This document shows, one piece after another, positions 1 to 64,000 of a DNA stretch of 64,000 nt. Below the pieces are notes generated by a model. It was not told the origin of the DNA and searched no databases. It saw only the letters and a list, made by a program, of their open reading frames with translations. The translations under genes were made by a program, and so were the position numbers. The stretch lies in the NCBI GenBank assembly GCA_949358305.1, contig OX442314.1, positions 4,650,001 through 4,714,000 on the forward strand, read 5' to 3'. This DNA is from Strigamia acuminata. Its lineage: Eukaryota. How positions within the stretch are numbered: position 1 is the first letter of the stretch; each line of letters starts with the position of its first letter.

Positions 1-87
1 TAATATTACAACAATCTGTGATAGCTTATTGGTGCTCTCCCCTTGTCAGTTATATTCTAAAGTCGACTTGGTCAGAGTTGAACAAAG

Positions 88-274
88 TGATGTGTTCTTT
101 GGTCTCGATGAATTGTTATAAAAGTTGTGATAAGTGGAAGTCGGTCAAGAAGCAGCCATGTTATACGGTAAAATTAACATAAGTGATTTATTAATCGAAA
201 GTAATACAGGGGGCGCTGCGGAAAGCAGACGCGTCATGAAATATGCATAAACAAAATGGAGTTCGGACACTCCA
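88..274 (-). repeat. 3' LTR of Gypsy A
   Basis: Direct repeat of 11864-12050. Confidence 0.95.
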
Positions 275-419
275 GTATCCCCTTAATTGAAGACAACCAG
301 GGAATCAATTACAAAGGCAAACTAAAAACATTTAAGGTTAAACAATGAAATCAAAATGTAACAAAAGATTAATAAAAGGTTTACAACAATAAAAACGAAT
401 CAATTCAATTATCACAATT

Positions 420-3400
420 TCACGGAAAACCATAGAATTTAGTTTTGTTCTTGACTCGAGTTGAAGGAGGCCTACAAGTGACCCGCGGAGGCAATTGCTG
501 AGCAGGTTGAGGAACACGAGGCATCGGTGGCGGAGAAGGCGGCAACGGTGGCAGCGCAGGGAGCAACGGCGCAGGCAAAAGTGGTGGCGGCGGGGTTGCA
601 GGCGCGTCAGGCAAGTTCTGGTTAGGCGCGGGCATTACCAGCTGAGTTTGAGGTTGAGGCAGGACGACAGGCGGAACCAAACATGCAGTTTGTGGCATTA
701 CGAATGGGCCCGAGCTGCATTCATCCCCTTCAATTGGGAGAGGTGGTCCAATTGTCGCACGCTTCCGCAACTGGTCAATGTGACGAGACCACAACACTCC
801 GGACGCAATTTCGATAACGTACGTGGTCGAAGAAACCTTCTCCTTCACGACTCCCGGAATCCACTTTTCAGTATGTCTATAATCCCGGGCGAAAACGGCG
901 TCTCCGACTTCGAAACTCCTCGCTGTTTCCAGCAGGACTGCTGGTGGTAGTAGGCGAGGATTTAGGAGATGCAGGCGAGTTTGCATTGTCCGGTGATAGA
1001 ATTCCTCGGCCGGGGTTCGTTTAGTCGTTGCATGTGTCGTCGTTCTATACGAAAAAAGAAATTGTCGAAGTGAGTCAGCAAGGGAAAAGCGCAAATCGAT
1101 GAATTTTTCCATTTGTCGTTTGAATGTGCCGACAAAGCCTTCCACTGCGCCGTTCGTAGCGGGGTGGTACGGCGAAGAGAAGGTGTGACGGATGCCATTT
1201 TCTTCCAGAAAGTCTTTAAATTCACTCGACGTAAACTGGGGTCCATTATCCGAATGGACGTGAATTGGCAAGCCGTGTTGGCAAAACCAATCTTCTAAAA
1301 CAGCAATAGTCGCGGCTGCCGTGGTCGACGTCATCGTACGCACTTCACACCATTTGGACTTCGCATCAACTCCCAGCAAGAACATTTTGCCGAAGAATGG
1401 GCCGGCAAAATCAATGTGTAGGCGGCCCCAAACCTCGTTAGGAATTGGCCATCGGATAGTGTTCGTACGAGGCGGATCGGGCAGCGCTCGTTGGCAGGCA
1501 TCGCAGCTTCTCACAGTCCGTTCAATGTCAACGTCAATGGCTGGCCACCAGACTGTTGACCGTGCCAAAGATTTGGTCCTCACGATGCCAAAGTGGCCTG
1601 CGTGCAACTCGAGGGGAGGATCGACGCACGCAAGTCCGCAGGAACAACTAATCTGTCGTGGAGAAAAAGAAATTCGTTATAAATCGAAAAAGCATCTCGG
1701 TGCTTGTAAAAATCCCGCAGTTCCGGTGCCTTCGTTGGCCATCCATTGCGCACACAGAGAAGCACCTGTTGTAAAAGAGGGTCCGCTGCGTACGCGGATT
1801 GCAAGGCAGGTTTTGAGGCAGGAAAATCTGAAACTGAGACCGAAAATAAAGCGTTAATGTCAAAATCACAGTCTTTCGAAGTGTCGACGACAGGTTGCGG
1901 GTTGCGAGATAGGCCGTCCGCGATCGCGTTGTCCACAGCAGGCAGATGCTCGATTTGGTAGTCATAAGCGGACAGGAAAATTGCCCACCTGTGCAATCGA
2001 GCTGCAACGATCTGATTGCAACCCTTTTTTGTCGCCGAAAATCGATACGAGCGGTTTATGGTCCGTTCGCAAAACAAAACGACGACCAAAAAGGTAATGG
2101 TGAAACTTTCTGACGCCATAAATGATGGCATAACCTTCCCGCTCGATCTGCGCGTAGTTGCGTTGAGCGGCTGACAACAACGATGAAGCAAATGCTATTG
2201 GTTGGTGCTGTCCAGTCTTGTCACGATGCGATAAAAATGCGCCGACGCCGACAGGTGAAGCGTCCACAGTCAGGAACACTTCTTCTTTCTGGTTGTAATG
2301 CACGAGAGCCGAATCGACGGAGACCGACTCACGCACCTTCAGCCACGTCTTCTCGTGGACGTCCAACCATTCCCACTTCGTATCATCACGAGTGAGTCGG
2401 TACAGCGGTTCAAGCAGAGTCGACAAGTTGCTGATAAAACGGCCGTAGTAATTAACAAGGCCTATGAAGGATTTAAGTGAAGTCACGTCGGTGGGCCAAC
2501 CAGCATTGCGTAACGGCGCCAACTTAGATTCGATCGGAGAAATCCCGTACTTCGAGATGCGGAGGCCGAGGAAGTCGACAGAGTCACACAACAATTTGCA
2601 CTTGCCTCGATTCAATGTTAAATTCGCTCCGTCAAAGGCGCCGAGTAATGCGTCCAAATTCACCAGATGATCCGAGTTCGTTGGGCCCGTAACCGCCGAG
2701 TCGTCGATAAAAGGCTGCGTGTTGCCAACGTCCGCTGTCAGGATGTCCATCGTGCGTTGAAATAATGCAGGAGCGGTTGAAATCCCGTAAAAAAGTCTAT
2801 TAACCAAAAACAAACCCAAATGAGTGTTTATCGTACATAATTCGGAACTGGCAGCGGTCAAACGCAGTTGGTTGTAGGCGTGGTTCATGTCAAGGGTCGA
2901 ATACGACTCTCCCCCCGACAAATTTGCAGCCACGTCGGCGAACAACGGCAACGGATATGAACAAGGGAGAACCGCCTTATTGACAGTCCGGTTGTAACAT
3001 CCGGCTATTTTTATGGAGCCGTCCGCCTTCTTGACGTGCATAATCGGGGTCGCCCAACGTCAGGAGGCGACTGGCGTGATGATCCCGAGCGCTTGCAAAC
3101 GTCTGAGTTCCACTTCGAGAGCTGGCTTGACGGCGAGTGGCACCGGGTACGCTTTCAAAAAAATCGGATTAAAATTCGGGTCGATGTCAATACTCACCGG
3201 TGCCACGTTGTAGCATCCAATCTCGTCCCGGAAAACGTTCGCGTGCCTCTGCAAAATAGATTCAAGTTCATTTTTATCTTCCTTGCTCGCCGAGCAGCGT
3301 GGAGCAGCATCTTCAGCTGCCGCAGCCTTGCGGGAAGCCAATCCACACGCAGGGGCAGCAATAATCGACGGCGAAAGCGGCTCGTCGCGCGGCGCAGGCA

Positions 3401-4171
3401 GCGGTTCCGTGTCGCAAGTTGGAGCGACGGCGGATGTGGAATCTGGTTCAGGATCGAGTGGATGCTTGGCTCGCCGGCGAATCGCACGTTTGCGAGCTGA
3501 CTTCGATGGAACTCCCGGCTTGGCTTGATAAACAACAGTGCGCAGCGCTGCACCAGCGACGTCGAGGAGACCGAAAATATCCATCCAATCGCGGCCTAGC
3601 AACGGGACTTGGCCGTGCTCATTCACACACAACGGTAGAGTGAACGATTTTCCGTCGTATTCCACAGGAACAGTGCACACACCCGCCATTGGCAAAGCGT
3701 GGCCGTCGTACGATGACAGTTCTGTACCGAGCGATTGAAGTGGAAAACTCGAAAAGTGCTTTACGTACATCTCGCGACTAACGATCGTCGCTCCCGCTCC
3801 GGTGTCGATTTCCATCCAGAGGAGAATTTCTGCAATACGAAGCTCCAGTACCAAGGGTTTGGTGTGTCGGAGAGCCACTGCGTTCACCGAGTTCGGGGTT
3901 TGCAGTTCCTTCGTGCGGACGGCGTAAAACGTCAATTTTCGAGGTGCTGACATCGTCGTGTGATGAGCGCTCGCAGTCGATTTTGTTGCGCAACAATTGG
4001 GCTTAATGTGGCCCTAAACGCCGCAACCGTGGCATTTTGCAGTGCGAAAACGACACTCGTCCTGGCGATGGCCGGTTCTGCCGCAGTGTTTACACTTTTG
4101 TTTTTCGTGCTGCGGCTTCGAGTGGTCCGACTGCTGATGCTGCTGACCGGAGGTGCCCCTCGAGGGACGTT
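420..4171 (-). pseudogene. Gypsy A gag C-terminus and pol (zinc knuckles, protease, RT, RNase H, integrase), disrupted
   Basis: EIDTGA protease, FIDD RT, VDASP RNase H, HHCC and D-D-E integrase motifs split across ORFs; stops at 4014-4016 and 3060-3062; frameshifts near 2030 and 1610. Confidence 0.92.
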
Positions 4172-4629
4172 TGATGAGGTAAAACGGTCCTGTGGCTCTC
4201 GGAAATCAGTGGAAACGCAATTACAAAGTGCGGTTAATTCGCAACACGCGACCGCCATCTTTATTCACCGTGAGAACATAAAACAGTGGTCTGGGTTGAG
4301 GCTATATAATCTCAACCCCGATTACAGATCAACAAGGAGAACAAATCTATTATCACAATTGAATAGATTTATTCTTTACAATAAAACATAGGCTAAAGTA
4401 ATGGATAAACAATACCAAACATAACTAAAGTATCGTCGCTTAACAAGCAGACGACGGGAACGCACGTTATCAAGTCGACACAGCCAATTGCGGTACAGAA
4501 CAAGCTTATAGATAAAAATCAAATCAATTGGCTGACCATTCGTAACAATACAAGACAACGCGCTTGTTGTGCTTATTCGGAAATACACAACTGATAAACT
4601 TATCGCAAATCGTTCATCGTAAATCAACA
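4172..4629 (-). repeat. 3' LTR of Copia
   Basis: Direct repeat of 10624-11081. Confidence 0.97.
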
Positions 4630-4646
4630 AATCCCCCTTCGATGAA

Positions 4647-7600
4647 CTACTTTGCTGCTACAAAAATATGCTCGCACAATGCGTCTAGTTTTGCGCGAGA
4701 CAGCCACTTGGTCATAAGATCGGCCACATTAAGGGTTCCCGGGATGTGTCTGATTCGAAAGACACCCTTTTCAAACCAGTCGCGCACGAAGTGTAGTTTA
4801 ACATCTATGTGTTTGTTTGCGCGATTCTCTATGCGATTCTTCGCATATTGGATCGCTGGCATTGAGTCAGCGTATACACACGGTATTTCCCGGTTAAACC
4901 CATCCACCATCACGTCAGCACCAAATATGCGCTCTAACCAAATTATTTCCTTCACACCGCCTACCACCGCCAAGAATTCGCTCTCCATAATGGAAAGTGC
5001 AGTGATGGTCTGCTTATGGCAGTTCCAAGAGATCGGGACGCCTCCCAGGTAGATGATGTGCCCACCAAAGCTCCGACGTTTGTCCTGGTCTAATGCGAAG
5101 GACGCATCCGTATAAACGGTCAAGTTTTCACTTTGACAGTTTCCAAGATTGATGGAATAATTTGGCGTATTCCCTAGTTATCGCAAGATTTGGAGCAGCA
5201 TATTCACGTGTCGAGTCGAGTGAGTCTCGTTATATTGAGACAACACTATCACCGAAAACAGAATATCGGGTCTTGTACGACTTGCGATGAAAAGCAAACT
5301 GCCGACAAGAGACCGATACGGAAAACTCGAATTGACACGTTCCCCCGTTTGAACCTTTTGGATCATGGTGCCTGGGGTGCCAGGTACTCTAACACGATGA
5401 CAAGAGTCGATCCCATATTGCTTGCACAACTTCGCAATATAAGCGCGTTGATGAATAAAGATATTCTCCCCGTCCCTACAAAACTCTATCCCTAACAAAA
5501 GGGTGACGGGGCCCAAATTGACAATCTCAAATGATTGTTGAATCCAATCCAAAACGCACTCCTCTGCTATGTTGTCTTTTGAAAACAATACTATGTCATC
5601 GACATAGAAAATAAGTATAGCGTCAGTCCCCAAGCTATACACGCAATTGAGACCCAAGACCGGTTCAAATCCAATTTCAATCAGCTGGTCGTGGAGTCGC
5701 TGGTACCACATACGACCAGACTGGTGAAGTCCGTAAAGAGATTTTCTCAATTCCCAACATTTGTGTTGGTTTTCAGATGTTCGATATCCCTTTGGAATAT
5801 GGATATATTGCACTTCGTCGAGGTCCCCATATAAATATGCGGCCTTGATGTCGAGGTGTACGTCACGCCAGCCCCTCAGTACCACTAAGATACAAAAGAA
5901 CATCATGACTAACACGAAATTGACTACTGGGGAAAATACCTCAGTAAAGTCAATGCCCGGCTTTTGCTTAAAGCCCTGTGCAACAAGACGAGCACGATAT
6001 CTTCTAATCGTACCCGTGTGATCTCTTTTTAACTTGTAAATCCATTTTGATCCCAATAAGGTTTTGTCTTTAACCTGGTCTTTGTCGACTTCGACATAAA
6101 CCTCACGCTCTTTGAAAATGTTTATTTCGTCCTCCATTGCGTTTTCCCAATCTGGTTTACTAACTCCCGTTACAGCCTCCTCATACGTGTCTGGCTCGAC
6201 AGAGCAGCAACCAGCAAAACCAATAGTGACATCTTTGAAATTAAACAATTCTGATCTGTATTCGTATCCCTCGGTTTTACACCAACGAACAACCTCAACA
6301 CGGCTGCGGAGCTTTTCGTGCTTTGGTGTGATATACCAAACATCAACTTTCCCAGCTGTTGCCCCGCTTTGACGTACAGTCTGCCGTCTTTGCCACAAAG
6401 TCATGTCTAAAGGCAACAATTCACTAGTTGAAGCTGTACGTTCGCCAGTGTCTTTCCCTTTTCTAGGCGGGTTGCGACGAGGGACTGTGGGTGACAATTG
6501 AGGTGATAACTGAGGACTTGCGTCCGGGTCCTCAACTTCCTCGTTTTCATCTCCGTCGTCGGGATAAATGTTGAAGAAATCCCTATTATCCCCCTTCGCC
6601 CCACCGATTTCGTCATCATTTATAACATTTAAATCCCCAATGATGTATTGCATTGCATCAACATAGTTGAAATCCTCAGGTGCCCCACCCTCAACGGGTT
6701 CTTCTTTCCCTTCTCCTTCAGGATATTCGGGTATGGGGTCGCCGTGGACACTATCTGTCTCCGAGACAGAGTCATCAAAAGAATCCTCACCCGACGAGTC
6801 TGAATCGTCAGTGAAAGGCGAGAGAGTCAGTTGGGGATTCTGGAGATTTTCATACCAGAAATTCTGTTCTAGAATTTTAACATGCTTAGAGAGGAAAACT
6901 TGGTTTCTATTCGGATCCCAAATCCGATACCCACGAGTGGTAGAGGCGTATCCAATCAAAGCCCCCGCCCATGCTCTCTCTTGCAATTTTCCAGCTCTGG
7001 TTTGTGAAGGGACATGTACATAAGTCAATGCACCAATGCACTTGACGTGGCGTAAAGACAATTTCTTATTGAAAAACACATTATAAGGTGTCCTCCCACC
7101 CAATCCCGCATGCGGAAACCGGTTCTTTAAATAAACGACAGAAACTGCGAGTTCTGCCCACAGGGATGGAGGAAGACTATTTTCAATCATTAAAGCTCTG
7201 ATTCCACCAAGAATGGTCCGGTTTGTTCTTTCAGCGACCGAGTTCATCTCAGGGCTGTATGCGTTCGTTCGCATACACTTCAGTCCAATGCTACTGGCAT
7301 ATTCATCCCATTGTTTGGATACAAATTCCCCTCCATTGTCAGTTTTAATCGACTTGACTTTCCTAGAAGTCGTTCTTTCAATTTCGGTTAACCATTTCTT
7401 AAAATGGCCCAAAACTTCGCTCTTTTTCTTCATAATCATGATCCACATCAATCGTGAGAAGTCATCGACCATGACCAAATAGTAGTACGCCCCACCTATG
7501 CTCTTAACTGGTGAAGGGCCCCACACGTCTAAATGGACGATTTCTAAAATCCCTTTGGTCGAAATGTTCGCAATGGGGGGAAAACTGGCACGTGTGCTTT

Positions 7601-9482
7601 TCGCCCTCGAACAAGCATCACAACTCGACAATTCCGTGTTGGACAACTTTAAACCAAATACTTCAGTAGATTTGTTCAATAATGCAATTCCCTTCGCATT
7701 AAGGTGTCCCATACGGGAGTGCCAGATGTCCATCGTTTGGGGTTTGTCTGGTTTAATGGAAGCATCCTTTCCATCTACAACCCCATTTCCATTTGTTAAA
7801 TTGTTTTGCACAATTGTTTTCAAAATTTTCGCATTCTTGGGCTTATTGCCCTTACTGGCCACTAAGCTAGTCTGTGTGTTGTTTAAAACACTCAGTTGTT
7901 GATTCGAAATTTCCATACTCGCATTGTTTGCAACGATCGCTGGCGCATTATTCGCAGTTTTCGCTTGCCCCTTAATTGCAGGTACAGGTTTCCCTGATTT
8001 ACTCAAATTTTGGGTTAATGCAGTCTTAAAATTTAAATGGGTTAGTAAAGGATCAACAATTTCTTCACCCTTTAAAGGTGGACTAGATGCCACTGTTGCA
8101 CTCTGTTGCGCAGACAATGCAACAGTGTTTACAGAATTTTTAGTATTAATTCGACAATTGACCTTGTACATTCTATCACTCGTACGTGTAGCCGTGATAG
8201 AAGGGTCGTTAATGTCCTGATCATAAATGAACATTTTTCCATTCTTAACCATTGTCGTAGCCCCAGCTTCGTCCGTGCGACCTAAAGAAATTAAATTCTT
8301 TTTGAAGTTGGGTGCATAATAAACGTTCTTCAACGTCAGTTCACGTGTACGTTGTCCATGAATCGAGATTAATGTCACATTTCCGATGCCCTCGATTTTC
8401 GACTTTCCGTCGCCTTGTTGCACAGAATAACCAGTTAATGGTTTAAAGTCCGAAAACCAGGATTTGTTAAACGAAAAATGGTCCGTCGCACCTGTGTCGA
8501 CGTACCATTGCGAATCGTAGTTCGCATGTGACAATAACGACACTGCAACCGGAGGTTGCTCTTGACAAATCGCTGCAGAGAAGTAAGACACGGGGGAATC
8601 GCTGAAAATGTCCATTTGTGTGACGGCGGCCTTCTGCTGGCCTTTTCCACGATTTTTCCCTCGTTGACTTCCCCTGCTGAACTGTCCTATCGGGTTTCCT
8701 CTCGCAGCACCTTGTTGCTGTTTAGGTGGAGAAGGGCATTCCCGGGCGAAGTGGTTGGTTCCACCACAATTAAAACAGACACGTGGAGAACCGGAGACAT
8801 TTCCACCCCGGCCACGTTGCCATCTGCCTTTGGTGAAATAGGCACTTGCATTATCCACCATGCCTGCAGGAACCCCAAACTCATCTGTTTGTTCATAAAG
8901 GCGATTATATTCGCCTAATAATCGTTCTTTGACGGCCTTGGACGTGAATTCTGGGTCTCCCCAGTGGTAGACAGTCTGCTTGACCGTTTCGTATTGATGT
9001 GGCAGCAGATCCAGGTACTGAAAAGCCAGGAATTCGTCAGAAATGTCCACTTGGATGTCCTTTAACTCCAGGGCTTTCCTGTCAACTCTTGCCAAGAAGA
9101 CCATCATCTCTTCTTGCTCATGGAGTTTCAACATGAGAAATTCGTGACGAAGCCGGGCTTTGCGTGCCCTGGTAGTGGGCTGGTAAGCTGCTTTGAGCGC
9201 TTCCCAAACCTCTTTGGCCCCTTCGTGTGCCACAGCCACTACCTGTTGGGCTTTTCCACAAGCCAGACAAATGGTGGAGCGCGCTTTCTCCTCGCGCTTG
9301 TTAAACTCCCTGATTTCTTTCGCAGAAGCCGTGGCTGGCAAGGCTTTCTCCTTGCCAGTCACGTGGCCCCAAACTCCATACGACTGCAAAAGGAGTTGTA
9401 TTTGGACACTCCAAGTCGAATAATTAGTCCCATTCAGTTTTTCCACATCCTTGTAATCGTCACGACAATCCCAACTTGCCAT
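4647..9482 (-). CDS. Copia gag-pol polyprotein with one in-frame TAA at 5178-5180 before RNase H
   Basis: KLNGTNYSTW gag start, CFNCGGTNHFAREC knuckle, WYVDTGAT protease, WHSRMGH and D-D-E integrase, YRARLVAQG and FYVDD RT, VYTDAS RNase H in the same frame after the stop. Confidence 0.93.
6234..6419 (-). other. Methyl-CpG-binding domain inside the Copia polyprotein, between integrase and RT
   Basis: WQRRQTVRQSGATAGKVDVWYITPKHEKLRSRVEVVRW...LFNF fits the MBD pattern W-x-R...RKSG-x-SAGK-x-DVYY-x-SP-x-GKKFRS...FDF. Confidence 0.9.
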
Positions 9483-10607
9483 GTTGAGAAAATTCGGCGA
9501 AAGCAGAAGCACGAATCACTTTTCACAAAAAATTTCACCAATTCCCGCAGGAAAAACACACAAATATTCACGATGCACGTGAATATGTCGCACGGAGAAG
9601 CACAAATTTGCCCCCAAAAATTGAAGGCGAAAGGAAATACACTACTTCCCAAGGGGCACCTCAATAAGTGAGATGAAAAACCCAAATCTGGTCGCCCTAC
9701 TAGCTTCCGACCGGCCCACCTGGGGGACGCGGGACGACTAGTTGGCCACGGACAAGCCCAGACTGGAATGAGACTGTACTGGGGCGACTGCCCGAAGGGT
9801 ACAGAATATTCTAAGTGACCCGACACAAAAACCTTAATAAATAACAAAGTTTCACGAGAATCAATCAAAAAAATACACTTTTTGGTGTGAAGCTGGCCAG
9901 TTACGAGTTTCCCGCGTCGTAACTGGTTCCCACGTTGAATTAAACGTCGGCTTCACGTTGTCTTCGCACGGAACTGGGGCCGACGTGCAATCCGCGTACA
10001 CACATCCGTGTAAGCGCGGAGAAAATCGACGTTGCGCCCGTCCGCGCCTTCGTACTTGCTTTCCTGGGTGCAAAGTACGGAAACAATTGCCCACACACAC
10101 GCTTATCGTGTGCAGGACTTCTCGGTGAATCAATTCGTGTCGAAACGTCGTTTTTCCGTCTCTTTTCGACGAAAAATGGCCGCCGTTGCAAAATCGCCGA
10201 TTCACGGTGATTTCCGTGATGAAAACACAGCAAAACGATTCGAAATGCGACGTTGTTCCGACGTATTCCTTCGCAAAATCGATGCGAGCATGTATCGGCT
10301 CGTATACACAGCTGGCGACGGGCTTCACTGCTAACCGCGATGAAGTCCAAACAAAAATGGCGCCGCCGGAGAAAATCCGTTATATCGGCGAAAAAACAGT
10401 TCAAATTATTCGAAATAAATGTTCCTTACACCGCTCCGTGTCGAATCCTTCGTGCAATCGTCCGCACACGTATTCCAGACGTTTGCCGCACCAAAAATTC
10501 GTTTTCACGACGAATTGGGCGGGCGCGCACTTCGCGACTTCTCGTAGTCGGAAAATGGCCGTTTCACTCGTCAATTCCACGAAATTGGTCGGCGTTGATC
10601 GTCGCCG

Positions 10608-10621
10608 ATCCTCTGCTACCA
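10608..10621 (-). promoter_or_regulatory. Copia primer binding site, initiator tRNA-Met
   Basis: TGGTAGCAGAGGAT 2 nt after the 5' LTR, complementary to the metazoan tRNAiMet 3' end. Confidence 0.9.
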
Positions 10622-10623
10622 TT

Positions 10624-11081
10624 TGATGAGGTAAAACGGTCCTGTGGCTCTCGGAAATCAGTGGAAACGCAATTACAAAGTGCGGTTAATTCGCAACACG
10701 CGACCGCCATCTTTATTCACCGTGAGAACATAAAACAGTGGTCTGGGTTGAGGCTATATAATCTCAACCCCGATTACAGATCAACAAGGAGAACAAATCT
10801 ATTATCACAATTGAATAGATTTATTCTTTACAATAAAACATAGGCTAAAGTAATGGATAAACAATACCAAACATAACTAAAGTATCGTCGCTTAACAAGC
10901 AGACGACGGGAACGCACGTTATCAAGTCGACACAGCCAATTGCGGTACAGAACAAGCTTATAGATAAAAATCAAATCAATTGGCTGACCATTCGTAACAA
11001 TACAAGACAACGCGCTTGTTGTGCTTATTCGGAAATACACAACTGATAAACTTATCGCAAATCGTTCATCGTAAATCAACA
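10624..11081 (-). repeat. 5' LTR of Copia
   Basis: Direct repeat of 4172-4629, adjacent to PBS. Confidence 0.97.
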
Positions 11082-11684
11082 ACGTTTGCCTCCTTTTTGC
11101 GAGTTCGCATGTTGACGTGATGAATTTCCCGACTTGTGCAGCTGGTGTACGGACTGTTGCGCATCAACAAAACTGGACACGTCGGCTCCGGCGATTTCGG
11201 CGGAGGTAGCGACTTCGAGGGCTATTGCAAAGGTTAAATCTTTCTGCATACATAGCGTCTCTTGAACCTGCCGCATATTCAAACCGATCACGAACTGGTT
11301 CCGCATTTCGTCGTCTTGAGTCGTATCGAAGTCACAATACTTGGTGAGTGAGTGAAGAGCGGCTGCAAAGTCGCTCACGGACTCGCCTTTGTTGCGCTTA
11401 CGAGCTCGAAAACGGACGATTTCACCTTGTTTCACCGGTCTAGGTTTCTGGTTTTTGATCATTAAGTCTGTGAGCTGCTTAAACGTTAACTCCGTCGGCT
11501 TCTTCGGTCTGGCGAGATCCACGAACTTGGCGAAAGTGGCCATACCCACACAGGCCAAAAGCGTATTCACTTTTTCCTTGTCGTCGACGATTTTATTGCA
11601 GGAGAAAACGCATTCGATTTGCATTAAATAAGTCTCCCAGTCGTCAAGTGGGTTGTACTTTTCGGGTGCCGCAACCAAAGGCAT
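11082..11684 (-). pseudogene. Gypsy A gag N-terminal part
   Basis: DDWETY...LLACVG...LTKYCDF, homologous to gag starting at 19116; reading continues at 4171 once the Copia is removed. Confidence 0.9.
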
Positions 11685-11851
11685 TTTCGAGCGATGAAGT
11701 CGGTAAAAACGAGCAAAAACTTACAATCAAAAGTTCAGGCCTAACGGTCAACGCGTGGTCAAAGACACGTGGTCAGTGGCGAAAAGTTCATCAGAAGATC
11801 CCAAAAAAGCACAAAAGTTCGTAAAGTAACTGGATTCGGTGATTACCATCT

Positions 11852-11861
11852 CTCGTCGCCA
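11852..11861 (-). promoter_or_regulatory. Gypsy A primer binding site (tRNA-Ser-like)
   Basis: TGGCGACGAG right after the 5' LTR. Confidence 0.8.
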
Positions 11862-11863
11862 AT

Positions 11864-12050
11864 TGATGTGTTCTTTGGTCTCGATGAATTGTTATAAAAG
11901 TTGTGATAAGTGGAAGTCGGTCAAGAAGCAGCCATGTTATACGGTAAAATTAACATAAGTGATTTATTAATCGGAAGTAATACAGGGGGCGCTGCGGAAA
12001 GCAGACGCGTCATGAAATATGCATAAACAAAATGGAGTTCGGACACTCCA
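11864..12050 (-). repeat. 5' LTR of Gypsy A
   Basis: Direct repeat of 88-274. Confidence 0.95.
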
Positions 12051-12055
12051 CAAAG

Positions 12056-12689
12056 GATTTCTCAAGATGGCGTCCTAAGTTCCGCGTGGTCGGCAGAACA
12101 ATGGTGGCGTCTGGAGATGGCGTTAATTCGTCACGGATTCGTCGTTTACGGACGCGGTGGAATGCTCTTTCGAGTCTTCTATCCGTGCCTGTTGTCTAGG
12201 GGTTACTTCTAGCGTCTCAAGGCTCTGACCAGGAACTGGGGTTCCTTACAGAGCTCTCGGACACTTCGGTGGCGGAATAACCGTGGGGCGGTTATTCGAT
12301 GTGAATTCACAAGGGCTATTTTCCTGCTTTTCGCGGAAATAGCACTCAGGTAAATTCGTGAGAGTTACAGTTGCACTTGACTCAGCGATCCTCAATCAAT
12401 CCTAACTTGTACTTGAAGTTGGCCTGACGGTGAGGTAGTTGCTGTGTTCTTGGTGTCGTTTGTGTAAGTTCTGATTTTAGGCGGGAAATTCCACCTTTTA
12501 TGGGTCAGTGTGAGGGGCCAGGCACAGCCAATGGGGGCTTGCCACGACCACCTCACTTCCCTCGGGGCACACACCTGCTCAGGGAGAGGCGGAGCCAACA
12601 CAATGGAAACGACCCGTCTATTGTAGTGACTCAAAGGGCAAATATTCGCTCGAGGGGGGGGGGAATATTTAACCCCTTTGCTCACCACA
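12056..12689 (-). mobile_element. Probable LTR remnant hosting Gypsy A (continues at 1-87 and beyond the window start)
   Basis: Minus-strand start TGTGGTG at 12689 like the LTRs of Gypsy C, TATA-like box near 12495, shared CCTCACCGTCAGGCC motif; other end not visible. Confidence 0.5.
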
Positions 12690-13667
12690 CAGTCAACTCG
12701 TAAATATGACAAATAGTGATTAAACTTACGTAGCTGGGTCTTCTGTGAATCAAATTCATTTAAAGTTGGCCTGACGGTTGAGGTAATTTGCTGTGTGCTG
12801 TTGTGTATTCTTGTAAGTTCTGATAAAGTCGGGAAATCCCTGAGCTTTATAAAGTAGGGTCAGGTAGCGATTGCAACCTATGTATGTTGCAGTCTGCTGC
12901 CTTCTTCATCAGGCCTTTCAAGTGGGCCACAGAGAAAAAACAATCCTTCTGAATTATAACACAGAAAGGGGTCACCCACAGAATGTCTCAAACTGACTTC
13001 TGGGTCACCTCAAGGCGGAATAACACAGCAATCAACTAGAATTCCCAAGTGGTCTTTCTGATTCTGAACAGAAAACAAATGGCCAAGTAAAAAAAGGGGA
13101 GACATGCTACCCCTTTTAATCCCTTCATTAAAAAGTACCCATTTTCATTCCCTCTTTAAAAGGGGGAAAGCTTGAATATAATTAAGAGATAACACTTTTT
13201 TAATTGGGACTAGATATGGTCTTACCTACTGCAATATGGGGATTTACTACAATGGAAGGGATGCATACTCATGTAAGAACAAGACAAGGACTCCAGATTA
13301 GTGGGTTTTGGCCTTTAATCCATTGTCGAGGGGTTGCTGTCTCCTGTCTCCCTTGTGTGGCAGTGTTATTGGGCAAGCTACACCAGCAACCAACCTGTCA
13401 CAAACAAAGCCTGAACCCCATAGGTGACGTGGTCGATCACTCTGGACGAACATTCTGTCGTACTCACCTCGTATGACCCATGTAGCGGCTCATGGCGGCT
13501 GCAACAGGTATACCTTCCTGTCACTGAGCGTCACAGTGGTGAATGGTGAGAAGAGCAGAGTCGGCAGTAGGCAGGGTTTCCTCGGGACCACGACAGCGCA
13601 CACTTTTCTCCCGTATTGCACACGTCCTTTCTCTCTGCTCTCCCAGCAACGTCTCTTTCTCACCACA
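12690..13667 (-). mobile_element. Second probable LTR remnant, related to 12056-12689
   Basis: Minus-strand start TGTGGTG at 13667; about 80-bp diverged repeat 12763-12840 vs 12416-12492; TATAAA near 12846-12852. Confidence 0.4.
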
Positions 13668-16600
13668 CCACTCATTTTAGACTAATTGAAAACCTGATCC
13701 AAGTGGTAGTCATGAAAATTCTGTTTATTTTTTTACTAGGACCCAAAAATTATTTTGGGCCCTAAACGTAGCTAGATCAGGAGATTTTTGAACTAATTGA
13801 AAAAAAAAATTTACGATTAATTTTAAGGTAAGTTGGCATGTTTTTACTTTTAGCATGCAAATGTTTAGGGAAACGGTTGCACCCTCTCTGTTTCCTAGTT
13901 GGAAAGAGCTAGGGGTTACAAACTTTCTTAATGTTTCATTGAAACAGAATGTCGCCAAGTCGCCAACTTTGCAAAGTTACTAAAGTTCCTAAAGTCATTA
14001 TCGGTTTTTCTCGCTTTTCCGTGTCACAACATCAATAATTCAACCCACAATTTTCCAATTAACTCCTGAAATGCCTGATTAACAAGCAGCGGATAGAGAA
14101 CTATACTTATCTATAATCAACCAGTACGTTGCTGGGAAACTAAGTATGAATACACACGTGTTGTTAGTTCACCTTGACCTCAGCAAGAGTCGAACAGCAG
14201 AAACTACAGCTACCAATTCAATTCTAAAACACAAAAAATCTCTTTGGCATACAGGATTAATAAGTTTATTTCCACTTATGTAAACATCATAAATGTAATT
14301 ATTAATCACTCAATCCTTTATACTCAATTGGTGTGCGAATAACCTAAAGAATGAAAAGGAACAGAAAACTACGTCTGTCAATTCATCAATTAATGAGAGA
14401 AGATGAGAACAAACCGAGCTGCGGTTTAACTGGTTTAAATGACTTCATTAACAGAAAACGACGTTTGAGCAAGATTCACGCTTTATGGCTTTTTTTGTTA
14501 TTATTTTGCACCTGCATTCTCACTTACCAAACATACAATAGTGTAATGCATTACTTAAGTTATCCTACGGCTGTAGATGTGTCGAGTAGATCGGATGACA
14601 TCGTTTTACCATACATCATGATCTGCAGTACGAATACAAAAGAAATGGCCAGGCTTTGGAATAAAAGTAGTGAATTAGATAAATCAGGTCGAATCAATCC
14701 ATTGCATTGCACAAACATGATGAAAACTATCATGGCAAGTCCAACCTACAAAATGGATGAAGTTTGGAAAGCAACTAATTTGACACCAGAAATAGTGAGC
14801 ATCAAAATAAAAGTAAAAAAAAAGCAAAAATCAAAAATTATCATAAAGAATAAAATCTAATCAGTTACTTTCTGCAGGGATATTCAAACGAAAGCTTTGT
14901 CCAGAAGGAAATGGACAGCCCATTTGGAATGTGCTCAGCATTTTGATTCGGTAAGTGATTAATCAACTGCCTTCCTTTTTTTGCTTCACTGCATGACCCA
15001 ATGTGGTGTGTTTGTGGCTCGGATTGTGTCGGATGGAGTTGGATATTGCTGGATGCGAAAATGGATGGAGTCGAGAAGGAGGCATCACACACGGAAGTAT
15101 TTACATAAGTGTTTTATTTGCATAGAAATTATAGGTGGCGCAACATGCGCTTTCGCACATCGCAAGAACACGACGTGCGTGATGTGCGTCACAAAATATC
15201 AACAGAAAGAAATGGAGTGTACTGTAAAACACTCCACAATGAACTTAATATTGTTAATCCTTGGCGCTGTTTTTTCAGTGTCCTATATGTTTAATTTATG
15301 CAAATAAAATCACTTGTAATTTTACTGTAACAAAAGACCGTTTCGTCCAGTCGTTATCCGCTATTGTGAAATTGCATTGAGTACGAAACTTACAATGGCT
15401 AAAAGTAAAATAATCTTCTTTCCACTGTGTTTAGAAAAGAATTCTAGTAAATCGTTTGTTGGAAAACTACTAACAGTGAATTTTGAAAAGTTTTATCAAG
15501 ACGTCTGCCCAAAAGTTGCATACATGGTAATATAAAAAAAAATTACAATCCAATAGCAACAAAAGAAACAAAATTTCTTTTCTTTTTTTCGCTTATAGAT
15601 TAGGCTATCATTATATAATTTTGGAAAAGCATACATCGTTACATATAAACCTAGTGGTAAAACAGTAAAACTAAGTTTGAGTTATGACAAAGTAAAATTT
15701 AAACTCGATCAAAATGAAACAACTATTCTAAGTCTCCTTTATAATTTAGTACGTGTTTCTCGATTCATCAAAACGCCCGTGCTCAAGTGAAAAAGAATAC
15801 AGAGGTTGCTACCAAAAGTGCTTGTTCAAAAGATTAGAAAACAATCTAACCTGCAGGTAAAAGAAATTTTTTCCTAACTAACCCAAAAAATGACATTTTA
15901 TGCAAATTTACTAACAAATGATGCTAAAAGTTTTTGGTAAATCAAATAACTTAAGCACTGCACTTTTGCTCAAAGTCAAAGCCACTGAACAAAACCATCC
16001 TAAGTTCATTAAATTCTTATTTTTTCTTAAGATTTCCTTTTCTGAAGATGAATTTACCTCTTTGTGAATGTTCAAATGCTATACACGATCAATACGGCAT
16101 TGTAAATAAATTAATTGATACCACAGACGCAATTACTACTTGTGATTGTCGACCTCCATGTCAGCATCTGTCTTTTACACCCTACACAGACTCCGGCAAA
16201 GCAGATGATGAAAAAATAATGTCTTTCACTTTATCACTAACCAATGATAAAATTACCCTGTATCAAGAGCGGTTCACTTACGACGTTATTGCTTTACTGT
16301 CTGATTTAGGCGGCAATTTGGGACTATTTCTCGGCCTATTGTTACTTTCATTACCTGAAATCACACGGTATTTATATTTTGTTATGACAACTATGCGCAA
16401 AACTACCAACCTTGATAAGGTTCGACAATTCTATGAGAAATCCAAGAAAGATGTTACTGACAGTGAAGAGAAAACTAACGGAGTTTTAAGCAAGTTTAAG
16501 TTGCTGCTGATTGTAATTAGTGCAGGATTCACTCTATACTTGTTGCAACGTCGTTTAAACTACTATCTGAAAGATCCTATATCAAAAATCATTACTATGG

Positions 16601-18743
16601 ATCAACGGCGCCACTTAGAGTTCCCATCCGTCACACTGTGTGGTGAAAATCGCAGTGATGAGATGGAACAAGCCAGATTGCAGTTAATTAAACAGACAAA
16701 CAAAACTTGCAATGACATATCACCGTGGCAATTGGTCAACAATAAATTGTCATTAGAAGATATTTGGAAGACCCTAAATATCCATCAAACAATGAGTGTT
16801 AAGGACGTGTACACCAAGGTATACAGATTTAAAAAACCTACAATACAAAGTGTATAAAATATACATTTACTGCATTATTATGGATATGCAACATTACTAA
16901 ACATAGCAATGAGTCTCGTCCCACTTCCATTTGGTTATTGTTCACAAGTTAACACAGGTAATTTACATGGAAACGTGAAGTGATCTCGGTTTCACCAATG
17001 TAAAACTAAGGTCGCTGATGCTTTTGCAAAGACTTATACTTAAAATAGCGCAGGTCGCTGTTCCGGCGTCTAATTGGAGTTGAACGCGGGCTTCGGTCCG
17101 CGTTACGGTGCTCGTTCCGGCAGTTGTCGAAATGTCTGGTTCCTCGGCAATTGGCGTGAGGGAAATCTCTCTGCTCGTGCGAACGGGTACGATCAGATTT
17201 CCGACAAATCAAACGAGAATTCCCATGTTAATTCTATGTATGAGTTCAGCAACGTTGTGGCGATTCCTTCCTTTGTTTCACTGCAGTTGCGGCAGTGAAA
17301 GAGCGTCGAAGCCGTGACTGACTGGAAATAGACTCTTTTCAGGTGAAGAGTTTAACTCTATCTTTTGGTAGAAGATATAACCGAATGTGTCTTGAAATAT
17401 CTGGCTGATATTTCAAGAGATGAATCTAACTCAAACAAATAACTAACAATCAATACTAAAGTAATTTCAAGTTTAGCAGTTATTTTTGTAAGTTCTGGTT
17501 TGTTCAAGTTCTGGAGTCATAATGATTTTCCAAAGAGGATTCCCCTCATGCTAACAGGATGTAGCATTTCCTGTAGCCCAGATTTTCCCTGGTTCACATG
17601 AAAATCATAGGGGCTACATCCTGTGAACCCTGGATATTTCTGCAACCCTTTTAGTACTTACTGTATTTATTTATTTATTACTAAATTACATAAACCAAAT
17701 ATTTTAAAGGTCATAGGAAGTGAAAAATAAAAATTGACAAGAAGATTACTTATGCCATTATTAGACCAAACCCGTTGTTCTTCAGTGATCAATTGTTTCC
17801 AGATTATTATATCGTTTGTTTTAACTTTGAAAAATCGTTATACGTCCTCCATTTTTAGTTTACGAAAGTTTCAAAAAGTTGTCGTTGGTGGCGCTTTTTA
17901 TGACGTCATCAGCGACAAACAAACAGCTTTTTAGCACCTGATTTCACTCAAAAAAATTTTATTTTTATTTTTATTTTGCATAAAATTGAATTTTTGGTGC
18001 ATATTTTATGCGCATAAAACACATTTTATTTTGCACAAATATCCGGGGTCTAGTTATATCTTATAACGAATCGATTTTTCGGGTCCCTTGCGATTCTTTA
18101 TCAAAAGTCTCAAATGTACTGTATTGGAGCCCAGATCCCTACTATGCATAAAATTATTATTTTTTTTAGATAAAACGAACCATGTAACAGCAGAGGTTAC
18201 AATTGCTCTCATAGATCTTTTTCCTCCAGAAGTTTGTGAACAACATCTATGGGTAATATCAAAATACACTTATTTTCGAAAAAATAGTTAATTTTAAGCA
18301 AAGAAAAATGTACGCGGATCTCGATTAGTATGCGGGGAAATCTAGATTTTGTAATTAGAACACCCTCATTCTATTAAAAGACTTGCGGTAAATCTAAATT
18401 ATAGACTAGCCAAATTTTCTGGTGTGAAAGCGGTATTACTATACTCTGATCAACTACAAGGTTGTATGTAACTTACCTTCTCCCATTGGCCAAGTCTCAT
18501 TACTCATATGTGCTACCACCAAGAAAAGTAGTTTTTGTTATTTTTTATTTTTTGGATGATTCTGATGATTAAAATATTAAAATTTTATTTTTTATTTTAT
18601 AATAAAATATTTTTTCTATTTATAAAATATAGTTTTATGCTGTTTTTATTTTAAAATACATGTATTTGTTCAGTTAGTTCAGTTTATTGGTTGTTTTGTC
18701 AGGAAAGCAAACAGTTTTTGAATTTTTTCTTCTCTATTACAAG

Positions 18744-21700
18744 TGGAGTGTCCTACTCCATCGGTCAATCTTGACCAATCGTTATGTTTTGGCGCTTTTA
18801 AGAGTAGCGCCACCTATATTGTAATATCAGAATAAACCAGTCATTTTAGTTTAACTTAGCTGACATGTTGCTTTCTTGACCACTAACTACATCAACGATA
18901 AATACACAACAATTGGCGACGAGAAGGATCGCAATCGACGACCCACAACCAGATGCTGCTTCGTATCAACTTTATTTGTGAGTTTTTGATCGTTTGATGA
19001 ACTTTTTGGCCGTTTTTGACCGTCGCTGACCACGCCGTCCCCGAAGTAGGCCTAGTCGTTCCGTGCTTCGAATTTTCGCGTTATTTGTGCCGTATTCCGC
19101 CTCCTTGCCATCAAGATGTCGGCGTTGAAAGGCACGCTTCGTGAATACGATTCCGGTGATGATTGGGAACTTTATTGTTTGCGTATGGCGAGTATTTTCG
19201 CCTGCAACAAAATAGTTGACGATTTGGAGCAGGTTCACACGCTGCTCGCGTACGTGGGCATGCCGACGTTGAAGCTATTGGTGTCGCTTACAGCACCCAA
19301 GAAGCCGGCCGAATTCAAGTACGACGAATTAGTGGCGCTCATGCAGAAGAACGCGCGCCCGAAGCCGCTCGTTTTGGCCGAAATACGTCGATTTCATCGG
19401 CGTGATCGCCAAGCAGGTGAGACCGTCACTGAATATTCTTTGGCTCTCCAAGATCTCGCCCAAAATTGCGACTTTGGTGAAAATAAATCGGACGAGCTGC
19501 GAAATCGATTTTTATGTGGCCTGCAAAACGAGCAAGTCCAACACGCCTTAACACTGAAAACTGACTTAACTTTTGACGACGCCGTTGCTTTTGCGGCTTC
19601 CGCTGAGGTGTCATCGAAGGAATTTTCGACTATTGCTGCTCAGAATACTGCTGCCACTCCTGTGCATAAACTCCACGAGTCAAAGCCGCGATACGAGCCG
19701 AACAGACGAGGCGGGAAGCGTTTCGCGAAGAAAAATGTTGCCTTTCCAACTCCACACCAACCATCCAGTAAAGGAAATGCGTCGGGGTGCTCGGCTTGTG
19801 GGAAATCGAACCACTCGCGCGATTCGTGTCGTTTTCGAGACGCCAAGTGCCATGGCTGTGGAAAGACTGGACATATTCGTCCGGTGTGTCGCTCCCAGAT
19901 TCCGAAATCGAATTCCACTCACGTTGTTCGCTTTACCGACGATATGGACTTTTATCAAGTCCGCTCTGGTCCTGCAACTGCAGTGAATTCCGTGTACTTG
20001 CCACGTGTGAAGCCAGTCATGATAACTATTTGTATCGATGGTGTCAATCTCGATATGGAGATGGACACTGGGGCAGGTGCTTCAATTATTGCTTTGGATC
20101 TGTATTTAAAACATTTTTCTCATTTTCCATTGCAGACCATTCCGTGCAACATGTACACGTATTCAGGCGACCAAATACAGATGGAGGGGGTTATCGAGGT
20201 TCCAGTCAGGTTTAAAAATCGAAATTTTCAATTGCCGCTCTGTGTCGCACGGGATGGTCCAGTTCCGTTGTTGGGCAGAGGTTGGTTGTGTATGTTTGGA
20301 CTCCTTTCGAAAACTGCCGAAGCGGTCGGCGCGAAAATTTACAAGACCGATTCCGTTGCTCCCAAACCCGAGGTTTTAGATTCCACTTCAGCCAAAGCTT
20401 TGGAAACGCTGTTGCTGAAGCATGAGCACACTTTCCGAGATGAAATCGGTCGCTTTAACAAGTCCACTGTTCACATTGACGTTGATCCGGCGGTACAGCC
20501 AATTTTTCTAAAAGCCTATCCAGTTCCCATAGCAGTTAAGCCGCTGGTCGAGGCTGAGTTGGCGCGCTTACAAGCGCTGGGTATTATTTCCCCGGTTGCA
20601 TCATCACGTTGGGCAACGCCCGTGATGCATGTTAAAAAGTCTGACGGCACCATCAAATTGGCTGGTTGCTATAACCGGACAATTAACAAAGCTATTTTTC
20701 CCAACTCATATCCTTTGCCTCTATTTGCAGATGTGACCGCCAAGTTGTCGGGAGGGGAAACTTATTCAGTATTGGATATGAATTCAGCTTTCAATCAATT
20801 GGAATTAGATGAGGAGAGCAAAATGTGTTGCACAATTAATACTCATTTGGGCCTTTTCAGAGTAAATAGGTTGTTTTATGGCATTTCATCCGCTCCCGCT
20901 CTATTCCAGCAAACGATGGACCAGTTGACAGCCAAGGTGAATAGTGCGCAACCATTCATAGATGACTCCGCCGTGACAGGTGCGACCAACGCGGTTCACC
21001 TGCAAAATTTGGACGTGCTTTTGACGACGTTCGGTGGAGCCGGTCTCACGTTGAATCGCCGGAAGTGTCACTTTTTACAGCAATCGATCCAGTTTTTAGG
21101 TTTAAACATTTCTAAACTAGGTATTTCCCCGATAGATTCAAAGCTCGCTCCACTCAGAGATGCAAGGCGCCCCAGTGATGTAACCTCTTTGAAATCGTTC
21201 CTTGGTCTCATCAATTACTACGGTCGCTTTGTTGCAAATTTGTCTACTCTGCTCGAACCGTTATATCGTTTAACACGTGACGATGTCGAGTGGAAGTGGA
21301 CAGAGGAGCACGAGTCCACATGGAAAAAGGTTAAGGTTGCTGTGTCCACTGAGTCGGCACTAGCCCACTTTGACCAGTCCAAAAAATTATTCTTGACGGT
21401 TGATGCTTCCCCGGTAGGTGTGGGAGCATTCCTTTCTCATCTTGATTCCGATGGTAATCACAAGCCAATTGCTTTTGCGAGTTCTCTCTTGTCGGCCGCG
21501 CAGAAGAACTACGCACAGATAGAGCGTGAGGGATTCGCCATTATTTATGGCATTAGGAAATTCCATCACTATCTGTTTGGGCGTCGTTTCTTCCTGCGTA
21601 CGGATCACAAACCCCTTGTCTCGATATTCGGAGAGAAAAAAGGATGTAACCAGATCGTGGCTGCACGACTGCATCGTTGGGCGGTATTTTTATCCGCATA

Positions 21701-23539
21701 TGATTTCATTATTGAACACGTGCCTGCTGTGGACAACGCCATTGCCGATGGCTTGTCTCGTAATCCACAACCGAGTGTGGACAGCAAAGAAGATTTGGAA
21801 GTCGGCATTAACAAAATTTATTCTGCTTTCATTTCAGATTTCCCCATGACTGCTACTTCTCTGAAAGCTGCTTATGCAGCCGACGAAGTATTGCAAGCTG
21901 TTTTGCGACATGTTCGCACCGGATGGGAATCACGCACGCCGGACACCGCTGAATTTTATAAACACCGGGACTCGTTCTCAACCTTTGACGAATTTTTATT
22001 TCTCTCTGATAGGTTGGTGATCCCGAAAACTGTCCGTCGTTCGGTGTTGGTCGAGCTCCACGCAGGTCATTACGGCATTGTCCGTACCAAATCGTTGGCG
22101 CGAGCCACGGTTTGGTGGCCTGGAATCGACGCTGACATCGAGCGCACAGTTAAGAGTTGCGATGTATGCCAGCGAAGCTTGCCCGATCCGCCCAAATCAA
22201 ACACCGTCAGTTGGCCAGTTCCAGACCAGGTGTGGGGACGGGTGCATCTCGATTTCGCCGGTCCGTTTCACAACTCGATGTTCCTGCTGGCGGTTGACGC
22301 CAAAACCAAGTGGTGCGAAGTGCGTAAGATGTCAACAACGACCGCCGCCGCCACTATTGACGTGATCAAGTCTTGGTTTGAAAATCACGGTTTGCCGTTG
22401 CATTTTCACACCGACAACGGACCACAGTTTACCTCGCAGGAATTTCGCCAGTTCTTGGCGATAAATGGAATTCGTCACACTCTCTCACCGCCATACCATC
22501 CAGCTACAAATGGCGCGGTTGAGGGTTTCGTGAAGACTTTTAAAACCCAAGTTGATAAATTTCTAACCTTGAATTTTTCCTTGTCGGATGCCGTATCCCG
22601 TTTCATCGCGTCGTATCGCACAACACCTCACGCTACGACGAAAGTTTCACCAGCTGTCGCCTTCCTTCAGCGTGAAATGCGGACCCGACTACATTTGCTG
22701 AATCCGCGACTTCTACCCGATGTTGATCAGATTGACATTCCGCGCCGTTTTGAAGTCGGGGACCTTGTGTTCGCGCGGGATTACCGTGGCACTCCTAAGT
22801 GGATACCCGGTATAGTTAAAAAGAAGACTTCTTCATCTACTTACGATATTGAAGTCGCTCTCGACGTGACGTGGAATCGACACATTGACCAGTTGCGACG
22901 TCGCGCAGATCCGAGTTTGTTGCCACAAAATGGGGGGAAAGATTGTAGAAGTTCTCTTCTTCCTTTTTCCATCACTTCTCAACCAACTGCACCGCCTGTA
23001 CCTGTGCCTGCGCCCGTGCCTGATCCGCTGCTCACCATTCCACCCGTTATCGTACCACAAAATGTTGCTCCAACACATGCACCACCGCTGCCCGTTCGTG
23101 CGCCATCGCCACCTGCAATTGCTGGCCCGAGTGCTCCAGTTCCTTTAGCGCTTAGCCCTCGACCAGTCCGAAACAGGAAACAAACGGACTTTTATGGTTT
23201 TCCACCGAATTGATGTTTGTGTTTGTGTTTAAATTAATTGATCTCATTTTGTGTTAGTTTAAATTCCATACTTTGTTCTTTATTAGCCTTTATATACATG
23301 TGTTTAATGTTTAATTTGTTTTATTCCCTTCTTGATTTATAATTGGTGTTTCTCCCAATTAAAGGGGATGTTGGAGTGTCCTACTCCATCGGTCAATCTT
23401 GACCAATCGTTATGTTTTGGCGCTTTTAAGAGTAGCGCCACCTATATTGTAATATCAGAATAAACCAGTCATTTTAGTTTAACTTAGCTGACATGTTGCT
23501 TTCTTGACCACTAACTACATCAACGATAAATACACAATA
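18744..23539 (+). mobile_element. Gypsy B (Mag-like), full-length, apparently intact, in an intron of ENaC gene 1
   Basis: 168-bp LTRs at 18744-18911 and 23372-23539 with one mismatch; TSD ACAAG; PBS TGGCGACGAG at 18914-18923; PPT AAAGGGGA. Confidence 0.97.
19116..23213 (+). CDS. Gypsy B single-ORF gag-pol, 1365 aa
   Basis: Two CCHC knuckles, EMDTGA protease, FIDD RT, VDASP RNase H, HHCC and DDE integrase, uninterrupted. Confidence 0.96.
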   Translation: MSALKGTLREYDSGDDWELYCLRMASIFACNKIVDDLEQVHTLLAYVGMPTLKLLVSLTAPKKPAEFKYDELVALMQKNARPKPLVLAEIRRFHRRDRQAGETVTEYSLALQDLAQNCDFGENKSDELRNRFLCGLQNEQVQHALTLKTDLTFDDAVAFAASAEVSSKEFSTIAAQNTAATPVHKLHESKPRYEPNRRGGKRFAKKNVAFPTPHQPSSKGNASGCSACGKSNHSRDSCRFRDAKCHGCGKTGHIRPVCRSQIPKSNSTHVVRFTDDMDFYQVRSGPATAVNSVYLPRVKPVMITICIDGVNLDMEMDTGAGASIIALDLYLKHFSHFPLQTIPCNMYTYSGDQIQMEGVIEVPVRFKNRNFQLPLCVARDGPVPLLGRGWLCMFGLLSKTAEAVGAKIYKTDSVAPKPEVLDSTSAKALETLLLKHEHTFRDEIGRFNKSTVHIDVDPAVQPIFLKAYPVPIAVKPLVEAELARLQALGIISPVASSRWATPVMHVKKSDGTIKLAGCYNRTINKAIFPNSYPLPLFADVTAKLSGGETYSVLDMNSAFNQLELDEESKMCCTINTHLGLFRVNRLFYGISSAPALFQQTMDQLTAKVNSAQPFIDDSAVTGATNAVHLQNLDVLLTTFGGAGLTLNRRKCHFLQQSIQFLGLNISKLGISPIDSKLAPLRDARRPSDVTSLKSFLGLINYYGRFVANLSTLLEPLYRLTRDDVEWKWTEEHESTWKKVKVAVSTESALAHFDQSKKLFLTVDASPVGVGAFLSHLDSDGNHKPIAFASSLLSAAQKNYAQIEREGFAIIYGIRKFHHYLFGRRFFLRTDHKPLVSIFGEKKGCNQIVAARLHRWAVFLSAYDFIIEHVPAVDNAIADGLSRNPQPSVDSKEDLEVGINKIYSAFISDFPMTATSLKAAYAADEVLQAVLRHVRTGWESRTPDTAEFYKHRDSFSTFDEFLFLSDRLVIPKTVRRSVLVELHAGHYGIVRTKSLARATVWWPGIDADIERTVKSCDVCQRSLPDPPKSNTVSWPVPDQVWGRVHLDFAGPFHNSMFLLAVDAKTKWCEVRKMSTTTAAATIDVIKSWFENHGLPLHFHTDNGPQFTSQEFRQFLAINGIRHTLSPPYHPATNGAVEGFVKTFKTQVDKFLTLNFSLSDAVSRFIASYRTTPHATTKVSPAVAFLQREMRTRLHLLNPRLLPDVDQIDIPRRFEVGDLVFARDYRGTPKWIPGIVKKKTSSSTYDIEVALDVTWNRHIDQLRRRADPSLLPQNGGKDCRSSLLPFSITSQPTAPPVPVPAPVPDPLLTIPPVIVPQNVAPTHAPPLPVRAPSPPAIAGPSAPVPLALSPRPVRNRKQTDFYGFPPN

Positions 23540-25017
23540 ACAAGTGTCTCTACATGTAGTGCAATTCTGGTGTTTTGATCTACTTTTTTGTACCGATGCA
23601 CAAGTGAAATGGCTCAGCCAATGGGAGAATGTACAGTACAACCTTGTAGTTGATCAGAGTATAGCAGGTAAGATAATATCACAAGTCGACTGCTTCGGCA
23701 CTTCCCATTGGTCAAGAATCGATAAGTGGTGTTTTTTCATAAATCTAGGTGATGCTTTCAAACACTGATTTTATATTAATTTAACCAAATTCTATCTAAA
23801 TCCAATTACAAACATTTTCAGTTTTTTCTAAATAACCCAGAAGATGAAGTCAATATATTAGCACCCATGTTTATGACCTATGGCTCTTTCAGTGTATTTG
23901 CTCTTCGTATATCTAAGGTAACATTCGGGTGCATATTAAACATACAAAATTAAAAAATTAAACCATGATTATGTTATCAAATAGACCATTCGAAGAAATA
24001 CAAAACTCAACCCATGTGAGCAAAACAAAACTGCTTATTTCATGTGTCAAACTGCCTGCACGCAGAACAATTTATTTCACAGGATCAATTGCAGGTATTG
24101 TTGTCGTTCTTCTAGCAAATGCTGATAATATTTGAGTGTAATCTAGTAATCATTCCTTCCTTCCATCAATACTGTTATAAAATACTATGGTTGTTTCAGA
24201 TTGCCGTACATGTTATCACCAAGTTTGGCATCTTGCAACACGATGGAAGACATTACTCGTGCCCATTCCCAGTATTTTAGCAATTACAATTACAATCAAA
24301 AAACCTGCAAATGTAAACAACCCTGCAAAATTACTTATTACCAAACTATCGAGCATGAAACTAAAATGAAATATAATCAATACACATTTATAACGCTTCA
24401 GCTAGCTGATAGCTTCGACGAGTCTACAATAGACGACCTAAATTATCCAATATCTTGCTTGTTAAGTGATGTCGGCAGCATTGTGGGATTAGCATTCGGA
24501 ATGTCAATACTTTCTTTGCACATTTATCTTTTAAAAATTTATAATTGGCTTTGCCTCAAACTGGGTGGTCAATATTGACCACCAAGCTGAAGGCATTCTA
24601 ACCTATTTGGACATGAAAATATCTTAATTCCATTGGTAGCAATTCGCCTTTTCAACCATATTGTTGTGCGGATAATCCACACCGTAAGCTGGCTGTTTTA
24701 GACGCCCACATTTAGATAATTAGTACGGTTGATCCAAGGCTACTTGAATACTATAAGGTTGCGCCATCTGGCGAAAAAATAGCAATTTTGCGCGCATCGA
24801 TCTGCGCACAACGTGACTGATGGGACCTTGATGTCACAGATTATAATCTGTATTGTTGTATCACCGGCAATTCATGGCGTCAAATTAAATTAAATTAAAT
24901 TGAATTCACACGCATGGAATTAGTCTCAATTTTATTTTATTTTATGTTAACATAAAATTCGAGTATTAACTCTCTGTATTAAATATCCCTAGCAATCTGA
25001 TATCACATACCAGTATA

Positions 25018-25770
25018 CAGGGTGTTTCGTTTAAGATGCCCAGTCAATTTCCAGAATAAGTATATGCTTTTTTAAAAAACCAAGCAGACTATCCTATAGC
25101 AAAGTAGGGATTACGAATCCAATGATGTAATCAAATTTTATGCCAGACATGCAACAATGCACTTTTCATTCGCTAACTCGTTAACCGGTTGAGATAGAGC
25201 AAAATTTCCAATTACAAAGTTGTTGAGATCATCAAATTAGTACTGTCCAACTTATCTTAGTCATCTTAAGTTAATTTTTTTCATTTTAAAATGAAAACAA
25301 GTCAGCTGAAATAAAGCCAGCCATTGTGACAAAAATTAAATTTCTACTGCAAAAGTACTGAATTTGTTCAATAAATGTATTCAAATTTGCATTATTATAC
25401 AAGTAAACAAGAAAAACCACTGTATTTTTTTAATGCCTAAATTATTTTATTTTCTAAGAATAAAAAATTTCAATTTGCTGATTTGTTTTCCTTATTTTTA
25501 AAAAAAAAACAGTTAACTTAAGATGACTAAGATAAGTTGGATAGTACTAATTTGATGATTCTCTACAACTTTGTAATTGGAAATTTTGCTCTATCTCAAC
25601 CGGTTAACGAGTTAGCGAATGAAAAGTGCATTGTTGCATGTCTGGCATAAAATTTGATTACACCATTGGATTCGTCATCCTTACTTTGCTATAGAATAGT
25701 CTGCTTGGTTTTTTAAAAAAGCATATACTTATTCTGTAAATTGACTGGGCATCTTAAACGAAACACCCTG
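25018..25770. mobile_element. Non-autonomous Tc1/mariner-type element with about 260-bp TIRs
   Basis: TA|CAGGGTGTTTCGTTTAAG...CTTAAACGAAACACCCTG|TA; arms nearly perfect inverted copies. Confidence 0.88.
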
Positions 25771-28238
25771 TATATTTAAGGACTTTTACATACGTCATTA
25801 GTCCTATTGAAAACGTCACGCTTTTCGACCTACGATGTCAAAGTAAGCAGAATGCACCCCCCTGCGGTTGATCTGGCTTTTGATTTCGAACACGATGCAG
25901 CTGACACATGGCCAACAGATAAGCTAACCAAAAGCGAGTAGTTATGTTCGCTAAATTACCACAAGTTGCCACCAGGGTGCCTGATATAAAATGACTGCAC
26001 GATAATCTTTATTTATTAAAACATCATATTTAAAGCATATTTTAAGTCTTATTTACGTGTCAGACATAAATAGATAAACAAATAAATGAATACATAAATA
26101 AAATAAGTTTCTACATAATTTTCTATACCATTCTTCATTAACACAGGCCTCTAATGTATAAACGAAATGATTAACGTGCCTAACATTCGCCGTAATTACG
26201 ATGCTGCTCTATGTTTTAATTAAATTTGTGACAAAAATAGGACGAGGTAAGGATTTTGATTATTGTACGTAAGTTTAATCGTTACATTAATTTTAGATCT
26301 TAGTTTCCCTAAGATGGTGTTAGCAAAAGTAAATAAATTGCTTCGCGCTTTCGCCCACTGTAGAGTGCAACCATTCCGAGCATGATTAGTTTTTTTATTC
26401 TTAGTATTAATTTCTTTCTATTGCAACTTGCGAGTACAATATTCGTTATTAATTAGAAATTAGGATGGGATTTATTCGAAGAATTTATAAAAATTTTATA
26501 CTAGGCGCATTTAACCTCATTCATAAAATCGTTGTTATTAAATATAAAATTTACACGTTTAATTTAGCATTTATAATTGTTTTACAATAATACGTGCATG
26601 TCCTTTTATCCCAGAAGTAAATGTTTTAATTATCGTATTCTTTACACCACAGAATGCATGTACAAAAATTTATATTCTTGTAGTCCAATTGCGAGTTCTT
26701 AATCATTATTCGTTTCTAATATAATGGTATTAATTTTTTAAGCTCTCCATTCGTCTGAATATTGATGAAACAGAACATAGTCCATCTTCAAATCATTACT
26801 GCGCAGCCATCTTACAAGGCGAATCGCACAAGGGCGAATCTGGCCATTCTTACGAATGGCGAATTTCTAGTTTATTCTGTCCAAAAGCAGTCCCAATACG
26901 TTGAAAGGCATTAAAACCAATCAAAAATGGACAAAAACAGTTACAAGGCATTGAAAACCGATTAAAAATAAAAAAATCCTTTAAAAAGCAATATAATTCG
27001 TTTTAAAAGTTGATAAAAATCGGACCACTGCTGTTCGGATGACCGGTGTTTCGATAATCGATGCTCTACTGTTCTTGAAAATCACAAAACCAACATCACT
27101 AAAATGATAATTCAATTTCAATCAGTGGCCTATTAATAAGTCACACCTGGCCTTAAAAAATTGATTTTTAAATGAAATCAAACTATTTCCAATTTCGTGT
27201 GTAGGAAATTGTTTTGATTCTTACTTGTCTGACATCTAGCGGCGAGTTAACGAATTGAACGACTCGGTTTCCAGGTTCCACGACTCACCACCGAAACCAA
27301 AGCGAGTCCTAATGTGATTTTTTTGTTGTTTAAACACAATTTTTGAATTATTTTCGGTAATATTTTCAGAAAAATAAAAAAAGCGAGTGAAAACTGCATC
27401 AAAAGTTGCCATTTATGTTGAAGTATTTGCTGGACGAAAACGAGGTCCGAAGGACAATGGCGCGCCACGTTCACCCGTAAACAGTAAGGGCATTTTTGCC
27501 TTTTCACGTTGTTGTCTACAACGTTGCATTAATTAATCGAAATCGAAATTTGTCGTAACCTTGATTCCGGTAAATAAACTTACTACAATATCTTACAATA
27601 AAACCTTTTATTTCACACTTCAATTATTACAAGAATGATACTTAAATGTTGTTGGTCTCGGATCCTTGTCGGTCGGATACGGTTGTTGCTGCACGGCAGT
27701 CTTACACGTGGCTTCTGTTGTCTAGGGTAATGGCGTCTGGCGAAACACGTGTTCGCAAACGCTTCGCTTTGGTAGATATTACAATCGTAGATTTGCTACG
27801 ATAAATATCTTTGGCTTGTTGTTATAGATGACTTGGGCAACGGGCATCGGTCCTCTATCAATCCGTGGAGTTCGGCCTGAAAGGTGAGGTGTTGATGCTA
27901 TGTTGCGGCTGGATCTATAAGTGGGGTTTCCGGTCAAAACACGGGTTTAAATGACCCCGGGAGACCGGAAATGACGTATTCGCATAAATTCGGAGAATTA
28001 TGCAAATTTATGACGTCGTTACGTCAATCCCGCAGAAACGGTGAAACTAGTAAAGCTAGTTTTCCCGTAATAATCTGATAGTCGATTTATTAGAAATACT
28101 AAAACACTATTTATTAGATCATAAATAATTAAAACACTTTTGTGACCTCGTGGTCACCACACGTCCCCTCCTCAGCAATGTTGTTGTGGGATTTACAATT
28201 AAAATAACAAACATTGCGAAAAAACTCAAAGTTAGAAT

Positions 28239-30512
28239 TCAGTTCGCTCCTTTCTCAGGTGGTCCCTGGGGAGCATCCGGAGGCGGAGGTGGAGGTAGTT
28301 CTTCGGTTGCAGGTGGTTTAGCCATCTTCGAAGTTGCCGGTTTAGCGAGCGGCGGAGTGGAAGTAAGGCGAGACGAGCGATCGCTGGGGTCCTCGAACTC
28401 TCCGATAAAATATCGGTCGTGACCTCCAACGGGCTCGTGCGCTGCGCCGACTCGTTCGTGGATCCAGATACGTGAGAGGAAGGGGGCCAACCCTTGGTTT
28501 GTGTGATGTATCCTCTGGGCCTCGGCTGGGTTCTTCGGGGCGCGGTGTGCTCGTAACAGCCGCTGGTGTTGAATGAAATCGACGCCCGGACCTGCTTCAA
28601 GAGTTCGCTCCATCCATGAGTAGAGCGAGTGGCCGTGGTCACCTGATCGCATAATTTTCTCCTTCGTCTTCTGGGTCATCGTCAAGCCCGGGTAATATAG
28701 CTTTAGATGCGCGTCGATTGGAGGTAACGGCTTCGGCTCGATTGTTTTCTTAGGTCGCAAGATCTTCGGTTTGGTTTTTGATTTTCGAATTACCTTCTTC
28801 GCGTCTTCGGTCGGGACCAGTCCTTCGGGGAACTTTATCGTCTCCTCGGGAGTAGCTGTCGGAACCGTCTGGCTCGCGGAAGTCTCGGGAAGAGGTTCGT
28901 TGGGTAGTACGACCGGTTCGCTTTGTGGTAAAGCCACAGCTCGGACTACTTGATACGATTGTTCTGGGTCGGCGTCTTCTGCAATTAATTGTGCGCGGAC
29001 CTGGATGCAGGAAGGAACCAATTTTAGCCATCGCTCGACGAGAGCGGGAGGCAGCTGAAAACTTTCGTGGGCGACGACTGCCCAGGCGGCTAGTGCTACA
29101 CGGGCGTTTCTAAATGTAGATGCGGCTAGCACAAGCGACATCATGTCGGTGAGTACGACTGTCGTTCGGGCCGTTCGTGACGGGTGGTCTCGTCCAGGGC
29201 TGTTGGTGAATTCGATGGCTGCACGTCGGATGTTTGTTATCGCAATTTGCATTGTCCTGGCCTGATACTCATCGACGCCGGACACCATCTCTTTCGCTTG
29301 TTCGATTGTGGTTGTGTCGAGGAACGACTGTAACTCGTACGGTGTTGGGTCGAACTGGATTGTTGTTTGGACAATCATCGGCTCGGGGGCGGGGGTCGAT
29401 TGTAGGAGCGGTCGGCTAGTCGACCTCGTGTTGATCAATTTTCGCTGAACTTCTCGTTCGGGCTCATCCCAAACGATTGGTATCCTTGACGAGGAAACTT
29501 CACTACGTGTTTCTTCAGGTATGGCTGGAATAATTGGGCCAAAACGTTCCTGGCGTCTCTTGAGTTGGGCGCTGGGACTCGAGGGTGGGGCGCCGATGAC
29601 GACTTTTTTTCGGAACGCGCTCGGAACACTGGACGGCGCTTTGTTGACGGGCGCTTTGATGAATGCGCTGGGGGTCGAGATTAAACTCATCTCGGTTGAC
29701 TTGGTCGGCTTGTAGGTGTGTTTTGGCTGTTCGTTCTGAGCCTTTAGTACCGCGGCGACCATGTCTGCTTCTGTATATCGCTTTTCTTGCTCGGGCACGC
29801 TTATTGGCTCTACCAATTGTTTGTCTTCGGTTGTAGCTGGCGTGTCCTGACGAATCTCGATTTGAATCGTTTTTTCTTCGTTGATCTCACGTGTGTCCTT
29901 GAAACTTCTCCACGTTTCTTCTCGCGTTCTCGACGATCGGAGGCATCCACGTTGATTCGGTCGAGTCCTGGAGTAGCGATGGGTTTCGATTGCTTGTGGC
30001 CTCTCGATTCTGGATCTCCTTTGCGGCGAGGGTTCCCGGGCGTATCGGTAGAAAACTCGTGGGCGAGATTGTGCTCGGTTTCGGGAGTTGTACGACGTGC
30101 TTGGCTGATCCAGGCGTGGTCGTTTGTTGTCGCGATTCGTCAACTCATTGGAGAGTCTTTTTTCGGCTTTCTGCCGTTTGCGACCAAAGATACCCAGGTA
30201 ATGGAGCTGGTGCATCGCTTTCTGTGACGTGATAAACCCATGTTTGGGTCGCCAATCGGGAACATCGGGTCTTTCTCCTCGAACTTGGCTCAACCAAGTT
30301 TTAATCTCGTCCGTTGAATATCCCGCTGGCTTCAATATCTTGAAGAGGTCTTGATAAGCGGTCCGCCTGACTTCGTTGTAATAGTCTCTGTGAATCTTCC
30401 GGCGCTCTTCGTCTGTGGCGGCGTTTTGCCATTTCTCGAGGACGGCCCATTCTTCGGGTTCACTTGGATAATCTTTTTTCCAAAAATTTGTTCGGGAGTG
30501 GTGCCGGTGCAT
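28239..30512 (-). CDS. Gypsy C accessory ORF3, unknown function (757 aa; original start possibly 30704)
   Basis: Long sense ORF between pol and PPT; Arg-rich and Pro/Thr-rich; no signal peptide or clear TM anchor. Confidence 0.75.
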   Translation of the reverse strand: MHRHHSRTNFWKKDYPSEPEEWAVLEKWQNAATDEERRKIHRDYYNEVRRTAYQDLFKILKPAGYSTDEIKTWLSQVRGERPDVPDWRPKHGFITSQKAMHQLHYLGIFGRKRQKAEKRLSNELTNRDNKRPRLDQPSTSYNSRNRAQSRPRVFYRYAREPSPQRRSRIERPQAIETHRYSRTRPNQRGCLRSSRTREETWRSFKDTREINEEKTIQIEIRQDTPATTEDKQLVEPISVPEQEKRYTEADMVAAVLKAQNEQPKHTYKPTKSTEMSLISTPSAFIKAPVNKAPSSVPSAFRKKVVIGAPPSSPSAQLKRRQERFGPIIPAIPEETRSEVSSSRIPIVWDEPEREVQRKLINTRSTSRPLLQSTPAPEPMIVQTTIQFDPTPYELQSFLDTTTIEQAKEMVSGVDEYQARTMQIAITNIRRAAIEFTNSPGRDHPSRTARTTVVLTDMMSLVLAASTFRNARVALAAWAVVAHESFQLPPALVERWLKLVPSCIQVRAQLIAEDADPEQSYQVVRAVALPQSEPVVLPNEPLPETSASQTVPTATPEETIKFPEGLVPTEDAKKVIRKSKTKPKILRPKKTIEPKPLPPIDAHLKLYYPGLTMTQKTKEKIMRSGDHGHSLYSWMERTLEAGPGVDFIQHQRLLRAHRAPKNPAEAQRIHHTNQGLAPFLSRIWIHERVGAAHEPVGGHDRYFIGEFEDPSDRSSRLTSTPPLAKPATSKMAKPPATEELPPPPPPDAPQGPPEKGAN

Positions 30513-30953
30513 CGTCCTTCTCTGGAATCTCGGCTCTCAGTGCGTCGCGCATTTTCTCTGGAAAGTAGTGGATCAAGGTCTCTTGACTCGCCCAGAATCG
30601 CGAGCGGGCTCTGGACGCGGTGAGTCGTTCCACTCGTGTTCGCTTGGATCTTCATCCATTTCTTCCTCTTCGTTATCGGGCGATTGCTTCCAGTTTCTTC
30701 GCATTCTTGATTTATTTGTTGGTTGCGATCTTTGTCTGTTAAACACCTGTTGTTGTCGTAACGGATTGCGGAGTGCACAGTTTAAAAGGTAGTCGAGGTT
30801 AAGTATTTGATTGGTTTTCGTATAAGATGCGTATTTTGATTGTTGGAGTCTCCTTGTGATTGTTTTTGTCCCTAGGAGGTCGGGGTAATTACGTCATCTT
30901 TGTCTTTATCCTTTTGATTGGTTAAGCCAACCATTTTGGATCTTTCTGCTGCA

Positions 30954-33900
30954 TCATGTTCTTCCGGTGATTTTACCGTCCTTTATAAACGGGTTTGGAT
31001 TTCTTTTTCTTGTACTTTGCCGTGTTGGTATTTTACTTTTTCTTTGTTTTGATGTCTTATTAACTTCTACTTCATTTTCAGGAGTTTTACTGACTACTGC
31101 TTCCTCCCCTCCTAAATCCTCATCTGGGGCGGGGATTAGTTCGGCGTCGTCGGAAGCTGTGGGACTTAGGATTTCGTCGGGGTCCGGCGTAACAATTTCA
31201 TCTACGAACGTATCTTGCATTCTTGGCGATGAAGATGGCTGTGTCTGATCTTCTGCCCATTCTTCTTGCGGAAATTCCGGCAGATATGGGGTCAGTTCGC
31301 GTGCGTGGATTGATCGAAAATTTACATTATCGGCCAACCTCTGTAGAGAAAAAGCGTTTCCGCCGTGTGCCTTAGTGATCACGTATGGTCCGTCTCGTTT
31401 GTCGGCTAAGCCAGCATGGATTCCTTTATCTGCACTGGATAGGATGTGGGTATCCTTCCATACGAGGTCATTTATTTTGAAATTACAGAAATGCGTATCC
31501 TTTTCAGATTTCTTCATTCGTTCCCGCATGTCAAATATGTGAGACATCATGTGTTTATAGGTTGCTGAGATAGCTTGTTCGAGTTGACCGACGTAAATGT
31601 GAGGGTTTTTTGGGTCAATCTGCCGAATCCCTTCGGGGATACGTGGGTCCCATGGTACTCGTAGCTCTCGAGCGAAGTTGAGATAAGCTGGGGAAAAGCC
31701 ACGGCCTCTCGAAATAGTTGTTCGGATACTGAATGCAATTTCCTTGAGAAACTCGTCCCATTTGGAGTGTACATCAGTAAATATTGCGAGCGCGTATTTA
31801 ATATCACGATTAAGGCGTTCCACGGGATTGGCCCGTGGGTTGTACGTTGATGTGTATGATGGCTGGATGTCGAATTGCTCGCAGAAATCTTTATACAGTC
31901 TGGAAGCAAATTGGGGCCCGTTATCAGAAATTAATTTTCGAGGGAACCCAAAGTGTAAAGCTACCTCATACAGACATTGAATAATTTTCTGTTTGGTTGG
32001 GTGCGCCATTGGATAAATTTCCGGCCATCCCGTTGCCACATCCATTATGACTAAAATATATTTATGGCTATTAGAGCTTGTTATTTTTGGACCCATTAGA
32101 TCCACGCTCCAACAGTCGAATGGGGTGTATGGTCCGAGTGACAGGTTCTCGTACTTAGCCTTGTTTCTGGGCTTACATGCTTGGCAGCATGGACAATGTC
32201 GTATAAATCGGACAATATCTCGTCGCATCTTGGGCCAATAGTATAGCTGGCTGGCTCGATAGAGTGTCCTCGCTACGCCGGCATGTCCAGCTAGCGGATG
32301 TCCGTGTACCATCCATAGAATCTGCATGCGAACTTTTTTAGGAATTACGACTTTAATCGAACTCCCTGACTCTGTCAAGTCGTCTCGAAAATTTGGATGG
32401 TATTTCAATAGTAGGCCATCGTCTATTAAATACGCGGACACTTTAATTTTAAATTCTTCTCTGTGTTCCTCGTCGTAGACGTCACTTGGGAAGGTTTCAT
32501 CAGTTAAATAGTCGTAGAATCGTTTGCAGAAAGTATCCGTTTTCTGAGCTTCGATTAGCTCTTCGCGGGTAGGCGGGACACAATTCGTGCCTTTGCTAAC
32601 GTGAGAGATGAAAGCTCGTACGAATTTGTCTGTGATTCTTGGCCCGATTGAAAGATTATAGCTGGGCCTAGCGTCCTTTGCTGACTGGTAGGCCCTTGTC
32701 CAATAACCGATGTATTTGTCGTCTGCCGATTCTAATGTCTCTCTGGGCAATTCGTTTTGTTTTTTGAATTCCCATTTTCTGATTGGGGTTGGACAGTATG
32801 CGATTCGAGAATCATCGTCGCCGTCGTCGTCTGGTTCGTCGGGGCCGGGAGCTGGGGCTCTGGAGAGGGCATCGGCGACTGTATTATATTTTCCCGGCTT
32901 GTATTTGATTTCTAAATCGTAAGCCATAAGCTCTAACTGCCATCGGGCCATACGTCCCGACGGCTCCTTGAGGCCCATGAACCATCTCAAAGCTTGATGG
33001 TCGGTCTGGACTGTGAATTTTGTAAATTCGAGGTAGGGCCTGAATTTACGGACAGCCCATACGATGGCTAAGCATTCGAGCTCGGTCGCTGAATAATTTT
33101 TTTCGGCGGCTTGAATTTTTCGGCTGATGAAAATTGTGGGTACTTCCTGCTCGATGTCGTTGACAATATGTTTCTGCATTAATGCAGCTCCAAGCCCGAT
33201 TTTACTTGCATCCGTATGTAAGATAAATTCTCGATTCAAATCGGGGAGAGGAATTGTCTCGGTGTCGATGAGCATTTGTTTGATTTTGTCAAACGCTGCT
33301 TCACATTTCTCGGTCCAGTCGAATTTTATTTCTCGATCCTTTGGTGGGTCTTCTTTCGGATTTATCTTCTGAACCGTCTTTAAAAGGTCCGTGATCGGGG
33401 CGGCGACCTCTGCTAAGTGGGGCAAGAGTCGGCCAAAGAAGTTCACCATTCCCAAGGAACGTTGTACGCCTTTCACGTCTGTGGGTGCTGGAAAATCGGT
33501 AATTGCTCGAACTTTCTTCGGGTCAATGGATAAGCCATTGGTCCCTACTCTGTATCCCAAAAACGCAAGTTCCTTCCGGCAGAATTGGCTCTTTCCAGGG
33601 TGTACATGCAGTCCGGCTTTCGCTAATCGACTGATTACTTCGTCGACGTGTTTGATATGTTCGTCGAAGGTTTGGGATACGATAATAATATCGTCAAGGT
33701 ACGCCCATGCGTATTTATGCAGTGCGTCGCCTAAAACCTTTTCGATCAACCTTTGGAATGTCGCTGGAGCATTTACCAATCCAAAAGGCATGACATTGAA
33801 TATCAGTCGGCCCATCGGGGACCAAAAAGCGGTTTTTTCTTTGTCTTCATCTCGGAATTCGACTTGCCAATAACCTTTCGACAGATCCATCGTTGTTACC

Positions 33901-35231
33901 CATTTGAATGGGGCTAATTCTCGAAGAATTGCTTCGATTGATGGCATCTGAACGGGGTCGATGACGGTAATGGCATTTAGTGGTCGATAGTCGATACATA
34001 ATCGAGGCTCCGATCCCGCACGCATGACGAGTACAATTCTCATCGCGTATTCCCCGAGGGCTTCGGATACTATTCCCTTATCTAACAAGTCTTGACAGAT
34101 GGTCTTGACGATTTCTCGTTTTTGGGGGTTCATTCCTTTAAATGGAACTCGTACCGGCTTATCCGTACATAGTTCTATTTCGTGTTTCACGTAGTTGGTT
34201 TTTCCAGGATCTTTTGTCAAAATTTTACGGTGTTTTTTGAGCATTTCCTCGAGCAATTTTGTCTGAGCTTCTCCTAAATTTGCGTCTACGGCCAAGTTGT
34301 GAGCCAGATTATCTTCCTGGAGCCGCGCGTTAAACGACTTAAAGTCGTAGTCTTGTACGAATTGTTTTAGGTTTCCACCTTTCCATTCGTTCTTCTCGTC
34401 GTCTGACTCTAGAAATTCTGTGGGAACTGTCATTAGTCGGGGGTCTTCGCGCTTATCGATGTAGTTCCAGGATCTCGTTATTGGATTCGGCTGGATCTGC
34501 ATAATGGCCATTATATCCATGCCTAAGAGTAGGACCGTATCGTAGGTGGGTAAAACGATAAAAGGATGGGTTATTACGCCACCCTCCCATATGACTTTAG
34601 TCGTCAAAACTCCTACTGGTCGTACTTCCCCCGCGGCGGTTTTTACGACTACGTTCTCGCTGATTCCTCGCAGTTTGTTGCGCTGCTTCTTGTCCAAAGA
34701 TTCGTATAAATCCGAAGAGATGAACGATCGGTCAGCTCCTGAATCCAACAGGCCGACGAACTTTTTGCCGTTGAAATTGATCGTTAACATCGCGAGTGAA
34801 TCCTTTCGTTCCCTGGACAAATTACAATGTAAAACGCGCTTCTTTCGAGGTGGAGCTTCCTCGTAAGCGTATGGCAGTTCCTTAAAACTTTCAGCTCTTA
34901 TTTCGCCGTCTGCGGTGTTAGTGGTTGGGCCACTATAATCGAACCTTTCTTTGGTGAAGTAGGCTGTGGAGAAATAAGTGATTTTTGTTTTTAGTTCTTT
35001 AATTTGTTTTTCTAACCAATTGGTGTCTTTCCATTTGGCTCTTAGTTCATCTTCCGAATCTGAATCGCCAATTTCTTTATTGCCTAATTCGATTTTTATT
35101 TTGTCTACTTCTTTAGTAATTATCTCATTAATTGCTCGGTTAATTATTTTGCTCGTGTCTTTATTAGGAGCTTGGTCTTCCGGGCATGCAGACAGATCTA
35201 TTTTTTCTCTGTCTGCTTTAACCAGTTTTTT
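30954..35231 (-). CDS. Gypsy C pol (PR-RT-RH-INT), expressed by -1 frameshift
   Basis: LLDSGA, YLDD, HTDAS, HHCC, DDE, GPY motifs; pol frame is open from the A_AAA_AAC site at 35225-35231. Confidence 0.93.
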   Translation of the reverse strand, partial: KKLVKADREKIDLSACPEDQAPNKDTSKIINRAINEIITKEVDKIKIELGNKEIGDSDSEDELRAKWKDTNWLEKQIKELKTKITYFSTAYFTKERFDYSGPTTNTADGEIRAESFKELPYAYEEAPPRKKRVLHCNLSRERKDSLAMLTINFNGKKFVGLLDSGADRSFISSDLYESLDKKQRNKLRGISENVVVKTAAGEVRPVGVLTTKVIWEGGVITHPFIVLPTYDTVLLLGMDIMAIMQIQPNPITRSWNYIDKREDPRLMTVPTEFLESDDEKNEWKGGNLKQFVQDYDFKSFNARLQEDNLAHNLAVDANLGEAQTKLLEEMLKKHRKILTKDPGKTNYVKHEIELCTDKPVRVPFKGMNPQKREIVKTICQDLLDKGIVSEALGEYAMRIVLVMRAGSEPRLCIDYRPLNAITVIDPVQMPSIEAILRELAPFKWVTTMDLSKGYWQVEFRDEDKEKTAFWSPMGRLIFNVMPFGLVNAPATFQRLIEKVLGDALHKYAWAYLDDIIIVSQTFDEHIKHVDEVISRLAKAGLHVHPGKSQFCRKELAFLGYRVGTNGLSIDPKKVRAITDFPAPTDVKGVQRSLGMVNFFGRLLPHLAEVAAPITDLLKTVQKINPKEDPPKDREIKFDWTEKCEAAFDKIKQMLIDTETIPLPDLNREFILHTDASKIGLGAALMQKHIVNDIEQEVPTIFISRKIQAAEKNYSATELECLAIVWAVRKFRPYLEFTKFTVQTDHQALRWFMGLKEPSGRMARWQLELMAYDLEIKYKPGKYNTVADALSRAPAPGPDEPDDDGDDDSRIAYCPTPIRKWEFKKQNELPRETLESADDKYIGYWTRAYQSAKDARPSYNLSIGPRITDKFVRAFISHVSKGTNCVPPTREELIEAQKTDTFCKRFYDYLTDETFPSDVYDEEHREEFKIKVSAYLIDDGLLLKYHPNFRDDLTESGSSIKVVIPKKVRMQILWMVHGHPLAGHAGVARTLYRASQLYYWPKMRRDIVRFIRHCPCCQACKPRNKAKYENLSLGPYTPFDCWSVDLMGPKITSSNSHKYILVIMDVATGWPEIYPMAHPTKQKIIQCLYEVALHFGFPRKLISDNGPQFASRLYKDFCEQFDIQPSYTSTYNPRANPVERLNRDIKYALAIFTDVHSKWDEFLKEIAFSIRTTISRGRGFSPAYLNFARELRVPWDPRIPEGIRQIDPKNPHIYVGQLEQAISATYKHMMSHIFDMRERMKKSEKDTHFCNFKINDLVWKDTHILSSADKGIHAGLADKRDGPYVITKAHGGNAFSLQRLADNVNFRSIHARELTPYLPEFPQEEWAEDQTQPSSSPRMQDTFVDEIVTPDPDEILSPTASDDAELIPAPDEDLGGEEAVVSKTPENEVEVNKTSKQRKSKIPTRQSTRKRNPNPFIKDGKITGRT

Positions 35232-36520
35232 GTCAGTTCTTCGAATTTAGCTGTTAGCTTTTCTAACAATACTTCGTTCTCGGCAGCTTTCTTCTCCTCC
35301 TTCCTCTTTTTTCGTTTCGGGCAATCTCTTCTCCAGTGTCCCATCTCGTTACAGTAGTTACAGGGTTTTGTAGTGGAGTGGTCTGCTTTCGAGAAGGGTC
35401 GTCTTGCGAATTCCTTCTTTTCGTAGGGTTTATCGCTTTTGGGATTATGATGCTCCGTTCTGTTTGCCGTCTTCATTCGAGGTCGGTAGCTTGGGGCTGT
35501 TTCTTTCCCCATATTCGCGTGGAGAATCTCCTCTTCTTGTTGGCTCTCGCTCGTATCTCCCCCTGAGTTTTGCTCGGGGTCGTCTTCTTCGCTTTCCTTC
35601 TCGTCTTCGAAATCATTCACTTCAGATTTGGTACTAGCTCGATAAGCTTTCGGGGCTGGTATCGGGTTAGAAGTCGACTTGTCATTTGATTTTTTCGGTG
35701 GGGCTGCTTCGATGTTTCCGTTCAAGAAGGTTCGTGACTGGATTAGTCGGCCTGCGTCGTTATTTTTGGCGTGTATGCGCTGTATACGAAGTTGGGCCAA
35801 TGCCTTCTCTTCCGGGGTTAGAGAATCGGTATATCGATCATCTACTTCTTCGTGGCGTTTATTGACAAATTTCAACAACTGCTCGAAGCTATCCGTTGTT
35901 GGCGCGTTCATGTCTCGAAGCACCTTTTTCGACACGTCGTTCAGTCCCTTGTCGAAGATTAGTCTTTGGGCGTAGGCGTCCAGTGGAGTATAGAGTTCGT
36001 TAAAGAGACTTTTAGCGCGTAAGCAATAGGCTCGTAACTCCTCTCCGGGAGCTTGCTGCATGAGACTGACTCGTTGTCTGATCTCTTTTTGGGTCTCGCC
36101 GTATTGCTCGTTAAAGGCAACTACGAATTGTTCCCAATATTTTAAGTTCGCCTCCACGTACCACTCCCGCGCCTCTCCCACCAGCATTTCTGGCAGTCCC
36201 TTGGCTACCATTTCGTCCGGCTCGGCTCCAAGCCGCGAGATGGTGAGTGCCACCTCATTTAGGAACTTGTTTCCGGCCCTCCATGTGCCGTCGAATCTTA
36301 GTAGACGCAACTGAGACCATTTGATGTTGCGGTCTTTAGTATCCAGTGCCCATCGGTCGGCTAAATACTTCCTGAGCAGGCTTTCATTCCGTTCGTCTCG
36401 TTCGTCCAAGTCTTGGTTTCGGCCGGTCCGTGAATCGGCACGCATGTGTTCTTCTAACATTCGTAATCGCTCTTCCAGTATGGGGTCGGATTGGCTCTGA
36501 CTCCCATGACTCGGTGACAT
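35198..36520 (-). CDS. Gypsy C gag (capsid-like region and CCHC knuckle)
   Basis: LVGEAREWY...WEQFVVAFNEQY retrotransposon gag signature; CNYCNEMGHWRRDC. Confidence 0.88.
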   Translation of the reverse strand: MSPSHGSQSQSDPILEERLRMLEEHMRADSRTGRNQDLDERDERNESLLRKYLADRWALDTKDRNIKWSQLRLLRFDGTWRAGNKFLNEVALTISRLGAEPDEMVAKGLPEMLVGEAREWYVEANLKYWEQFVVAFNEQYGETQKEIRQRVSLMQQAPGEELRAYCLRAKSLFNELYTPLDAYAQRLIFDKGLNDVSKKVLRDMNAPTTDSFEQLLKFVNKRHEEVDDRYTDSLTPEEKALAQLRIQRIHAKNNDAGRLIQSRTFLNGNIEAAPPKKSNDKSTSNPIPAPKAYRASTKSEVNDFEDEKESEEDDPEQNSGGDTSESQQEEEILHANMGKETAPSYRPRMKTANRTEHHNPKSDKPYEKKEFARRPFSKADHSTTKPCNYCNEMGHWRRDCPKRKKRKEEKKAAENEVLLEKLTAKFEELTKNWLKQTEKK

Positions 36521-36609
36521 GTTTCCGTTTTGAGGAAGGAATTGGTTATTTTGCGAAGAATTCTGGCGCTGAGGAGAATTCTGGTTAGTTAAAGTTGGGG
36601 AAGTCGTGG

Positions 36610-37698
36610 TCAGCTGTGTTCCGGGGGGGGGAAGATTCCATTTACGGCTGTTCCGCTCAGGATCCCGTTATTTTGTTTTATTAATACGGTTGATTTTCTC
36701 CCTCCGTACAGTTGCGAATTAACTTTCGCGGCTTCCTTATTGGCGTCGTTAGCGGTCTTGTTCTTGGCTTTTGCGGCTTCGTTAGCTGCGTCGACGTTAG
36801 CTTTAACTGTTCGTATGTCCTCGAGGCTTGGCATTGCCAATCTATCTCGTCCTTGTTGATTTCTGATTTGATTTTGTTGATTAATCAATCGTATCATTTC
36901 GGAATTCGGGTCGTTCGGCGTTTGGCTGGTGTGGCCAGCTTTAGCCGCGAAAGATTGCGCGAATGCCCATGACTGTCTTCCTCGATTGTTCCGATTATCT
37001 TGCTGAAAAGCTTCCAAAAATTCATTCTGGATCTCGACTGGCTCGTCCACGATACTGGCCCACCCCTGGACGTTGATTCCTCTTGAGGTCATCGAATCGG
37101 CCTCGCTTTCGTTATCCGCGTCGGAACCGGTTTGGGTCGAATCGTACGAGTCGGTTGTTTGGCTACCGGTCTTTTGGCGTTTGACGCCCCTTCTCCCCCG
37201 TCTGGCAGCTCGTTTTTCCGCTCGTTCCCTGGTTAGACGAAGTATTATCTCCATCTGGGCTAGTGGATCTCCATTTTCGTCGAATGGTATTCCCTCTAAT
37301 CGAGCGATTGTATAAGCTTCCATACATTGATTGATTTGAGATCGCGTCGAATTATATCCGTGTTGAATGGTTACTCGATTGTGTTGAGCTCCGTCGTCTT
37401 GGTCAAACAGACTAAACCCGTCTTGACTTTTGTCGGATTCGTTATCGTTTATCGGGGGGTTAGGCTGTACGTTCTTCGGCGTTTTTTCAATCGGTGTTTT
37501 GCCGACGGACGTTTTCTCGACGTGGCTCGGCGTCTTGGTAACTCGATTCTTCTCTACGGGTTCCGGTGGTGTCGTATTTAACTTCGGGCTGGCTAACGCT
37601 TCGGCTGCCGCCTTGGCTTTTTCCATGGCGGCTTTTCGGGCGCTTGCGGTTGGAGGTTTTCGGTTCTTATTGCTTTTCGTCATTTCGATGGTTTGCAA
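36610..37698 (-). CDS. Gypsy C ORF0, probable N-terminal gag extension
   Basis: 362-aa low-complexity ORF after PBS; joins the gag frame by a -1 shift at the C9 run (36623-36631). Confidence 0.65.
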   Translation of the reverse strand: MQTIEMTKSNKNRKPPTASARKAAMEKAKAAAEALASPKLNTTPPEPVEKNRVTKTPSHVEKTSVGKTPIEKTPKNVQPNPPINDNESDKSQDGFSLFDQDDGAQHNRVTIQHGYNSTRSQINQCMEAYTIARLEGIPFDENGDPLAQMEIILRLTRERAEKRAARRGRRGVKRQKTGSQTTDSYDSTQTGSDADNESEADSMTSRGINVQGWASIVDEPVEIQNEFLEAFQQDNRNNRGRQSWAFAQSFAAKAGHTSQTPNDPNSEMIRLINQQNQIRNQQGRDRLAMPSLEDIRTVKANVDAANEAAKAKNKTANDANKEAAKVNSQLYGGRKSTVLIKQNNGILSGTAVNGIFPPPEHS

Positions 37699-37749
37699 AG
37701 TTCAAACCGTAAGATATGTTTATTTTAAATAGTTTGAATGTTCAAAACT

Positions 37750-37767
37750 ATCCCGGACAGGCCCCCA
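37750..37767 (-). promoter_or_regulatory. Gypsy C primer binding site (tRNA-Pro)
   Basis: TGGGGGCCTGTCCGGGAT vs canonical TGGGGGCTCGTCCGGGAT. Confidence 0.8.
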
Positions 37768-38566
37768 CGTGTCGTAACCTTGATTCCGGTAAATAAACTT
37801 ACTACAATATCTTACAATAAAACCTTTTATTTCACACTTCAATTATTACAAGAATGATACTTAAATGTTGTTGGTCTCGGATCCTTGTCGGTCGGATACG
37901 ATTGTTGCTGCACGGCAGTCTTACACGTGGCTTCTGTTGTCTAGGGTAATGGCGTCTGGCGAAACACGTGTTCGCAAACGCTTCGCTTCGGTAGATATTA
38001 CAATCGTAGATTTGCTACGATAAATATCTTTGGCTTGTTGTTATAGATGACTTGGGCAACGGGCATCGATCCTCTATCAATCCGTGGAGTTCGGCCTGAA
38101 AGGTGAGGTGTTGATGCTATGTTGCGGCTGGATCTATAAGTGGGGTTTCCGGTCAAAACACGGGTTTAAATGACCCCGGGAGACCGGAAATGACGTATTC
38201 GCATAAATTCGGAGAATTATGCAAATTTATGACGTCGTTACGTCAATCCCGCAGAAACGATGAAACTAGTAAAGCTAGTTTTCCCGTAATAATCTGATAG
38301 TCGATTTATTAGAAATACTAAAACACTATTTATTAGATCATAAATAATTAAAACACTTTTGTGACCTCGTGGTCACCACAAATTGTACATGATAACTGAC
38401 AGTTATCTGAATAAATTAATACAGAGTACATAATAAGTTGGGAATGAAGTTACAAGTGCCGTGAGATTTTAATTGTGCTTACAAGATATAGTATTTCTAA
38501 GTTCAACAATAAATGAAGTAAACTACTTATGTCATAAACTAACAACCAATGTGGAGTCTGCAAAAC

Positions 38567-39027
38567 CATAGTGTAAGAAGGGATAGTGGTCTCACTCCGT
38601 CAGTTCTCTGATTCGCCACGGTGGCGCTGCTTTACACAGACAGACTACTACAGCATAGAAATGCATGCTGAACTAGGTCAAAACCACTGATTTTGATTGT
38701 TTTAAGCATCAGAAATAAAAATAATTTAAAAAATAATTTAAAAATAAAAAAATAAAAATAATAAAATGATAAAAATAAAAAAATAATTAAAAAAAAATTT
38801 TTTTAAATTAATTTTATTCATCTTTTTTACCAAATTAATATTTGGTAATCTACAATATGTGTGTGATAATTATTTTTATTTCTGATGCTTAAAACAATCA
38901 AAATGAGTGGTTTTGACCTAGTTCAGCATGCATTTCTATGCTGTAGTAGTCTGTCTGTGTAAAGCAGCGCCACCGTGGCGAATCAGAGAACTGACGGAGT
39001 GAGACCACTATCCCTTCTTACACTATG
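38567..39027. mobile_element. Foldback MITE, P/Galileo-like
   Basis: About 160-bp near-perfect TIRs starting CATAG; 7-bp TSD GCAAAAC; AT-rich spacer. Confidence 0.82.
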
Positions 39028-40183
39028 GCAAAACCGTCATCGTTCAGCTCTCCAATGACCAATCCCAAAGCATGTAACAATCCGCATGTGATAACAGATA
39101 GGTTTTATTTTGCTGGTGCTGCCATCTGTTAGGATTCATGTTTGAAACAATCATAACTAATGAGTGTTTCAAACATGTTGCATTCAAAGTAATTCCACAT
39201 AATGGTATTATTGACTTTGAGTTGGTAAATTCTAAATTTCTCCCTAACCTAGGGAGAAACAACGTGAGCACCCTGAAGATTGGTTTACGTAATTTTCAGG
39301 AGGTCACACACAGTAAGAAAGATGATAATAAAAGAGGATCTGCAAGAGTGCAATAAAGGGAGTAAAACTTCACTGTAAAACACTGCAGAAGTGGCTTAAC
39401 CATTAACTCTAGATTCTTTAAATAAAATGCAGGCGTTTTGTTGTTAAAACTTGTGACGATTGACTTGGCGAGATACAAATTGCTTAACATTTAACGTAGG
39501 AACTCGTGTGAAAGTGTAAAAGTACGGAGGCTTGTGATTTCTCAAATCATATAACAGTTTATTGCGAATGGAAGACTTATATAAAACCTATGCCTACAAC
39601 TGGCTAAATAACTTATGTTAAATATACAATGGGTTGGCAAAAGCCCTGAAATAATATCACTTGCGGTTTTCAGTCGTGTAATAAGAATGTGTATCTTTCT
39701 TATTACGGTGACGTAAAAGATGTCGTCTTAGTATGGTTCGGGCTTTCAAATGGTCCTGGATCGGTTCTAAAATGGTGTGTAATGGTTAGGCTTGGGTGTG
39801 TTATATCCGAGAGATGCGGTTGACTTTGGCACAATCATCACACGTGTAATTATTGTATTGTTAATAATTACACAGCGCGATCATAAGAATGACGAAACAA
39901 TCGGAATAAATATTCATGTAAATTCCATTGAATTAAACATGATATTGTGTTCGCGAAACTGGATAAATAACTATAAAATAAAGAAAATAATTAAAATAGC
40001 GCCGAGCTATTTTTGCCCCGAGTGCAATCAACATTTAAGTCAGACTTAAATGTTCCATCAACCCAACAACGAAATGAATCGAAGTATTTCGCAGGAAAGG
40101 TTATCCATTGCCGGGAAATTACTCCACTCGGTTCTGGCTGGCGGGAGAGTAACCGGGAAATTACTCCGCGTCGATTACTCTGA

Positions 40184-40490
40184 TAATGCGTCTGTGAAAT
40201 ATAAATACTCCACTCTAGATTCTACATTACCAATGCGTCTGTGAATTTTACTCCACTCTAGATTCTGCATTCTACAACGGAATGTTGGCATGAAGCTGGA
40301 GGGAGTGCGTCTGTGGGTTGTACCCCACTCTAGATACTACACTTAAATGTGTCTGTGAATTACTCACTCTAGTTACGACATTTCTACAACGAAATGTTGG
40401 CATGAAGAGGCGGGAGTGTGTCTGTGAGTCTTCTACCCACTCTAGATACTTACACTAAATACAAAGTATTTCTACAACGGATTGTCGGAA
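40184..40490 (-). repeat. Array of five related hairpin-forming units in the Gypsy D LTR (second copy 52539-52845)
   Basis: Five copies of CTAGAGTG...CACAGAC interspersed with three C(A/G)ACA...CGTTGTAGAA units. Confidence 0.85.
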
Positions 40491-41694
40491 CGCAGAGAAG
40501 TATAGTATGTGCTCAAGTAATATCAGTATCAAACAAAAACAGAACAAGAGCGAGCTATATCCGTTTTGCAGGGGGATATATACTCGGTGAGGAGAATAGC
40601 TGTTCAGTGATCCAATGGGATCACTGGGCAGCCAAATCCATCCAATCCTAGATCACAGGAAGTGGATACTCAGGACATAGTCTTCTACTAGGTCCACCAC
40701 AGGAACTGGATACGCAGGACACACTTTGGATTAAGTCCCTTTGACTATAATCCGAAAGGAGTCCAACTCAGTGGGTGATGAAGGGTGACTTCACCAGGTG
40801 TAAAGTTTGCACATAATTCAATAGAATTATGTGACAAATAAATCAACTAATATTTAAACATCCAAAAGTATTTAAAAGTGTCTAAAGTTGCAGTGGAATA
40901 AAATATAAATAGTAATTTATATTTTATTCACTCAAAAATTGTCGAATTTGAAATTACCGCTAAAACGTATCAGCGCCATCTATTGGTGAAATAATCGTCC
41001 TAAACTAACAAAGTGTATGACAGTGTAACCGTCACAAGTCCCCCTTAAATATATGTTAATACCAGTATTAACATACTATTTATCCCGAATATCTTGAGGA
41101 TCAAGACCACACTGTCATCTATGGAACTGGAGCTGTAATCCTTGATAAGTAAAAACCTTTATTTTATATCTTAATAGTATAAATAAAGAGTATTTCTTAA
41201 TCAAATGCTTCAAAAAATATTTATTAGGGTTATAAAACTTCCAATTATCAATAATAACTTCCATCTCTCTTTACAGGTGGACTTACAACTGCATCAAGAA
41301 AAGGTGATAACTTAAACTTACATCAAACTCTTGTACCAAACAAATGATTAATAAAATTTAACAATTATTTTCACAAAACTTAACTTCTCACTGGAAATAT
41401 AATGATTTGCAAAATAACACTTTACACGTTAAAATTCAAGTATTAAAATTAGTATTTTTATAAACAAACTCACATTGACTCGTAATCAAATTTTAACGAA
41501 ATTGTTAATTTAAATATTAAAGATCTTTGAATTATTCACAAAAAACGGCATAAAATACACCTGAACCTGACTCAATCTTTGTTTCATCTCGGGTTGGGAA
41601 TGAAGATGGAAGAATTGAACTCGCTACCTCTGGTCTTGCCCTTAAAAGGGGAAATGTTGGGAAAGTAGCGGATCCCGACATCGTTGACGCTTTT

Positions 41695-43362
41695 TTAGTC
41701 CAACTCTTCATCCTCAATGAATCCTTCCATGGACGTAACAACTTCCGAGGTGGCTGCGGGTGGACAGTTAAGTTGAATAGTTACCATTTCCGGTACTACG
41801 TCCGGTTCAACGTCATGGTTCAGTGGGTCCAGGAGCATTCTGTGTTGTTCCTCGGTGAATACTTCCAGGGGATCAGGCCCTCCTAACGGAATGGTGTTAG
41901 CGCTGGTTGGCTCGGAAAAAACCAAGTGATGGTCGGGTAAGCCAGAGTGCCATCCCTCACGAATCAACGGGTGTGCTGCTGCTGAGACCTGCTGCAAAAT
42001 CTTACACCAAATAAAAGAGCGAGTTTGAAAAGATTCCGGCCGGGATGGATGAAAAATCCATTGGATCACGGCTAGTGGCACGCTTAAATCTGGAATCTGG
42101 TCGTTCGAAATTGACACGCTAATACGCTTAGCTGCTTCCAATAAAATTGGGAAATAATGTTCCACTTCCGCCTTAGTTTGTTCCGTGAGCGACATGCTTG
42201 GTCTCGGCATATATGGGTGGACCAGTAAAATAACCGGTTCAGCAGCGTCGTTTACTTCGGGGAGCGGAATGGTCGCTACAATCATGTTGTTAGCCGATGT
42301 TCCCTCTGGAGAAGCGGCGGCTTGCGGACCAGAATCGGATGCAACCGGCGGAGAATCAGACGCAGTAACTGACGTTGGTTCGTTCGTTGGGAGGTTTTCC
42401 GCCGAGACAACTGGAGTTCCCTCAATCGCAGGGGTGGGAGTATCCGGCTCGCGTTGTGGCTCCGTAAATCCTCCTCGTGGAGTCGAGGTGCTGGACATTT
42501 GCGCCGGGTCTACATAAATAGCTTGCTCCGGGCCCTGGTGGATGAGGCCACATTCGCGACACATCGCCCAATTTCGTGCTGTCGGCGTACTTAGCCCTTT
42601 GACGATGAATGGAAGAATTTCTTCGTTCCACATACTGGAAATTGCGACACGCTTACCACCGTGACAGTTCACGCAGACTACGGCGTGAATGCCGGACAAT
42701 AATGAGGACAACCACCCACATCCTGCGCACAATGGGCAGAACATCAACTTCGATTTAGGCATGATATTGGTTCCCAAGGCGGCAGCTTCCATATCGCGAA
42801 ACACGTGTTCTCGCCGTTGCTTACGATAACTCGGTAAGTTGAGCTCCGATAATGAGCGAGTTTGCGATGTTGGGCGGGTCAACGCTTCGGATGAAGATGC
42901 CAACGTGGACTTGGTGGGTCCCTTGGTTTTGCCTGTCTTGCCTCGACTAGCGGTATCGCAAGGATTTCGTGGTCGGGCAAACTGTCTGCTGGTAGTCTGA
43001 GGTGGAGCTTCTTCATAAGATTCTTCTTCTTGTGAGAAGTCGTCTTGGCGCCGTCTCCTTGAAGCAGAACGGGAGTATTGTGACGAGTCGTCAGAAAAAT
43101 CCCAATTCGGAGTCTCGCGGGGTGCATCATAGGTGACAACACGCTGACTAGCTGGACGGCCTCTGGAAGGACGCGAGTCGGTCGGGCTAACACCCATGGC
43201 GGTCCTAATTCGTGGTGGTACGAGATCCGGATTATCTCGGGCCCAGTTGGCGACGAGCTCGGGGTCAGAGGAGGGATTAACAAAGCGATAATCCGTCTCT
43301 TCCGACTCTTCTGGATCCCAATGCACGTATTGTCGCTTGCTAGCGCGACCTCGGCGACTCAT
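41695..43362 (-). CDS. Gypsy D accessory ORF3, 555 aa, Arg/Ser-rich N-terminus and Cys-rich putative zinc-binding region
   Basis: Intact ATG-started sense ORF after pol; CPLCAGCG...CVNCHGG...CRECGLIH; acidic C-terminus; T-rich tract plus AG just before the ATG. Confidence 0.8.
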   Translation of the reverse strand: MSRRGRASKRQYVHWDPEESEETDYRFVNPSSDPELVANWARDNPDLVPPRIRTAMGVSPTDSRPSRGRPASQRVVTYDAPRETPNWDFSDDSSQYSRSASRRRRQDDFSQEEESYEEAPPQTTSRQFARPRNPCDTASRGKTGKTKGPTKSTLASSSEALTRPTSQTRSLSELNLPSYRKQRREHVFRDMEAAALGTNIMPKSKLMFCPLCAGCGWLSSLLSGIHAVVCVNCHGGKRVAISSMWNEEILPFIVKGLSTPTARNWAMCRECGLIHQGPEQAIYVDPAQMSSTSTPRGGFTEPQREPDTPTPAIEGTPVVSAENLPTNEPTSVTASDSPPVASDSGPQAAASPEGTSANNMIVATIPLPEVNDAAEPVILLVHPYMPRPSMSLTEQTKAEVEHYFPILLEAAKRISVSISNDQIPDLSVPLAVIQWIFHPSRPESFQTRSFIWCKILQQVSAAAHPLIREGWHSGLPDHHLVFSEPTSANTIPLGGPDPLEVFTEEQHRMLLDPLNHDVEPDVVPEMVTIQLNCPPAATSEVVTSMEGFIEDEELD

Positions 43363-44654
43363 TGCGTCTTCAAAAAAAAATAAATTTTATTTGAGAACAT
43401 GAATCAAACCGTCGGTAATTAATTTAATTTCAAATTAAATTAATTGTCGACCAACAACTGGATTAATTTCATAATTAATTCTTAAGTTCCTTTTGTTAGC
43501 GTGTTTCCTTCATTTGTCGAATAATTATTAAAATTAATAATTATTATTGACTCGGTAGATAATTTCATCTTATCTTTTAAAAACAATATCGTTGACAAGA
43601 TATTCAAATTAGTGTTTATTAAATAAAATAAACCTAATTTTTGCATCTAAACGACATAATAACTAAAAAACCTGTCAAAATATTAAAAAATATTCTTGCA
43701 AGTATTTTTAGTACCTGACAATAGTCACTTTACATGATTTTAACTGTACGAATAACTCTATAATTCGTCCGAGTAAATAATCTATCACCGACATCTGGTG
43801 GCGTTTGTTAGTATCATACACGTGACTTGTTGACACATGTATACTCACCAATTTCAGAAAGGAACTTAAGCGACATTTTATTTTCATAAAATAAACACTT
43901 ACGAACTAGGTGGAGTCCTAGAAGGGTATATTTGGCTAGTTTAACGTCTAGCTTCACGTATTTGCGAGGGCTGCTCGGTTCCGGCGATGTCGGCCGATAA
44001 AAACGTTGTGCGGCGCGTGCGAATTCTAGGCCCGCCGTAATTAGCACTTTATGAAATAAACCATTATTAACTGTCAAAATATTCAAAGGAAATTTTGACA
44101 CAATAAATATCGGAAATATTTTTACCGGAGAATTGCAACGTGATCACGTGGTGAGATTTTTCTTTCGAGAAAATTCGACGAGTGAGTGGAATCCGGCAAT
44201 TTTTCCAAGTTAACTGATATTTGAACACAAATTCAGTTAAAGTTTATGAAAAGTCGTTTAAGATAAAACATAGTTTAACTCACTAGAACTCGGGAAAATC
44301 ACGTAGTTTTCGTGGAGAGTTGAGAGTTGTCCAGGGTTGTGTCCGTGTATGAAACTTAACAACAAGTGTCAACTACTCTCTAACGAGGGGTTAAGGGGAG
44401 TTTCGAGGAGTAATTTGATTGGCTTATAATTACTCATCTCGAAGTTTCTATTAACCCAAAGGGGGAAACATAGTTTCAAGTAAATGTTTACACGTAGATT
44501 AATTTAAATACAATCGGCCGTGTAAAAATAACTCAAACATTTGTTAAATTTTATCTACATTGATGAAATGTTTTTATTAATAAAATTTAATAATCCTTCG
44601 TGAATATGATTGGAAATATTTATTTAAAATAAAATATTTTCAATATATTGTGTC

Positions 44655-47600
44655 CTAACCCAACTTGACTTGTTTTAAACAATTTATGAGTTGTACAAAA
44701 TCGGTCACGTATTTTGTGTTCGGCTTGGGTCTACGTTTAGACTGTCGAACGAGAGATGGAAATCTTTTCCTCTTTTTAGATGGATTTTGAGGAGTTTCGT
44801 CCTCTTTAGAAGAAATCTGAGAAGTTTCCTCCTCTTTCTCTTCAACTAAATCCTCTGTTTCCATGGACACAGGTTCATTTATTAATTCTGGAGAATTAAT
44901 AACCTGACCTGCCATCCAATCTGGAGTCGGGTGTGACTCGTTGGTACCGATTTTCTGATCTAATGTCCATTCCTCAATCGGGTAACTTGGGATATAAGGC
45001 ATTAAATCCTGTATGTTGATCGCTTTTGCTTTTGAATTGTCGGAGAGCTTCCGTAGCGTGTAGGAACCTCCGCCAAGAACAGCCGTAATCTCCCAAGGTC
45101 CATCACGTTTCTCAGCGAATCCTGCCGAAATCCCTTTATCTTTATTCGATAAAATATGTGTGGCTTTCCACACGAGATCTCCTTTGGCAAATTGACAAAT
45201 ATAATATTTGTCTTTATGTAGTCGATCATGCTTTTCGTAATTCGATTGAATTTTCCGATGCATTTCGCTGTGTGCACGTCTAATTACGTCTAAAATGCTG
45301 TAGACATAAGCTTCGGGATTCTCTTTGTCGAATTTGATGGCGTGTTTAGTAATACGCGGGTCAAATGGCAAAGGAACGATTCTTCCCGTATTAAGAATCA
45401 TCGGAGAACAATTTGTTGCCTCGGACTTAGCGGTGCGCATCGCAAAGGCAAAAGAATTTAAATATTTTGGCCAGTGGGAGTGAATGTCCGAGTATAAAGC
45501 TAACATCATTTTTAAAGTCCTGTTAGCCCGCTCTGTAATATTAGCGGCAGCGTGATATGGGCTAATGTGAGCAATATCTACGTGATTTTTTCGACAAAAA
45601 TCATTAAATATTGTCGACACGAATTGTTTGCCGTTGTCGGAGATTATCTTTTTTGGATATCCCCAACGGTGGAAAACTTCGCTCATTTTATTAACAATGC
45701 ATTCACTTGATGCGGTCGCTAGTGGGAAGACTTCAATCCATTTTGTACAATTATCAATGATTACTAAAATCCATTTTAATTGTGAACGACCGGCTGGTTT
45801 TGGTCCCATCAGGTCAATGCTTATTGTCTCCCACGGGTTGGTCATGTTGTGGGGTGTATAGCTTGCCCGATGTTTTTGGTGTGACTAGGTTTGTATTGCT
45901 GGCAATGAGTGCAACTGCGAACGTAGTTTCGAGTGTCTTTGCTCATTCTAGGCCAGAAATACATCTTCTTTGCTCTATCTAGGGTTTTACTCATGCCAGC
46001 GTGTCCTGTAAGTGGATGGCCATGGCATGCGAATAATGCACGTCTCACAAGAGAGCGTGGAATTACCGCCTTAAACCCGTTGCCGGAGTCGTTTAACTCT
46101 TCCTCATCGGTCGGAGCAAAATAAATTAGCACAACACCTTTATTTTCTTCCGGTTCGTCGAGAGTGTAGCCACGAATCGCATTTAACCAATGTTTATCCG
46201 TGATACGATTTTTTAATTTTTCGTCTCCTTTTAGGTAAACAAGGATTTTACTACATGCTGGATCTTTAAGTTGCGCTTCGATAATTTCGTCTCTAGTCGG
46301 CGGGGCTATTTTGAGGATATCTGTTAGCGCAGTGTGTACATTTTCGTGATTACAATTGTGGACATCTATATGTCTGCAATTTTCTCTCGTGCATCCTTCT
46401 TCCTCCCCCTTTTCTCCAGAATCATGAAATCTAACTGGATTATATGATTCTGAGAAAAAATCTAAACTAAGGCCAACATTTGTAAGAAAATGTTTGCGCT
46501 TAGTTTCCGTCACTTGTAAAGATGCACACCTGTTTCCATTCCAAGTTGGATAGAAATGGGTGATTTCCTCTGGCTCGATATAATCATAATCCGGAGTGTC
46601 TAGTGCAGACAGTGGAGCGCGTGATAATGCGTCCGCTACTTGGTTCATTAAAAATAATTTTAAACGCGCCACATTGTATCTTGACGGCCCAACGACCAAA
46701 CCTTCCCGATGGTTCCGGCGTACTCATCAACCAGCTAAGGGCCTTAGCATCGGACTCGAGAGTGAAAGTCGTGTATTCAATATATGGGCGAAATCTTTCG
46801 ATTGCCCATACAACGGCCAAACACTCCAATTCCGGCGTAGAATACCTTACTTCGGCCCCGTGTAACACTCGACTGGCGTACGCGACTGCTTTCGGGACCA
46901 TTATTAATTTCTGTTTCTTTTCACAGAATAATTCTACGTCCTGACAGAGTACTGCACCTAAGCCTGAATGAGAAGCATCTGTCAAAATGACAAAAGGCTT
47001 ATTCATATCTGGCATGTGGAGAAGGGCTTGGTCCTTGTCACACAAAATATCTTTGATAGTTTCGAATGCAGTTGTTTGTGGATCATCCCACACAAACTTT
47101 GCTTGATCATGCATAATATTGGTCAATGGACGAGCAATATTTGCGATGTTGGGAATGAATTTTCGGAAAAAATTCGCAAGTCCTACAAATCTTTGAATGT
47201 CTTTAGAACAAGTCGGTTTGGGAAAATTCCTTACAGCCGAGACTTTGTCAGGGTCTGGAAGAAGAGATCCCTCCGAAATTAAATGGCCTAAAAATCGTAA
47301 TGATGTTCGACCAAATTTTGACTTGTCTTTATTGATAGTTAGATTTGCGGCATCTAACTTCTCAAGTACGTCTTTAATATGTAATAAATGATTTTCCCAT
47401 GTGTCGGAAAAAATAATTATATCGTCTAAGTAGACTAGAGCATATTTATATAAAGAGTCACCCAATACGGTAGTCATGAGGTGTTGAAAAGAGCTGGGTG
47501 CATTACAAAGACCAAATGGCAATCTTTTGAATTGAAATTTGCCTTTTGGGGTGTAAAAAGCAGTTTTGCTCTTATCCTCCTCCTCCATTTCCATTTGATG

Positions 47601-48929
47601 ATAACCTTTAGTTAAATCAATGGACGTAAAGTACTTGGCCTGATTAGTATGATGAATTAACAGGTCAATACTTGGCATTTGAATTGCATCAACTTCTGTG
47701 ATTGCATTCAACCAGCGGTAGTCGATACATAATCGATACTTCCCGCCGGGTTTAGCCACTATGACGGGGTGACTTATATAGGGGCCAGTGGCAGGTTCGA
47801 TTAACCCATCGGCCTCCAATTCCTCGACCAATTCCGTCATAATGGCCTTCTTGGCCGGGTTGTACATTCTATACGGCTGGTGTTTCCAAGTAGCACCAGG
47901 TTTAAACTTGATGCTGTGCTTGGCAACCTTCGTGCAGCCCAATTGATCTCGAAATACGTTTTTTAATTTCAAAAGAACGTTTATGAGTAACTGTTTTTCT
48001 TCTGCCGAGCTGTTGCAGCCTTCGACGAGTTTTTCTGCCCAGTCAGGTGAAGTGGGAGATCCTTCACCTTGGAGACCCAGAGTCCTAATGCTTGCTAAGC
48101 AACAGTTAAGTTCAGTGGTCTCGTATGGTGCTGTCCATCCGGGCATGTCATCACAGGTGAACACAGCCCGTCGGGGATTAGGGTTTATCCCCGTTCTACG
48201 CATAAAATTGTGACCCAAAATCAACCCACATACATTCTTGTGTAGAATTATGAAGGTCATAGGTGTAACTCTCCTTTTATCGGCCCATTTGACACAAAGA
48301 CAAACTTGACCGATAGGTCGGTGATCTATTCCGACTGCGCAGACACGCATTCCCCGAGGACATTCTTGTATGAATTCCACCGGAATTTCTGTGTTTGAAA
48401 GGAGTTGTACTCCAATAAAACATTGGGTGGCTCCAGAGTCCATTAGTGCGTTGTAATCCAAACCTCCAATTTGGACATTCATACGCGGATCATCTTTGCC
48501 ACCATTAATTAATTTGCTATTGCAAAGTTTGCCAAGAAATACTTTACGTTCTTTTTTGTTCCATTTTTCAAGTTTAAGAAGTTTTCTTAACTTGAAAATC
48601 TTAGGTACAAGTGGTTTTTTCGGTGCATTCCAACTTCCACTGAAAATACTCAAATTTTCTAGTTGGTCTGTCATGATTTTTAAATTTTCATCGACACCAC
48701 CAGTGGAACTACTCGCTTTCCGACAGACAGGTACTGCTTCGTAAGAAATGACCAATGATGGTGGTTTATTCTTCGAATCGTCAACATAAGGCACTGTGAG
48801 ATGACTAGGCTTATGTCTTATTTTAATTTCTTTTTTATGTGAAAATAAATCATTGGACAATTCCGAGAGAGGAAACAACTCTTTAGGCGGGGGTTGGGCA
48901 ACTTGAACAACCCCCTGAATCAGTTTTTT
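44655..48929 (-). pseudogene. Gypsy D pol with two frameshifts
   Basis: LMDSGA, YLDD, LTDAS, HHCC, DDE, GPW motifs over three frames (breaks near 46650 and 45845); A_AAA_AAC at 48923-48929. Confidence 0.9.
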
Positions 48930-49975
48930 GTCTCGTCGGGGGTGACTGAATCAGTGGCTGCTGGTAAGTGCTTAATTAACAGGTCAACCATGTTTTTCTG
49001 GAAGTCAGTAAATTTGGAGTCTAAAGTTTCTGACGTAACCCAATTTTGTTTGGGTCGTTTAAACTCGGGGTTGGGAGCAGAGTGGTTAAATCTTTTATTT
49101 GAATTTAACGAGTCTGCTTTCCCTGCTAATTTTTTGGCAAGAGCGGGACATTCTCTTTTAAAATGTTCAGGCTCGTGACAGAAAAAGCATTTTCCAGTAG
49201 TCTTTTCATACTGGGCGGCAAATAATCGCTCCATTGAACCATCGTCAGTTGAGTCGTCATTTTCCGACTCGTCTTCATCTTCAACCTCATCTTGTGTTTG
49301 CGTTAAACGTAGTGAAGTTTTAGATGGAAAAATCTTAGATTTTTCGTGAATTTTTGGAGTAGGATGATTCTCTCGATTATCGTACTCCAATTTTGCTGCA
49401 AGTTGGGCAGAACTTTCAAACTTAGAGCGATTTGCTCCTACATATTGTAGAATGTCATCTACTGTAAAGTCACCATACATCCCTTGTGTACATAACGCCG
49501 TGAAACTTTCTTGGGTTAGATTGTCGAATAATTGCGCACGTCCAGTTTTATCACCTGGCGGCACTTCACCTTGTTCTTGCGTATAACGCAGAAGAAAACT
49601 GTAAAGTGACTCGTCGGCTCGTTGTTTTACATTAAGAAGTCGCCTTTCTCTTGTAAGTGGAACGAGATCGAAACAATCGAGGAAAGAGGCTTCGAAAGTT
49701 CGCCAACTATTAAAAGTATGACGTTGCTTATGGAACCAACGTTGTGCATGGCCTAATAGTCGTCCAGGTACAGCAGTGTGTACCATGTCGTCTAAAGGGA
49801 TGCCTTTCCCGAGTGCGACAGCTTTGACGATTTCAAGGAATCGTGCAACCTCTGTCTGTTTCCCGTCACAAATAGGAATCTCGATTCCTTTTCCAAAATT
49901 CTGACTGGAATTACTCGGGCTTCGGATTTGACCAACTAAACCCTGAATAATTTGTTTTACATTTTCGTCTGACAA
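48920..49975 (-). CDS. Gypsy D gag
   Basis: LLGHAQRWF...SWRTFEASFLDCF; CFFCHEPEHFKREC knuckle. Confidence 0.85.
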   Translation of the reverse strand: MSDENVKQIIQGLVGQIRSPSNSSQNFGKGIEIPICDGKQTEVARFLEIVKAVALGKGIPLDDMVHTAVPGRLLGHAQRWFHKQRHTFNSWRTFEASFLDCFDLVPLTRERRLLNVKQRADESLYSFLLRYTQEQGEVPPGDKTGRAQLFDNLTQESFTALCTQGMYGDFTVDDILQYVGANRSKFESSAQLAAKLEYDNRENHPTPKIHEKSKIFPSKTSLRLTQTQDEVEDEDESENDDSTDDGSMERLFAAQYEKTTGKCFFCHEPEHFKRECPALAKKLAGKADSLNSNKRFNHSAPNPEFKRPKQNWVTSETLDSKFTDFQKNMVDLLIKHLPAATDSVTPDETKN

Positions 49976-50949
49976 ATTAGAAGCAGCGTTCGAGTTGGGT
50001 GTAGACCGACTTTCTTGGTCTCTGGGTGGTGGATTTGGCTCTTCGCGAAAATTTTGGCGTCTATCAGGTGGAAATTATTGTTATAATTTCCCCCTCTACC
50101 AGCGTGAGATTCGTCACTACTCGAGTTAGGATCGGAGTCACGAGGATCACCAGGAGCTCCGGGAAATCGTTGATTTCTCGGCGGAGCTCGTCCACCTTGA
50201 GAGCGGGAATTTCTATAATTCCTAAAATCTCCATCAGATTGGGTGTGAGATTGAAAATTTTGATAATTTTCATTTCTCCCCCTTGGTTGGATCGACAGAT
50301 TAGTTCGAGGCTGTGGAACTCTGAAAGAATCATTCAAATTCCCAGTGGGAGCGGGTAAATTATTATTTACTGCCGTCGCACTTGGCAAATTTCGGGAAAT
50401 TGGCGCAGAAATATTTCCTTGTCCGGAATTTCCCATTCTTTCGGCTGAATTCGATCGCCAAGAACTAGCTGGTAGCTGAATCAAAGGTTGAACAGATAGT
50501 GAAGAATTTAACTGCCCATTGTCGTCACGAGCAACATTCATTCGCCATCCAGGTAATTGCTGGTAGCGATATGTGGCCGGTGAACGAGGGCCAGTTCGAT
50601 CTACAGAAACACTTCGTTCGTTGGTTACAACTACATCGGGAGTAATTACACGATTTCTCTCGTGATGATTATTCGCCGTGTATTGTTGAGCTTCACACAA
50701 AGAGGAAAACTGCGTCACCTCCAATTGGTAATGGCGACAGTAAACTTCTAAATCATGCGGGACTGATAGTGGATCTGTCCGAGAACTACTTGGGTTGGAA
50801 ACGTCTCTAGGAACATTTTCTTCCCCCTGGCTTTCTAGATCAGACTCCACAATTCCTCTTGGTGTTTCACACATACCACCACGTCGTCGTGCTCCACGAT
50901 TTCCTCGTGTTCCACGAACTCTTACAGGTCTACGGGCCATAATACTCAA
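49957..50949 (-). CDS. Gypsy D ORF0, probable N-terminal gag extension
   Basis: 330-aa Arg/Gly/Asn-rich ORF overlapping the gag frame, which is open from about 50074. Confidence 0.6.
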   Translation of the reverse strand: MSIMARRPVRVRGTRGNRGARRRGGMCETPRGIVESDLESQGEENVPRDVSNPSSSRTDPLSVPHDLEVYCRHYQLEVTQFSSLCEAQQYTANNHHERNRVITPDVVVTNERSVSVDRTGPRSPATYRYQQLPGWRMNVARDDNGQLNSSLSVQPLIQLPASSWRSNSAERMGNSGQGNISAPISRNLPSATAVNNNLPAPTGNLNDSFRVPQPRTNLSIQPRGRNENYQNFQSHTQSDGDFRNYRNSRSQGGRAPPRNQRFPGAPGDPRDSDPNSSSDESHAGRGGNYNNNFHLIDAKIFAKSQIHHPETKKVGLHPTRTLLLICQTKM

Positions 50950-51785
50950 AGAAATATACGTACAAAAGAAAAAATAAAATTTAACTGAACTAGCGTAAAT
51001 GTAACACGCTTAATATTAAACTAAGAAATAATTTGAAAAAATACAACCTTAGCTGCTGAAACTGAAGTGGCTTCGGGAAAGAACTGTCCTGTTGTGTGGT
51101 CAAGAATGGTCCAAACGGGCACTGGTCACAAAGGCACAACTGGATGGTCACACTGTCGAAAAGCAAGTGTGGCTGAATATTGGTTGTCAAACTCGCTTCC
51201 GGAAAATCTCCTTTGTCAAGACAGTCTGCTGTGATTGGTGATGTTGAAAAAATTCCTGATAATTTCTAACCCGAAATTCTCAACAATGTCACATCTGGAT
51301 GACCTACTCCGAGCTGCATCGTGAGTGGCTCTCATTGGCACATTCTTTACCTTGTCAAGGATTAAGAATAATAATCCAGAACATTGGCAGAACAATAGAA
51401 AAACTGGTCAAGTTTTCAACCAGTAAAATAAAATATTTATTTTTTAGTTAGCAGAATTTCTAGTCAAATTCGTTTTTTGATCGAAATTAAATGTTTCGAA
51501 ATTTTCCAGAATATAGCCGAATATTCTGGGAAACTCAATAAAATCATAATAGATTTTTCGTAAGAGATTCGGAATTATAATGAGTTTTTCAAAATAATTC
51601 AAAAATTCGAATTCAGATATTTTCAAAAGATAATGAGAATTTTTTGAAAACAAATGGATATTTCACAGTAAATTTATAGAGAAAATCGGAAATTTTCTAA
51701 TTATAATATCTACATAAAATAATCAAAAAATTCATTTTTCTATTTTACACTTGATCACAGAGTTCACTTCAATAAAATGCAACCT

Positions 51786-51803
51786 ATCTCGGTGGAACCT
51801 CCA
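51786..51803 (-). promoter_or_regulatory. Gypsy D primer binding site (tRNA-Gln)
   Basis: TGGAGGTTCCACCGAGAT, 18-nt complement of the metazoan tRNA-Gln 3' end. Confidence 0.9.
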
Positions 51804-53652
51804 CGTGTGACGATTGACTTGGCGAGATACAAATTGCTTAACAATTAGAGCGAGAACTCGTGTGAAAGTGTAAAAGTACGGAGGCTTGTGATTTCTCAAA
51901 TCATGTAACAATTTATTACGAATGGAAGACTTATATAAAATCTATGCCTACAACTGGCTAAATAACTTCACGTTAAATATACAATGGGTTGGCAAAAGCC
52001 CTGAAATAATATCACTTGCGGTTTTCAGTCGTGTAATAAGAATGTGTATCTTTCTTATTACGGTGACGTAAAAGATGTCGTCTTAGTATGGTTCGGGCTT
52101 TCAAATGGTCCTGGATCGGTTCTAAAATGGTGTGTAATGGTTAGGCTTGGGTGTGGTATATCCGAGAGGTGCGGTTGACTTTGGCACAATCATCACACGT
52201 ATAATTATTATATTGTTAATAATTATACAGCGCGATCATAAGAATGATGAAACAATCGGAATAAATATTCATGTAAATTCTATTGAATTAAACATGATAT
52301 TGTGTTCGCGAAACTGGATAAATAACTATAAAAATAAAGGAATAATTAAAATAGCGCCGAGCTATTTTTGCCCCGAGTGCAATCAACATTTAAGTCAAAC
52401 TCAAATGTTCCGTCAAACCAACAACGAATTGAATCGAAGTATTTCGCAGGAAAGGTTATCCATTGCCGGGAAATTACTCCACTCGGTTCTGGCTGGCCGG
52501 AGAGTAACCGGGAAATTACTCCGCGTCGATTACTCTGATAATGCGTCTGTGAAATATAAATACTCCACTCTAGATTCTACATTACCAATGCGTCTGTGAA
52601 TTTTACTCCACTCTAGATTCTGCACTCTACAACGGAATGTTGGCATGAAGCTGGAGGGAGTGCGTCTGTGGGTTGTACCCCACTCTAGATACTACACTTA
52701 AATGTGTCTGTGAATTACTCACTCTAGTTACGACATTTCTACAACGGAATGTTGGCATGAAGAGGCGGGCAGTGTGTCTGTGAGTCTTCTACCCACTCTA
52801 GATACTTACACTAAATACAAAGTATTTCTACAACGGATTGTCGGAACGCAGAGAAGTATAATATGTGCTCAAGTAAATATCGGTATCAAACAAAACAAGA
52901 ACAAGAGCGAGCTATATCCGTTTTGCAGGGGGATATATACTCGGTGAGGAGAATAGCTGTTCAGTGATCCAATGGGATCACTGGGCAGTCAAATCCATCC
53001 AATCCCAGATCATAGGAAGTGGATACTCAGGACATAGTCTTCTACTAGGTCCACTACAGGAACTGGATACGCAGGACACAGTTTGGATTAAGTCCTTTTG
53101 ACTATAATCCAAAAGGAGTCCAACTCACAGTGGGTGATGAAGGGTGACTTCACCAGGTGTAAAGTTTGCACATAATTCAATAGAATTATGTGACAAATAA
53201 ATCAACTAGTATTTAAACATCCAAAAGTATTTAAAAGTGTCTAAAGTCGCAGTGGAATAAAAATATAAATAGTAATTTATATTTTATTCACTCAAAAATT
53301 GTCGAAATTTGAAATTACCGCTAAAACGTATCAGCGCCATCTATTGGTGAAATAATCGTCCTATACTAACAAAGTGTATGACAGTGTAACCGTCACACGG
53401 TTATGGTCTTGCCCACGATAACCTGGGGACTGTATGCGTCCCAAACCATGGTAACCAGTCCGCAGGCTGCCATGGCAAAGACCGTACCAGTCACAACGTC
53501 AACACGATGCCCACAAGGAATAGTCTAACCCCACCTCGCCTGGTTTAGTTAATGGTTAATGTAATCACGTAACATTATATCTGGCCGTAATATCACATAA
53601 CATCATCCTGCAACCAGCAACTCCTCCAGGCAGTGCATTGGTTATACAGTCA

Positions 53653-53826
53653 AAGCTGCGTAGACCGGACATAGCACCGACCGGACAGCTGTGTGGACCG
53701 GACAGTTTGGAGGGCCTAATTTGGTCCCGCCCTATACCCAGCAATGTTAAATCGCCTCTCCCATCCGGACATTCCCTAGACCGGACAAGTTTCTGGGACC
53801 CGTCCTATGTCCGGTCTACACAGCTT
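53653..53826. mobile_element. Small MITE upstream of ENaC gene 2
   Basis: TIR AAGCTGCGTAGACCGGACATAG / CTATGTCCGGTCTACACAGCTT with internal CCGGACA repeats; TSD unclear. Confidence 0.6.
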
Positions 53827-54014
53827 ACACTGTATGGCCATTTGGGTGTCTGTTGATCTGGTTAACTTGAAACTGATCACACTTGTTTAAATTAAGAAAA
53901 AGTTACTACACATGAAAGCATTTCGCATAATATGTCAGGTGACAATCAATTAAAGTAATCAATATTAATCTCAACAGCTTCGTGCCACATCGATAACTGC
54001 ACTTAAAAGAAACA

Positions 54015-57000
54015 ATGGAGAGAGAGGATTCAAATCGACCGGTAGACCGAATTCAACAAATGAGAAGACGAAAACTGTTTCAACTTGTTCGCATTACTAT
54101 GTCGAAGCAACAGAGGACTCCGGCATTCATCAAAAGTTTGACAAAAATATTGGAAAAGAAAAGAAATATCAAGATTTTACTTTGCGTGTTACTAATTATC
54201 AACTTGGCAGCTTGTGTTTATCAAACAGTAGATCGGGTATTGTATTTCATGGACGAACCCACAGCAGTTGATGTACACATGATTGAAACAACGCATGGTT
54301 CCTTTCCCTATGTTTATTTATATCCATACACTACGCAAGAATTTAACAATTTTATTTTCAACAAGACAAAAGACTCTTACGACAAAGATCAATGTTCAAC
54401 TCTAATGAGCCCAATATATTCAGATTTTAATATCAGTGATATTCTAAAATATTCTACTGTACATAGCTACATAACTGATGCCTACTTCAAAACAGTAAAT
54501 CATTTTCATTTTTTCTGCTAACCAAACTAGAAAGGTTTAACCAAATGTGGAAAAAATTATATTTACAGCCTAAAATGCGCATTAACCTTACAATTGCAAA
54601 TTATGAGGCTGTGAGGGATGCCATTGCACAAGTTTCCAGTGGTAATCAACAATATTTCTTTTTTTCTTCATGTTTACAAGTTCTTTTTTCCCTTAGCAAT
54701 TTCGTTTCCTTATGGGAATTCTGCTTATAAGATGGTCATAAAACTTAATTTTCCCAAGCAATGTTCAATTGTTCGAGTGAGTATTTAATTTCATCGACAA
54801 TTCACACAATTTGTTTTGCATTTCTCACAGCCACGAAGTTAAACACCACATTTTTAAAAAAATGAGCGTCCCTTTGTAGCTGTCAAAATTGTGAAATACT
54901 CAGTAATATAAATTTGATAATCATTCTTGAAACCATTGCATTCAATTTCAAGGTGTTAATAGATCCATCAGCAGTCGTTTATCATTTAGACAAGAGTTTT
55001 GCGCAAATGCTACTAATAATAAAACATGGCAAACATACAGTTGGGATTAGAGTGCAAGAAGTAAGGATTAAATTAATAATTATTCACACAGAAAAGAGAA
55101 TTATTTTCTAGCCATTAGTCAAAAGTATTTTGTGGATCTATCAGCTTTATTTAAGCACAATTGCTAATTATTTGCTAATATGTAATAAGAGCCATTCGTA
55201 ATTTACATAATGTTGGATTTTGGTTGACTAGAATTAACATCAACACGTAACATCAAATTTCGGTTACAAGGTCGTAAGAAATTCACTCCCTTCCTCCCTA
55301 GAAAATAAGATAATAAAAAAGACCGCCTTAAGATGCTATGTTATTTAAGGAAGGCTCCATAATAATACAGAAATTTGAAACATTTATTTTAGTATCACTA
55401 CATCAACACTAAGAAAAATCCATGTGATAATAATTTACATGATTATCGCCCATGTCTCGTCAAACGAATGAAATGCAAGTAAGTTTTTTAATTCGACTCA
55501 ATAACAGAATTCAATGAAAGAATATTTATTTCTGTGCATAAATCACATATCAAAACATTTAAAAAATATTTTTTTATCTGACTGTTATTAATAAAAATTA
55601 GAAGTTAACTTACATAAAGGTTGTCACATTAGATATCCATTTTATGAAGCGAGAAATCTGCCGGAATGCAATGACAACGACACCAAGATTCAGTTACAAC
55701 AAATAGAATACCTTACCTTAGGTGGCACAGTATCACAGTGTAGATGTGCTAATTTATGTGATGAGACAAGTTTCAGCCAAACATTTGAAACAACACCTGA
55801 TGATGGAGATAAAATACACATTTATGTTGTCAATACTTTCGTTCGAACATTAGTGGAACACTTTTCTTATGACATCATCAATATGCTATGCGACATTGGA
55901 GGAAACATCGGCCTCTATTTCGGCATTTCTTGCTTGACACTGGTCGAAATATTCATTCATTTGTGCAAAATATGCATCAGCAAACCAACAACAGCAAATT
56001 CCACGTTGACAGATAAAATTGAAATGACACTTGAAAAGATGCAGAATCACCGAAAACCAACTTTCGTTAAAAAGTTGATCAAAATCACAACATCACTTTT
56101 CCTTGGGTCGATGTCAGTCTACTACATTTACCATTTGATTGATTCTTATTTTCAATTTCCACTCTTGAAAGCTGTTAAACTCATTAGGGATGAAAAAATT
56201 CATTTTCCACCCATTATTGCATGTGCAGATAGTAGAAAAATATCACATGCTAAATGGGAATTAGCCAAAAAACTCAACACAGCCGATTGTGCTTGTTTAC
56301 AACTGTTGGATTTACTCCATCCACTATCTGAATTCGCAAATCAACCACTGCAATTGTGGAATGCCTCCTCTCTTCTTGATGTCTACGACAGAGACCGGAG
56401 AAATTATCTTAAGGTAAAAAATCAGAATATTTAATTATCAATTCAAACGTGTATAAATTTCACAAACTTGTAGAGCGGGGCAACAGCAGAAGAAGGTGAA
56501 TTACATTTTGCTAAATTATCATTAAAACCAACAGTGTATGGAATGTGTATTGCGTTTAATCAAGGTAAAAATAAAAAAACAAGTCACTTTTAATTCTCAC
56601 TAAAATATTTTTACACAGTTGACCAGCCGTTTTCTCGAAAGCAAAACATTGTAATGATTTACGATTACGAACAGCTCGGTGGTGACTGTTTTAAACGAGA
56701 AGTGAGATAGAAGTTTATCCTTTGTACTGTCAATTGCAGCAGTTACTAATTTCACTTTCTGTATTCCAGCACTTTATTTTGCCAACAAATCAATTTTTTC
56801 ACCCGAAATATCGTTTAGATGTATCCAACGATTTAACTCTTTTTGTCAACTTTGCCCCTCAAACGGTGAATTCAAAAAATGATTAATCCACTGACTATAA
56901 GGTTGCCCTTTCTCCCATTGGCCGAGTGTCACTACTTCCAACTGTAGACTGTGTACTACCACTAGGAAAAGTACTTTTTATTTTTGTGATTATTATAAAA

Positions 57001-58563
57001 TAAAGATTATAATGATAGAATTTTAATTTTATTTTATAGTAAAATGTTTTTTCCATTTATAAAATAGAGTTTTATGCTGTGTCTAGTTCGACAAACATGT
57101 TTGTTCAGTTTATTGGTTGCTTTGCCTGAAAAGCACACTGTCTGTACATCGATTGCAATTCTGGTGTTTTGGTCTATTTTTTGTATCACTACATAAGTGA
57201 AATGGGTCGGCCAATGGGAGAAAGGCCAACCTAATAGTAAGCCAGAGTATAGCGCATTCGAAAAGCCATTGCAACAGTTTAAATGGCGTGATTAAAATTC
57301 AAAAATGGCAACCAATTTAATCTGCTTCGGCTGTCATTTAAATGTCTCGATTAAAAAAGTATAAATAAAAATAAAAAATGTTTAACAAGTGCTTTTGAAT
57401 GCGCCGACCGTTATTTGAAATGTTTATCACTGCCTAACCGAGTAACAAATTTGCGAAATTGTCGTCACTATTGAGAAATTGTAGCCAGTTTTAAGAAATT
57501 ATCGACAGTTTTAAAAAAATCATATTTTTCTTTGGTTTGGGGCCCCAATTTGTTCAAAGGCTCACACTGCAGCTTGTGTGGGTGTGGCCAAATTGCCAAT
57601 TAGTTGATTAATCTTTCTAGCTTGTTCGATTAAATACCCCGAGAAGTCCTTGCAGACCAAATGATGAAGTTTTAAGATGTGAAGAAAACTGCTATGAAAA
57701 GATACTCGAGCAACAAACTTTCAATTGCAGGTAACTTGCAATTCATCCACTAATTACCGTGCATCCCATATTGCAATTTACAAATCGTACATTGTTTGAA
57801 AATATTCCCAACAATCAAATGGAGCAAATTTATTGGTAGCAGCAGGTGTATTCAGGTTTACATTTATAAACAGCAAAAACTGCAAAAAGGTGTAAAGCAC
57901 CATTCATTTAGTTTAAAAATTAAACAGTTTAATCGTCTGAAGAAGAACTGTTTCAGAACTGTTATTTTAAAAAAAAACACTTGCCACAAATTTCAAAATG
58001 AATAATAACGGTATTTATTTTTAAAACTTTCAAAGATAGAATCTAAAATCATTGAAAAAAATGCTCATAAGCAATTGTCATTGTTACCAATAAATTTAAT
58101 TTGCCACATTTGATCTGCCTAGCTAAGTTGCTATCCCAAACAGTTCAAGTGTTTGCCCAATTTTTAATAACTGGAAAAAATCATGTGTCATGGCACACTG
58201 TGTATTTCCAGTAAATGTTGTTGTATTACTAGACTTCCATCCATGGATAAGAGTAAATTTCCCCTTTGCCTATCTCAAGAGACGGCTAAAACCACTTATC
58301 AGACATATTTGAAAACTCTGTTGAAGACAAACCCCCGAAAAGACTGTTACCGCAAAGCATCTTGTCAAGAAACCATCTACAATCCTTCAATTACCAACAG
58401 CTTAGAGAACCGAAGACCCTTTGTTTGGTATATGTTTGAAAATAACATCAGAGAAATAATTGAAGAACAGCAAGAGGTTACTATTGTAAAGTTATTGTGT
58501 CAGATTGGATCTATTATTGGTATTCTCACTGGTTTCTCCTTATTTTCTCTTCTTCAATTTTGA
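54015..58563 (+). CDS. Two-domain DEG/ENaC gene 2, about 11 exons, roughly 770 aa, apparently intact
   Basis: TM1 plus YFMDEPT...FPYV; TM2 MLCDIGGNIGLYFGISCLTLVE then second TM1 and FPPIIAC in the same exon; last TM2 LLCQIGSIIGILTGFS; GT-AG exons join without stops by manual reading. Confidence 0.85.
56890..57251. mobile_element. Diverged copy of the 18442-23661 MITE in an ENaC gene 2 intron
   Basis: Shared TTCTCCCATTGGCC, GCAATTCTGGTGTTTTG, GCCAATGGGAGAA and CAGAGTATAG segments. Confidence 0.7.
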
Positions 58564-60010
58564 TTGCCTTTAATTCCACGGGTTTAAAATAATAAAATGT
58601 TGCTTAACTTATAACTGGATGCATTGAATTTGTACTGTAAATGTACTAATAATACGCGACATGTACTCTACAACGCAGAACTAAATCGAACTAAGTTGAA
58701 CAAAACGACTAAAAGAAATGTCTAAATTGATCAAAAACACTAAAAATTCGTGGGAGAAATTTAGGTTCTGACAACAAAATGTCCGCGTTCTATTTAAAGC
58801 ATTTAGAGTTATTGGTTAAGCCACTTCTGCATTGTTTTGCAGTGAAGTTTTACCCCTTTATTGCACTCTTGCACACCCTTTTTTATTATCCTCCTTCTTA
58901 CTGTGTGAGACCCCCTGAAAACTATGTAAACCAATCAGGGTGCTCACGTTGTTTCTCCCTCTGCACTTTTCCAAACAAAGCATTGTAGTTTAAGCCGTAG
59001 ATATTGTCACCATCTTTCAGCTGCTGCTACACATCTCAACATCTCCAGAATACAAGAAATTCTTTTCTTCCTTACACAACAGTGACTTTTTAATAAATAC
59101 ACTTTTAACACTAGGCAGAGCTGCTAAATAGCTGTGAACCAGCAAAGCAAGCGTTTAAAAAGTGACAAAGCCTAAAACAATACTTTAAGTCACCTAATTT
59201 TTCAAAAAGAGTGTCCTGAAATAAATTTTTAATTATCCATAGCACGATAAGTGATTGTTCGTACAATTAAGTCAACATGAACCTAGGTAGTGGTAAATTC
59301 TCGGATATATTGTTCAACATAGAAATACTTTATCTTGTAAGCACAATTAAAATCTCACAGCACTTGGAACATCATTCCATACTTATTATCTATTAATTTA
59401 TTAAGATTACTGTCAGTTACCATGTACAATTTTTATTTCGATTAATTAATGCAACGTTGTGGAGAGAAAGCGCACTCAGTGTCATTTAAACTTGTTTTCA
59501 GTATATTTTTTAAACCACTCTAAACGTAAAATTTTGCACTTTAAATGTGTAATGTAATTCATCAACGCAATAAAATTTGAGTCAAACGTGTGTGAGTAAT
59601 TGATTTTAATTTAAACTCTATTTTCAATTCAGCAATAAAAATATTAATCTAGAATAACAGATCAATCAAATATTTTACGTCATTTTATGCCATTCAAGTC
59701 CCCATGTCTTTCTATCAACTTAGATAAACGGATAAAATCACAGTTGGCTTGTCAGTAGATTTAATCGATACCAACATGCCGAAATACAATCAATTACGTT
59801 AACCCTGCCATGACGTACCCGCCATCTGTCGGTCCAAATACGAAATAAATTAACACCGACCATCCGATCCAATCAGCTTTTTGATTTTGGTCATCTAAAT
59901 CCGATCCAAATTTTTCGGATGTATTTGCACATTTGTTATTTCAATAAAACAAATGAAATTAAGCAATTTTAAACCGAATTTTTCAGCATTCCGATAACAT
60001 TTTGATCACG

Positions 60011-60638
60011 TGTGGTGATTCCGAATCACCTGAAGATAAATTGATAAGATTTATCGTGTTGATGAATCCGACCGCCAGGAGCGCTACTAGAAATAGACTA
60101 GATTGACTAGTCTCGCATTTCTGCGGATCTGAATAATCAGAATAATCTACATATGACGTCACTTCCGGTCAGTATATAAGACCGAGACTGACCGGAAACT
60201 AGACTACAGTTACCACATTTCAGCAAAAGCACCATTTACCTCACCTTTCAGGCCGTTTCACGGATTGATCGAGGACCGGTGCCCGCTGACCATTCTAACT
60301 GTACAACAGCCACATTTATTTAGCGTAGCCAAACTACGCTAGAATAAATATCCGAACGATATTCGTTTAATTCGCACGAGAAAGCGAATTCTCGCGTGTT
60401 CATTATAACACGTGGAAATAACCCTAGACAACAACACAGACCACGCGTAGGCCTAAACAATTGGATCCGCCATTGTTTAGCGGCGACTCGTATTCGCAGA
60501 AGAATCCGAGGACCACCATAGGAAACATCTTAACTCATATTGTATTAGTAAGCGTGTTTAATAAAGCAGTATTATAACTTGTATTGTATTCCCGAGTGTT
60601 ATTATTATTATCTTTAACCACAAAGTCGAATCACGACA
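60011..60638 (+). mobile_element. Solo LTR related to Gypsy C
   Basis: TGTGGTG...ACGACA, 628 bp, TSD CACG, TATA at about 60173, AATAAA at about 60560, blocks shared with Gypsy C LTR. Confidence 0.88.
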
Positions 60639-61103
60639 CACGTTACGGCCATATTTTGTCGATTCACGGATCTAGATTCTTCTGCCCACCAATTTAATTC
60701 TTAGTATCGTTTCCAACAACATGAAAAGGCAAAAATGCACTTACTGTTGACGGGTGAACGTGGTAGCAACATAATTCCCAGCACGCCGATGTGCTTATGC
60801 GCGCCATTGTCCTTCGGACCTCGTTTTCGTCCAGCAGATAGTCCCGCAGAAATGGTAACTTTTGATGCAGTTTTTATTTGATTTTTTTATTTTTCTGAAA
60901 ATAATAATAAAAATGATTCATCAATTGTGTTTCCTTGAAAAAAACAAAAAAAAAACACATTAGGATTCGCTTTGGTTCCGTTGGTGAGTCGGGAAACCTG
61001 GAAACCGAGTTGTTCAATTCGTTTATTCGCCGCTAGAGGTCATACAAGTTAGAATCAAAACTCAATTTCCTACATACGAAATTGGAAATAGATTTAATTT
61101 CAG

Positions 61104-61243
61104 TAGCTGCATTCAAAAATTAAAATAACAATTTTAGTTTAAGTGTGTTTTAAGTTTTAACATGGGTTTAAACAGGAAATGATGTTATTTTTGGTTTAAA
61201 ATTGAAGTAAAACACAAAATATTTTAGTTTTTGAATGCAGCTA
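61104..61243. mobile_element. Tiny MITE
   Basis: TIR TAGCTGCATTCAAAAA; absent at the matching site (about 27170) of the inverted copy. Confidence 0.65.
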
Positions 61244-61500
61244 GTTAAAAGTCAATTTTGTAAGACAAGCAGGTGTGCTCGTCTTCTTGCGTATCGTAAA
61301 AAGGTTTTTGGGACGTTCGTAAATGTTAATAACTATTAACTTTGCTTTTTTATTTATTGCAAACTTACAACTGGCAACTTCTACAATTACCGCCTTCTTT
61401 TGTCGCAAAACGGAACTAAAGATGTAATACCAAAATCGACTACTAGATGGCGCGGTTTTTTAAATCCGCGTGGATTCTTTTCGATTCCAGGATGCATATA

Positions 61501-61797
61501 TTTTTTTCCACATCATCACTACAGATCATCCGCCCATTACCGATCGCCAGACATTGCTAGCGATCATCACGCATCATTATCGCGTGTTCTTGGATTTTTT
61601 TCTTTTTTTCCTAACAAGGGGGGGCTAGCGCCTCCCCTTGACCCCCCGCGGACCTCACCTTAACTAATTTTCTTAATGCGACGGGAATTGGGCACTTATT
61701 TGACTCGTGATATGTCTGGGGATAAATGTGATGATCGCTAGCAATGTCTGGCGATCGGTAATGGGCGGATGATCTGTAGTGATGATGTGGGAAAAAA
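61501..61797. repeat. About 70-bp inverted repeat pair, MITE-like
   Basis: 61501-61570 is the near-perfect reverse complement of 61728-61797. Confidence 0.75.
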
Positions 61798-62098
61798 GGA
61801 ATGGTTCCGGGATGCGAACCCGAAACTGCTATTAAAAATATATTTCACAAACTAGATATAAGAATAAAAAAAATTTTCACAAGGAAAAATGCTGAATAAT
61901 TTTATTTATTCAATTTATTTAATTTACACAAGTACCGGTATTCAAAATTTTTCAAAAATGACGATGATGTCATAATTGGCGTGTCGCACTCGCTGCAGCA
62001 GTTCAGTTTGATCTCTGGATGACGGATTGATTTTCCAGTACTTTTGTCATCCGATCAGTCAAGACTATTATTATGTAGTGAGAATCGAAGTGAATAAA

Positions 62099-63369
62099 AT
62101 GTCGGAAACAAATTTAGAAGCAAGCAGCGATCAACAGGCGAGCGACACGCAGTCGGTCACGGTGATTAAAGCGAGTCAAGTCGCCAAATATCTCAAGAAG
62201 TGTGTCCCGGCGCTGCTCGAAGATGACGATTCGTTTTCGCCGGCCCTGGATATCGCTCTCAAGGACCAACAATCCGTGGAAAACATCCGCAAATTCATCA
62301 CCGATCCGCAAATCAGAGCGATCATCATCGAAAGAACATCAACCGAGGGTAGATTAGTATATTTGTTTTGAAAAATTAATCCTAATCCTCTTGGTTTGGA
62401 ATTTCCAGTCCGGTTGTGAATTCGCAACCTGACTGGAATCAGCACGACGCCATTTTTAGGGTTAAGTTTTAATCTCGTCGTTCATTTCGTTCTTTTTTTG
62501 TTCGCAGACGAAGAAGCTGATCAGGAGATGGTTAGTTATATTATCTCGACGGATGTGCGATTTTCAAAGACAAAAATCAACAGGTAATTGAAATAAATTG
62601 TGATTAAAATGGCGGATGTAATTAATTTTTTCTCTTGTTGCAGCGTCGTGCTCATCAAACGTGGCGCTGTGGTCGAGGCGGATAAATCGGTGGCTTCGCA
62701 AGTGCGGGTTTTGAACTTGAGCGATGGGTCGCCTTACGAGACCCTTCACGCTTACATCAGCAATGCGGTTGGTCCGTATTTCAAGTCTTTCGTCAAGGAG
62801 AGCGGCAAAGCCGAGCGGTGACTAATGAAACTAAATGAAATGAAATGAAATGAAAGAAACAAATTCTTAATTGATTTATTTGTTGCAGCCATGGCGACAA
62901 GATGGCTCCGTGGGTGGAGAAAAAGATGGCGGAACTGGAGATGGGGTTGTTGCATTTGCAGCACAATATCGACAATTCCGGAAATCAGTTTGAGCGTCCA
63001 TCCTCAGATAATGAAGAAATGCAGGGACAAAAATGTGCGCCCAAAAGTGTTTGATTTCGGCGACAGGGTGGAGGATTCCACTTTTTTGAATGAATTGCAG
63101 AACGAAGTGATTCGTTGGGTCAAAGAAATACAAAAAGTAGTTTTTTTTTAAATGAATAAAGTTAAGTGACTTAAAATTAATTTAATTGAATTTGTTAGGT
63201 GACTAAATTGGACCGAGATCCGTGCAGGAAGTGAGCTTTTGGCTCAATTTGGAACGAGCGCTTTTGCGCATTCAAGAGAAGAGGGAGAGTTTGGAAGTGG
63301 CGCTTACCCTCGATATACTCAGACGTGGAAAACGGTTTCATGTGACAGTCAGTTTCGATAACGACACTG
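62099..63369 (+). pseudogene. DYNC1H1: Cytoplasmic dynein 1 heavy chain, first five exons, with frameshifts
   Basis: [76 protein letters not shown]; extra base near 62974 and out-of-frame deletion near 63223. Confidence 0.85.
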
Positions 63370-63385
63370 GTATAATTATAATGAA

Positions 63386-63501
63386 CAATTTTTGGAATTT
63401 TTAAGCAATTTTTGGAATTTTTAAGCAATTTTTGGAATTTTTAAGCATTTTTTGGAATTTTTAAGCAATTTTTGGAATTTTTAAGCAATTTTTGGAATTT
63501 T
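63386..63501 (+). repeat. 20-bp tandem repeat, about 6 copies
   Basis: CAATTTTTGGAATTTTTAAG repeated. Confidence 0.9.
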
Positions 63502-64000
63502 GTTGCTGTTTTTCCTGCATTTTGATAACTTTATTTTCTTTTTTCCTCAGTTTTTATTGTTGTTGCATTTTTGATTATTCCTGTGAGTATTTCTAAGTTT
63601 TTCTGCATTGTATTATGTTTTTTCTGCATTTTTTTACATTTTACATATTTTGTAGCATTTTGAGACCAAAAAATGGATTTTCAGACAAAAAAAATGCATT
63701 TTGTTACAGAACATGTTTAAGAACCCCCCCTCCCCGTCTTAACAAGCCATAACAAAATTTAAACACCCCCCCCCACCTCCAGGCGTTTTGTAATTTATGG
63801 ACGGCCCCTAGACAATAAAAAAAATTTTCTTTAATTCAGTAATTTGATACGTCTTTGTGAACAGACCAAGCAAATTTGAAACTGTAAGTGCAAAGAGAAA
63901 AAGATAAAAATTGTGAGTTTAAACATTTAAGCAAGCCTGTCAGACAGTCCTACCCTACAGACAGAATAGACGAACCTAAAAGGGGCGAGAGAGAAGTCCG

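Follow-up and report, generated by a model that had tools for sequence, protein, structure and literature searches.

The closest described counterparts of the element treated here are the CopiaMBD retrotransposons, which de Mendoza, Pflueger and Lister published in 2019 from Strigamia maritima and Stegodyphus spiders (PMC6673714; this and the other papers cited are represented by excerpts). Three Strigamia CopiaMBD domains bound methylated, CpG-dense DNA in DAP-seq, and young CopiaMBD copies have CpG-rich flanks; the bias of these flanks points one way in the centipede and the other way in the spider, each tracking the host's own methylome (PMC6673714). The role in targeting is correlative, and in the excerpted text the authors leave other roles open (PMC6673714). 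Strigamia transposons are CpG-dense and about 76% of them are highly methylated (PMC6673714, PMC7343188). CopiaMBD elements are so far on record from two host genera, with targeting still a hypothesis (PMC6673714); the 2019 survey scanned Parasteatoda and, as far as the excerpts go, had no CopiaMBD there (PMC6673714), and no later CopiaMBD report appears among the literature matches listed.

The window, that is, the whole 64-kb stretch of DNA analysed (64,000 nucleotides), contains at 4172-11081 on the reverse strand, as do all features of the element given below, a young Copia LTR retrotransposon. Its paired LTRs of 458 bp each (3′ LTR at 4172-4629, with TG...CA termini; 5′ LTR at 10624-11081) are 100% identical, letter for letter, and the element is bounded by the target site duplication (TSD) ACGTT, with a left copy at 4167-4171 and a right copy at 11082-11086. 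Next to the LTRs lie a primer-binding site (10611-10621), presumably of the initiator-Met tRNA type, and at 4632-4640 a polypurine tract, a role we take from established LTR-element biology; there are no tRNA genes within the window. A single gag-pol ORF of 1434 aa (5181-9482) encodes, according to Pfam, gag, zinc knuckle, protease, GAG-pre-integrase, rve, SH3, an acidic linker, a methyl-CpG-binding domain (MBD) and RVT_2. The Copia-type gag with its CCHC zinc knuckle occupies 8730-9398, the protease region with Pol_BBD and a DTG motif 8262-8507, and the integrase 6852-7745 (GAG-pre-integrase with HHCC, 7745-7596; rve core, 7541-7251; SH3-like domain, 7073-6852); the low-complexity linker (6396-6851) leads from the integrase SH3 to the MBD (6234-6395), and reverse transcriptase (RT) with a YVDD motif follows at 5382-6077 (RVT_2, E 1.7e-52).

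In this copy a premature in-frame stop (5178-5180) separates RT from an RNase H-like C-terminal pol region (4650-5177), which has no Pfam match and which, by position and motifs, we take to be RNase H of the Ty1 type. Owing to this stop ahead of RNase H, the copy is non-autonomous; few copies carry it, because most of the contig depth differs at the codon (6630.8 of 6630.8 in X1, 2385 of 2443.3 in X2 and 601.5 of 631.7 in X3, for contigs of three sequencing runs). In each of the three runs, contig depth across the element, which is no copy number, is many-fold above the depth of host DNA close by, and the family is therefore multi-copy.

The element is nested in a Gypsy-type LTR element on the same strand (85-12050; LTRs at about 85-274 and 11861-12050, 99% alike; pol split into several ORFs). 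The insertion point lies in its gag, between the capsid-like part, which corresponds to ORF 11076-11720 (Retrotrans_gag, E 2e-4 in Pfam, under the cut-off), and the zinc knuckles. A contig of run X3 connects 4167 to 11083 with five ambiguous letters, an empty site that probably comes from another copy of the Gypsy family. The first-pass annotation, made from the sequence, had the Copia element landing in the gag of another element with the TSD ACGTT, and both the split gag and the two TSD copies bear this out. It had also called the insertion site CpG-rich and had regarded the CpG within ACGTT as a sign of targeting. The former stands relative to the window, since the 150-bp flanks hold 9.67 CpG per 100 bp as against a window mean of 4.84 and fall into the top 4.8% of window positions; within the host Gypsy, for this one insertion, the site is unremarkable, as 24.5% of positions there have flanks at least as CpG-rich. 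The latter was rejected, a CpG occurring in a 5-mer at a chance rate of 0.33 in the host Gypsy and 0.19 in the window. For the window's four other LTR elements, with boundaries taken from BLAST, the flanks have 0.67-6.84 CpG per 100 bp. The CpG-rich flanks of the Copia insertion, a single event, fit the published CopiaMBD pattern. In four LTR pairs transitions affected 9 of the 226 CpG sites, as against 27 of the 783 remaining C/G sites (OR 1.16, 0.54-2.51, p 0.69, with 36 transitions only), and no CpG hypermutability or methylation footprint was seen in these pairs of the window; this null leaves methylation of the repeats possible, because Strigamia transposons are both CpG-dense and methylated.

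The remainder of the window is rich in repeats as well. Three further LTR elements lie at 18744-23540, 27551-38380 and 39449-53397; one of them has an unbroken gag-pol ORF of 1385 aa (19056-23213), another has LTRs of 611 bp together with additional ORFs, among them one of 765 aa (28239-30536, reverse strand), and one has 1.6-kb LTRs and an extra ORF of 563 aa (41695-43386, reverse strand). A 760-bp element at 25014-25774, whose long inverted arms agree at 97% over 215 nt, is MITE- or foldback-like, and a repeat of very high depth in all three runs is found at 12100-12600, just beyond the 5′ LTR of the Gypsy. DEG/ENaC channel genes (PF00858) are located at 14348-16965 on the forward strand, with related pieces near 23545-24520 and 53997-58550. 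The neighbouring DEG/ENaC exon had Strigamia maritima T1JEH2 as its sole match (53%, E 5e-88) among 2726 candidates of 526-2000 aa; the other ENaC exons are 57-61% identical to T1JEH2 and the main exons overall 50-61%. This one gene speaks for a myriapod host, likely a centipede, in line with the first-pass hint of a myriapod or chelicerate, which it narrows. In ORF 15955-16857 the end of one channel unit appears to continue into the start of a second, and T1JEH2 has the same tandem layout; going by these sequences, two-unit ENaCs may be a myriapod expansion.

The segment at 6234-6419, which the first-pass annotation had described as MBD-like and placed behind an acidic integrase tail, is in frame inside ORF 9482-5181, adjoins the integrase and is joined to it without an intervening stop. 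The Pfam search proposed at the time as a check gave a match to PF01429 at aa 1030-1083 of the 1434-aa ORF (nt 6395-6234) with E 1.6e-9 and 37.7 bits, the cut-off being 21, and the 72-aa piece searched alone reached 43.8 bits; the linker of 152 aa, with 39 D/E and 9 K/R, is acidic as described. The top sequence match in the PDB is human MBD1 (1d9n, E 1e-7), to which the domain aligns with the same residue numbering. Both CpG-reading arginines and the aspartate are retained, as claimed (R22 at 6374-6372, D32 at 6344-6342, R44 at 6308-6306), E48 (6296-6294), K30 and C53 are intact as well, and the first Tyr of the DVYY motif, Tyr34 of MBD1, is indeed replaced by Trp, encoded by TGG at 6338-6336. 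Of the canonical features of a methyl-selective MBD, the two arginine fingers and the Asp that holds the first of them are thus present and Tyr34 is absent, and the domain is not grouped with the canonical methyl-selective readers. An AlphaFold model built from a 16-row alignment (pLDDT 86) has an MBD fold; it superimposes on MBD4 (3vyq) with an rmsd of 1.2 Å (E 3e-5), MeCP2 and MBD2 come next (1.2-1.7 Å for 3vyq, 6c1y and 6cnp), and as the input alignment of the model consisted of MBD proteins, the fold match is dependent on the sequence match. TAM structures rank beneath the canonical MBDs, and the replacement of the arginines by lysines that is typical of the BAZ2 TAM domain is not seen in the Copia MBD.

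Assignment of the element to the known CopiaMBD type, for which the first-pass annotation had referred to the work of 2019, agrees with the domain order, the RT tree and Cys53 (PMC6673714). A HMMER scan returned 333 proteins at E <= 0.001 (the best 150 of the 333 are listed); in Pfam runs on 54 chosen proteins many have SH3, MBD and RVT_2 in that order, and the position of the MBD directly behind the integrase is constant across relatives. The three best full-length relatives, P0006, P0002 and P0151 (Araneus ventricosus), all carry PF01429 within a Copia polyprotein. Named relatives are from Strigamia, Araneus, Uloborus and Parasteatoda, and the nearest ones from ENA and Logan records; P0013, P0059, P0027 and P0151, from Parasteatoda tepidariorum, Uloborus diversus and Araneus ventricosus, are of the CopiaMBD type. 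For the RT tree, 161 proteins had at least 200 aa of RT (23 with and 138 without an MBD), and the 23 together with 48 of the 138 (the top 30, then every sixth) were kept; ten rows were then excluded, six because they were RT-only fragments, three as redundant MBD rows and one as a long branch, and 61 remained. All 20 MBD rows, the query included, fall on a single branch of 24 rows (support 96/83), where the query clusters with P0006 and P0003 (99/88) at an identity of at most 52%. Of the four MBD-less rows on this branch, one is a deletion derivative and the other three have an MBD-like stretch that has diverged. The tree is rooted at the midpoint and contains no published Strigamia or Stegodyphus RTs, so that its link to the published clade is indirect, through the Araneus rows and P0156, whose MBD resembles, by eye, Stegodyphus rows of Table S3. 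Cys53 is shared by the query and 63 of 67 Copia MBD rows and occurs in 2 of 21 other MBD rows. Strigamia T1IKB2 is 53% identical to the MBD over 43 aa, and its core matches that of CopiaMBD1, one of the domains tested by DAP-seq (Table S8, PMC6673714), at all but one residue by eye. With RT identity of at most 52% to any database relative and MBD identity of 53% to the nearest Strigamia one, the element is classed, by sequence, as a divergent member of the CopiaMBD group and as a distinct subfamily of it.

Three close RT relatives, P0152, P0154 and P0155, have a strongly diverged MBD-like stretch (profile E 0.005-1.9, missed by Pfam), and P0153 has no MBD; the former three are Copia polyproteins of the query's RT subclade and possibly contain neofunctionalised or decaying readers. 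The best single match of the MBD comes from krill, in a protein that has no Copia domains (P0038, 53%). Despite this match, independent capture of a host MBD is unlikely, for RT placement, MBD position and Cys53 agree with CopiaMBD. P0038 and P0096, the latter from the Branchiostoma MBD4 cluster, are the two non-Copia MBDs with both Cys53 and a QxGATAG-like loop; as a lead, this resemblance suggests either an MBD4/MeCP2-like donor gene or an origin of P0038 from a CopiaMBD. When aa 990-1130 were used in a word-indexed search for homologues, no relative turned up among 525 candidates, whereas the HMMER scan and a longer query did find relatives; a scan of metagenome contigs gave 74 pattern matches and no relative, and the ESM Atlas yielded only sub-0.9 leads to RT-start clusters.

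Across the 59 Copia-linked MBD rows in the alignment of the homologues found, position 34 is occupied by Tyr in 55, by His in 2, by Phe and Thr in 1 each and by Trp in none; the 26 other MBD rows have Tyr (22) or Phe (4) and likewise no Trp. Excluded were three rows with a gap at this position; near-copies are numerous among the rows, and some of the 26 are fragments of CopiaMBDs. The published CopiaMBD rows of Table S3, read by eye, have Tyr in 22 of 22 cases and Trp in none, and according to the excerpted text this Tyr is kept in most copies and is not an annotation criterion (PMC6673714). At the position of Arg22, Lys is found in 17 of the 59 Copia-linked rows. The change from Tyr to Trp takes two base changes, and codon 34 is without any difference among the 40 best-supported of the 372 differences that contigs of the three runs reveal; the two of these 40 that do fall within the MBD, at 6315 and 6333, are both synonymous, and the one at 6333 accounts for all contig depth in X2. 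Trp34 is thus likely common to the whole family, and sequencing error is an unlikely source of it, given the two base changes needed and no difference at this codon among those 40.

In MBDs with known binding, Tyr34 makes a solvent-mediated contact to methylcytosine that is not strictly required: MBD3, which has Phe34, remains able to bind mCG, if about 10-fold more weakly than its F34Y variant (10.1101/338061). In chicken MBD2 the Y36F exchange changed the affinity from 2.1 to 109 μM, a drop of about 50-fold (PMC3159451). The sole Trp spotted by eye in the position-34 column of Table S3 belongs to human BAZ2A (PMC6673714), whose domain binds DNA regardless of methylation and is missing both arginine fingers (PMC8600091); its Trp551 is described as a residue of the hydrophobic core (PMC4446428). 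No report of an MBD combining Trp34 with intact arginines was found in the literature searched. Judged from its residues, methyl selectivity of the Trp34 domain is less certain than that of the published CopiaMBDs, and Trp34 is the one new and testable detail of this CopiaMBD.

The account we favour, to which we give slightly better than even chances, is that the MBD acts as an integrase-linked CpG reader that biases insertion toward CpG-dense, likely methylated repeats, with Trp34 lowering its methyl selectivity. The protease would leave the MBD on the C-terminus of the integrase; Arg22 and Arg44 would read the guanines of the CpG and stack on the methylcytosines, and Trp34, which has no Tyr hydroxyl to bridge to methylcytosine via water, would behave like Phe34 of MBD3 and likely weaken methyl-CpG reading rather than abolish it. 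New copies would thereby be tethered to CpG-dense, likely methylated repeat DNA, and the resulting bias would place them in other transposons and spare genes. What is observed is the anatomy of the element, the MBD within the ORF between integrase and RT, the arginine fingers with their Asp, the MBD fold of the model, the RT grouping and one insertion in a CpG-rich Gypsy; binding, cleavage and targeting are inferred. The account draws on the Pfam, PDB and fold matches, the MBD-bearing full-length relatives and the RT branch, Cys53, the likeness to Strigamia T1IKB2, the DAP-seq and flank results (PMC6673714), the mCG binding that MBD3 retains with Phe34 (10.1101/338061), the CpG-rich flanks and the synonymous nature of both listed differences within the MBD. 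Counted against it are that there is a single insertion, in a host Gypsy where 24.5% of positions are as CpG-rich, that a CpG in the TSD is no more than chance would give, that four LTR pairs gave no sign of CpG hypermutability, that the published targeting role is itself correlative (PMC6673714), and that several relatives have lost or degraded the MBD or its arginines; by analogy to chicken MBD2 Y36F, the cost of Trp34 could also exceed what is assumed (PMC3159451). Alternatively, the MBD of this lineage might be a relic in decay, with Trp34 as part of the functional loss; P0152, P0154 and P0155 with their heavily diverged stretches, P0153 without any, and the 17 of 59 rows with Lys for Arg22 point that way. 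We regard this as very unlikely, however, since R22, K30, D32, R44, E48 and C53 have all been retained, the Pfam score clearly exceeds the cut-off, the model is confident and both listed differences among copies within the MBD are synonymous.

It is conceivable, if rather improbable, that Trp34 has abolished the methyl preference altogether, so that the two arginines read CpG-dense DNA whether methylated or not and the family targets CpG-rich repeats without regard to host methylation. The absence of Trp from the 59 database and 22 published Copia rows, the two base changes and the apparent fixation of Trp in the family (suggested by the lack of a difference at this codon among the 40 best-supported ones, next to a synonymous difference that takes all X2 depth) fit such a shift, as do the lack of CpG decay in the LTR pairs and the methylation-independent binding of BAZ2A, with Trp in the same column (PMC8600091). 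The BAZ2A domain, however, lacks both arginine fingers, which accounts for its mode of binding (PMC8600091), and its Trp551 is a core residue (PMC4446428); MBD3 with Phe34 still binds methyl-CG (10.1101/338061), and missing CpG decay is compatible with methylation where transposons are both CpG-dense and methylated, as in Strigamia (PMC7343188). Somewhat akin to this is the idea, which we hold as doubtful, that the reader has been re-tuned in a CopiaMBD subfamily of a second myriapod, the family-wide exchange of Tyr34 for Trp with arginines kept making it a methylation-tolerant or otherwise re-specified CpG reader; if true, this would be the first sign that such elements evolve their targeting domain to fit the methylation landscape of the host. 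The MBD might also function outside integration, for instance by relieving silencing through competition with the host's own MBD proteins for methylated LTRs, in which case nesting would reflect selection against gene disruption after insertion. The CopiaMBD authors raised a non-integration role and, in the excerpted text, did not reject it (PMC6673714), and nested LTR elements that have no MBD abound in the window, so that landing in a repeat requires no reader. The placement of the MBD right behind the integrase is invariant in relatives, however, and the flank biases are opposite in centipede and spider, following the respective methylomes (PMC6673714); we consider the proposal quite unlikely.

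A very young, multi-copy CopiaMBD family in a host that is likely another myriapod would allow an independent test of insertion bias. The combination of Trp34 with Arg22 and Arg44 is a natural variant at the very position that separates MBD2 from MBD3, and bears on the share of the Tyr in methyl reading. CopiaMBD elements in Araneus, Uloborus, Parasteatoda and many further assemblies indicate a broader spread than that of the 2019 survey. The known picture of CopiaMBD is unchanged unless altered binding specificity is found.

In comparison with known systems, the element is like the published CopiaMBDs (PMC6673714, as excerpted) in having a single ORF in which the MBD lies between integrase and RT, in its Copia domain order and similar size as an LTR element, in the arginine fingers, Asp and Cys53, in an RT on the MBD-bearing Copia branch, in a myriapod-type host and in its insertion into a CpG-rich LTR element; it differs by Trp34 where those have Tyr in 22 of 22 rows, by the stop before RNase H, and in that binding is here a prediction. 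With MBD1, MBD2, MBD4 and MeCP2 it shares the predicted fold (1.2-1.7 Å) and R22, D32 and R44, as well as E48 with MBD1 and MeCP2, while Trp stands for Tyr34 and the domain is part of a transposon polyprotein without a repressor or glycosylase partner domain. The lack of a Tyr hydroxyl at position 34 is common to mammalian MBD3 (Phe34) and the TAM domain of BAZ2A (Trp); MBD3, however, has Phe at this position and binds mCG weakly, and the TAM domain has lysines for both arginines and an extra structural module, whereas the Copia MBD keeps the arginines. Chromoviruses, finally, would be alike if a reader fused to the integrase steers insertion to heterochromatin (PMC6673714), but they are Gypsy elements with an integrase chromodomain that reads a histone mark, whereas here a Copia element carries a reader of DNA methylation.

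What the first reader, a model, noticed from the sequence alone, without database searches (positions are those of the whole stretch)
40184..40490. Array of five covarying bulged RNA hairpins downstream of the TATA box in the Gypsy D LTR (TAR/RxRE-like)
Seen: on the element sense (minus) strand each unit reads outer stem, AGWA-type loop, UCU(AGA bulge)GUG, upper stem-loop, CACAGAC, outer stem. The core CUAGAGUG/CACAGAC is invariant while flanking stems change in compensatory fashion. Outer stems: UAAUGU/GCAUUA, AAUGC/GCAUU, GUGU/GCAC, AUGU/ACAU, GUGU/ACAC. Upper stems: GUGGAGUA/UAUUUCAC, GUGGA/UUCAC, GUGGG/CCCAC, GUGAG/UUCAC, GUGGGU/ACUCAC. G-U wobbles favour this strand, and a difference between the two LTRs in unit 2 keeps pairing (A-U to G-U). 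A TATATA at about 40577-40583 and AATAAA at about 39558 would place the array at the 5' end of a roughly 1-kb R region. Known: HIV TAR and HTLV RxRE are bulged R-region structures bound by Arg-rich viral proteins. Inference: a multimerised protein-binding RNA element, possibly for ORF3 of the same element.
Basis: partly seen in the sequence, partly recalled or inferred. Interest (0 to 1): 0.85.

Follow-up and report, generated by a model that had tools for sequence, protein, structure and literature searches.

The report
Bulged RNA hairpin array in retrotransposon
A jumping gene of an invertebrate carries in each of its end repeats five copies, plus two drifted ones, of a predicted bulged RNA hairpin whose pairing is kept while its letters change; it is likely a multi-site protein dock on the element's RNA, possibly for the element's own uncharacterised cysteine-rich protein, which would parallel the regulatory RNA elements of HIV and HTLV.

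Summary
Confirmed: each 1.6-kb LTR of a multi-copy Gypsy element holds five units with an invariant CUAGAGUG/CACAGAC core. 90 of 91 stem cells pair, three pairs change on both sides, and G-U outnumbers A-C 9 to 0 on the sense strand. A tree-aware simulation gives p 0.0003-0.02. The array is about four times less diverged between the two LTRs than the rest (p 0.006). Two further diverged units downstream replace the core helix UCU/AGA by UCG/CGG and CCG/CGG. Against: in context the five-hairpin fold lies about 20 kcal/mol above the minimum, no RNA run was listed, and a second TATA 20 nt before the AATAAA could put the array in U3. ORF3 is a conserved Cys-rich, non-Env protein with two centipede homologues only. 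It is not a TAR: the bulge is AGA and the loops vary. Best reading: a selected multi-site RNA dock (about 0.8), with ORF3 as ligand in a Rex/Tat-like feedback loop (about 0.35). No Rfam match, no relatives found, no matching paper in ten searches.

The parts
40414..40457 (-). Unit A1 (first in transcript order), 3' LTR; contains consensus donor-like GTAAGT at 40453
40345..40383 (-). Unit A2; one broken core pair; donor-like GTGAGT at 40367
40303..40344 (-). Unit A3
40231..40272 (-). Unit A4; outer A-U pair is G-U in the 5' LTR
40184..40229 (-). Unit A5; the only unit whose whole fold is predicted to dominate in context
40146..40181 (-). Diverged unit B1: core helix UCG/CGG, bulge ACGC, upper stem GGAG/UUCC; z -3.5
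40111..40135 (-). Diverged unit B2: AGAA, core helix CCG/CGG, bulge AGU, upper stem GGAG/UUCC; shares an 11-nt run with A4
40475..40487 (-). Small hairpin C1 (4-bp stem, 5-nt loop) that opens module 1
40457..40471 (-). Stub hairpin AAAUAC/GUAUUU in the place of a unit in module 1 (inferred remnant of an outer stem)
40387..40418 (-). Spacer S1 plus small hairpin C2
40275..40306 (-). Spacer S2 plus small hairpin C3; S2 pairs with the 5' arm of A4 in the competing fold
40576..40582 (-). TATA candidate 1 (TATATAT); inferred start near 40550
40612..40719 (-). Two 20-nt enhancer-like repeats (40719, 40675) and two inverted CCAAT boxes (40646, 40616) upstream of TATA 1
   Evidence: function inferred
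39576..39583 (-). TATA candidate 2 (TATATAAG), 20 nt before the AATAAA, in both LTRs
39558..39563 (-). AATAAA, candidate poly(A) signal
39452..41036 (-). 3' LTR, 1585 nt, TGTGACG..CGTCACA
51806..53397 (-). 5' LTR, 96.8% identical to the 3' LTR
52455..52845 (-). Second copy of the whole array (A units at 52770-52813, 52700-52738, 52658-52699, 52586-52627, 52539-52584)
51787..51803 (-). Primer-binding site (tRNA-Gln by recall, not tested)
41039..41046 (-). Polypurine tract
41695..43362 (-). ORF3, 555 aa, intact; three CxxC pairs, Arg-rich stretches, no membrane segment; acceptor-like T-run and AG just before the AUG (43368)
44655..48950 (-). pol (PR-RT-RNase H-integrase), in three reading-frame pieces in this copy
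48920..51009 (-). gag, in two pieces in this copy, weak CCHC knuckle

Best explanation
The LTR carries a tandemly amplified, pairing-conserving array that likely folds on the element's sense RNA into five to seven bulged hairpins and likely serves as a multi-site dock for the element's own ORF3 protein, which would raise the output of full-length RNA as Rex or Tat do. Shown: the repeats, the invariant core, pair-preserving changes, low divergence, varying unit number among copies, and a conserved Cys-rich non-Env ORF3 downstream of pol. Inferred: transcription from TATA 1 puts the array about 95-440 nt into a long R. Early spliced RNA (donors in units A1 and A2, acceptor before the ORF3 AUG) makes ORF3. 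ORF3 binds the purine bulge and internal loop, which share one strand, and pulls the array from the spacer-paired fold into the hairpin fold. This would shield the donors and favour full-length RNA (Rex-like, slightly preferred) or recruit elongation factors (Tat-like). I put 'selected RNA dock for some protein' at about 0.8 and this whole mechanism at about 0.35.
For: 13-pair structure found by RNAalifold. 90 of 91 cells paired, 3 pairs with changes on both sides, covariation 0.30 versus at most 0.11 in slid controls. 13 stem changes along a spanning tree break 2 pairs where 6-9 are expected, p 0.0003-0.017 over six settings. G-U 9, A-C 0. Substitutions between the LTRs 3 of 391 in array plus B units versus 38 of 1194 elsewhere, p 0.006, and none breaks a stem. 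The core helix itself covaries in B1 and B2 and, read by eye, in two low-depth variant joints seen in runs X1 and X3 (table 5c). An invariant bulge between free stems is what sequence-specific binding sites look like (established for TAR and RRE; recalled). ORF3 has two Strigamia homologues that also follow integrase and keep all six Cys (E 3e-11, 1e-8), Arg-rich stretches at residues 3-9 and 98-105, and no membrane segment. The only two GT[AG]AGT donors of the 3' LTR lie in A1 and A2.
Against: The five-hairpin fold is 19.5-22 kcal/mol above the minimum in context, and outer-stem probabilities are at most 0.04 for A1-A4; co-transcriptional prefixes do not rescue them. Antisense folds better by z-score. 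Only five related units in one family: few independent events, and the frame was read from these sequences. Low divergence could also come from gene conversion among repeats. Two single contigs change a core letter (40313, 40372). A 1-kb R is four times the longest retroviral R (15-250 nt, PMC12789967), and TATA 2 offers a short-R reading. No binding, transcript or splice evidence. ORF3 has no Tat, Rev or Rex similarity and only one weak export-signal-like match. The gap before ORF3 has its own donor and acceptor-like sites, so ORF3 may use an internal promoter.
Confidence: 0.35

Rival explanations
1. The array is a multi-copy packaging or dimerisation signal read by the Gag zinc knuckle, which binds unpaired purines in bulges; ORF3 does something else.
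For: Unpaired G/A-rich bulge and loop in every unit; Gag has a CCHC knuckle (weak, E 0.003); UCUAGA is a palindrome in 4 of 5 units. Earlier unchecked scan notes report hairpin arrays in non-coding LTR elements that have no ORF3.
Against: The array ends about 740 nt upstream of the PBS and would be on every transcript, spliced or not, which gives poor selectivity. The palindrome is paired or bulged, not in an apical loop.
Confidence: 0.22
2. The array recruits a host protein (export receptor as for the CTE, a UAG-binding protein, or a transport adaptor) to export, localise, translate or stabilise the RNA.
For: CTE-type repeated internal loops bind host NXF1 without a viral factor (PMC12789967, passages). 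TAGA occurs 10 times in 391 nt of the array versus 4 in 1194 nt elsewhere in the LTR. Egl-BicD needs two bulged stem-loops per RNA (PMC13186709, abstract and passages).
Against: Egl-BicD signals need 3'-strand bulges, and 5'-strand bulges point away from the protein (PMC13186709); here all multi-nucleotide bulges are on the 5' strand. No Rfam CTE-like match. UAG enrichment follows from repetition of one motif.
Confidence: 0.2
3. Transcription starts at TATA 2, R is about 20 nt, and the array lies in U3; it then exists only at the 3' end of the RNA and works like an RcRE/RmRE-type 3' element or a stability element. This reading concerns position and overlaps the ligand readings above; promoter-proximal TAR-like action would be excluded.
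For: Perfect TATATAAG 20 nt before the only distal AATAAA in both LTRs; RSV and MMTV have such short R regions (PMC3601003, PMC12789967, passages); avoids a 1.1-kb strong-stop DNA.
Against: TATA 1 has enhancer-like repeats, two inverted CCAAT boxes 30 nt apart and a pyrimidine-rich stretch 30 nt downstream; TATA 2 has no CCAAT box. The LTR is AT-rich, so one TATA-like octamer is not rare.
Confidence: 0.28
4. The array is a conformational switch: spacers pair with unit 5' arms, and the two folds set donor access or poly(A) site choice differently at the two ends of the RNA, as in foamy viruses, with no dedicated ligand.
For: S2 pairs with the A4 arm at -16.9 kcal/mol, beyond composition (1 of 1000 shuffles; best of 15 tests), and S1 of the 5' LTR with A1 (36 of 1000). 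Donors lie upstream of the AATAAA in the inferred R; foamy viruses use such a donor and alternative structure (PMC3694450, abstract).
Against: 12 of 15 spacer-arm pairings are no better than shuffles at p 0.05; two spacers cannot show covariation; the invariant bulge still asks for a reader.
Confidence: 0.13
5. The array is a neutral tandem expansion of a chance hairpin, or a set of DNA-level factor sites, homogenised by recombination.
For: Tandem repeats are common in LTRs (PMC3601003, PMC3286476, passages). Unit number varies among copies (joints skipping 153 and 40 nt). Folding z-scores are weak.
Against: Pair-preserving changes far exceed the neutral simulation; G-U versus A-C polarity is 9 to 0; the spacing between GTG and CAC varies from 7 to 14 nt, which a dimeric DNA-binding protein would not tolerate.
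Confidence: 0.1

Closest known systems
HIV TAR / Tat (lentiviral R-region element)
   Same: Hairpin with a 3-nt bulge on the 5' strand between short helices; inferred position downstream of the TATA box in R; partner candidate is Cys-rich and Arg-rich.
   Different: Bulge is AGA, not pyrimidine; apical loops are not conserved; five to seven copies starting about +95, not one to three from +1 (TAR details recalled); ORF3 is 555 aa with no Tat similarity; no Rfam match.
HTLV Rex/RxRE, HERV-K Rec/RcRE, MMTV Rem/RmRE
   Same: Structured LTR element with several docking stem-loops, a splice donor in the same region, and an accessory ORF that would come from a spliced RNA (PMC12789967, passages; RcRE recalled).
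   Different: Those are branched non-repetitive folds in vertebrate retroviruses; here a modular tandem array in an invertebrate Metaviridae element; no sequence similarity; export signal and binding not shown.
MPMV constitutive transport element
   Same: Repeated internal-loop motif with conserved purine-rich sequence.
   Different: CTE is one twofold stem-loop outside R and binds host NXF1; no Rfam match here.
Osvaldo/Gmr1-related Gypsy retrotransposons with 1-2 kb LTRs
   Same: LTR 1.6 kb (997-2055 bp in Culex Osvaldo elements, PMC3286476), termini fit TGTNANR..CGTNACA (rGmr1, PMC3601003), third ORF after pol.
   Different: PBS is not tRNA-Lys (Gln by recall); ORF3 is not Env-like; integrase follows RT, unlike Gmr1. 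I recall that the 1999 Osvaldo paper mentions a TAR-like sequence; that paper was not held and the point is unverified.
Egl-BicD localisation signals (K10 TLS, I-factor ILS)
   Same: Several bulged stem-loops on a retroelement RNA.
   Different: They need 3'-strand bulges and tolerate any sequence; this motif has 5'-strand bulges and a fixed sequence.

Membership tests
HIV-type TAR | Pyrimidine (U-led) bulge on the 5' strand (recalled) | tested here: not met
   Bulge is AGA in 10 of 10 A units; AGU and ACGC in B units
HIV-type TAR | Conserved apical loop for cyclin T1 (recalled) | tested here: not met
   Loops differ in length and sequence in all five units
HIV-type TAR | Lies at the very 5' end of the nascent RNA | not testable with these tools
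   No RNA holder listed; by inference the first unit starts about +95
HIV-type TAR | Match to a curated TAR model; element encodes a Tat homologue | tested here: not met
   4 sub-threshold unrelated Rfam matches in the LTR; ORF3 has 0 Pfam families at E 1 and 0 PDB matches
Rex/Rec/Rem response elements | Structured element in the LTR or 3' end of the unspliced RNA | tested here: met
   In both LTRs, sense strand, under either promoter reading
Rex/Rec/Rem response elements | Accessory protein with Arg-rich RNA-binding motif and Leu-rich export signal | tested here: inconclusive
   Arg-rich stretches present; one weak export-like match inside the Cys domain
Rex/Rec/Rem response elements | Protein made from a spliced RNA; binding promotes unspliced RNA | not testable with these tools
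   Donor- and acceptor-like sites only; laid runs look like DNA
Egl-BicD localisation signal | Bend from 3'-strand bulges plus spaced U-A pairs (PMC13186709) | tested here: not met
   AGA and AGWA are on the 5' strand; one unpaired C on the 3' strand
Retroviral packaging signal | Lies mainly between PBS and gag, absent from spliced RNA (recalled) | tested here: not met
   Array ends about 740 nt upstream of the PBS, inside the LTR
Retroviral packaging signal | Binds the nucleocapsid zinc knuckle | not testable with these tools
   No RNA-protein tool
Self-cleaving ribozymes of retroelements (hammerhead, HDV-like, twister) | Catalytic core matching a curated model | tested here: not met
   No such Rfam match up to E 10 in 39400-41100
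Metaviridae (Ty3/Gypsy) | LTR-PBS-gag-PR-RT-RH-IN-PPT-LTR | tested here: met
Osvaldo lineage | 1-2 kb LTRs | tested here: met
   1585 and 1592 nt
Osvaldo lineage | tRNA-Lys PBS (PMC3286476, Culex elements) | tested here: inconclusive
   PBS read looks like tRNA-Gln by recall; no tRNA comparison run
Osvaldo lineage | RT clusters with reference Osvaldo elements | not tested
   No named reference among the 120 listed of 287 hits; the best hit's cluster has fish members and another cluster a tick member

The most novel reading that the evidence does not exclude
An invertebrate Gypsy retrotransposon has independently evolved a complex-retrovirus-style feedback circuit: a spliced, zinc-binding accessory protein (ORF3) recognises a tunable array of five to seven bulged hairpins in a 1-kb R region and switches the element from accessory-protein RNA to full-length genome production. 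It would be a Tat/Rex-like protein-RNA pair outside the Retroviridae, with a new RNA motif and a new zinc-binding domain.
Probability: 0.3. Interest if true: 0.9.

Novelty: new variant of a known kind. Interest (0 to 1): 0.64.

Why it matters
The roles of the extra, non-Env ORFs of Gypsy elements are largely unknown, and RNA-targeted transactivation is treated as a property of complex vertebrate retroviruses. Here a short, precisely defined RNA motif and a candidate protein lie in one element, so the question can be tested directly with a 40-nt RNA and one protein domain. Even if the ligand is Gag or a host factor, the motif is an undescribed, selected, copy-number-variable RNA signal in an LTR, and similar arrays noted elsewhere in this scan suggest an overlooked general feature of LTR retroelements.

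Tried and rejected
Run search: 6 runs listed, no RNA holder listed; the runs laid cover the non-coding flank and look like DNA, so start site, poly(A) site and splicing stay open. The depth drop near 39990 first looked like an RNA end; depth recovers at 52156 in the other LTR, so I read it as a locally variable stretch and draw nothing from it. Two-unit pattern scans: 3 viral loci (one phage gene) and 6 metagenome loci (unrelated minisatellites); the model scores none of the 9 above 13.1 bits. Exact patterns cannot find diverged relatives. The model did not detect B1 or B2; their homology rests on shared runs and position. No repeated 9-mer in the four other LTR pairs examined. ORF3: no hit among 7990 candidates; one further Strigamia fragment outside the Cys domain; AlphaFold models unusable (pLDDT 36 and 39), so no fold search; the language-model atlas gave no answer. 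The first simulation used a threshold that was too strict and was redone. 'TAR' in PMC2996953 means transcriptionally active region. No look-alike by sequence among earlier scan findings.

Full report
Setting. The finding lies in the 3' LTR (41036-39452, minus strand) of a Gypsy element whose 5' LTR is 53397-51806; the two are 96.8% identical. Between them lie a primer-binding site, gag in two pieces, pol in three pieces with protease, RT, RNase H and integrase domains, a 1.3-kb gap, an intact 555-codon ORF3 and a polypurine tract. The host is an invertebrate, probably a myriapod or other arthropod. That is an inference from the centipede homologues of ORF3 and from a neighbouring Copia with an MBD domain, a type reported only from a centipede and two spiders (PMC6673714, passages). 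In three public runs the inside of the element is covered far more deeply than the flank (X1 about 50,000-57,000 versus 280; X3 about 7,800 versus 110; X2 about 700 versus 110). This is not a copy count, but it fits a multi-copy family.

The observation. The core CTAGAGTG..CACAGAC occurs 10 times in the window, 5 per LTR, all on the sense strand. 90 of 91 cells pair. Three pairs change on both sides, two of them G-C to A-U and one U-A to C-G, each with a G-U form present in another unit. The covariation score is 0.30 against at most 0.11 for slid partners, and 0 of 500 shuffles reach it, though the tool warns that related rows inflate this; the count of doubly changed pairs was reached by 47 of 500. 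To allow for relatedness I placed the 13 observed stem changes at random along a spanning tree of the five 3'-LTR units: 2 pairs are broken where 6-9 are expected, p 0.0003-0.017 over six settings. G-U cells outnumber A-C cells 9 to 0, which points to the sense strand and to RNA. Swapping halves between units is a weaker test: 6-8 of 120 orders do as well as the real one.

Selection. The two LTRs differ by 3 substitutions in the 391 nt of the array and its downstream units and by 38 in the other 1194 nt (p 0.006). The three fall in a loop, in a linker and in a pair that stays paired; one inserted base falls in a spacer. Among family copies in run X1, differences carried by at least 30% of the depth number 2 in those 391 nt and 14 in 400 nt of flank (p 0.004). 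That count used the 35 listed rows with X1 depth out of 40 shown, with 141 further rows hidden, and it overlaps the LTR comparison, so it is not independent. Two single contigs change a core letter (40313 in X6, 40372 in X3). Joints that skip 153 or 40 nt show copies with fewer units.

(1) Two more units follow. B2 keeps the AGAA loop and an 11-nt run of A4 but has CCG/CGG for UCU/AGA, with an AGU bulge; B1 has UCG/CGG with an ACGC bulge. The supposedly invariant core helix therefore covaries too, U-A to U-G to C-G and U-A to G-C. Read by eye, two low-depth variant joints in X1 and X3 carry such a unit with a longer AGA-led bulge in an A position (table 5c). The model built on A units did not find B1 or B2. 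(2) The array is a higher-order repeat: a 4-bp hairpin, two units and a C-rich spacer, three times, with the first unit of module 1 reduced to a stub. (3) The spacers can pair with the 5' arms of neighbouring units. For this reason the five-hairpin fold is 19.5-22 kcal/mol above the predicted minimum, and only A5 forms fully in context. The S2-A4 pairing exceeds composition (1 of 1000 shuffles, best of 15 tests); 12 of 15 do not. Either a ligand or non-canonical pairs stabilise the hairpins, or the region is a switch. This is the main evidence against a simple constitutive array. (4) The only two GT[AG]AGT donors of the 3' LTR sit in A1 and A2, and an acceptor-like site lies just before the ORF3 AUG.

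Position in the transcript. TATA 1 (40582) has two 20-nt repeats and two inverted CCAAT boxes upstream and a pyrimidine-rich stretch 30 nt downstream. TATA 2 (TATATAAG, 39583) lies 20 nt before the AATAAA in both LTRs, as in short-R retroviruses. U3/R/U5 borders cannot be set without RNA (PMC3601003, passages), and no RNA holder was listed. I put TATA 1 at about 0.65-0.7.

ORF3. No Pfam family, no solved relative and no usable model. A full HMMER scan of 1.84 billion representatives returned 2 hits, both Strigamia maritima retrotransposon gene models in which the match follows integrase. They keep all six cysteines of three CxxC pairs, two tryptophans and, in one, a C-terminal block. ORF3 has Arg-rich stretches and no membrane segment. 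It is thus a conserved accessory protein, probably zinc-binding, and not Env. Nothing here shows that it binds RNA.

Mechanism. Shown: a repeated, selected, sense-strand pairing pattern with a fixed purine bulge, variable in copy number, in an element with a conserved accessory ORF. Inferred: a multi-site dock (about 0.8). For the ligand I rank ORF3 (0.35) above the Gag knuckle (0.22) and host factors (0.2); a ligand-free switch (0.13) and neutral expansion (0.1) follow. Within the ORF3 reading a Rex-like role is slightly preferred, because of the many sites, the donors inside the array and the distance from the start site; a Tat-like role fits the Cys-rich domain and the bulge geometry.

Comparison and novelty. 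It may work like TAR or RxRE but is a member of neither: bulge, loops and protein fail the TAR tests, and Rfam has no match in the LTR (4 sub-threshold hits). Egl-BicD signals need 3'-strand bulges (PMC13186709, abstract and passages). Foamy viruses give a precedent for an R-region donor under structural control (PMC3694450, abstract only). The LTR length and ends resemble Osvaldo/Gmr1-related elements (PMC3286476, PMC3601003, passages), but I did not place the RT against references. Ten full-text searches (listings, with passages of eight papers and one abstract) showed no description of such an array or of a Tat/Rev-like pair in a Gypsy element. The library lacks most subscription papers, I read no supplements, and the 1999 Osvaldo paper, which I recall as mentioning a TAR-like sequence, was not held. 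Earlier unchecked notes of this scan list 12 findings with covarying hairpin arrays in retroelements, 8 shown; they make arrays look less unique and raise the packaging rival, but none resembles this one by sequence. Pattern scans found no relative.

Verdict. A real, selected RNA-structure array with an undescribed motif; function untested. New variant of a known kind, interest 0.64; a Tat/Rex-like circuit outside the retroviruses has probability about 0.3 and would deserve 0.9.

Noticed in passing
window 5178-9515 (-), LTRs 4170-4630 and 10622-11082: Intact Copia polyprotein with a methyl-CpG-binding domain and identical LTRs: a young CopiaMBD-type element, a kind already described from a centipede and spiders (PMC6673714).
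   Followed up: partly
window 28239-30536 (-), element 27551-38380: A second Gypsy (611-nt LTRs, 99% identical) also has a long third ORF (765 codons, Arg-rich N-terminal part, no Pfam family) and an extra ORF before gag (36610-37701). Its LTR has no repeat array.
   Followed up: partly
window 43370-44650 (-): The gap between integrase and ORF3 holds donor-like sites (44283, 43902, 43848, 43716), acceptor-like sites and a CpG-rich patch near 44040-43960; ORF3 may have upstream exons or an internal promoter.
   Followed up: partly
window 39990-40014 (-): An 8-bp hairpin followed by a U-rich run, in both LTRs, at the edge of a stretch that varies among family copies.
   Followed up: partly
window 39440-39451 and 53398-53410: No target-site duplication flanks element D, and its LTRs differ by about 3%; the copy may be a recombinant of two insertions.
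   Followed up: no
runs X1, X2, X3 on window 41040-56500: The ratio of element depth to flank depth differs strongly among three runs of one species label (roughly 200, 6 and 70), which may mean large copy-number differences; contig depth is a poor measure.
   Followed up: no
window 15955-16857 and 55595-56434 (+): Exons of amiloride-sensitive sodium channel (DEG/ENaC) genes lie between the retroelements.
   Followed up: no
window 25014-25774, 38566-39028, 53639-53840, 56891-57241, 61480-61818: Several long inverted-repeat elements (MITE-like) in the spaces between retrotransposons.
   Followed up: no

What the first reader, a model, noticed from the sequence alone, without database searches (positions are those of the whole stretch)
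41695..43362. Non-env accessory protein with Arg/Ser-rich and CxxC zinc-finger regions in the env position of Gypsy D
Seen: 555-aa ORF that is intact although pol is frameshifted, with a basic RS-rich N-terminus, CPLCAGCG-x-CVNCHGGK (DnaJ-like CxxCxGxG pair) plus CRECGLIH at about 42540-42740, a Pro/Thr linker and an acidic tail; no signal peptide, furin-plus-fusion peptide or TM anchor. A T-tract and AG lie 5 nt before the ATG, suggesting a spliced subgenomic mRNA. Inference: nuclear or RNA-binding regulator (Tat/Rev/Rex-like, or an anti-silencing factor), making this a complex retrotransposon together with the LTR hairpin array.
Basis: partly seen in the sequence, partly recalled or inferred. 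Interest (0 to 1): 0.75.

Follow-up and report, generated by a model that had tools for sequence, protein, structure and literature searches.

The report
Zinc-finger third gene in Gypsy retrotransposon
Where retroviruses keep their envelope gene, this jumping gene carries an unrelated cysteine-rich gene whose copies differ mostly by silent changes and whose core recurs in gene models of a centipede's related elements; it likely binds zinc and likely regulates the element's own RNA, which is untested.

Summary
The 555-aa ORF (41695-43362, minus strand) is real. It lies 1.29 kb behind pol in a 13.9-kb Ty3/Gypsy element and has no env hallmark. Among sibling copies in three public runs, 31 of the 39 listed differences in the ORF are silent (13 of 13 in the cysteine domain), pN/pS is about 0.1, and the four listed indels keep the frame. 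Its only database relatives are two Strigamia (centipede) gene models that join pol pieces of a sister Gypsy lineage to the same CxxC domain (33% identity); one of them also shares a second, C-terminal domain. It is therefore a selected, inherited accessory gene of an unnamed family. Each LTR holds five repeats that fold as hairpins on the sense strand. Best mechanism, inferred (about 0.38): a nuclear CERV/Rev/Rex-like regulator acting on the hairpins. Rivals: a DNA-binding activator or anti-silencer, or a protein adaptor. Non-env third ORFs are known, so this is a new variant of a known kind.

The parts
51806..53397 (-). 5' LTR, 1592 nt, TG...CA ends
   Evidence: (96.9% identical to the 3' LTR over 1598 columns, 37 mismatches, 12 gap openings)
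52545..52800 (-). Five TAGAGTG-N(7-14)-CACAGAC repeats, each folding as a sense-strand hairpin (5' LTR copy)
51786..51803 (-). Primer-binding site (TGG... 18 nt) 2 nt after the 5' LTR; likeness to a tRNA-Gln 3' end is recalled, not tested
49957..50940 (-). N-terminal gag-side ORF (327 aa, no Pfam); overlaps the capsid frame, probably one gag broken near 50.07 kb (inferred)
48920..50074 (-). gag capsid plus CCHC frame; ends at an A-AAA-AAC heptamer (48923-48929) overlapping the pol frame, likely the normal programmed -1 shift
44655..48950 (-). pol (PR, RT, RNase H, integrase in Ty3/Gypsy order) in three frames, broken near 46.65-46.72 kb and 45.88 kb
43363..44654 (-). 1.29-kb AT-rich spacer with at least 18 upstream ATGs; CpG observed/expected 1.64
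43368..43384 (-). Candidate splice acceptor (T-tract, GAAG), 5 nt before the ATG; untested
41695..43362 (-). ORF3, 555 aa, non-env accessory gene
42823..43362 (-). ORF3 aa 1-180: low-complexity R/S/P/D/E region, basic patches at aa 3-10 and 102-105
42475..42822 (-). ORF3 aa 181-296: conserved cysteine domain (KxRRE helix, CxxCxxxGW, CxNCxGxK, WN, VKG, WAxCxxC); likely zinc-binding
   Evidence: score 184, 0 of 1000 shuffles, max 52
41929..42057 (-). ORF3 aa 436-478: second conserved, probably helical domain shared with P0004
   Evidence: score 62, 0 of 2000 shuffles, max 61
41698..41892 (-). ORF3 aa 491-555: acidic tail
41037..41049 (-). Polypurine tract before the 3' LTR
39452..41036 (-). 3' LTR, 1585 nt; no target-site duplication with the other flank (AAACT versus CGGTT)
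40190..40444 (-). Five-repeat hairpin array, 3' LTR copy

Best explanation
The ORF is a selected third gene of a Ty3/Gypsy lineage, not an envelope, and it likely encodes a zinc-binding nuclear regulator that acts on the element's own RNA, likely through the five-hairpin array in the LTR. Shown: the gene, its purifying selection, its cross-species core and the array. Inferred: because at least 18 ATGs lie between pol and this ATG, it needs its own mRNA, likely spliced into the acceptor at 43368. Splicing of a Gypsy transcript creates the problem of exporting and protecting the unspliced genomic RNA. The cysteine domain would fold around one or two zinc ions, the basic patches would bring it to the nucleus, several molecules would load on the repeated hairpins, and the C-terminal domain and acidic tail would recruit host export or elongation factors, as CERV does for Cer1. 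That it is a functional accessory gene: about 0.93. That it works by this RNA mechanism: about 0.38.
For: Selection: 31 of 39 listed differences silent (one keeps the stop codon), expected share 0.24-0.31, p 4e-10 or less, pN/pS 0.08-0.11; 13 of 13 silent in aa 181-296; the 4 listed indels in the ORF are 12, 12, 3 and 9 nt, the 3 in the flanks are 1 nt. Inheritance: the only 2 hits among 1.84 billion representatives are Strigamia maritima gene models whose pol parts are 39-66% identical to this pol against 21-36% to the neighbouring element's pol; all three CxxC pairs are invariant. Not env. RNA element: 5 repeats per LTR, 0 in 100 shuffles; sense strand folds at z -3.3, antisense at -1.4; 25 of 25 cells pair, including G-U wobbles, against 33-52% for slid controls; inner stems total 14 pairs on the sense strand and 3 on the antisense, 0 of 20000 shuffles; loop length varies from unit to unit, which suits an RNA hairpin better than a DNA site. 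Precedent: CERV of Cer1 is a Gypsy-encoded, spliced, Cys-loop protein required for genomic RNA export (PMC10309623).
Against: No call shows expression, splicing, location or binding; nothing links the protein to the hairpins except that they share an element. Covariation in the hairpins is not significant (105 of 500 shuffles; 24 of 120 permutations), and the five units are homologous, so not independent. The N-terminus is not an RS domain and is not conserved. NES-like matches are weak and proline-broken. The CxxCxGx motifs resemble a DnaJ/anti-TRAP type of finger, which (recalled) usually binds proteins. Cys spacing differs from CERV's. The two Strigamia models are nearly identical over this part, so they are one independent lineage, and their pol-ORF3 link rests on gene predictions, not DNA seen here. 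Only 40 of 151 differences were listed (best supported first); one low-depth contig has a frame-breaking gap in the ORF. It is not known whether the array lies in U3, R or U5.
Confidence: 0.38

Rival explanations
1. ORF3 is a sequence-specific DNA-binding activator or anti-silencing factor (Tax/Tas- or VANC-like in action) that binds the repeated LTR motif as DNA and keeps the element's promoter active or unmethylated.
For: The flanks of the repeat (CTAGAGTG, CACAGAC) are invariant in 5 of 5 units; VANC targets often form tandem repeats (PMC5735166, abstract); Strigamia methylates its LTR elements (PMC6673714, passages); the protein has an acidic tail and a likely zinc domain.
Against: The variable part of each repeat keeps sense-strand pairing with G-U wobbles and changes in length, which a DNA site does not need. 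No likeness to any DNA-binding family.
Confidence: 0.25
2. ORF3 is a protein-binding adaptor or scaffold, unrelated to the hairpins: it blocks a host defence protein (piRNA or RNAi pathway, restriction factor) or helps particle assembly or cell-to-cell passage without a membrane anchor.
For: Mostly low-complexity protein with two small conserved domains; weak Pfam likeness to GRXCR C-terminal and anti-TRAP CxxCxG fingers (E 0.08 and 5, far below cut-off); the ORF3 region carries more variable places per kb than the whole element (67-71 against 34-58, different likeness thresholds), as an arms-race module might.
Against: No partner or fold identified; variation is mostly silent, not adaptive.
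Confidence: 0.27
3. ORF3 is a captured host exon or a passenger with no current role for the element.
For: GC 52% and GC3 50% against 41-42% and 33-39% in gag-pol suggest a different origin.
Against: Strong purifying selection and frame-keeping indels; the only relatives are in another species' Gypsy elements, none is a host gene.
Confidence: 0.05
4. ORF3 is a highly diverged envelope or fusogen.
For: It sits in the env position with a candidate acceptor.
Against: No signal peptide, transmembrane segment or fusion peptide; no Pfam env family; Cys in CxxC pairs rather than dispersed.
Confidence: 0.03

Closest known systems
CERV of C. elegans Cer1 (PMC10309623; abstract, passages and one Discussion section read)
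   Same: Ty3/Gypsy-encoded accessory protein of similar size (517 aa) from a spliced mRNA, small structured domains joined by flexible linkers, a Cys-rich candidate C4 zinc finger, no homology outside its lineage; the model for the favoured mechanism.
   Different: CERV's Cys are C193, C195, C200, C269 (CxC-x4-C...C), here three to four CxxC pairs; CERV shares sequence with gag, this ORF lies wholly behind pol; CERV function is shown, this one is not.
Non-env ORF3s of bdelloid LTR retrotransposons (PMC5408684; passages read)
   Same: Sense ORF between pol and the 3' LTR of animal LTR elements, family-specific, not env, typically expressed from spliced messages.
   Different: Those are GDSL esterases, DEDDy exonucleases, coiled-coil or transmembrane proteins; none is described as a zinc-finger regulator ('zinc' 0 occurrences).
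Additional ORFs of plant LTR retrotransposons (PMC7264820; first third read)
   Same: Conserved extra ORF between pol and 3' LTR with no homologue outside the elements and no known function.
   Different: Plant hosts; sense ones are env-like with transmembrane segments, the others are antisense.
Retroviral Rev/Rex/Rem and Tat/Tax with their LTR or env RNA elements (recalled; Rev also as described in PMC10309623)
   Same: Accessory gene in the 3' part plus a structured cis element in the same genome.
   Different: Much larger protein, no sequence likeness found, no defined arginine-rich motif or export signal, element is a Gypsy without env.
VANC anti-silencing proteins of VANDAL transposons (PMC5735166; abstract read)
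   Same: Element-encoded extra protein beside a tandem-repeat motif in non-coding sequence.
   Different: Plant DNA transposons, DNA targets; no sequence likeness found in Pfam.

Membership tests
Ty3/Gypsy LTR retrotransposon | LTRs with TG...CA ends, primer-binding site and polypurine tract | tested here: met
Ty3/Gypsy LTR retrotransposon | gag, then PR-RT-RNase H-integrase order | tested here: met
Ty3/Gypsy LTR retrotransposon | Target-site duplication (single insertion) | tested here: not met
   flanks AAACT and CGGTT differ; points to a recombined copy, does not change the superfamily
Ty3/Gypsy LTR retrotransposon | Placement in a named clade by RT phylogeny | not tested
   no reference RT set was fetched
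Envelope (env) gene | Signal peptide and C-terminal transmembrane anchor | tested here: not met
   hydropathy maximum 1.55 inside the Cys region, charged N-terminus (no dedicated predictor available)
Envelope (env) gene | Furin site followed by fusion peptide; match to an env family | tested here: not met
DnaJ CXXCXGXG zinc finger | Four CxxCxGxG repeats and Pfam match | tested here: not met
   one exact and one inexact repeat; not among Pfam families listed up to E 10
SR / RS-domain proteins | Run of alternating RS dipeptides beyond composition | tested here: not met
   9 observed, shuffle mean 7.5
CERV family | Sequence or fold homology (H, M, G domains; CxC-x4-C loop) | tested here: inconclusive
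   Cys spacing differs; no CERV-like hit; models too poor for fold comparison
Rev/Rex/CERV-like export regulators (function) | Made from a spliced mRNA | not testable with these tools
   no RNA holder listed; candidate acceptor only
Rev/Rex/CERV-like export regulators (function) | Structured cis element in the element's RNA | tested here: inconclusive
   sense-strand hairpin array exists; its transcription and role are unknown
Rev/Rex/CERV-like export regulators (function) | Nuclear protein that binds the RNA and is needed for export | not testable with these tools
   needs bench tests
LTR retrotransposons with a conserved additional 3' ORF | Sense ORF between pol and 3' LTR, kept across copies and under selection | tested here: met

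The most novel reading that the evidence does not exclude
An env-less arthropod Gypsy lineage has independently evolved a complex-retrovirus switch: a new zinc-finger protein, made from a spliced message, that reads a five-hairpin response element in its own LTR RNA to control export or transcription of the genomic RNA. It would be the second such system in an animal LTR retrotransposon after Cer1 and the first with a candidate response element in view.
Probability: 0.3. Interest if true: 0.8.

Novelty: new variant of a known kind. Interest (0 to 1): 0.56.

Why it matters
Accessory regulators were long seen as a mark of complex retroviruses; among animal Gypsy elements the searches here found one worked-out case (CERV). 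This element offers an unnamed, selected cysteine-domain family with a candidate cis element beside it, so the pair can be tested in simple reporter and binding assays. A second Gypsy in the same window has a different large non-env 3' ORF, which hints that such genes are common and overlooked in non-insect arthropods. If the function proves to be anti-silencing, it would be an animal counterpart of VANC in hosts that methylate their transposons.

Tried and rejected
Pfam: no family for the whole protein at E 0.1; Cys domain only weak generic zinc-ribbon matches, all below cut-off. PHROGs: weak CxxC matches, E 0.003-0.05, not taken as homology. Word-indexed protein searches: three, no hit; one search missed even the proteins it was built from, so these blanks are weak. 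PDB sequences: 0 hits up to E 10 for aa 178-296. ESM Atlas: no usable hit for the whole protein; the domain-only request did not complete. AlphaFold2 on 3-row alignments: mean pLDDT 29.6 (whole) and 36.2 (domain), unusable; Foldseek on the latter gave nothing at E 0.001 and is uninformative. Related loci: none in metagenome contigs or viral contigs. No genome is held for the window. No RNA holder listed, no evidence either way on expression. Rfam: three chance-level matches. ORF3 of the neighbouring element is not alignable (198 of 300 shuffles as good). Rejected: RS domain; zf-CXXC reading of CPLCAGC (third Cys is Thr in both homologues); 'intact beside broken pol' as evidence; donor candidates (53128, 52809, 52722, 50925) are no more than chance would give. 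Literature searches found no description of this ORF; the eLife survey PMC13524379 has no mention of myriapod, centipede, Strigamia or zinc. Repbase, Dfam and subscription papers were not searchable, and no supplement was opened; the CERV alignments and repeat libraries of arthropod genome papers could bear on novelty.

Full report
Setting. The window is a transposon-rich eukaryotic region with at least five LTR elements. The element in question lies on the minus strand at 39452-53397. Its LTRs are 1585 and 1592 nt and 96.9% identical. It has a primer-binding site, a polypurine tract, gag with a CCHC knuckle and pol in PR-RT-RNase H-integrase order: a Ty3/Gypsy element. pol is broken near 46.65-46.72 kb and 45.88 kb, and gag is probably broken near 50.07 kb (inferred from overlapping frames). 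The gag-pol overlap at an A-AAA-AAC heptamer looks like the normal programmed shift (motif recalled). No genome is held. The host is likely a non-insect arthropod: the only relatives are from a centipede, and the window holds a Copia with an MBD domain, a type reported from centipede and spider (PMC6673714, passages).

The observation. The ORF, the three Cys motifs, the Pro/Thr linker, the acidic tail and the lack of env hallmarks are as described. Three supporting arguments fail. The N-terminal 180 residues have net charge +4 and no excess of RS dipeptides. An intact ORF beside a pol with two breaks has P about 0.45 by chance. The DnaJ likeness is one exact and one inexact motif without a Pfam match. 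The acceptor is present but is an AAG in an AT-rich spacer. It ranks 4th of the 14 best sites by pyrimidine count, but is the only one of these 14 with no ATG between it and the ORF start; at least 18 ATGs lie in the spacer, so the ORF cannot be reached by scanning from pol and needs splicing, an internal promoter or internal initiation (inference).

Selection. Three public runs of one organism (2 studies, one possibly the source) hold many variant copies. One search lists 40 of 151 differences, best supported first; 39 fall in the ORF. Of these, 31 are silent (one in the stop codon, which stays a stop), 8 change a residue, none makes a stop. The neutral share of silent changes is 0.24-0.31, so p is 4e-10 or less and pN/pS is 0.08-0.11; all 13 differences in aa 181-296 are silent. 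The four listed indels in the ORF are 12, 12, 3 and 9 nt; the three in the flanks are 1 nt. Contigs 13-16% diverged align without gaps (records 4 and 8). Against: one low-depth contig has a frame-breaking gap (41971-42035), and 111 differences were not shown. As a control, only 3 of the 9 gag-pol differences listed are silent, as expected for mutations private to a dead copy. So the 3' part of this copy differs from the majority by old, selected divergence while its 5' part differs by recent decay. With the missing target-site duplication and 7 listed differences in the 3' LTR against 2 in the 5' LTR, this suggests a recombinant of two subfamilies (inference).

Homologues. A phmmer scan of 1.84 billion representatives gave 2 hits (E 2.7e-11 and 1.3e-8): UniRef T1IMA5 and T1IH97 of Strigamia maritima. 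Both are gene models that join Gypsy pol pieces to a relative of this ORF. Their pol parts are 39-66% identical to this element's pol and 21-36% to the neighbouring element's, so they belong to a sister lineage. The Cys domain aligns at 33% over 118 aa (score 184, 0 of 1000 shuffles) with all three CxxC pairs and WN, VKG and WA invariant. Strigamia has a fourth CxxC (CIGC) that is missing here, where C215, H226 and H275 could stand in (inference), so one or two zinc sites are likely. A second block, aa 436-478, aligns with P0004 (score 62, 0 of 2000 shuffles, maximum 61: modest). The N-terminal region does not align. The two models are nearly identical over this part and count as one lineage. 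No family, solved structure or usable model was found.

The LTR array. Each LTR has five TAGAGTG-N-CACAGAC repeats; 10 matches in the window, 0 in 100 shuffles. The region folds better on the sense strand (z -3.3) than on the antisense (z -1.4). In all five units the 5-pair stem is complete (25 of 25 cells; slid controls 33-52%), with G-U, A-U and G-C variants at the inner two pairs; inner stems total 14 pairs on the sense strand and 3 on the antisense. Covariation is not significant (105 of 500; 24 of 120) and the units share ancestry. No Rfam family matches. TATA-like and AATAAA sites occur both before and after the array, so its place in the transcript is open.

Mechanism. Shown: a selected, inherited, non-env gene with two conserved domains; a sense-strand hairpin array in the same element. 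Inferred: own mRNA, zinc binding, nuclear action, and use of the array. The best precedent is CERV, a Cys-loop protein from a spliced Cer1 mRNA that is required for export of genomic RNA (PMC10309623; abstract, passages and section 15). I give this RNA-regulator reading 0.38, a protein adaptor unrelated to the array 0.27, a DNA-binding activator or VANC-like anti-silencer 0.25 (PMC5735166, abstract), a passenger 0.05 and env 0.03.

Comparison and novelty. Non-env third ORFs are known in rotifer (PMC5408684, passages) and plant elements (PMC7264820, first third); an env-less Drosophila group with cell-to-cell spread appeared in a search listing only (PMC11952523). The element is a member of 'LTR retrotransposons with a conserved additional 3' ORF'. 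The protein is not env, not an RS protein and not a DnaJ finger by the tests above; membership of the CERV family is unsupported, although it may work like CERV. Six literature searches found no description of this ORF; Repbase, Dfam, subscription papers and supplements were not seen. Earlier notes of this scan had nothing on this sequence or genome; two notes on other genomes report non-env Gypsy ORF3s of other kinds, which led me to the rotifer paper and suggests that such genes are not rare.

Verdict. A real, new accessory-protein family in a known kind of arrangement, with a testable candidate target and an unproven function: new variant of a known kind, interest 0.56.

Noticed in passing
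window 28239-30512 (minus), element 27551-38180: A second Gypsy (pol 34-37% identical to this element's pol, unbroken) also has a large non-env ORF behind pol: 757 aa, Arg-rich N-terminus, Pro-rich, one Cys, no Pfam, not alignable to the 555-aa ORF; it also has a 357-aa ORF before gag (36610-37683).
   Followed up: partly
window 5178-9482 (minus), LTRs near 4170 and 10622: Intact Copia polyprotein with a methyl-CpG-binding domain between integrase and RT (Pfam MBD, E 1.6e-9); fits the published CopiaMBD family (PMC6673714).
   Followed up: partly
window 39452-53397: No target-site duplication, 12 gap openings between the LTRs and a more diverged 3' part suggest that this copy is a recombinant of two subfamilies.
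   Followed up: partly
window 52468-52522 and 40113-40167 (minus): Two further GGAGTAATTTCCC repeats follow the five-hairpin array in each LTR and resemble its units; a GTAAGT donor-like hexamer sits at 52809, just before the first unit (chance-level).
   Followed up: partly
window 53342 and 40981 (minus): AGATGGCGC near the 5' end of each LTR resembles a CTCF-type insulator motif (likeness recalled; position).
   Followed up: no
window 43363-44654: The spacer before ORF3 has CpG observed/expected 1.64 and two CACGTG boxes (44150, 43824); it could hold an internal promoter.
   Followed up: no
window 16048-16857, 54015-54521, 55883-56434 (plus): Pieces of amiloride-sensitive sodium channel (DEG/ENaC) host genes flank the transposon cluster.
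   Followed up: no
window 25014-25774, 38566-39028, 61480-61818: Long, close inverted repeats (215, 161 and 91 nt arms), probably MITE or foldback elements.
   Followed up: no

What the first reader, a model, noticed from the sequence alone, without database searches (positions are those of the whole stretch)
54015..58563. DEG/ENaC gene encoding two fused subunits (natural concatemer)
Seen: within one exon (55633-56413) TM2 of subunit 1 runs through a roughly 35-aa linker into TM1 and the FP motif of subunit 2 with no stop, giving four TMs; both halves share intron positions such as the C-R/K|x-P junction. The pre-TM1 HG motif is not evident and filters read GIS and GFS. Known: DEG/ENaC subunits normally have two TMs and form trimers. 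Inference: a two-subunit chain must recruit a third single subunit (2+1), link channels together, or be cleaved.
Basis: partly seen in the sequence, partly recalled or inferred. Interest (0 to 1): 0.8.

Follow-up and report, generated by a model that had tools for sequence, protein, structure and literature searches.

The report
Natural two-subunit DEG/ENaC channel chain
This gene, likely from a centipede, joins two subunits of the three-part DEG/ENaC ion channels in one reading frame, as many centipede relatives do (shrimp gene models join all three), so it likely builds a lopsided channel completed by a separate third subunit.

Summary
Confirmed and extended. An 11-exon model (all GT-AG, 772 aa, no internal stop) encodes two DEG/ENaC units; the TM2-linker-TM1 joint lies inside one exon, and the five introns repeat in each half (phases 0,1,0,0,2). 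It is not a one-off: a second tandem gene about 25% identical lies in the same window, and 32 of 150 listed HMMER hits span the joint, mostly Strigamia maritima models where looked up (11 of 15). First units and second units form separate clades (SH-aLRT 97 and 95), so the fusion is old and the halves specialised: unit 1 keeps a canonical pore helix, unit 2 a divergent, here shortened one. Separate fusions give three-unit chains in shrimp (uninterrupted ORFs on 4.2-5.3 kb Logan contigs) and a second centipede family. Closest solved relatives are the centipede sensory channels BRTNaC1 and PDPNaC1. Most likely mechanism (0.5): 2+1 assembly with a single-unit partner. Not shown: expression, stoichiometry, current. 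Ten paper searches and four look-ups in this scan's notes found no description.

The parts
54015..54494 (+). Gene A exon 1: ATG, cytosolic N-terminus, TM1 of unit 1 (aa 54-72), FP motif
54569..54641 (+). Exon 2 (phase 0 to 1); equivalent of the GxCxxFN exon, degenerate here (DAIAQVSS)
   Evidence: predicted
54697..54776 (+). Exon 3 (phase 1 to 0)
   Evidence: matches the start of S. maritima P0004
54953..55060 (+). Exon 4
55393..55478 (+). Exon 5, start of Cys-rich thumb of unit 1, ends at C-K|Y-P junction (phase 2)
55633..56413 (+). Exon 6, the fusion exon: thumb and TM2 of unit 1, linker, TM1 and FP motif of unit 2
55892..55978 (+). TM2 of unit 1: D363(0'), G366(3'), N367(4'), G369(6'), GIS 373-375, E381(18')
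55979..56077 (+). Predicted cytosolic linker, about 33 aa, no stop; in-frame ATGs at 56024 and 56039; no AATAAA/ATTAAA and no GT[AG]AG donor anywhere in exon 6
56084..56140 (+). TM1 of unit 2 (aa 427-445), weakly hydrophobic in this copy
56474..56564 (+). Exon 7 with GMCIAFN motif
56619..56701 (+). Exon 8
56770..56865 (+). Exon 9
   Evidence: matches P0009
57621..57730 (+). Exon 10, thumb of unit 2, ends at C-R|L-P junction (phase 2)
58233..58563 (+). Exon 11: thumb and TM2 of unit 2 (Q753 0', S756 3', I757 4', G759 6', GFS 763-765, Q771 18'), stop at 20'+1
58591..58596 (+). AATAAA 28 nt after the stop (candidate polyadenylation signal)
14351..24578 (+). Gene B: second, divergent two-unit DEG/ENaC gene with the same 11-exon plan (fusion exon from 16032); in-frame TGA at about 14944-14946 and an irregular intron 6, so probably a pseudogene or an assembly error

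Best explanation
The gene is an old head-to-tail fusion of two DEG/ENaC genes whose predicted four-helix chain likely fills two neighbouring places of one trimeric cation channel, with a separately encoded single-unit relative likely filling the third. Shown: the two-unit frame, the repeated intron plan, the family, separate clades for first and second units, and their different pore helices. Inferred: one mRNA and one uncleaved chain; the short cytosolic linker joins TM2 of unit 1 to TM1 of the next subunit; unit 1 gives a canonical pore face and unit 2 a modified one (hydrophobic residue at 4', the site where PDPNaC1 Ser376 mediates proton block; in this subfamily also Q at 18' and a short TM2b), so the pore would be asymmetric and poorly Na+-selective; a sensory role is suggested only by kinship with the antennal channels BRTNaC1 and PDPNaC1.
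For: Joint inside one exon. Introns in the same alignment columns in both halves and in gene B. 32 of 150 listed hits span the joint in one stretch; 11 of the 15 looked up are S. maritima. 115-row tree: first units one group, 97 support, all 13 rows carrying the joint; 35-row tree: first units 97, second units 95; keeping gene A's halves together is rejected, p-AU 0.005. G3'-N4' pair in 13 of 13 first units, N4' in 0 of 10 second units. AlphaFold2 model of the S. maritima two-unit relative P0013: pLDDT 71.9, pTM 0.66; residues 423-772 match BRTNaC1 (Z 21.5, rmsd 3.8, 323 aligned) and 51-381 match PDPNaC1 (Z 19.9, rmsd 3.3, 312 aligned). Three-unit chains, a whole trimer's worth, occur in relatives with joints as short as 73-76 aa from GxS to FP. 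Single-unit models of the same clade exist in S. maritima (P0042, P0059, P0053, P0026). Engineered three-unit ASIC1a concatemers were recorded from (PMC5449180, passages).
Against: Nothing here measures stoichiometry or shows a partner. Unit 2 of this copy has a weak TM1 (KD 1.18) and ends 7 residues after GFS, which could mean it does not line a pore. In the 115-row tree the second units fell into two groups (gene B and P0001 apart; not forced by strong branches), and the 35 rows were my selection. S. maritima model P0069 is a second unit alone that starts at the end of TM2 of unit 1: probably a 5'-truncated model, but it could be a real split form. The S. maritima entries are automatic gene models. 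I could not see the model's coordinates, so the packing of the halves was not checked.
Confidence: 0.5

Rival explanations
1. The chain needs no partner: units of several chains complete each other's trimers (for example three unit-1 copies form the pore and unit 2 hangs on as a tethered accessory or forms second trimers), which would cross-link channels into pairs or clusters.
For: Unit 1 has the canonical pore helix of homotrimeric channels (13 of 13), while unit 2 keeps a Cys-rich ectodomain (12 Cys) but a degenerate TM2. PDPNaC1 is a homotrimer (PMC12714832 abstract passage).
Against: Three-unit chains in two other lineages point to linked units sharing one trimer. Unit 2 keeps G6' and GxS in gene A. 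Whole-chain pTM 0.66 hints at a fixed arrangement of the halves (weak).
Confidence: 0.25
2. This particular copy is a decaying member of an expanded family; the family is real but gene A makes no working channel.
For: Short last helix, weak TM1', lost GxCxxFN in unit 1; neighbour gene B carries a stop and an LTR element; transposon-rich window; many contigs only 90-95% alike suggest several copies, and an exon-3 insertion is listed in X2 and X3 without the compensating deletion seen in X1 (20 indel rows hidden).
Against: 772 codons and 20 splice sites intact; orthologue P0009 ends only 2 residues later; AATAAA follows the stop; of 25 coding differences among the 40 shown (397 hidden), 11 are silent and none is a stop.
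Confidence: 0.12
3. The halves end up as separate subunits, through a promoter or splice inside exon 6 or cleavage of the linker, and assemble as an ordinary heterotrimer.
For: In-frame ATGs in the linker; unit-2-only model P0069; linker sequence is poorly conserved.
Against: Unit 1 has no stop, no polyA signal and no strong donor in exon 6; the joint keeps a narrow length (90-117 aa GxS to FP in the centipede rows where the motif was found) across proteins about 20-25% identical.
Confidence: 0.1

Closest known systems
BRTNaC1 (Scolopendra subspinipes mutilans heat-activated channel; PDB 8ymr/8ymw; PMC9974506)
   Same: Best sequence and fold match of the family (P0013 E 6e-20; Z 21.5); compact ectodomain; centipede.
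   Different: One 431-aa two-TM subunit per chain; no tandem form mentioned in the passages seen.
PDPNaC1 (centipede antennal proton-dissociation channel; PDB 9jf7; PMC12714832)
   Same: Best PDB hit of unit 1's C-terminal part (E 9e-8); no HG motif; G6' (Gly378) kept in both units of gene A.
   Different: Homotrimer of single units; Ser376 (4') is N in unit 1 and I in unit 2 of gene A.
ASIC/BASIC/ENaC/FaNaC/PPK (Pfam PF00858)
   Same: TM1, FP motif, Cys-rich thumb, DxGG..GL..GxS helix per unit.
   Different: One unit per chain; heterotrimers such as ENaC are built from separate genes.
Engineered ASIC1a concatemers (PMC5449180)
   Same: Subunits linked C- to N-terminus on the cytosolic side, fixing an asymmetric pore.
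   Different: Artificial and three-unit; here natural, two-unit and diverged to 17% identity between halves.
Internal duplications in other channels (two-pore channels, K2P, four-domain Nav/Cav; recalled, no call)
   Same: Subunits of a symmetric oligomer fused and then specialised by position.
   Different: There the repeat number divides the symmetry (2 into 4); two does not divide three.

Membership tests
DEG/ENaC superfamily (per unit) | Pfam ASC PF00858 match | tested here: met
   Exon 6 44.3 bits, 2 stretches, above cut-off; exons 1 and 11 hit below cut-off
DEG/ENaC superfamily (per unit) | Two TM helices around a large Cys-rich ectodomain | tested here: met
   Hydropathy (TM1' weak); 9 and 12 Cys; both halves of relative P0013 match the fold
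DEG/ENaC superfamily (per unit) | GxS motif in TM2 | tested here: met
   GIS and GFS
DEG/ENaC superfamily (per unit) | Pre-TM1 HG motif | tested here: not met
   Absent in both units; also in 0 of 15 testable relatives and PDPNaC1, so not required in this clade
DEG/ENaC superfamily (per unit) | E18' in the lower pore (PMC5449180) | tested here: inconclusive
   E381 in unit 1; Q771 in unit 2
Canonical DEG/ENaC subunit | One two-TM subunit per polypeptide | tested here: not met
   Two units in one frame; hence a variant, not a canonical member
DEG/ENaC superfamily | Trimeric assembly and cation current | not testable with these tools
   Needs expression; a 2+1 model exceeds the 1000-residue limit
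BRTNaC1/PDPNaC1-like centipede sensory channels | Antennal expression; heat or proton gating | not testable with these tools
   Only sequence and fold kinship shown; BRTNaC1 and PDPNaC1 were not in my trees

The most novel reading that the evidence does not exclude
Arthropods have repeatedly turned the trimeric DEG/ENaC channel into single-chain forms: centipedes run an old, expanded family of two-unit chains as a fixed scaffold with one exchangeable third subunit that sets the stimulus (a combinatorial receptor code), while shrimps and a second centipede family encode the whole pseudo-trimer in one polypeptide, the trimeric counterpart of the four-domain Nav/Cav channels.
Probability: 0.4. 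Interest if true: 0.88.

Novelty: new variant of a known kind. Interest (0 to 1): 0.76.

Why it matters
DEG/ENaC channels are described as trimers of single two-TM subunits. A natural two-unit chain cannot fill a three-fold channel by itself, so it forces a new assembly rule; the three-unit relatives are natural versions of the concatemers that biophysicists build. They give ready-made tests of how each of three pore positions contributes to gating and selectivity, show the first steps by which a symmetric channel becomes asymmetric, and add a large unannotated candidate sensory-receptor family in centipedes. Such models may also be discarded in family surveys as annotation merges (my inference).

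Tried and rejected
No whole genome is held. No RNA holder listed; X1-X3 cover introns, so they are DNA-like and say nothing on expression. A second read lay over the stop codon gave no answer, so variation at the stop among copies is unknown. Word-index search with exon 6 (longer proteins) found 0 of 764 candidates; with P0013 2 of 1280. AlphaFold2 of exon 6 with a 2-row alignment: pLDDT 38.7, discarded. Complex prediction of the two halves of P0013: no answer (0.09; alignment not used), not used either way. AU test on 115 rows did not finish; done on 35 rows instead. ESM Atlas listed only ASC clusters of 378-643 aa. Annotation-merge explanation rejected for gene A (joint inside an exon) but left open for midge P0022 and leech P0056, whose units group by gene. 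A third unit up- or downstream of gene A: no tblastn trace in the window and an in-frame stop lies just before the ATG. Papers: 10 searches; two were weak because 'DEG ENaC' did not match 'DEG/ENaC'. Term look-ups in PMC5203786, PMC7067487, PMC8438182, PMC9974506 (passages only) showed no tandem forms; PMC8438182 counts 46 of 578 insect PPKs with 3-5 predicted TMs without calling them fusions; its supplements, unread, may hold such models. One paper by DOI was not held. Subscription journals are not covered.

Full report
Observation. The window holds a eukaryotic, transposon-rich region. Between 54015 and 58563 an 11-exon model with GT-AG introns gives 772 aa without an internal stop. Exon 6 (55633-56413) carries TM2 of a first DEG/ENaC unit, a linker of about 33 aa and TM1 plus the FP motif of a second; Pfam ASC hits this exon in two stretches. 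The halves are 17% identical over the alignment (local hit E 1e-8). Introns have phases 0,1,0,0,2 in each half and fall in the same alignment columns. The gene is therefore a tandem duplicate of a six-exon ancestor in which the last exon of copy 1 ran into the first exon of copy 2 (inference). Since the joint is inside an exon it cannot be a gene-prediction merge. Exon 6 has no polyA hexamer and no GT[AG]AG donor; AATAAA follows the final stop by 28 nt.

A family, not an accident. tblastn of the window found a second gene with the same plan at 14351-24578; its fusion exon is 26% identical. It has an in-frame TGA in exon 2, an irregular intron 6 and an LTR element in intron 8, so it may be dead. 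A profile of the two fusion exons against 1.84 billion proteins gave 1737 hits at E up to 0.001; of the 150 listed, 32 cover TM2, linker and TM1 in one stretch (35 rows picked by eye, filtered; P0098 among them is doubtful). Of the 15 of these whose source I looked up, 11 are Strigamia maritima models, 1 midge, 1 shrimp, 2 unnamed Logan ORFs. Gene A's nearest relatives are S. maritima models at 41-54% identity, so the window is likely from a related centipede (inference).

Age and specialisation. In a 115-unit tree the first units form one group (SH-aLRT 97) whose 13 rows all carry the joint; second units fell into two groups without strong support for the split. In a 35-row subset that I chose, first and second units each form one group (97, 95), apart from single-unit relatives, and holding gene A's halves together is rejected (p-AU 0.005; quick trees with long-branch warnings). 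So one old fusion preceded the expansion. The pore helices differ by position: G3'-N4' in 13 of 13 first units; N4' in 0 of 10 and G3' in 1 of 10 second units, mostly with a hydrophobic 4'. By alignment 4' is PDPNaC1 Ser376, reported to mediate proton block, and 6' is Gly378, its selectivity determinant (PMC12714832, synopsis and section 10). Gene A unit 2 also has Q at 0' and 18' (E18'Q abolishes selectivity in ASIC1a; PMC5449180 passages) and stops at 19'; the orthologous model P0009 has N0', Q18' and ends two residues later, so the short end looks inherited rather than a fresh nonsense change. Other family members keep a full last helix.

Repeated evolution. Three-unit chains of 1244-1289 aa occur in the shrimp Halocaridina rubra and in unnamed Logan ORFs that group with them (97), with position-specific clades. 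Five Logan clusters lie on contigs of 4.2-5.3 kb, just longer than the coding sequence, so these are uninterrupted frames in assembled reads, likely transcripts. Their second joint is only 73-76 aa from GxS to FP. A separate, younger S. maritima family (units 53-56% identical) has overlapping models P0007 and P0006 that together indicate three units. A midge three-unit and a leech two-unit model group by gene and may be recent fusions or merges.

Structure. AlphaFold2 on S. maritima P0013 (27-row alignment) gave pLDDT 71.9, pTM 0.66, four membrane helices and a helical low-confidence linker; each half matches a whole BRTNaC1 or PDPNaC1 subunit (Z 21.5 and 19.9; Foldseek E 1e-19). This is a relative, not gene A itself.

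Mechanism. Two does not divide three. I favour a 2+1 channel (0.5): linked units most plausibly neighbour each other in one trimer, as three-unit chains imply, and single-unit relatives are available in the same clade. A partner-free, cross-linked assembly is the main rival (0.25); decay of this copy (0.12) and separation of the halves (0.1) follow. Expression, stoichiometry, partner and stimulus are all untested.

Population data. Runs X1-X3 cover introns and hold many contigs 90-95% alike, suggesting several copies or alleles. Of 40 differences shown (397 hidden) 25 are coding: 11 silent, 14 missense, 0 stops; insertions at 55444-55446 add up to three bases; an exon-3 insertion is compensated in X1 but not visibly in X2 and X3.

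Novelty. Ten library searches and term look-ups in six papers (passages; one full section) found no natural DEG/ENaC concatemer; the database entries are 'uncharacterized' or 'hypothetical'. Four look-ups in this scan's notes returned only other DEG/ENaC topics. Subscription journals and supplements were not seen. Verdict: real, new variant of a known kind, interest 0.76.

Noticed in passing
window 14351-24578: Second two-unit DEG/ENaC gene (gene B), with an in-frame TGA in exon 2 and an irregular intron 6; nearest S. maritima models P0001/P0005 at up to 60% identity.
   Followed up: yes
window about 18744-23537: Ty3/Gypsy-type LTR element with an intact 1385-aa gag-pol frame inside intron 8 of gene B; the two LTRs are near-identical (168 of 176 including flanks), so the insertion is recent.
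   Followed up: partly
P0029, P0047, P0156-P0158, P0031, P0033: Three-unit single-chain DEG/ENaC proteins in shrimp and unnamed Logan contigs, with position-specific units; deserve their own study.
   Followed up: partly
P0006, P0007, P0012, P0021 (S. maritima where looked up): A second, younger centipede concatemer family with two- and apparently three-unit members.
   Followed up: partly
P0018, P0024, P0045, P0069 linkers: Some linkers keep a remnant of the pre-TM1 segment of unit 2 (FPGLQYIL-like), resembling the xPG motif that stands in place of HG in single-unit relatives; gene A's shorter linker lacks it.
   Followed up: no
TM2 position 4': Non-first units have mostly hydrophobic residues at 4' in both the centipede two-unit and the shrimp three-unit families, which arose separately: possible convergence.
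   Followed up: no
window 420-4013, 4647-9515, 28239-37701, 41695-51009: Several further LTR retroelements (Gypsy-type, one Copia-type with a 1445-aa frame) fill most of the window.
   Followed up: no
window 56890-57260, 53684-53867, 58691-58746: High-copy short repeats (MITE-like, with inverted ends in intron 9) seen as depth peaks; a related element surrounds the LTR insertion in gene B's intron 8.
   Followed up: no
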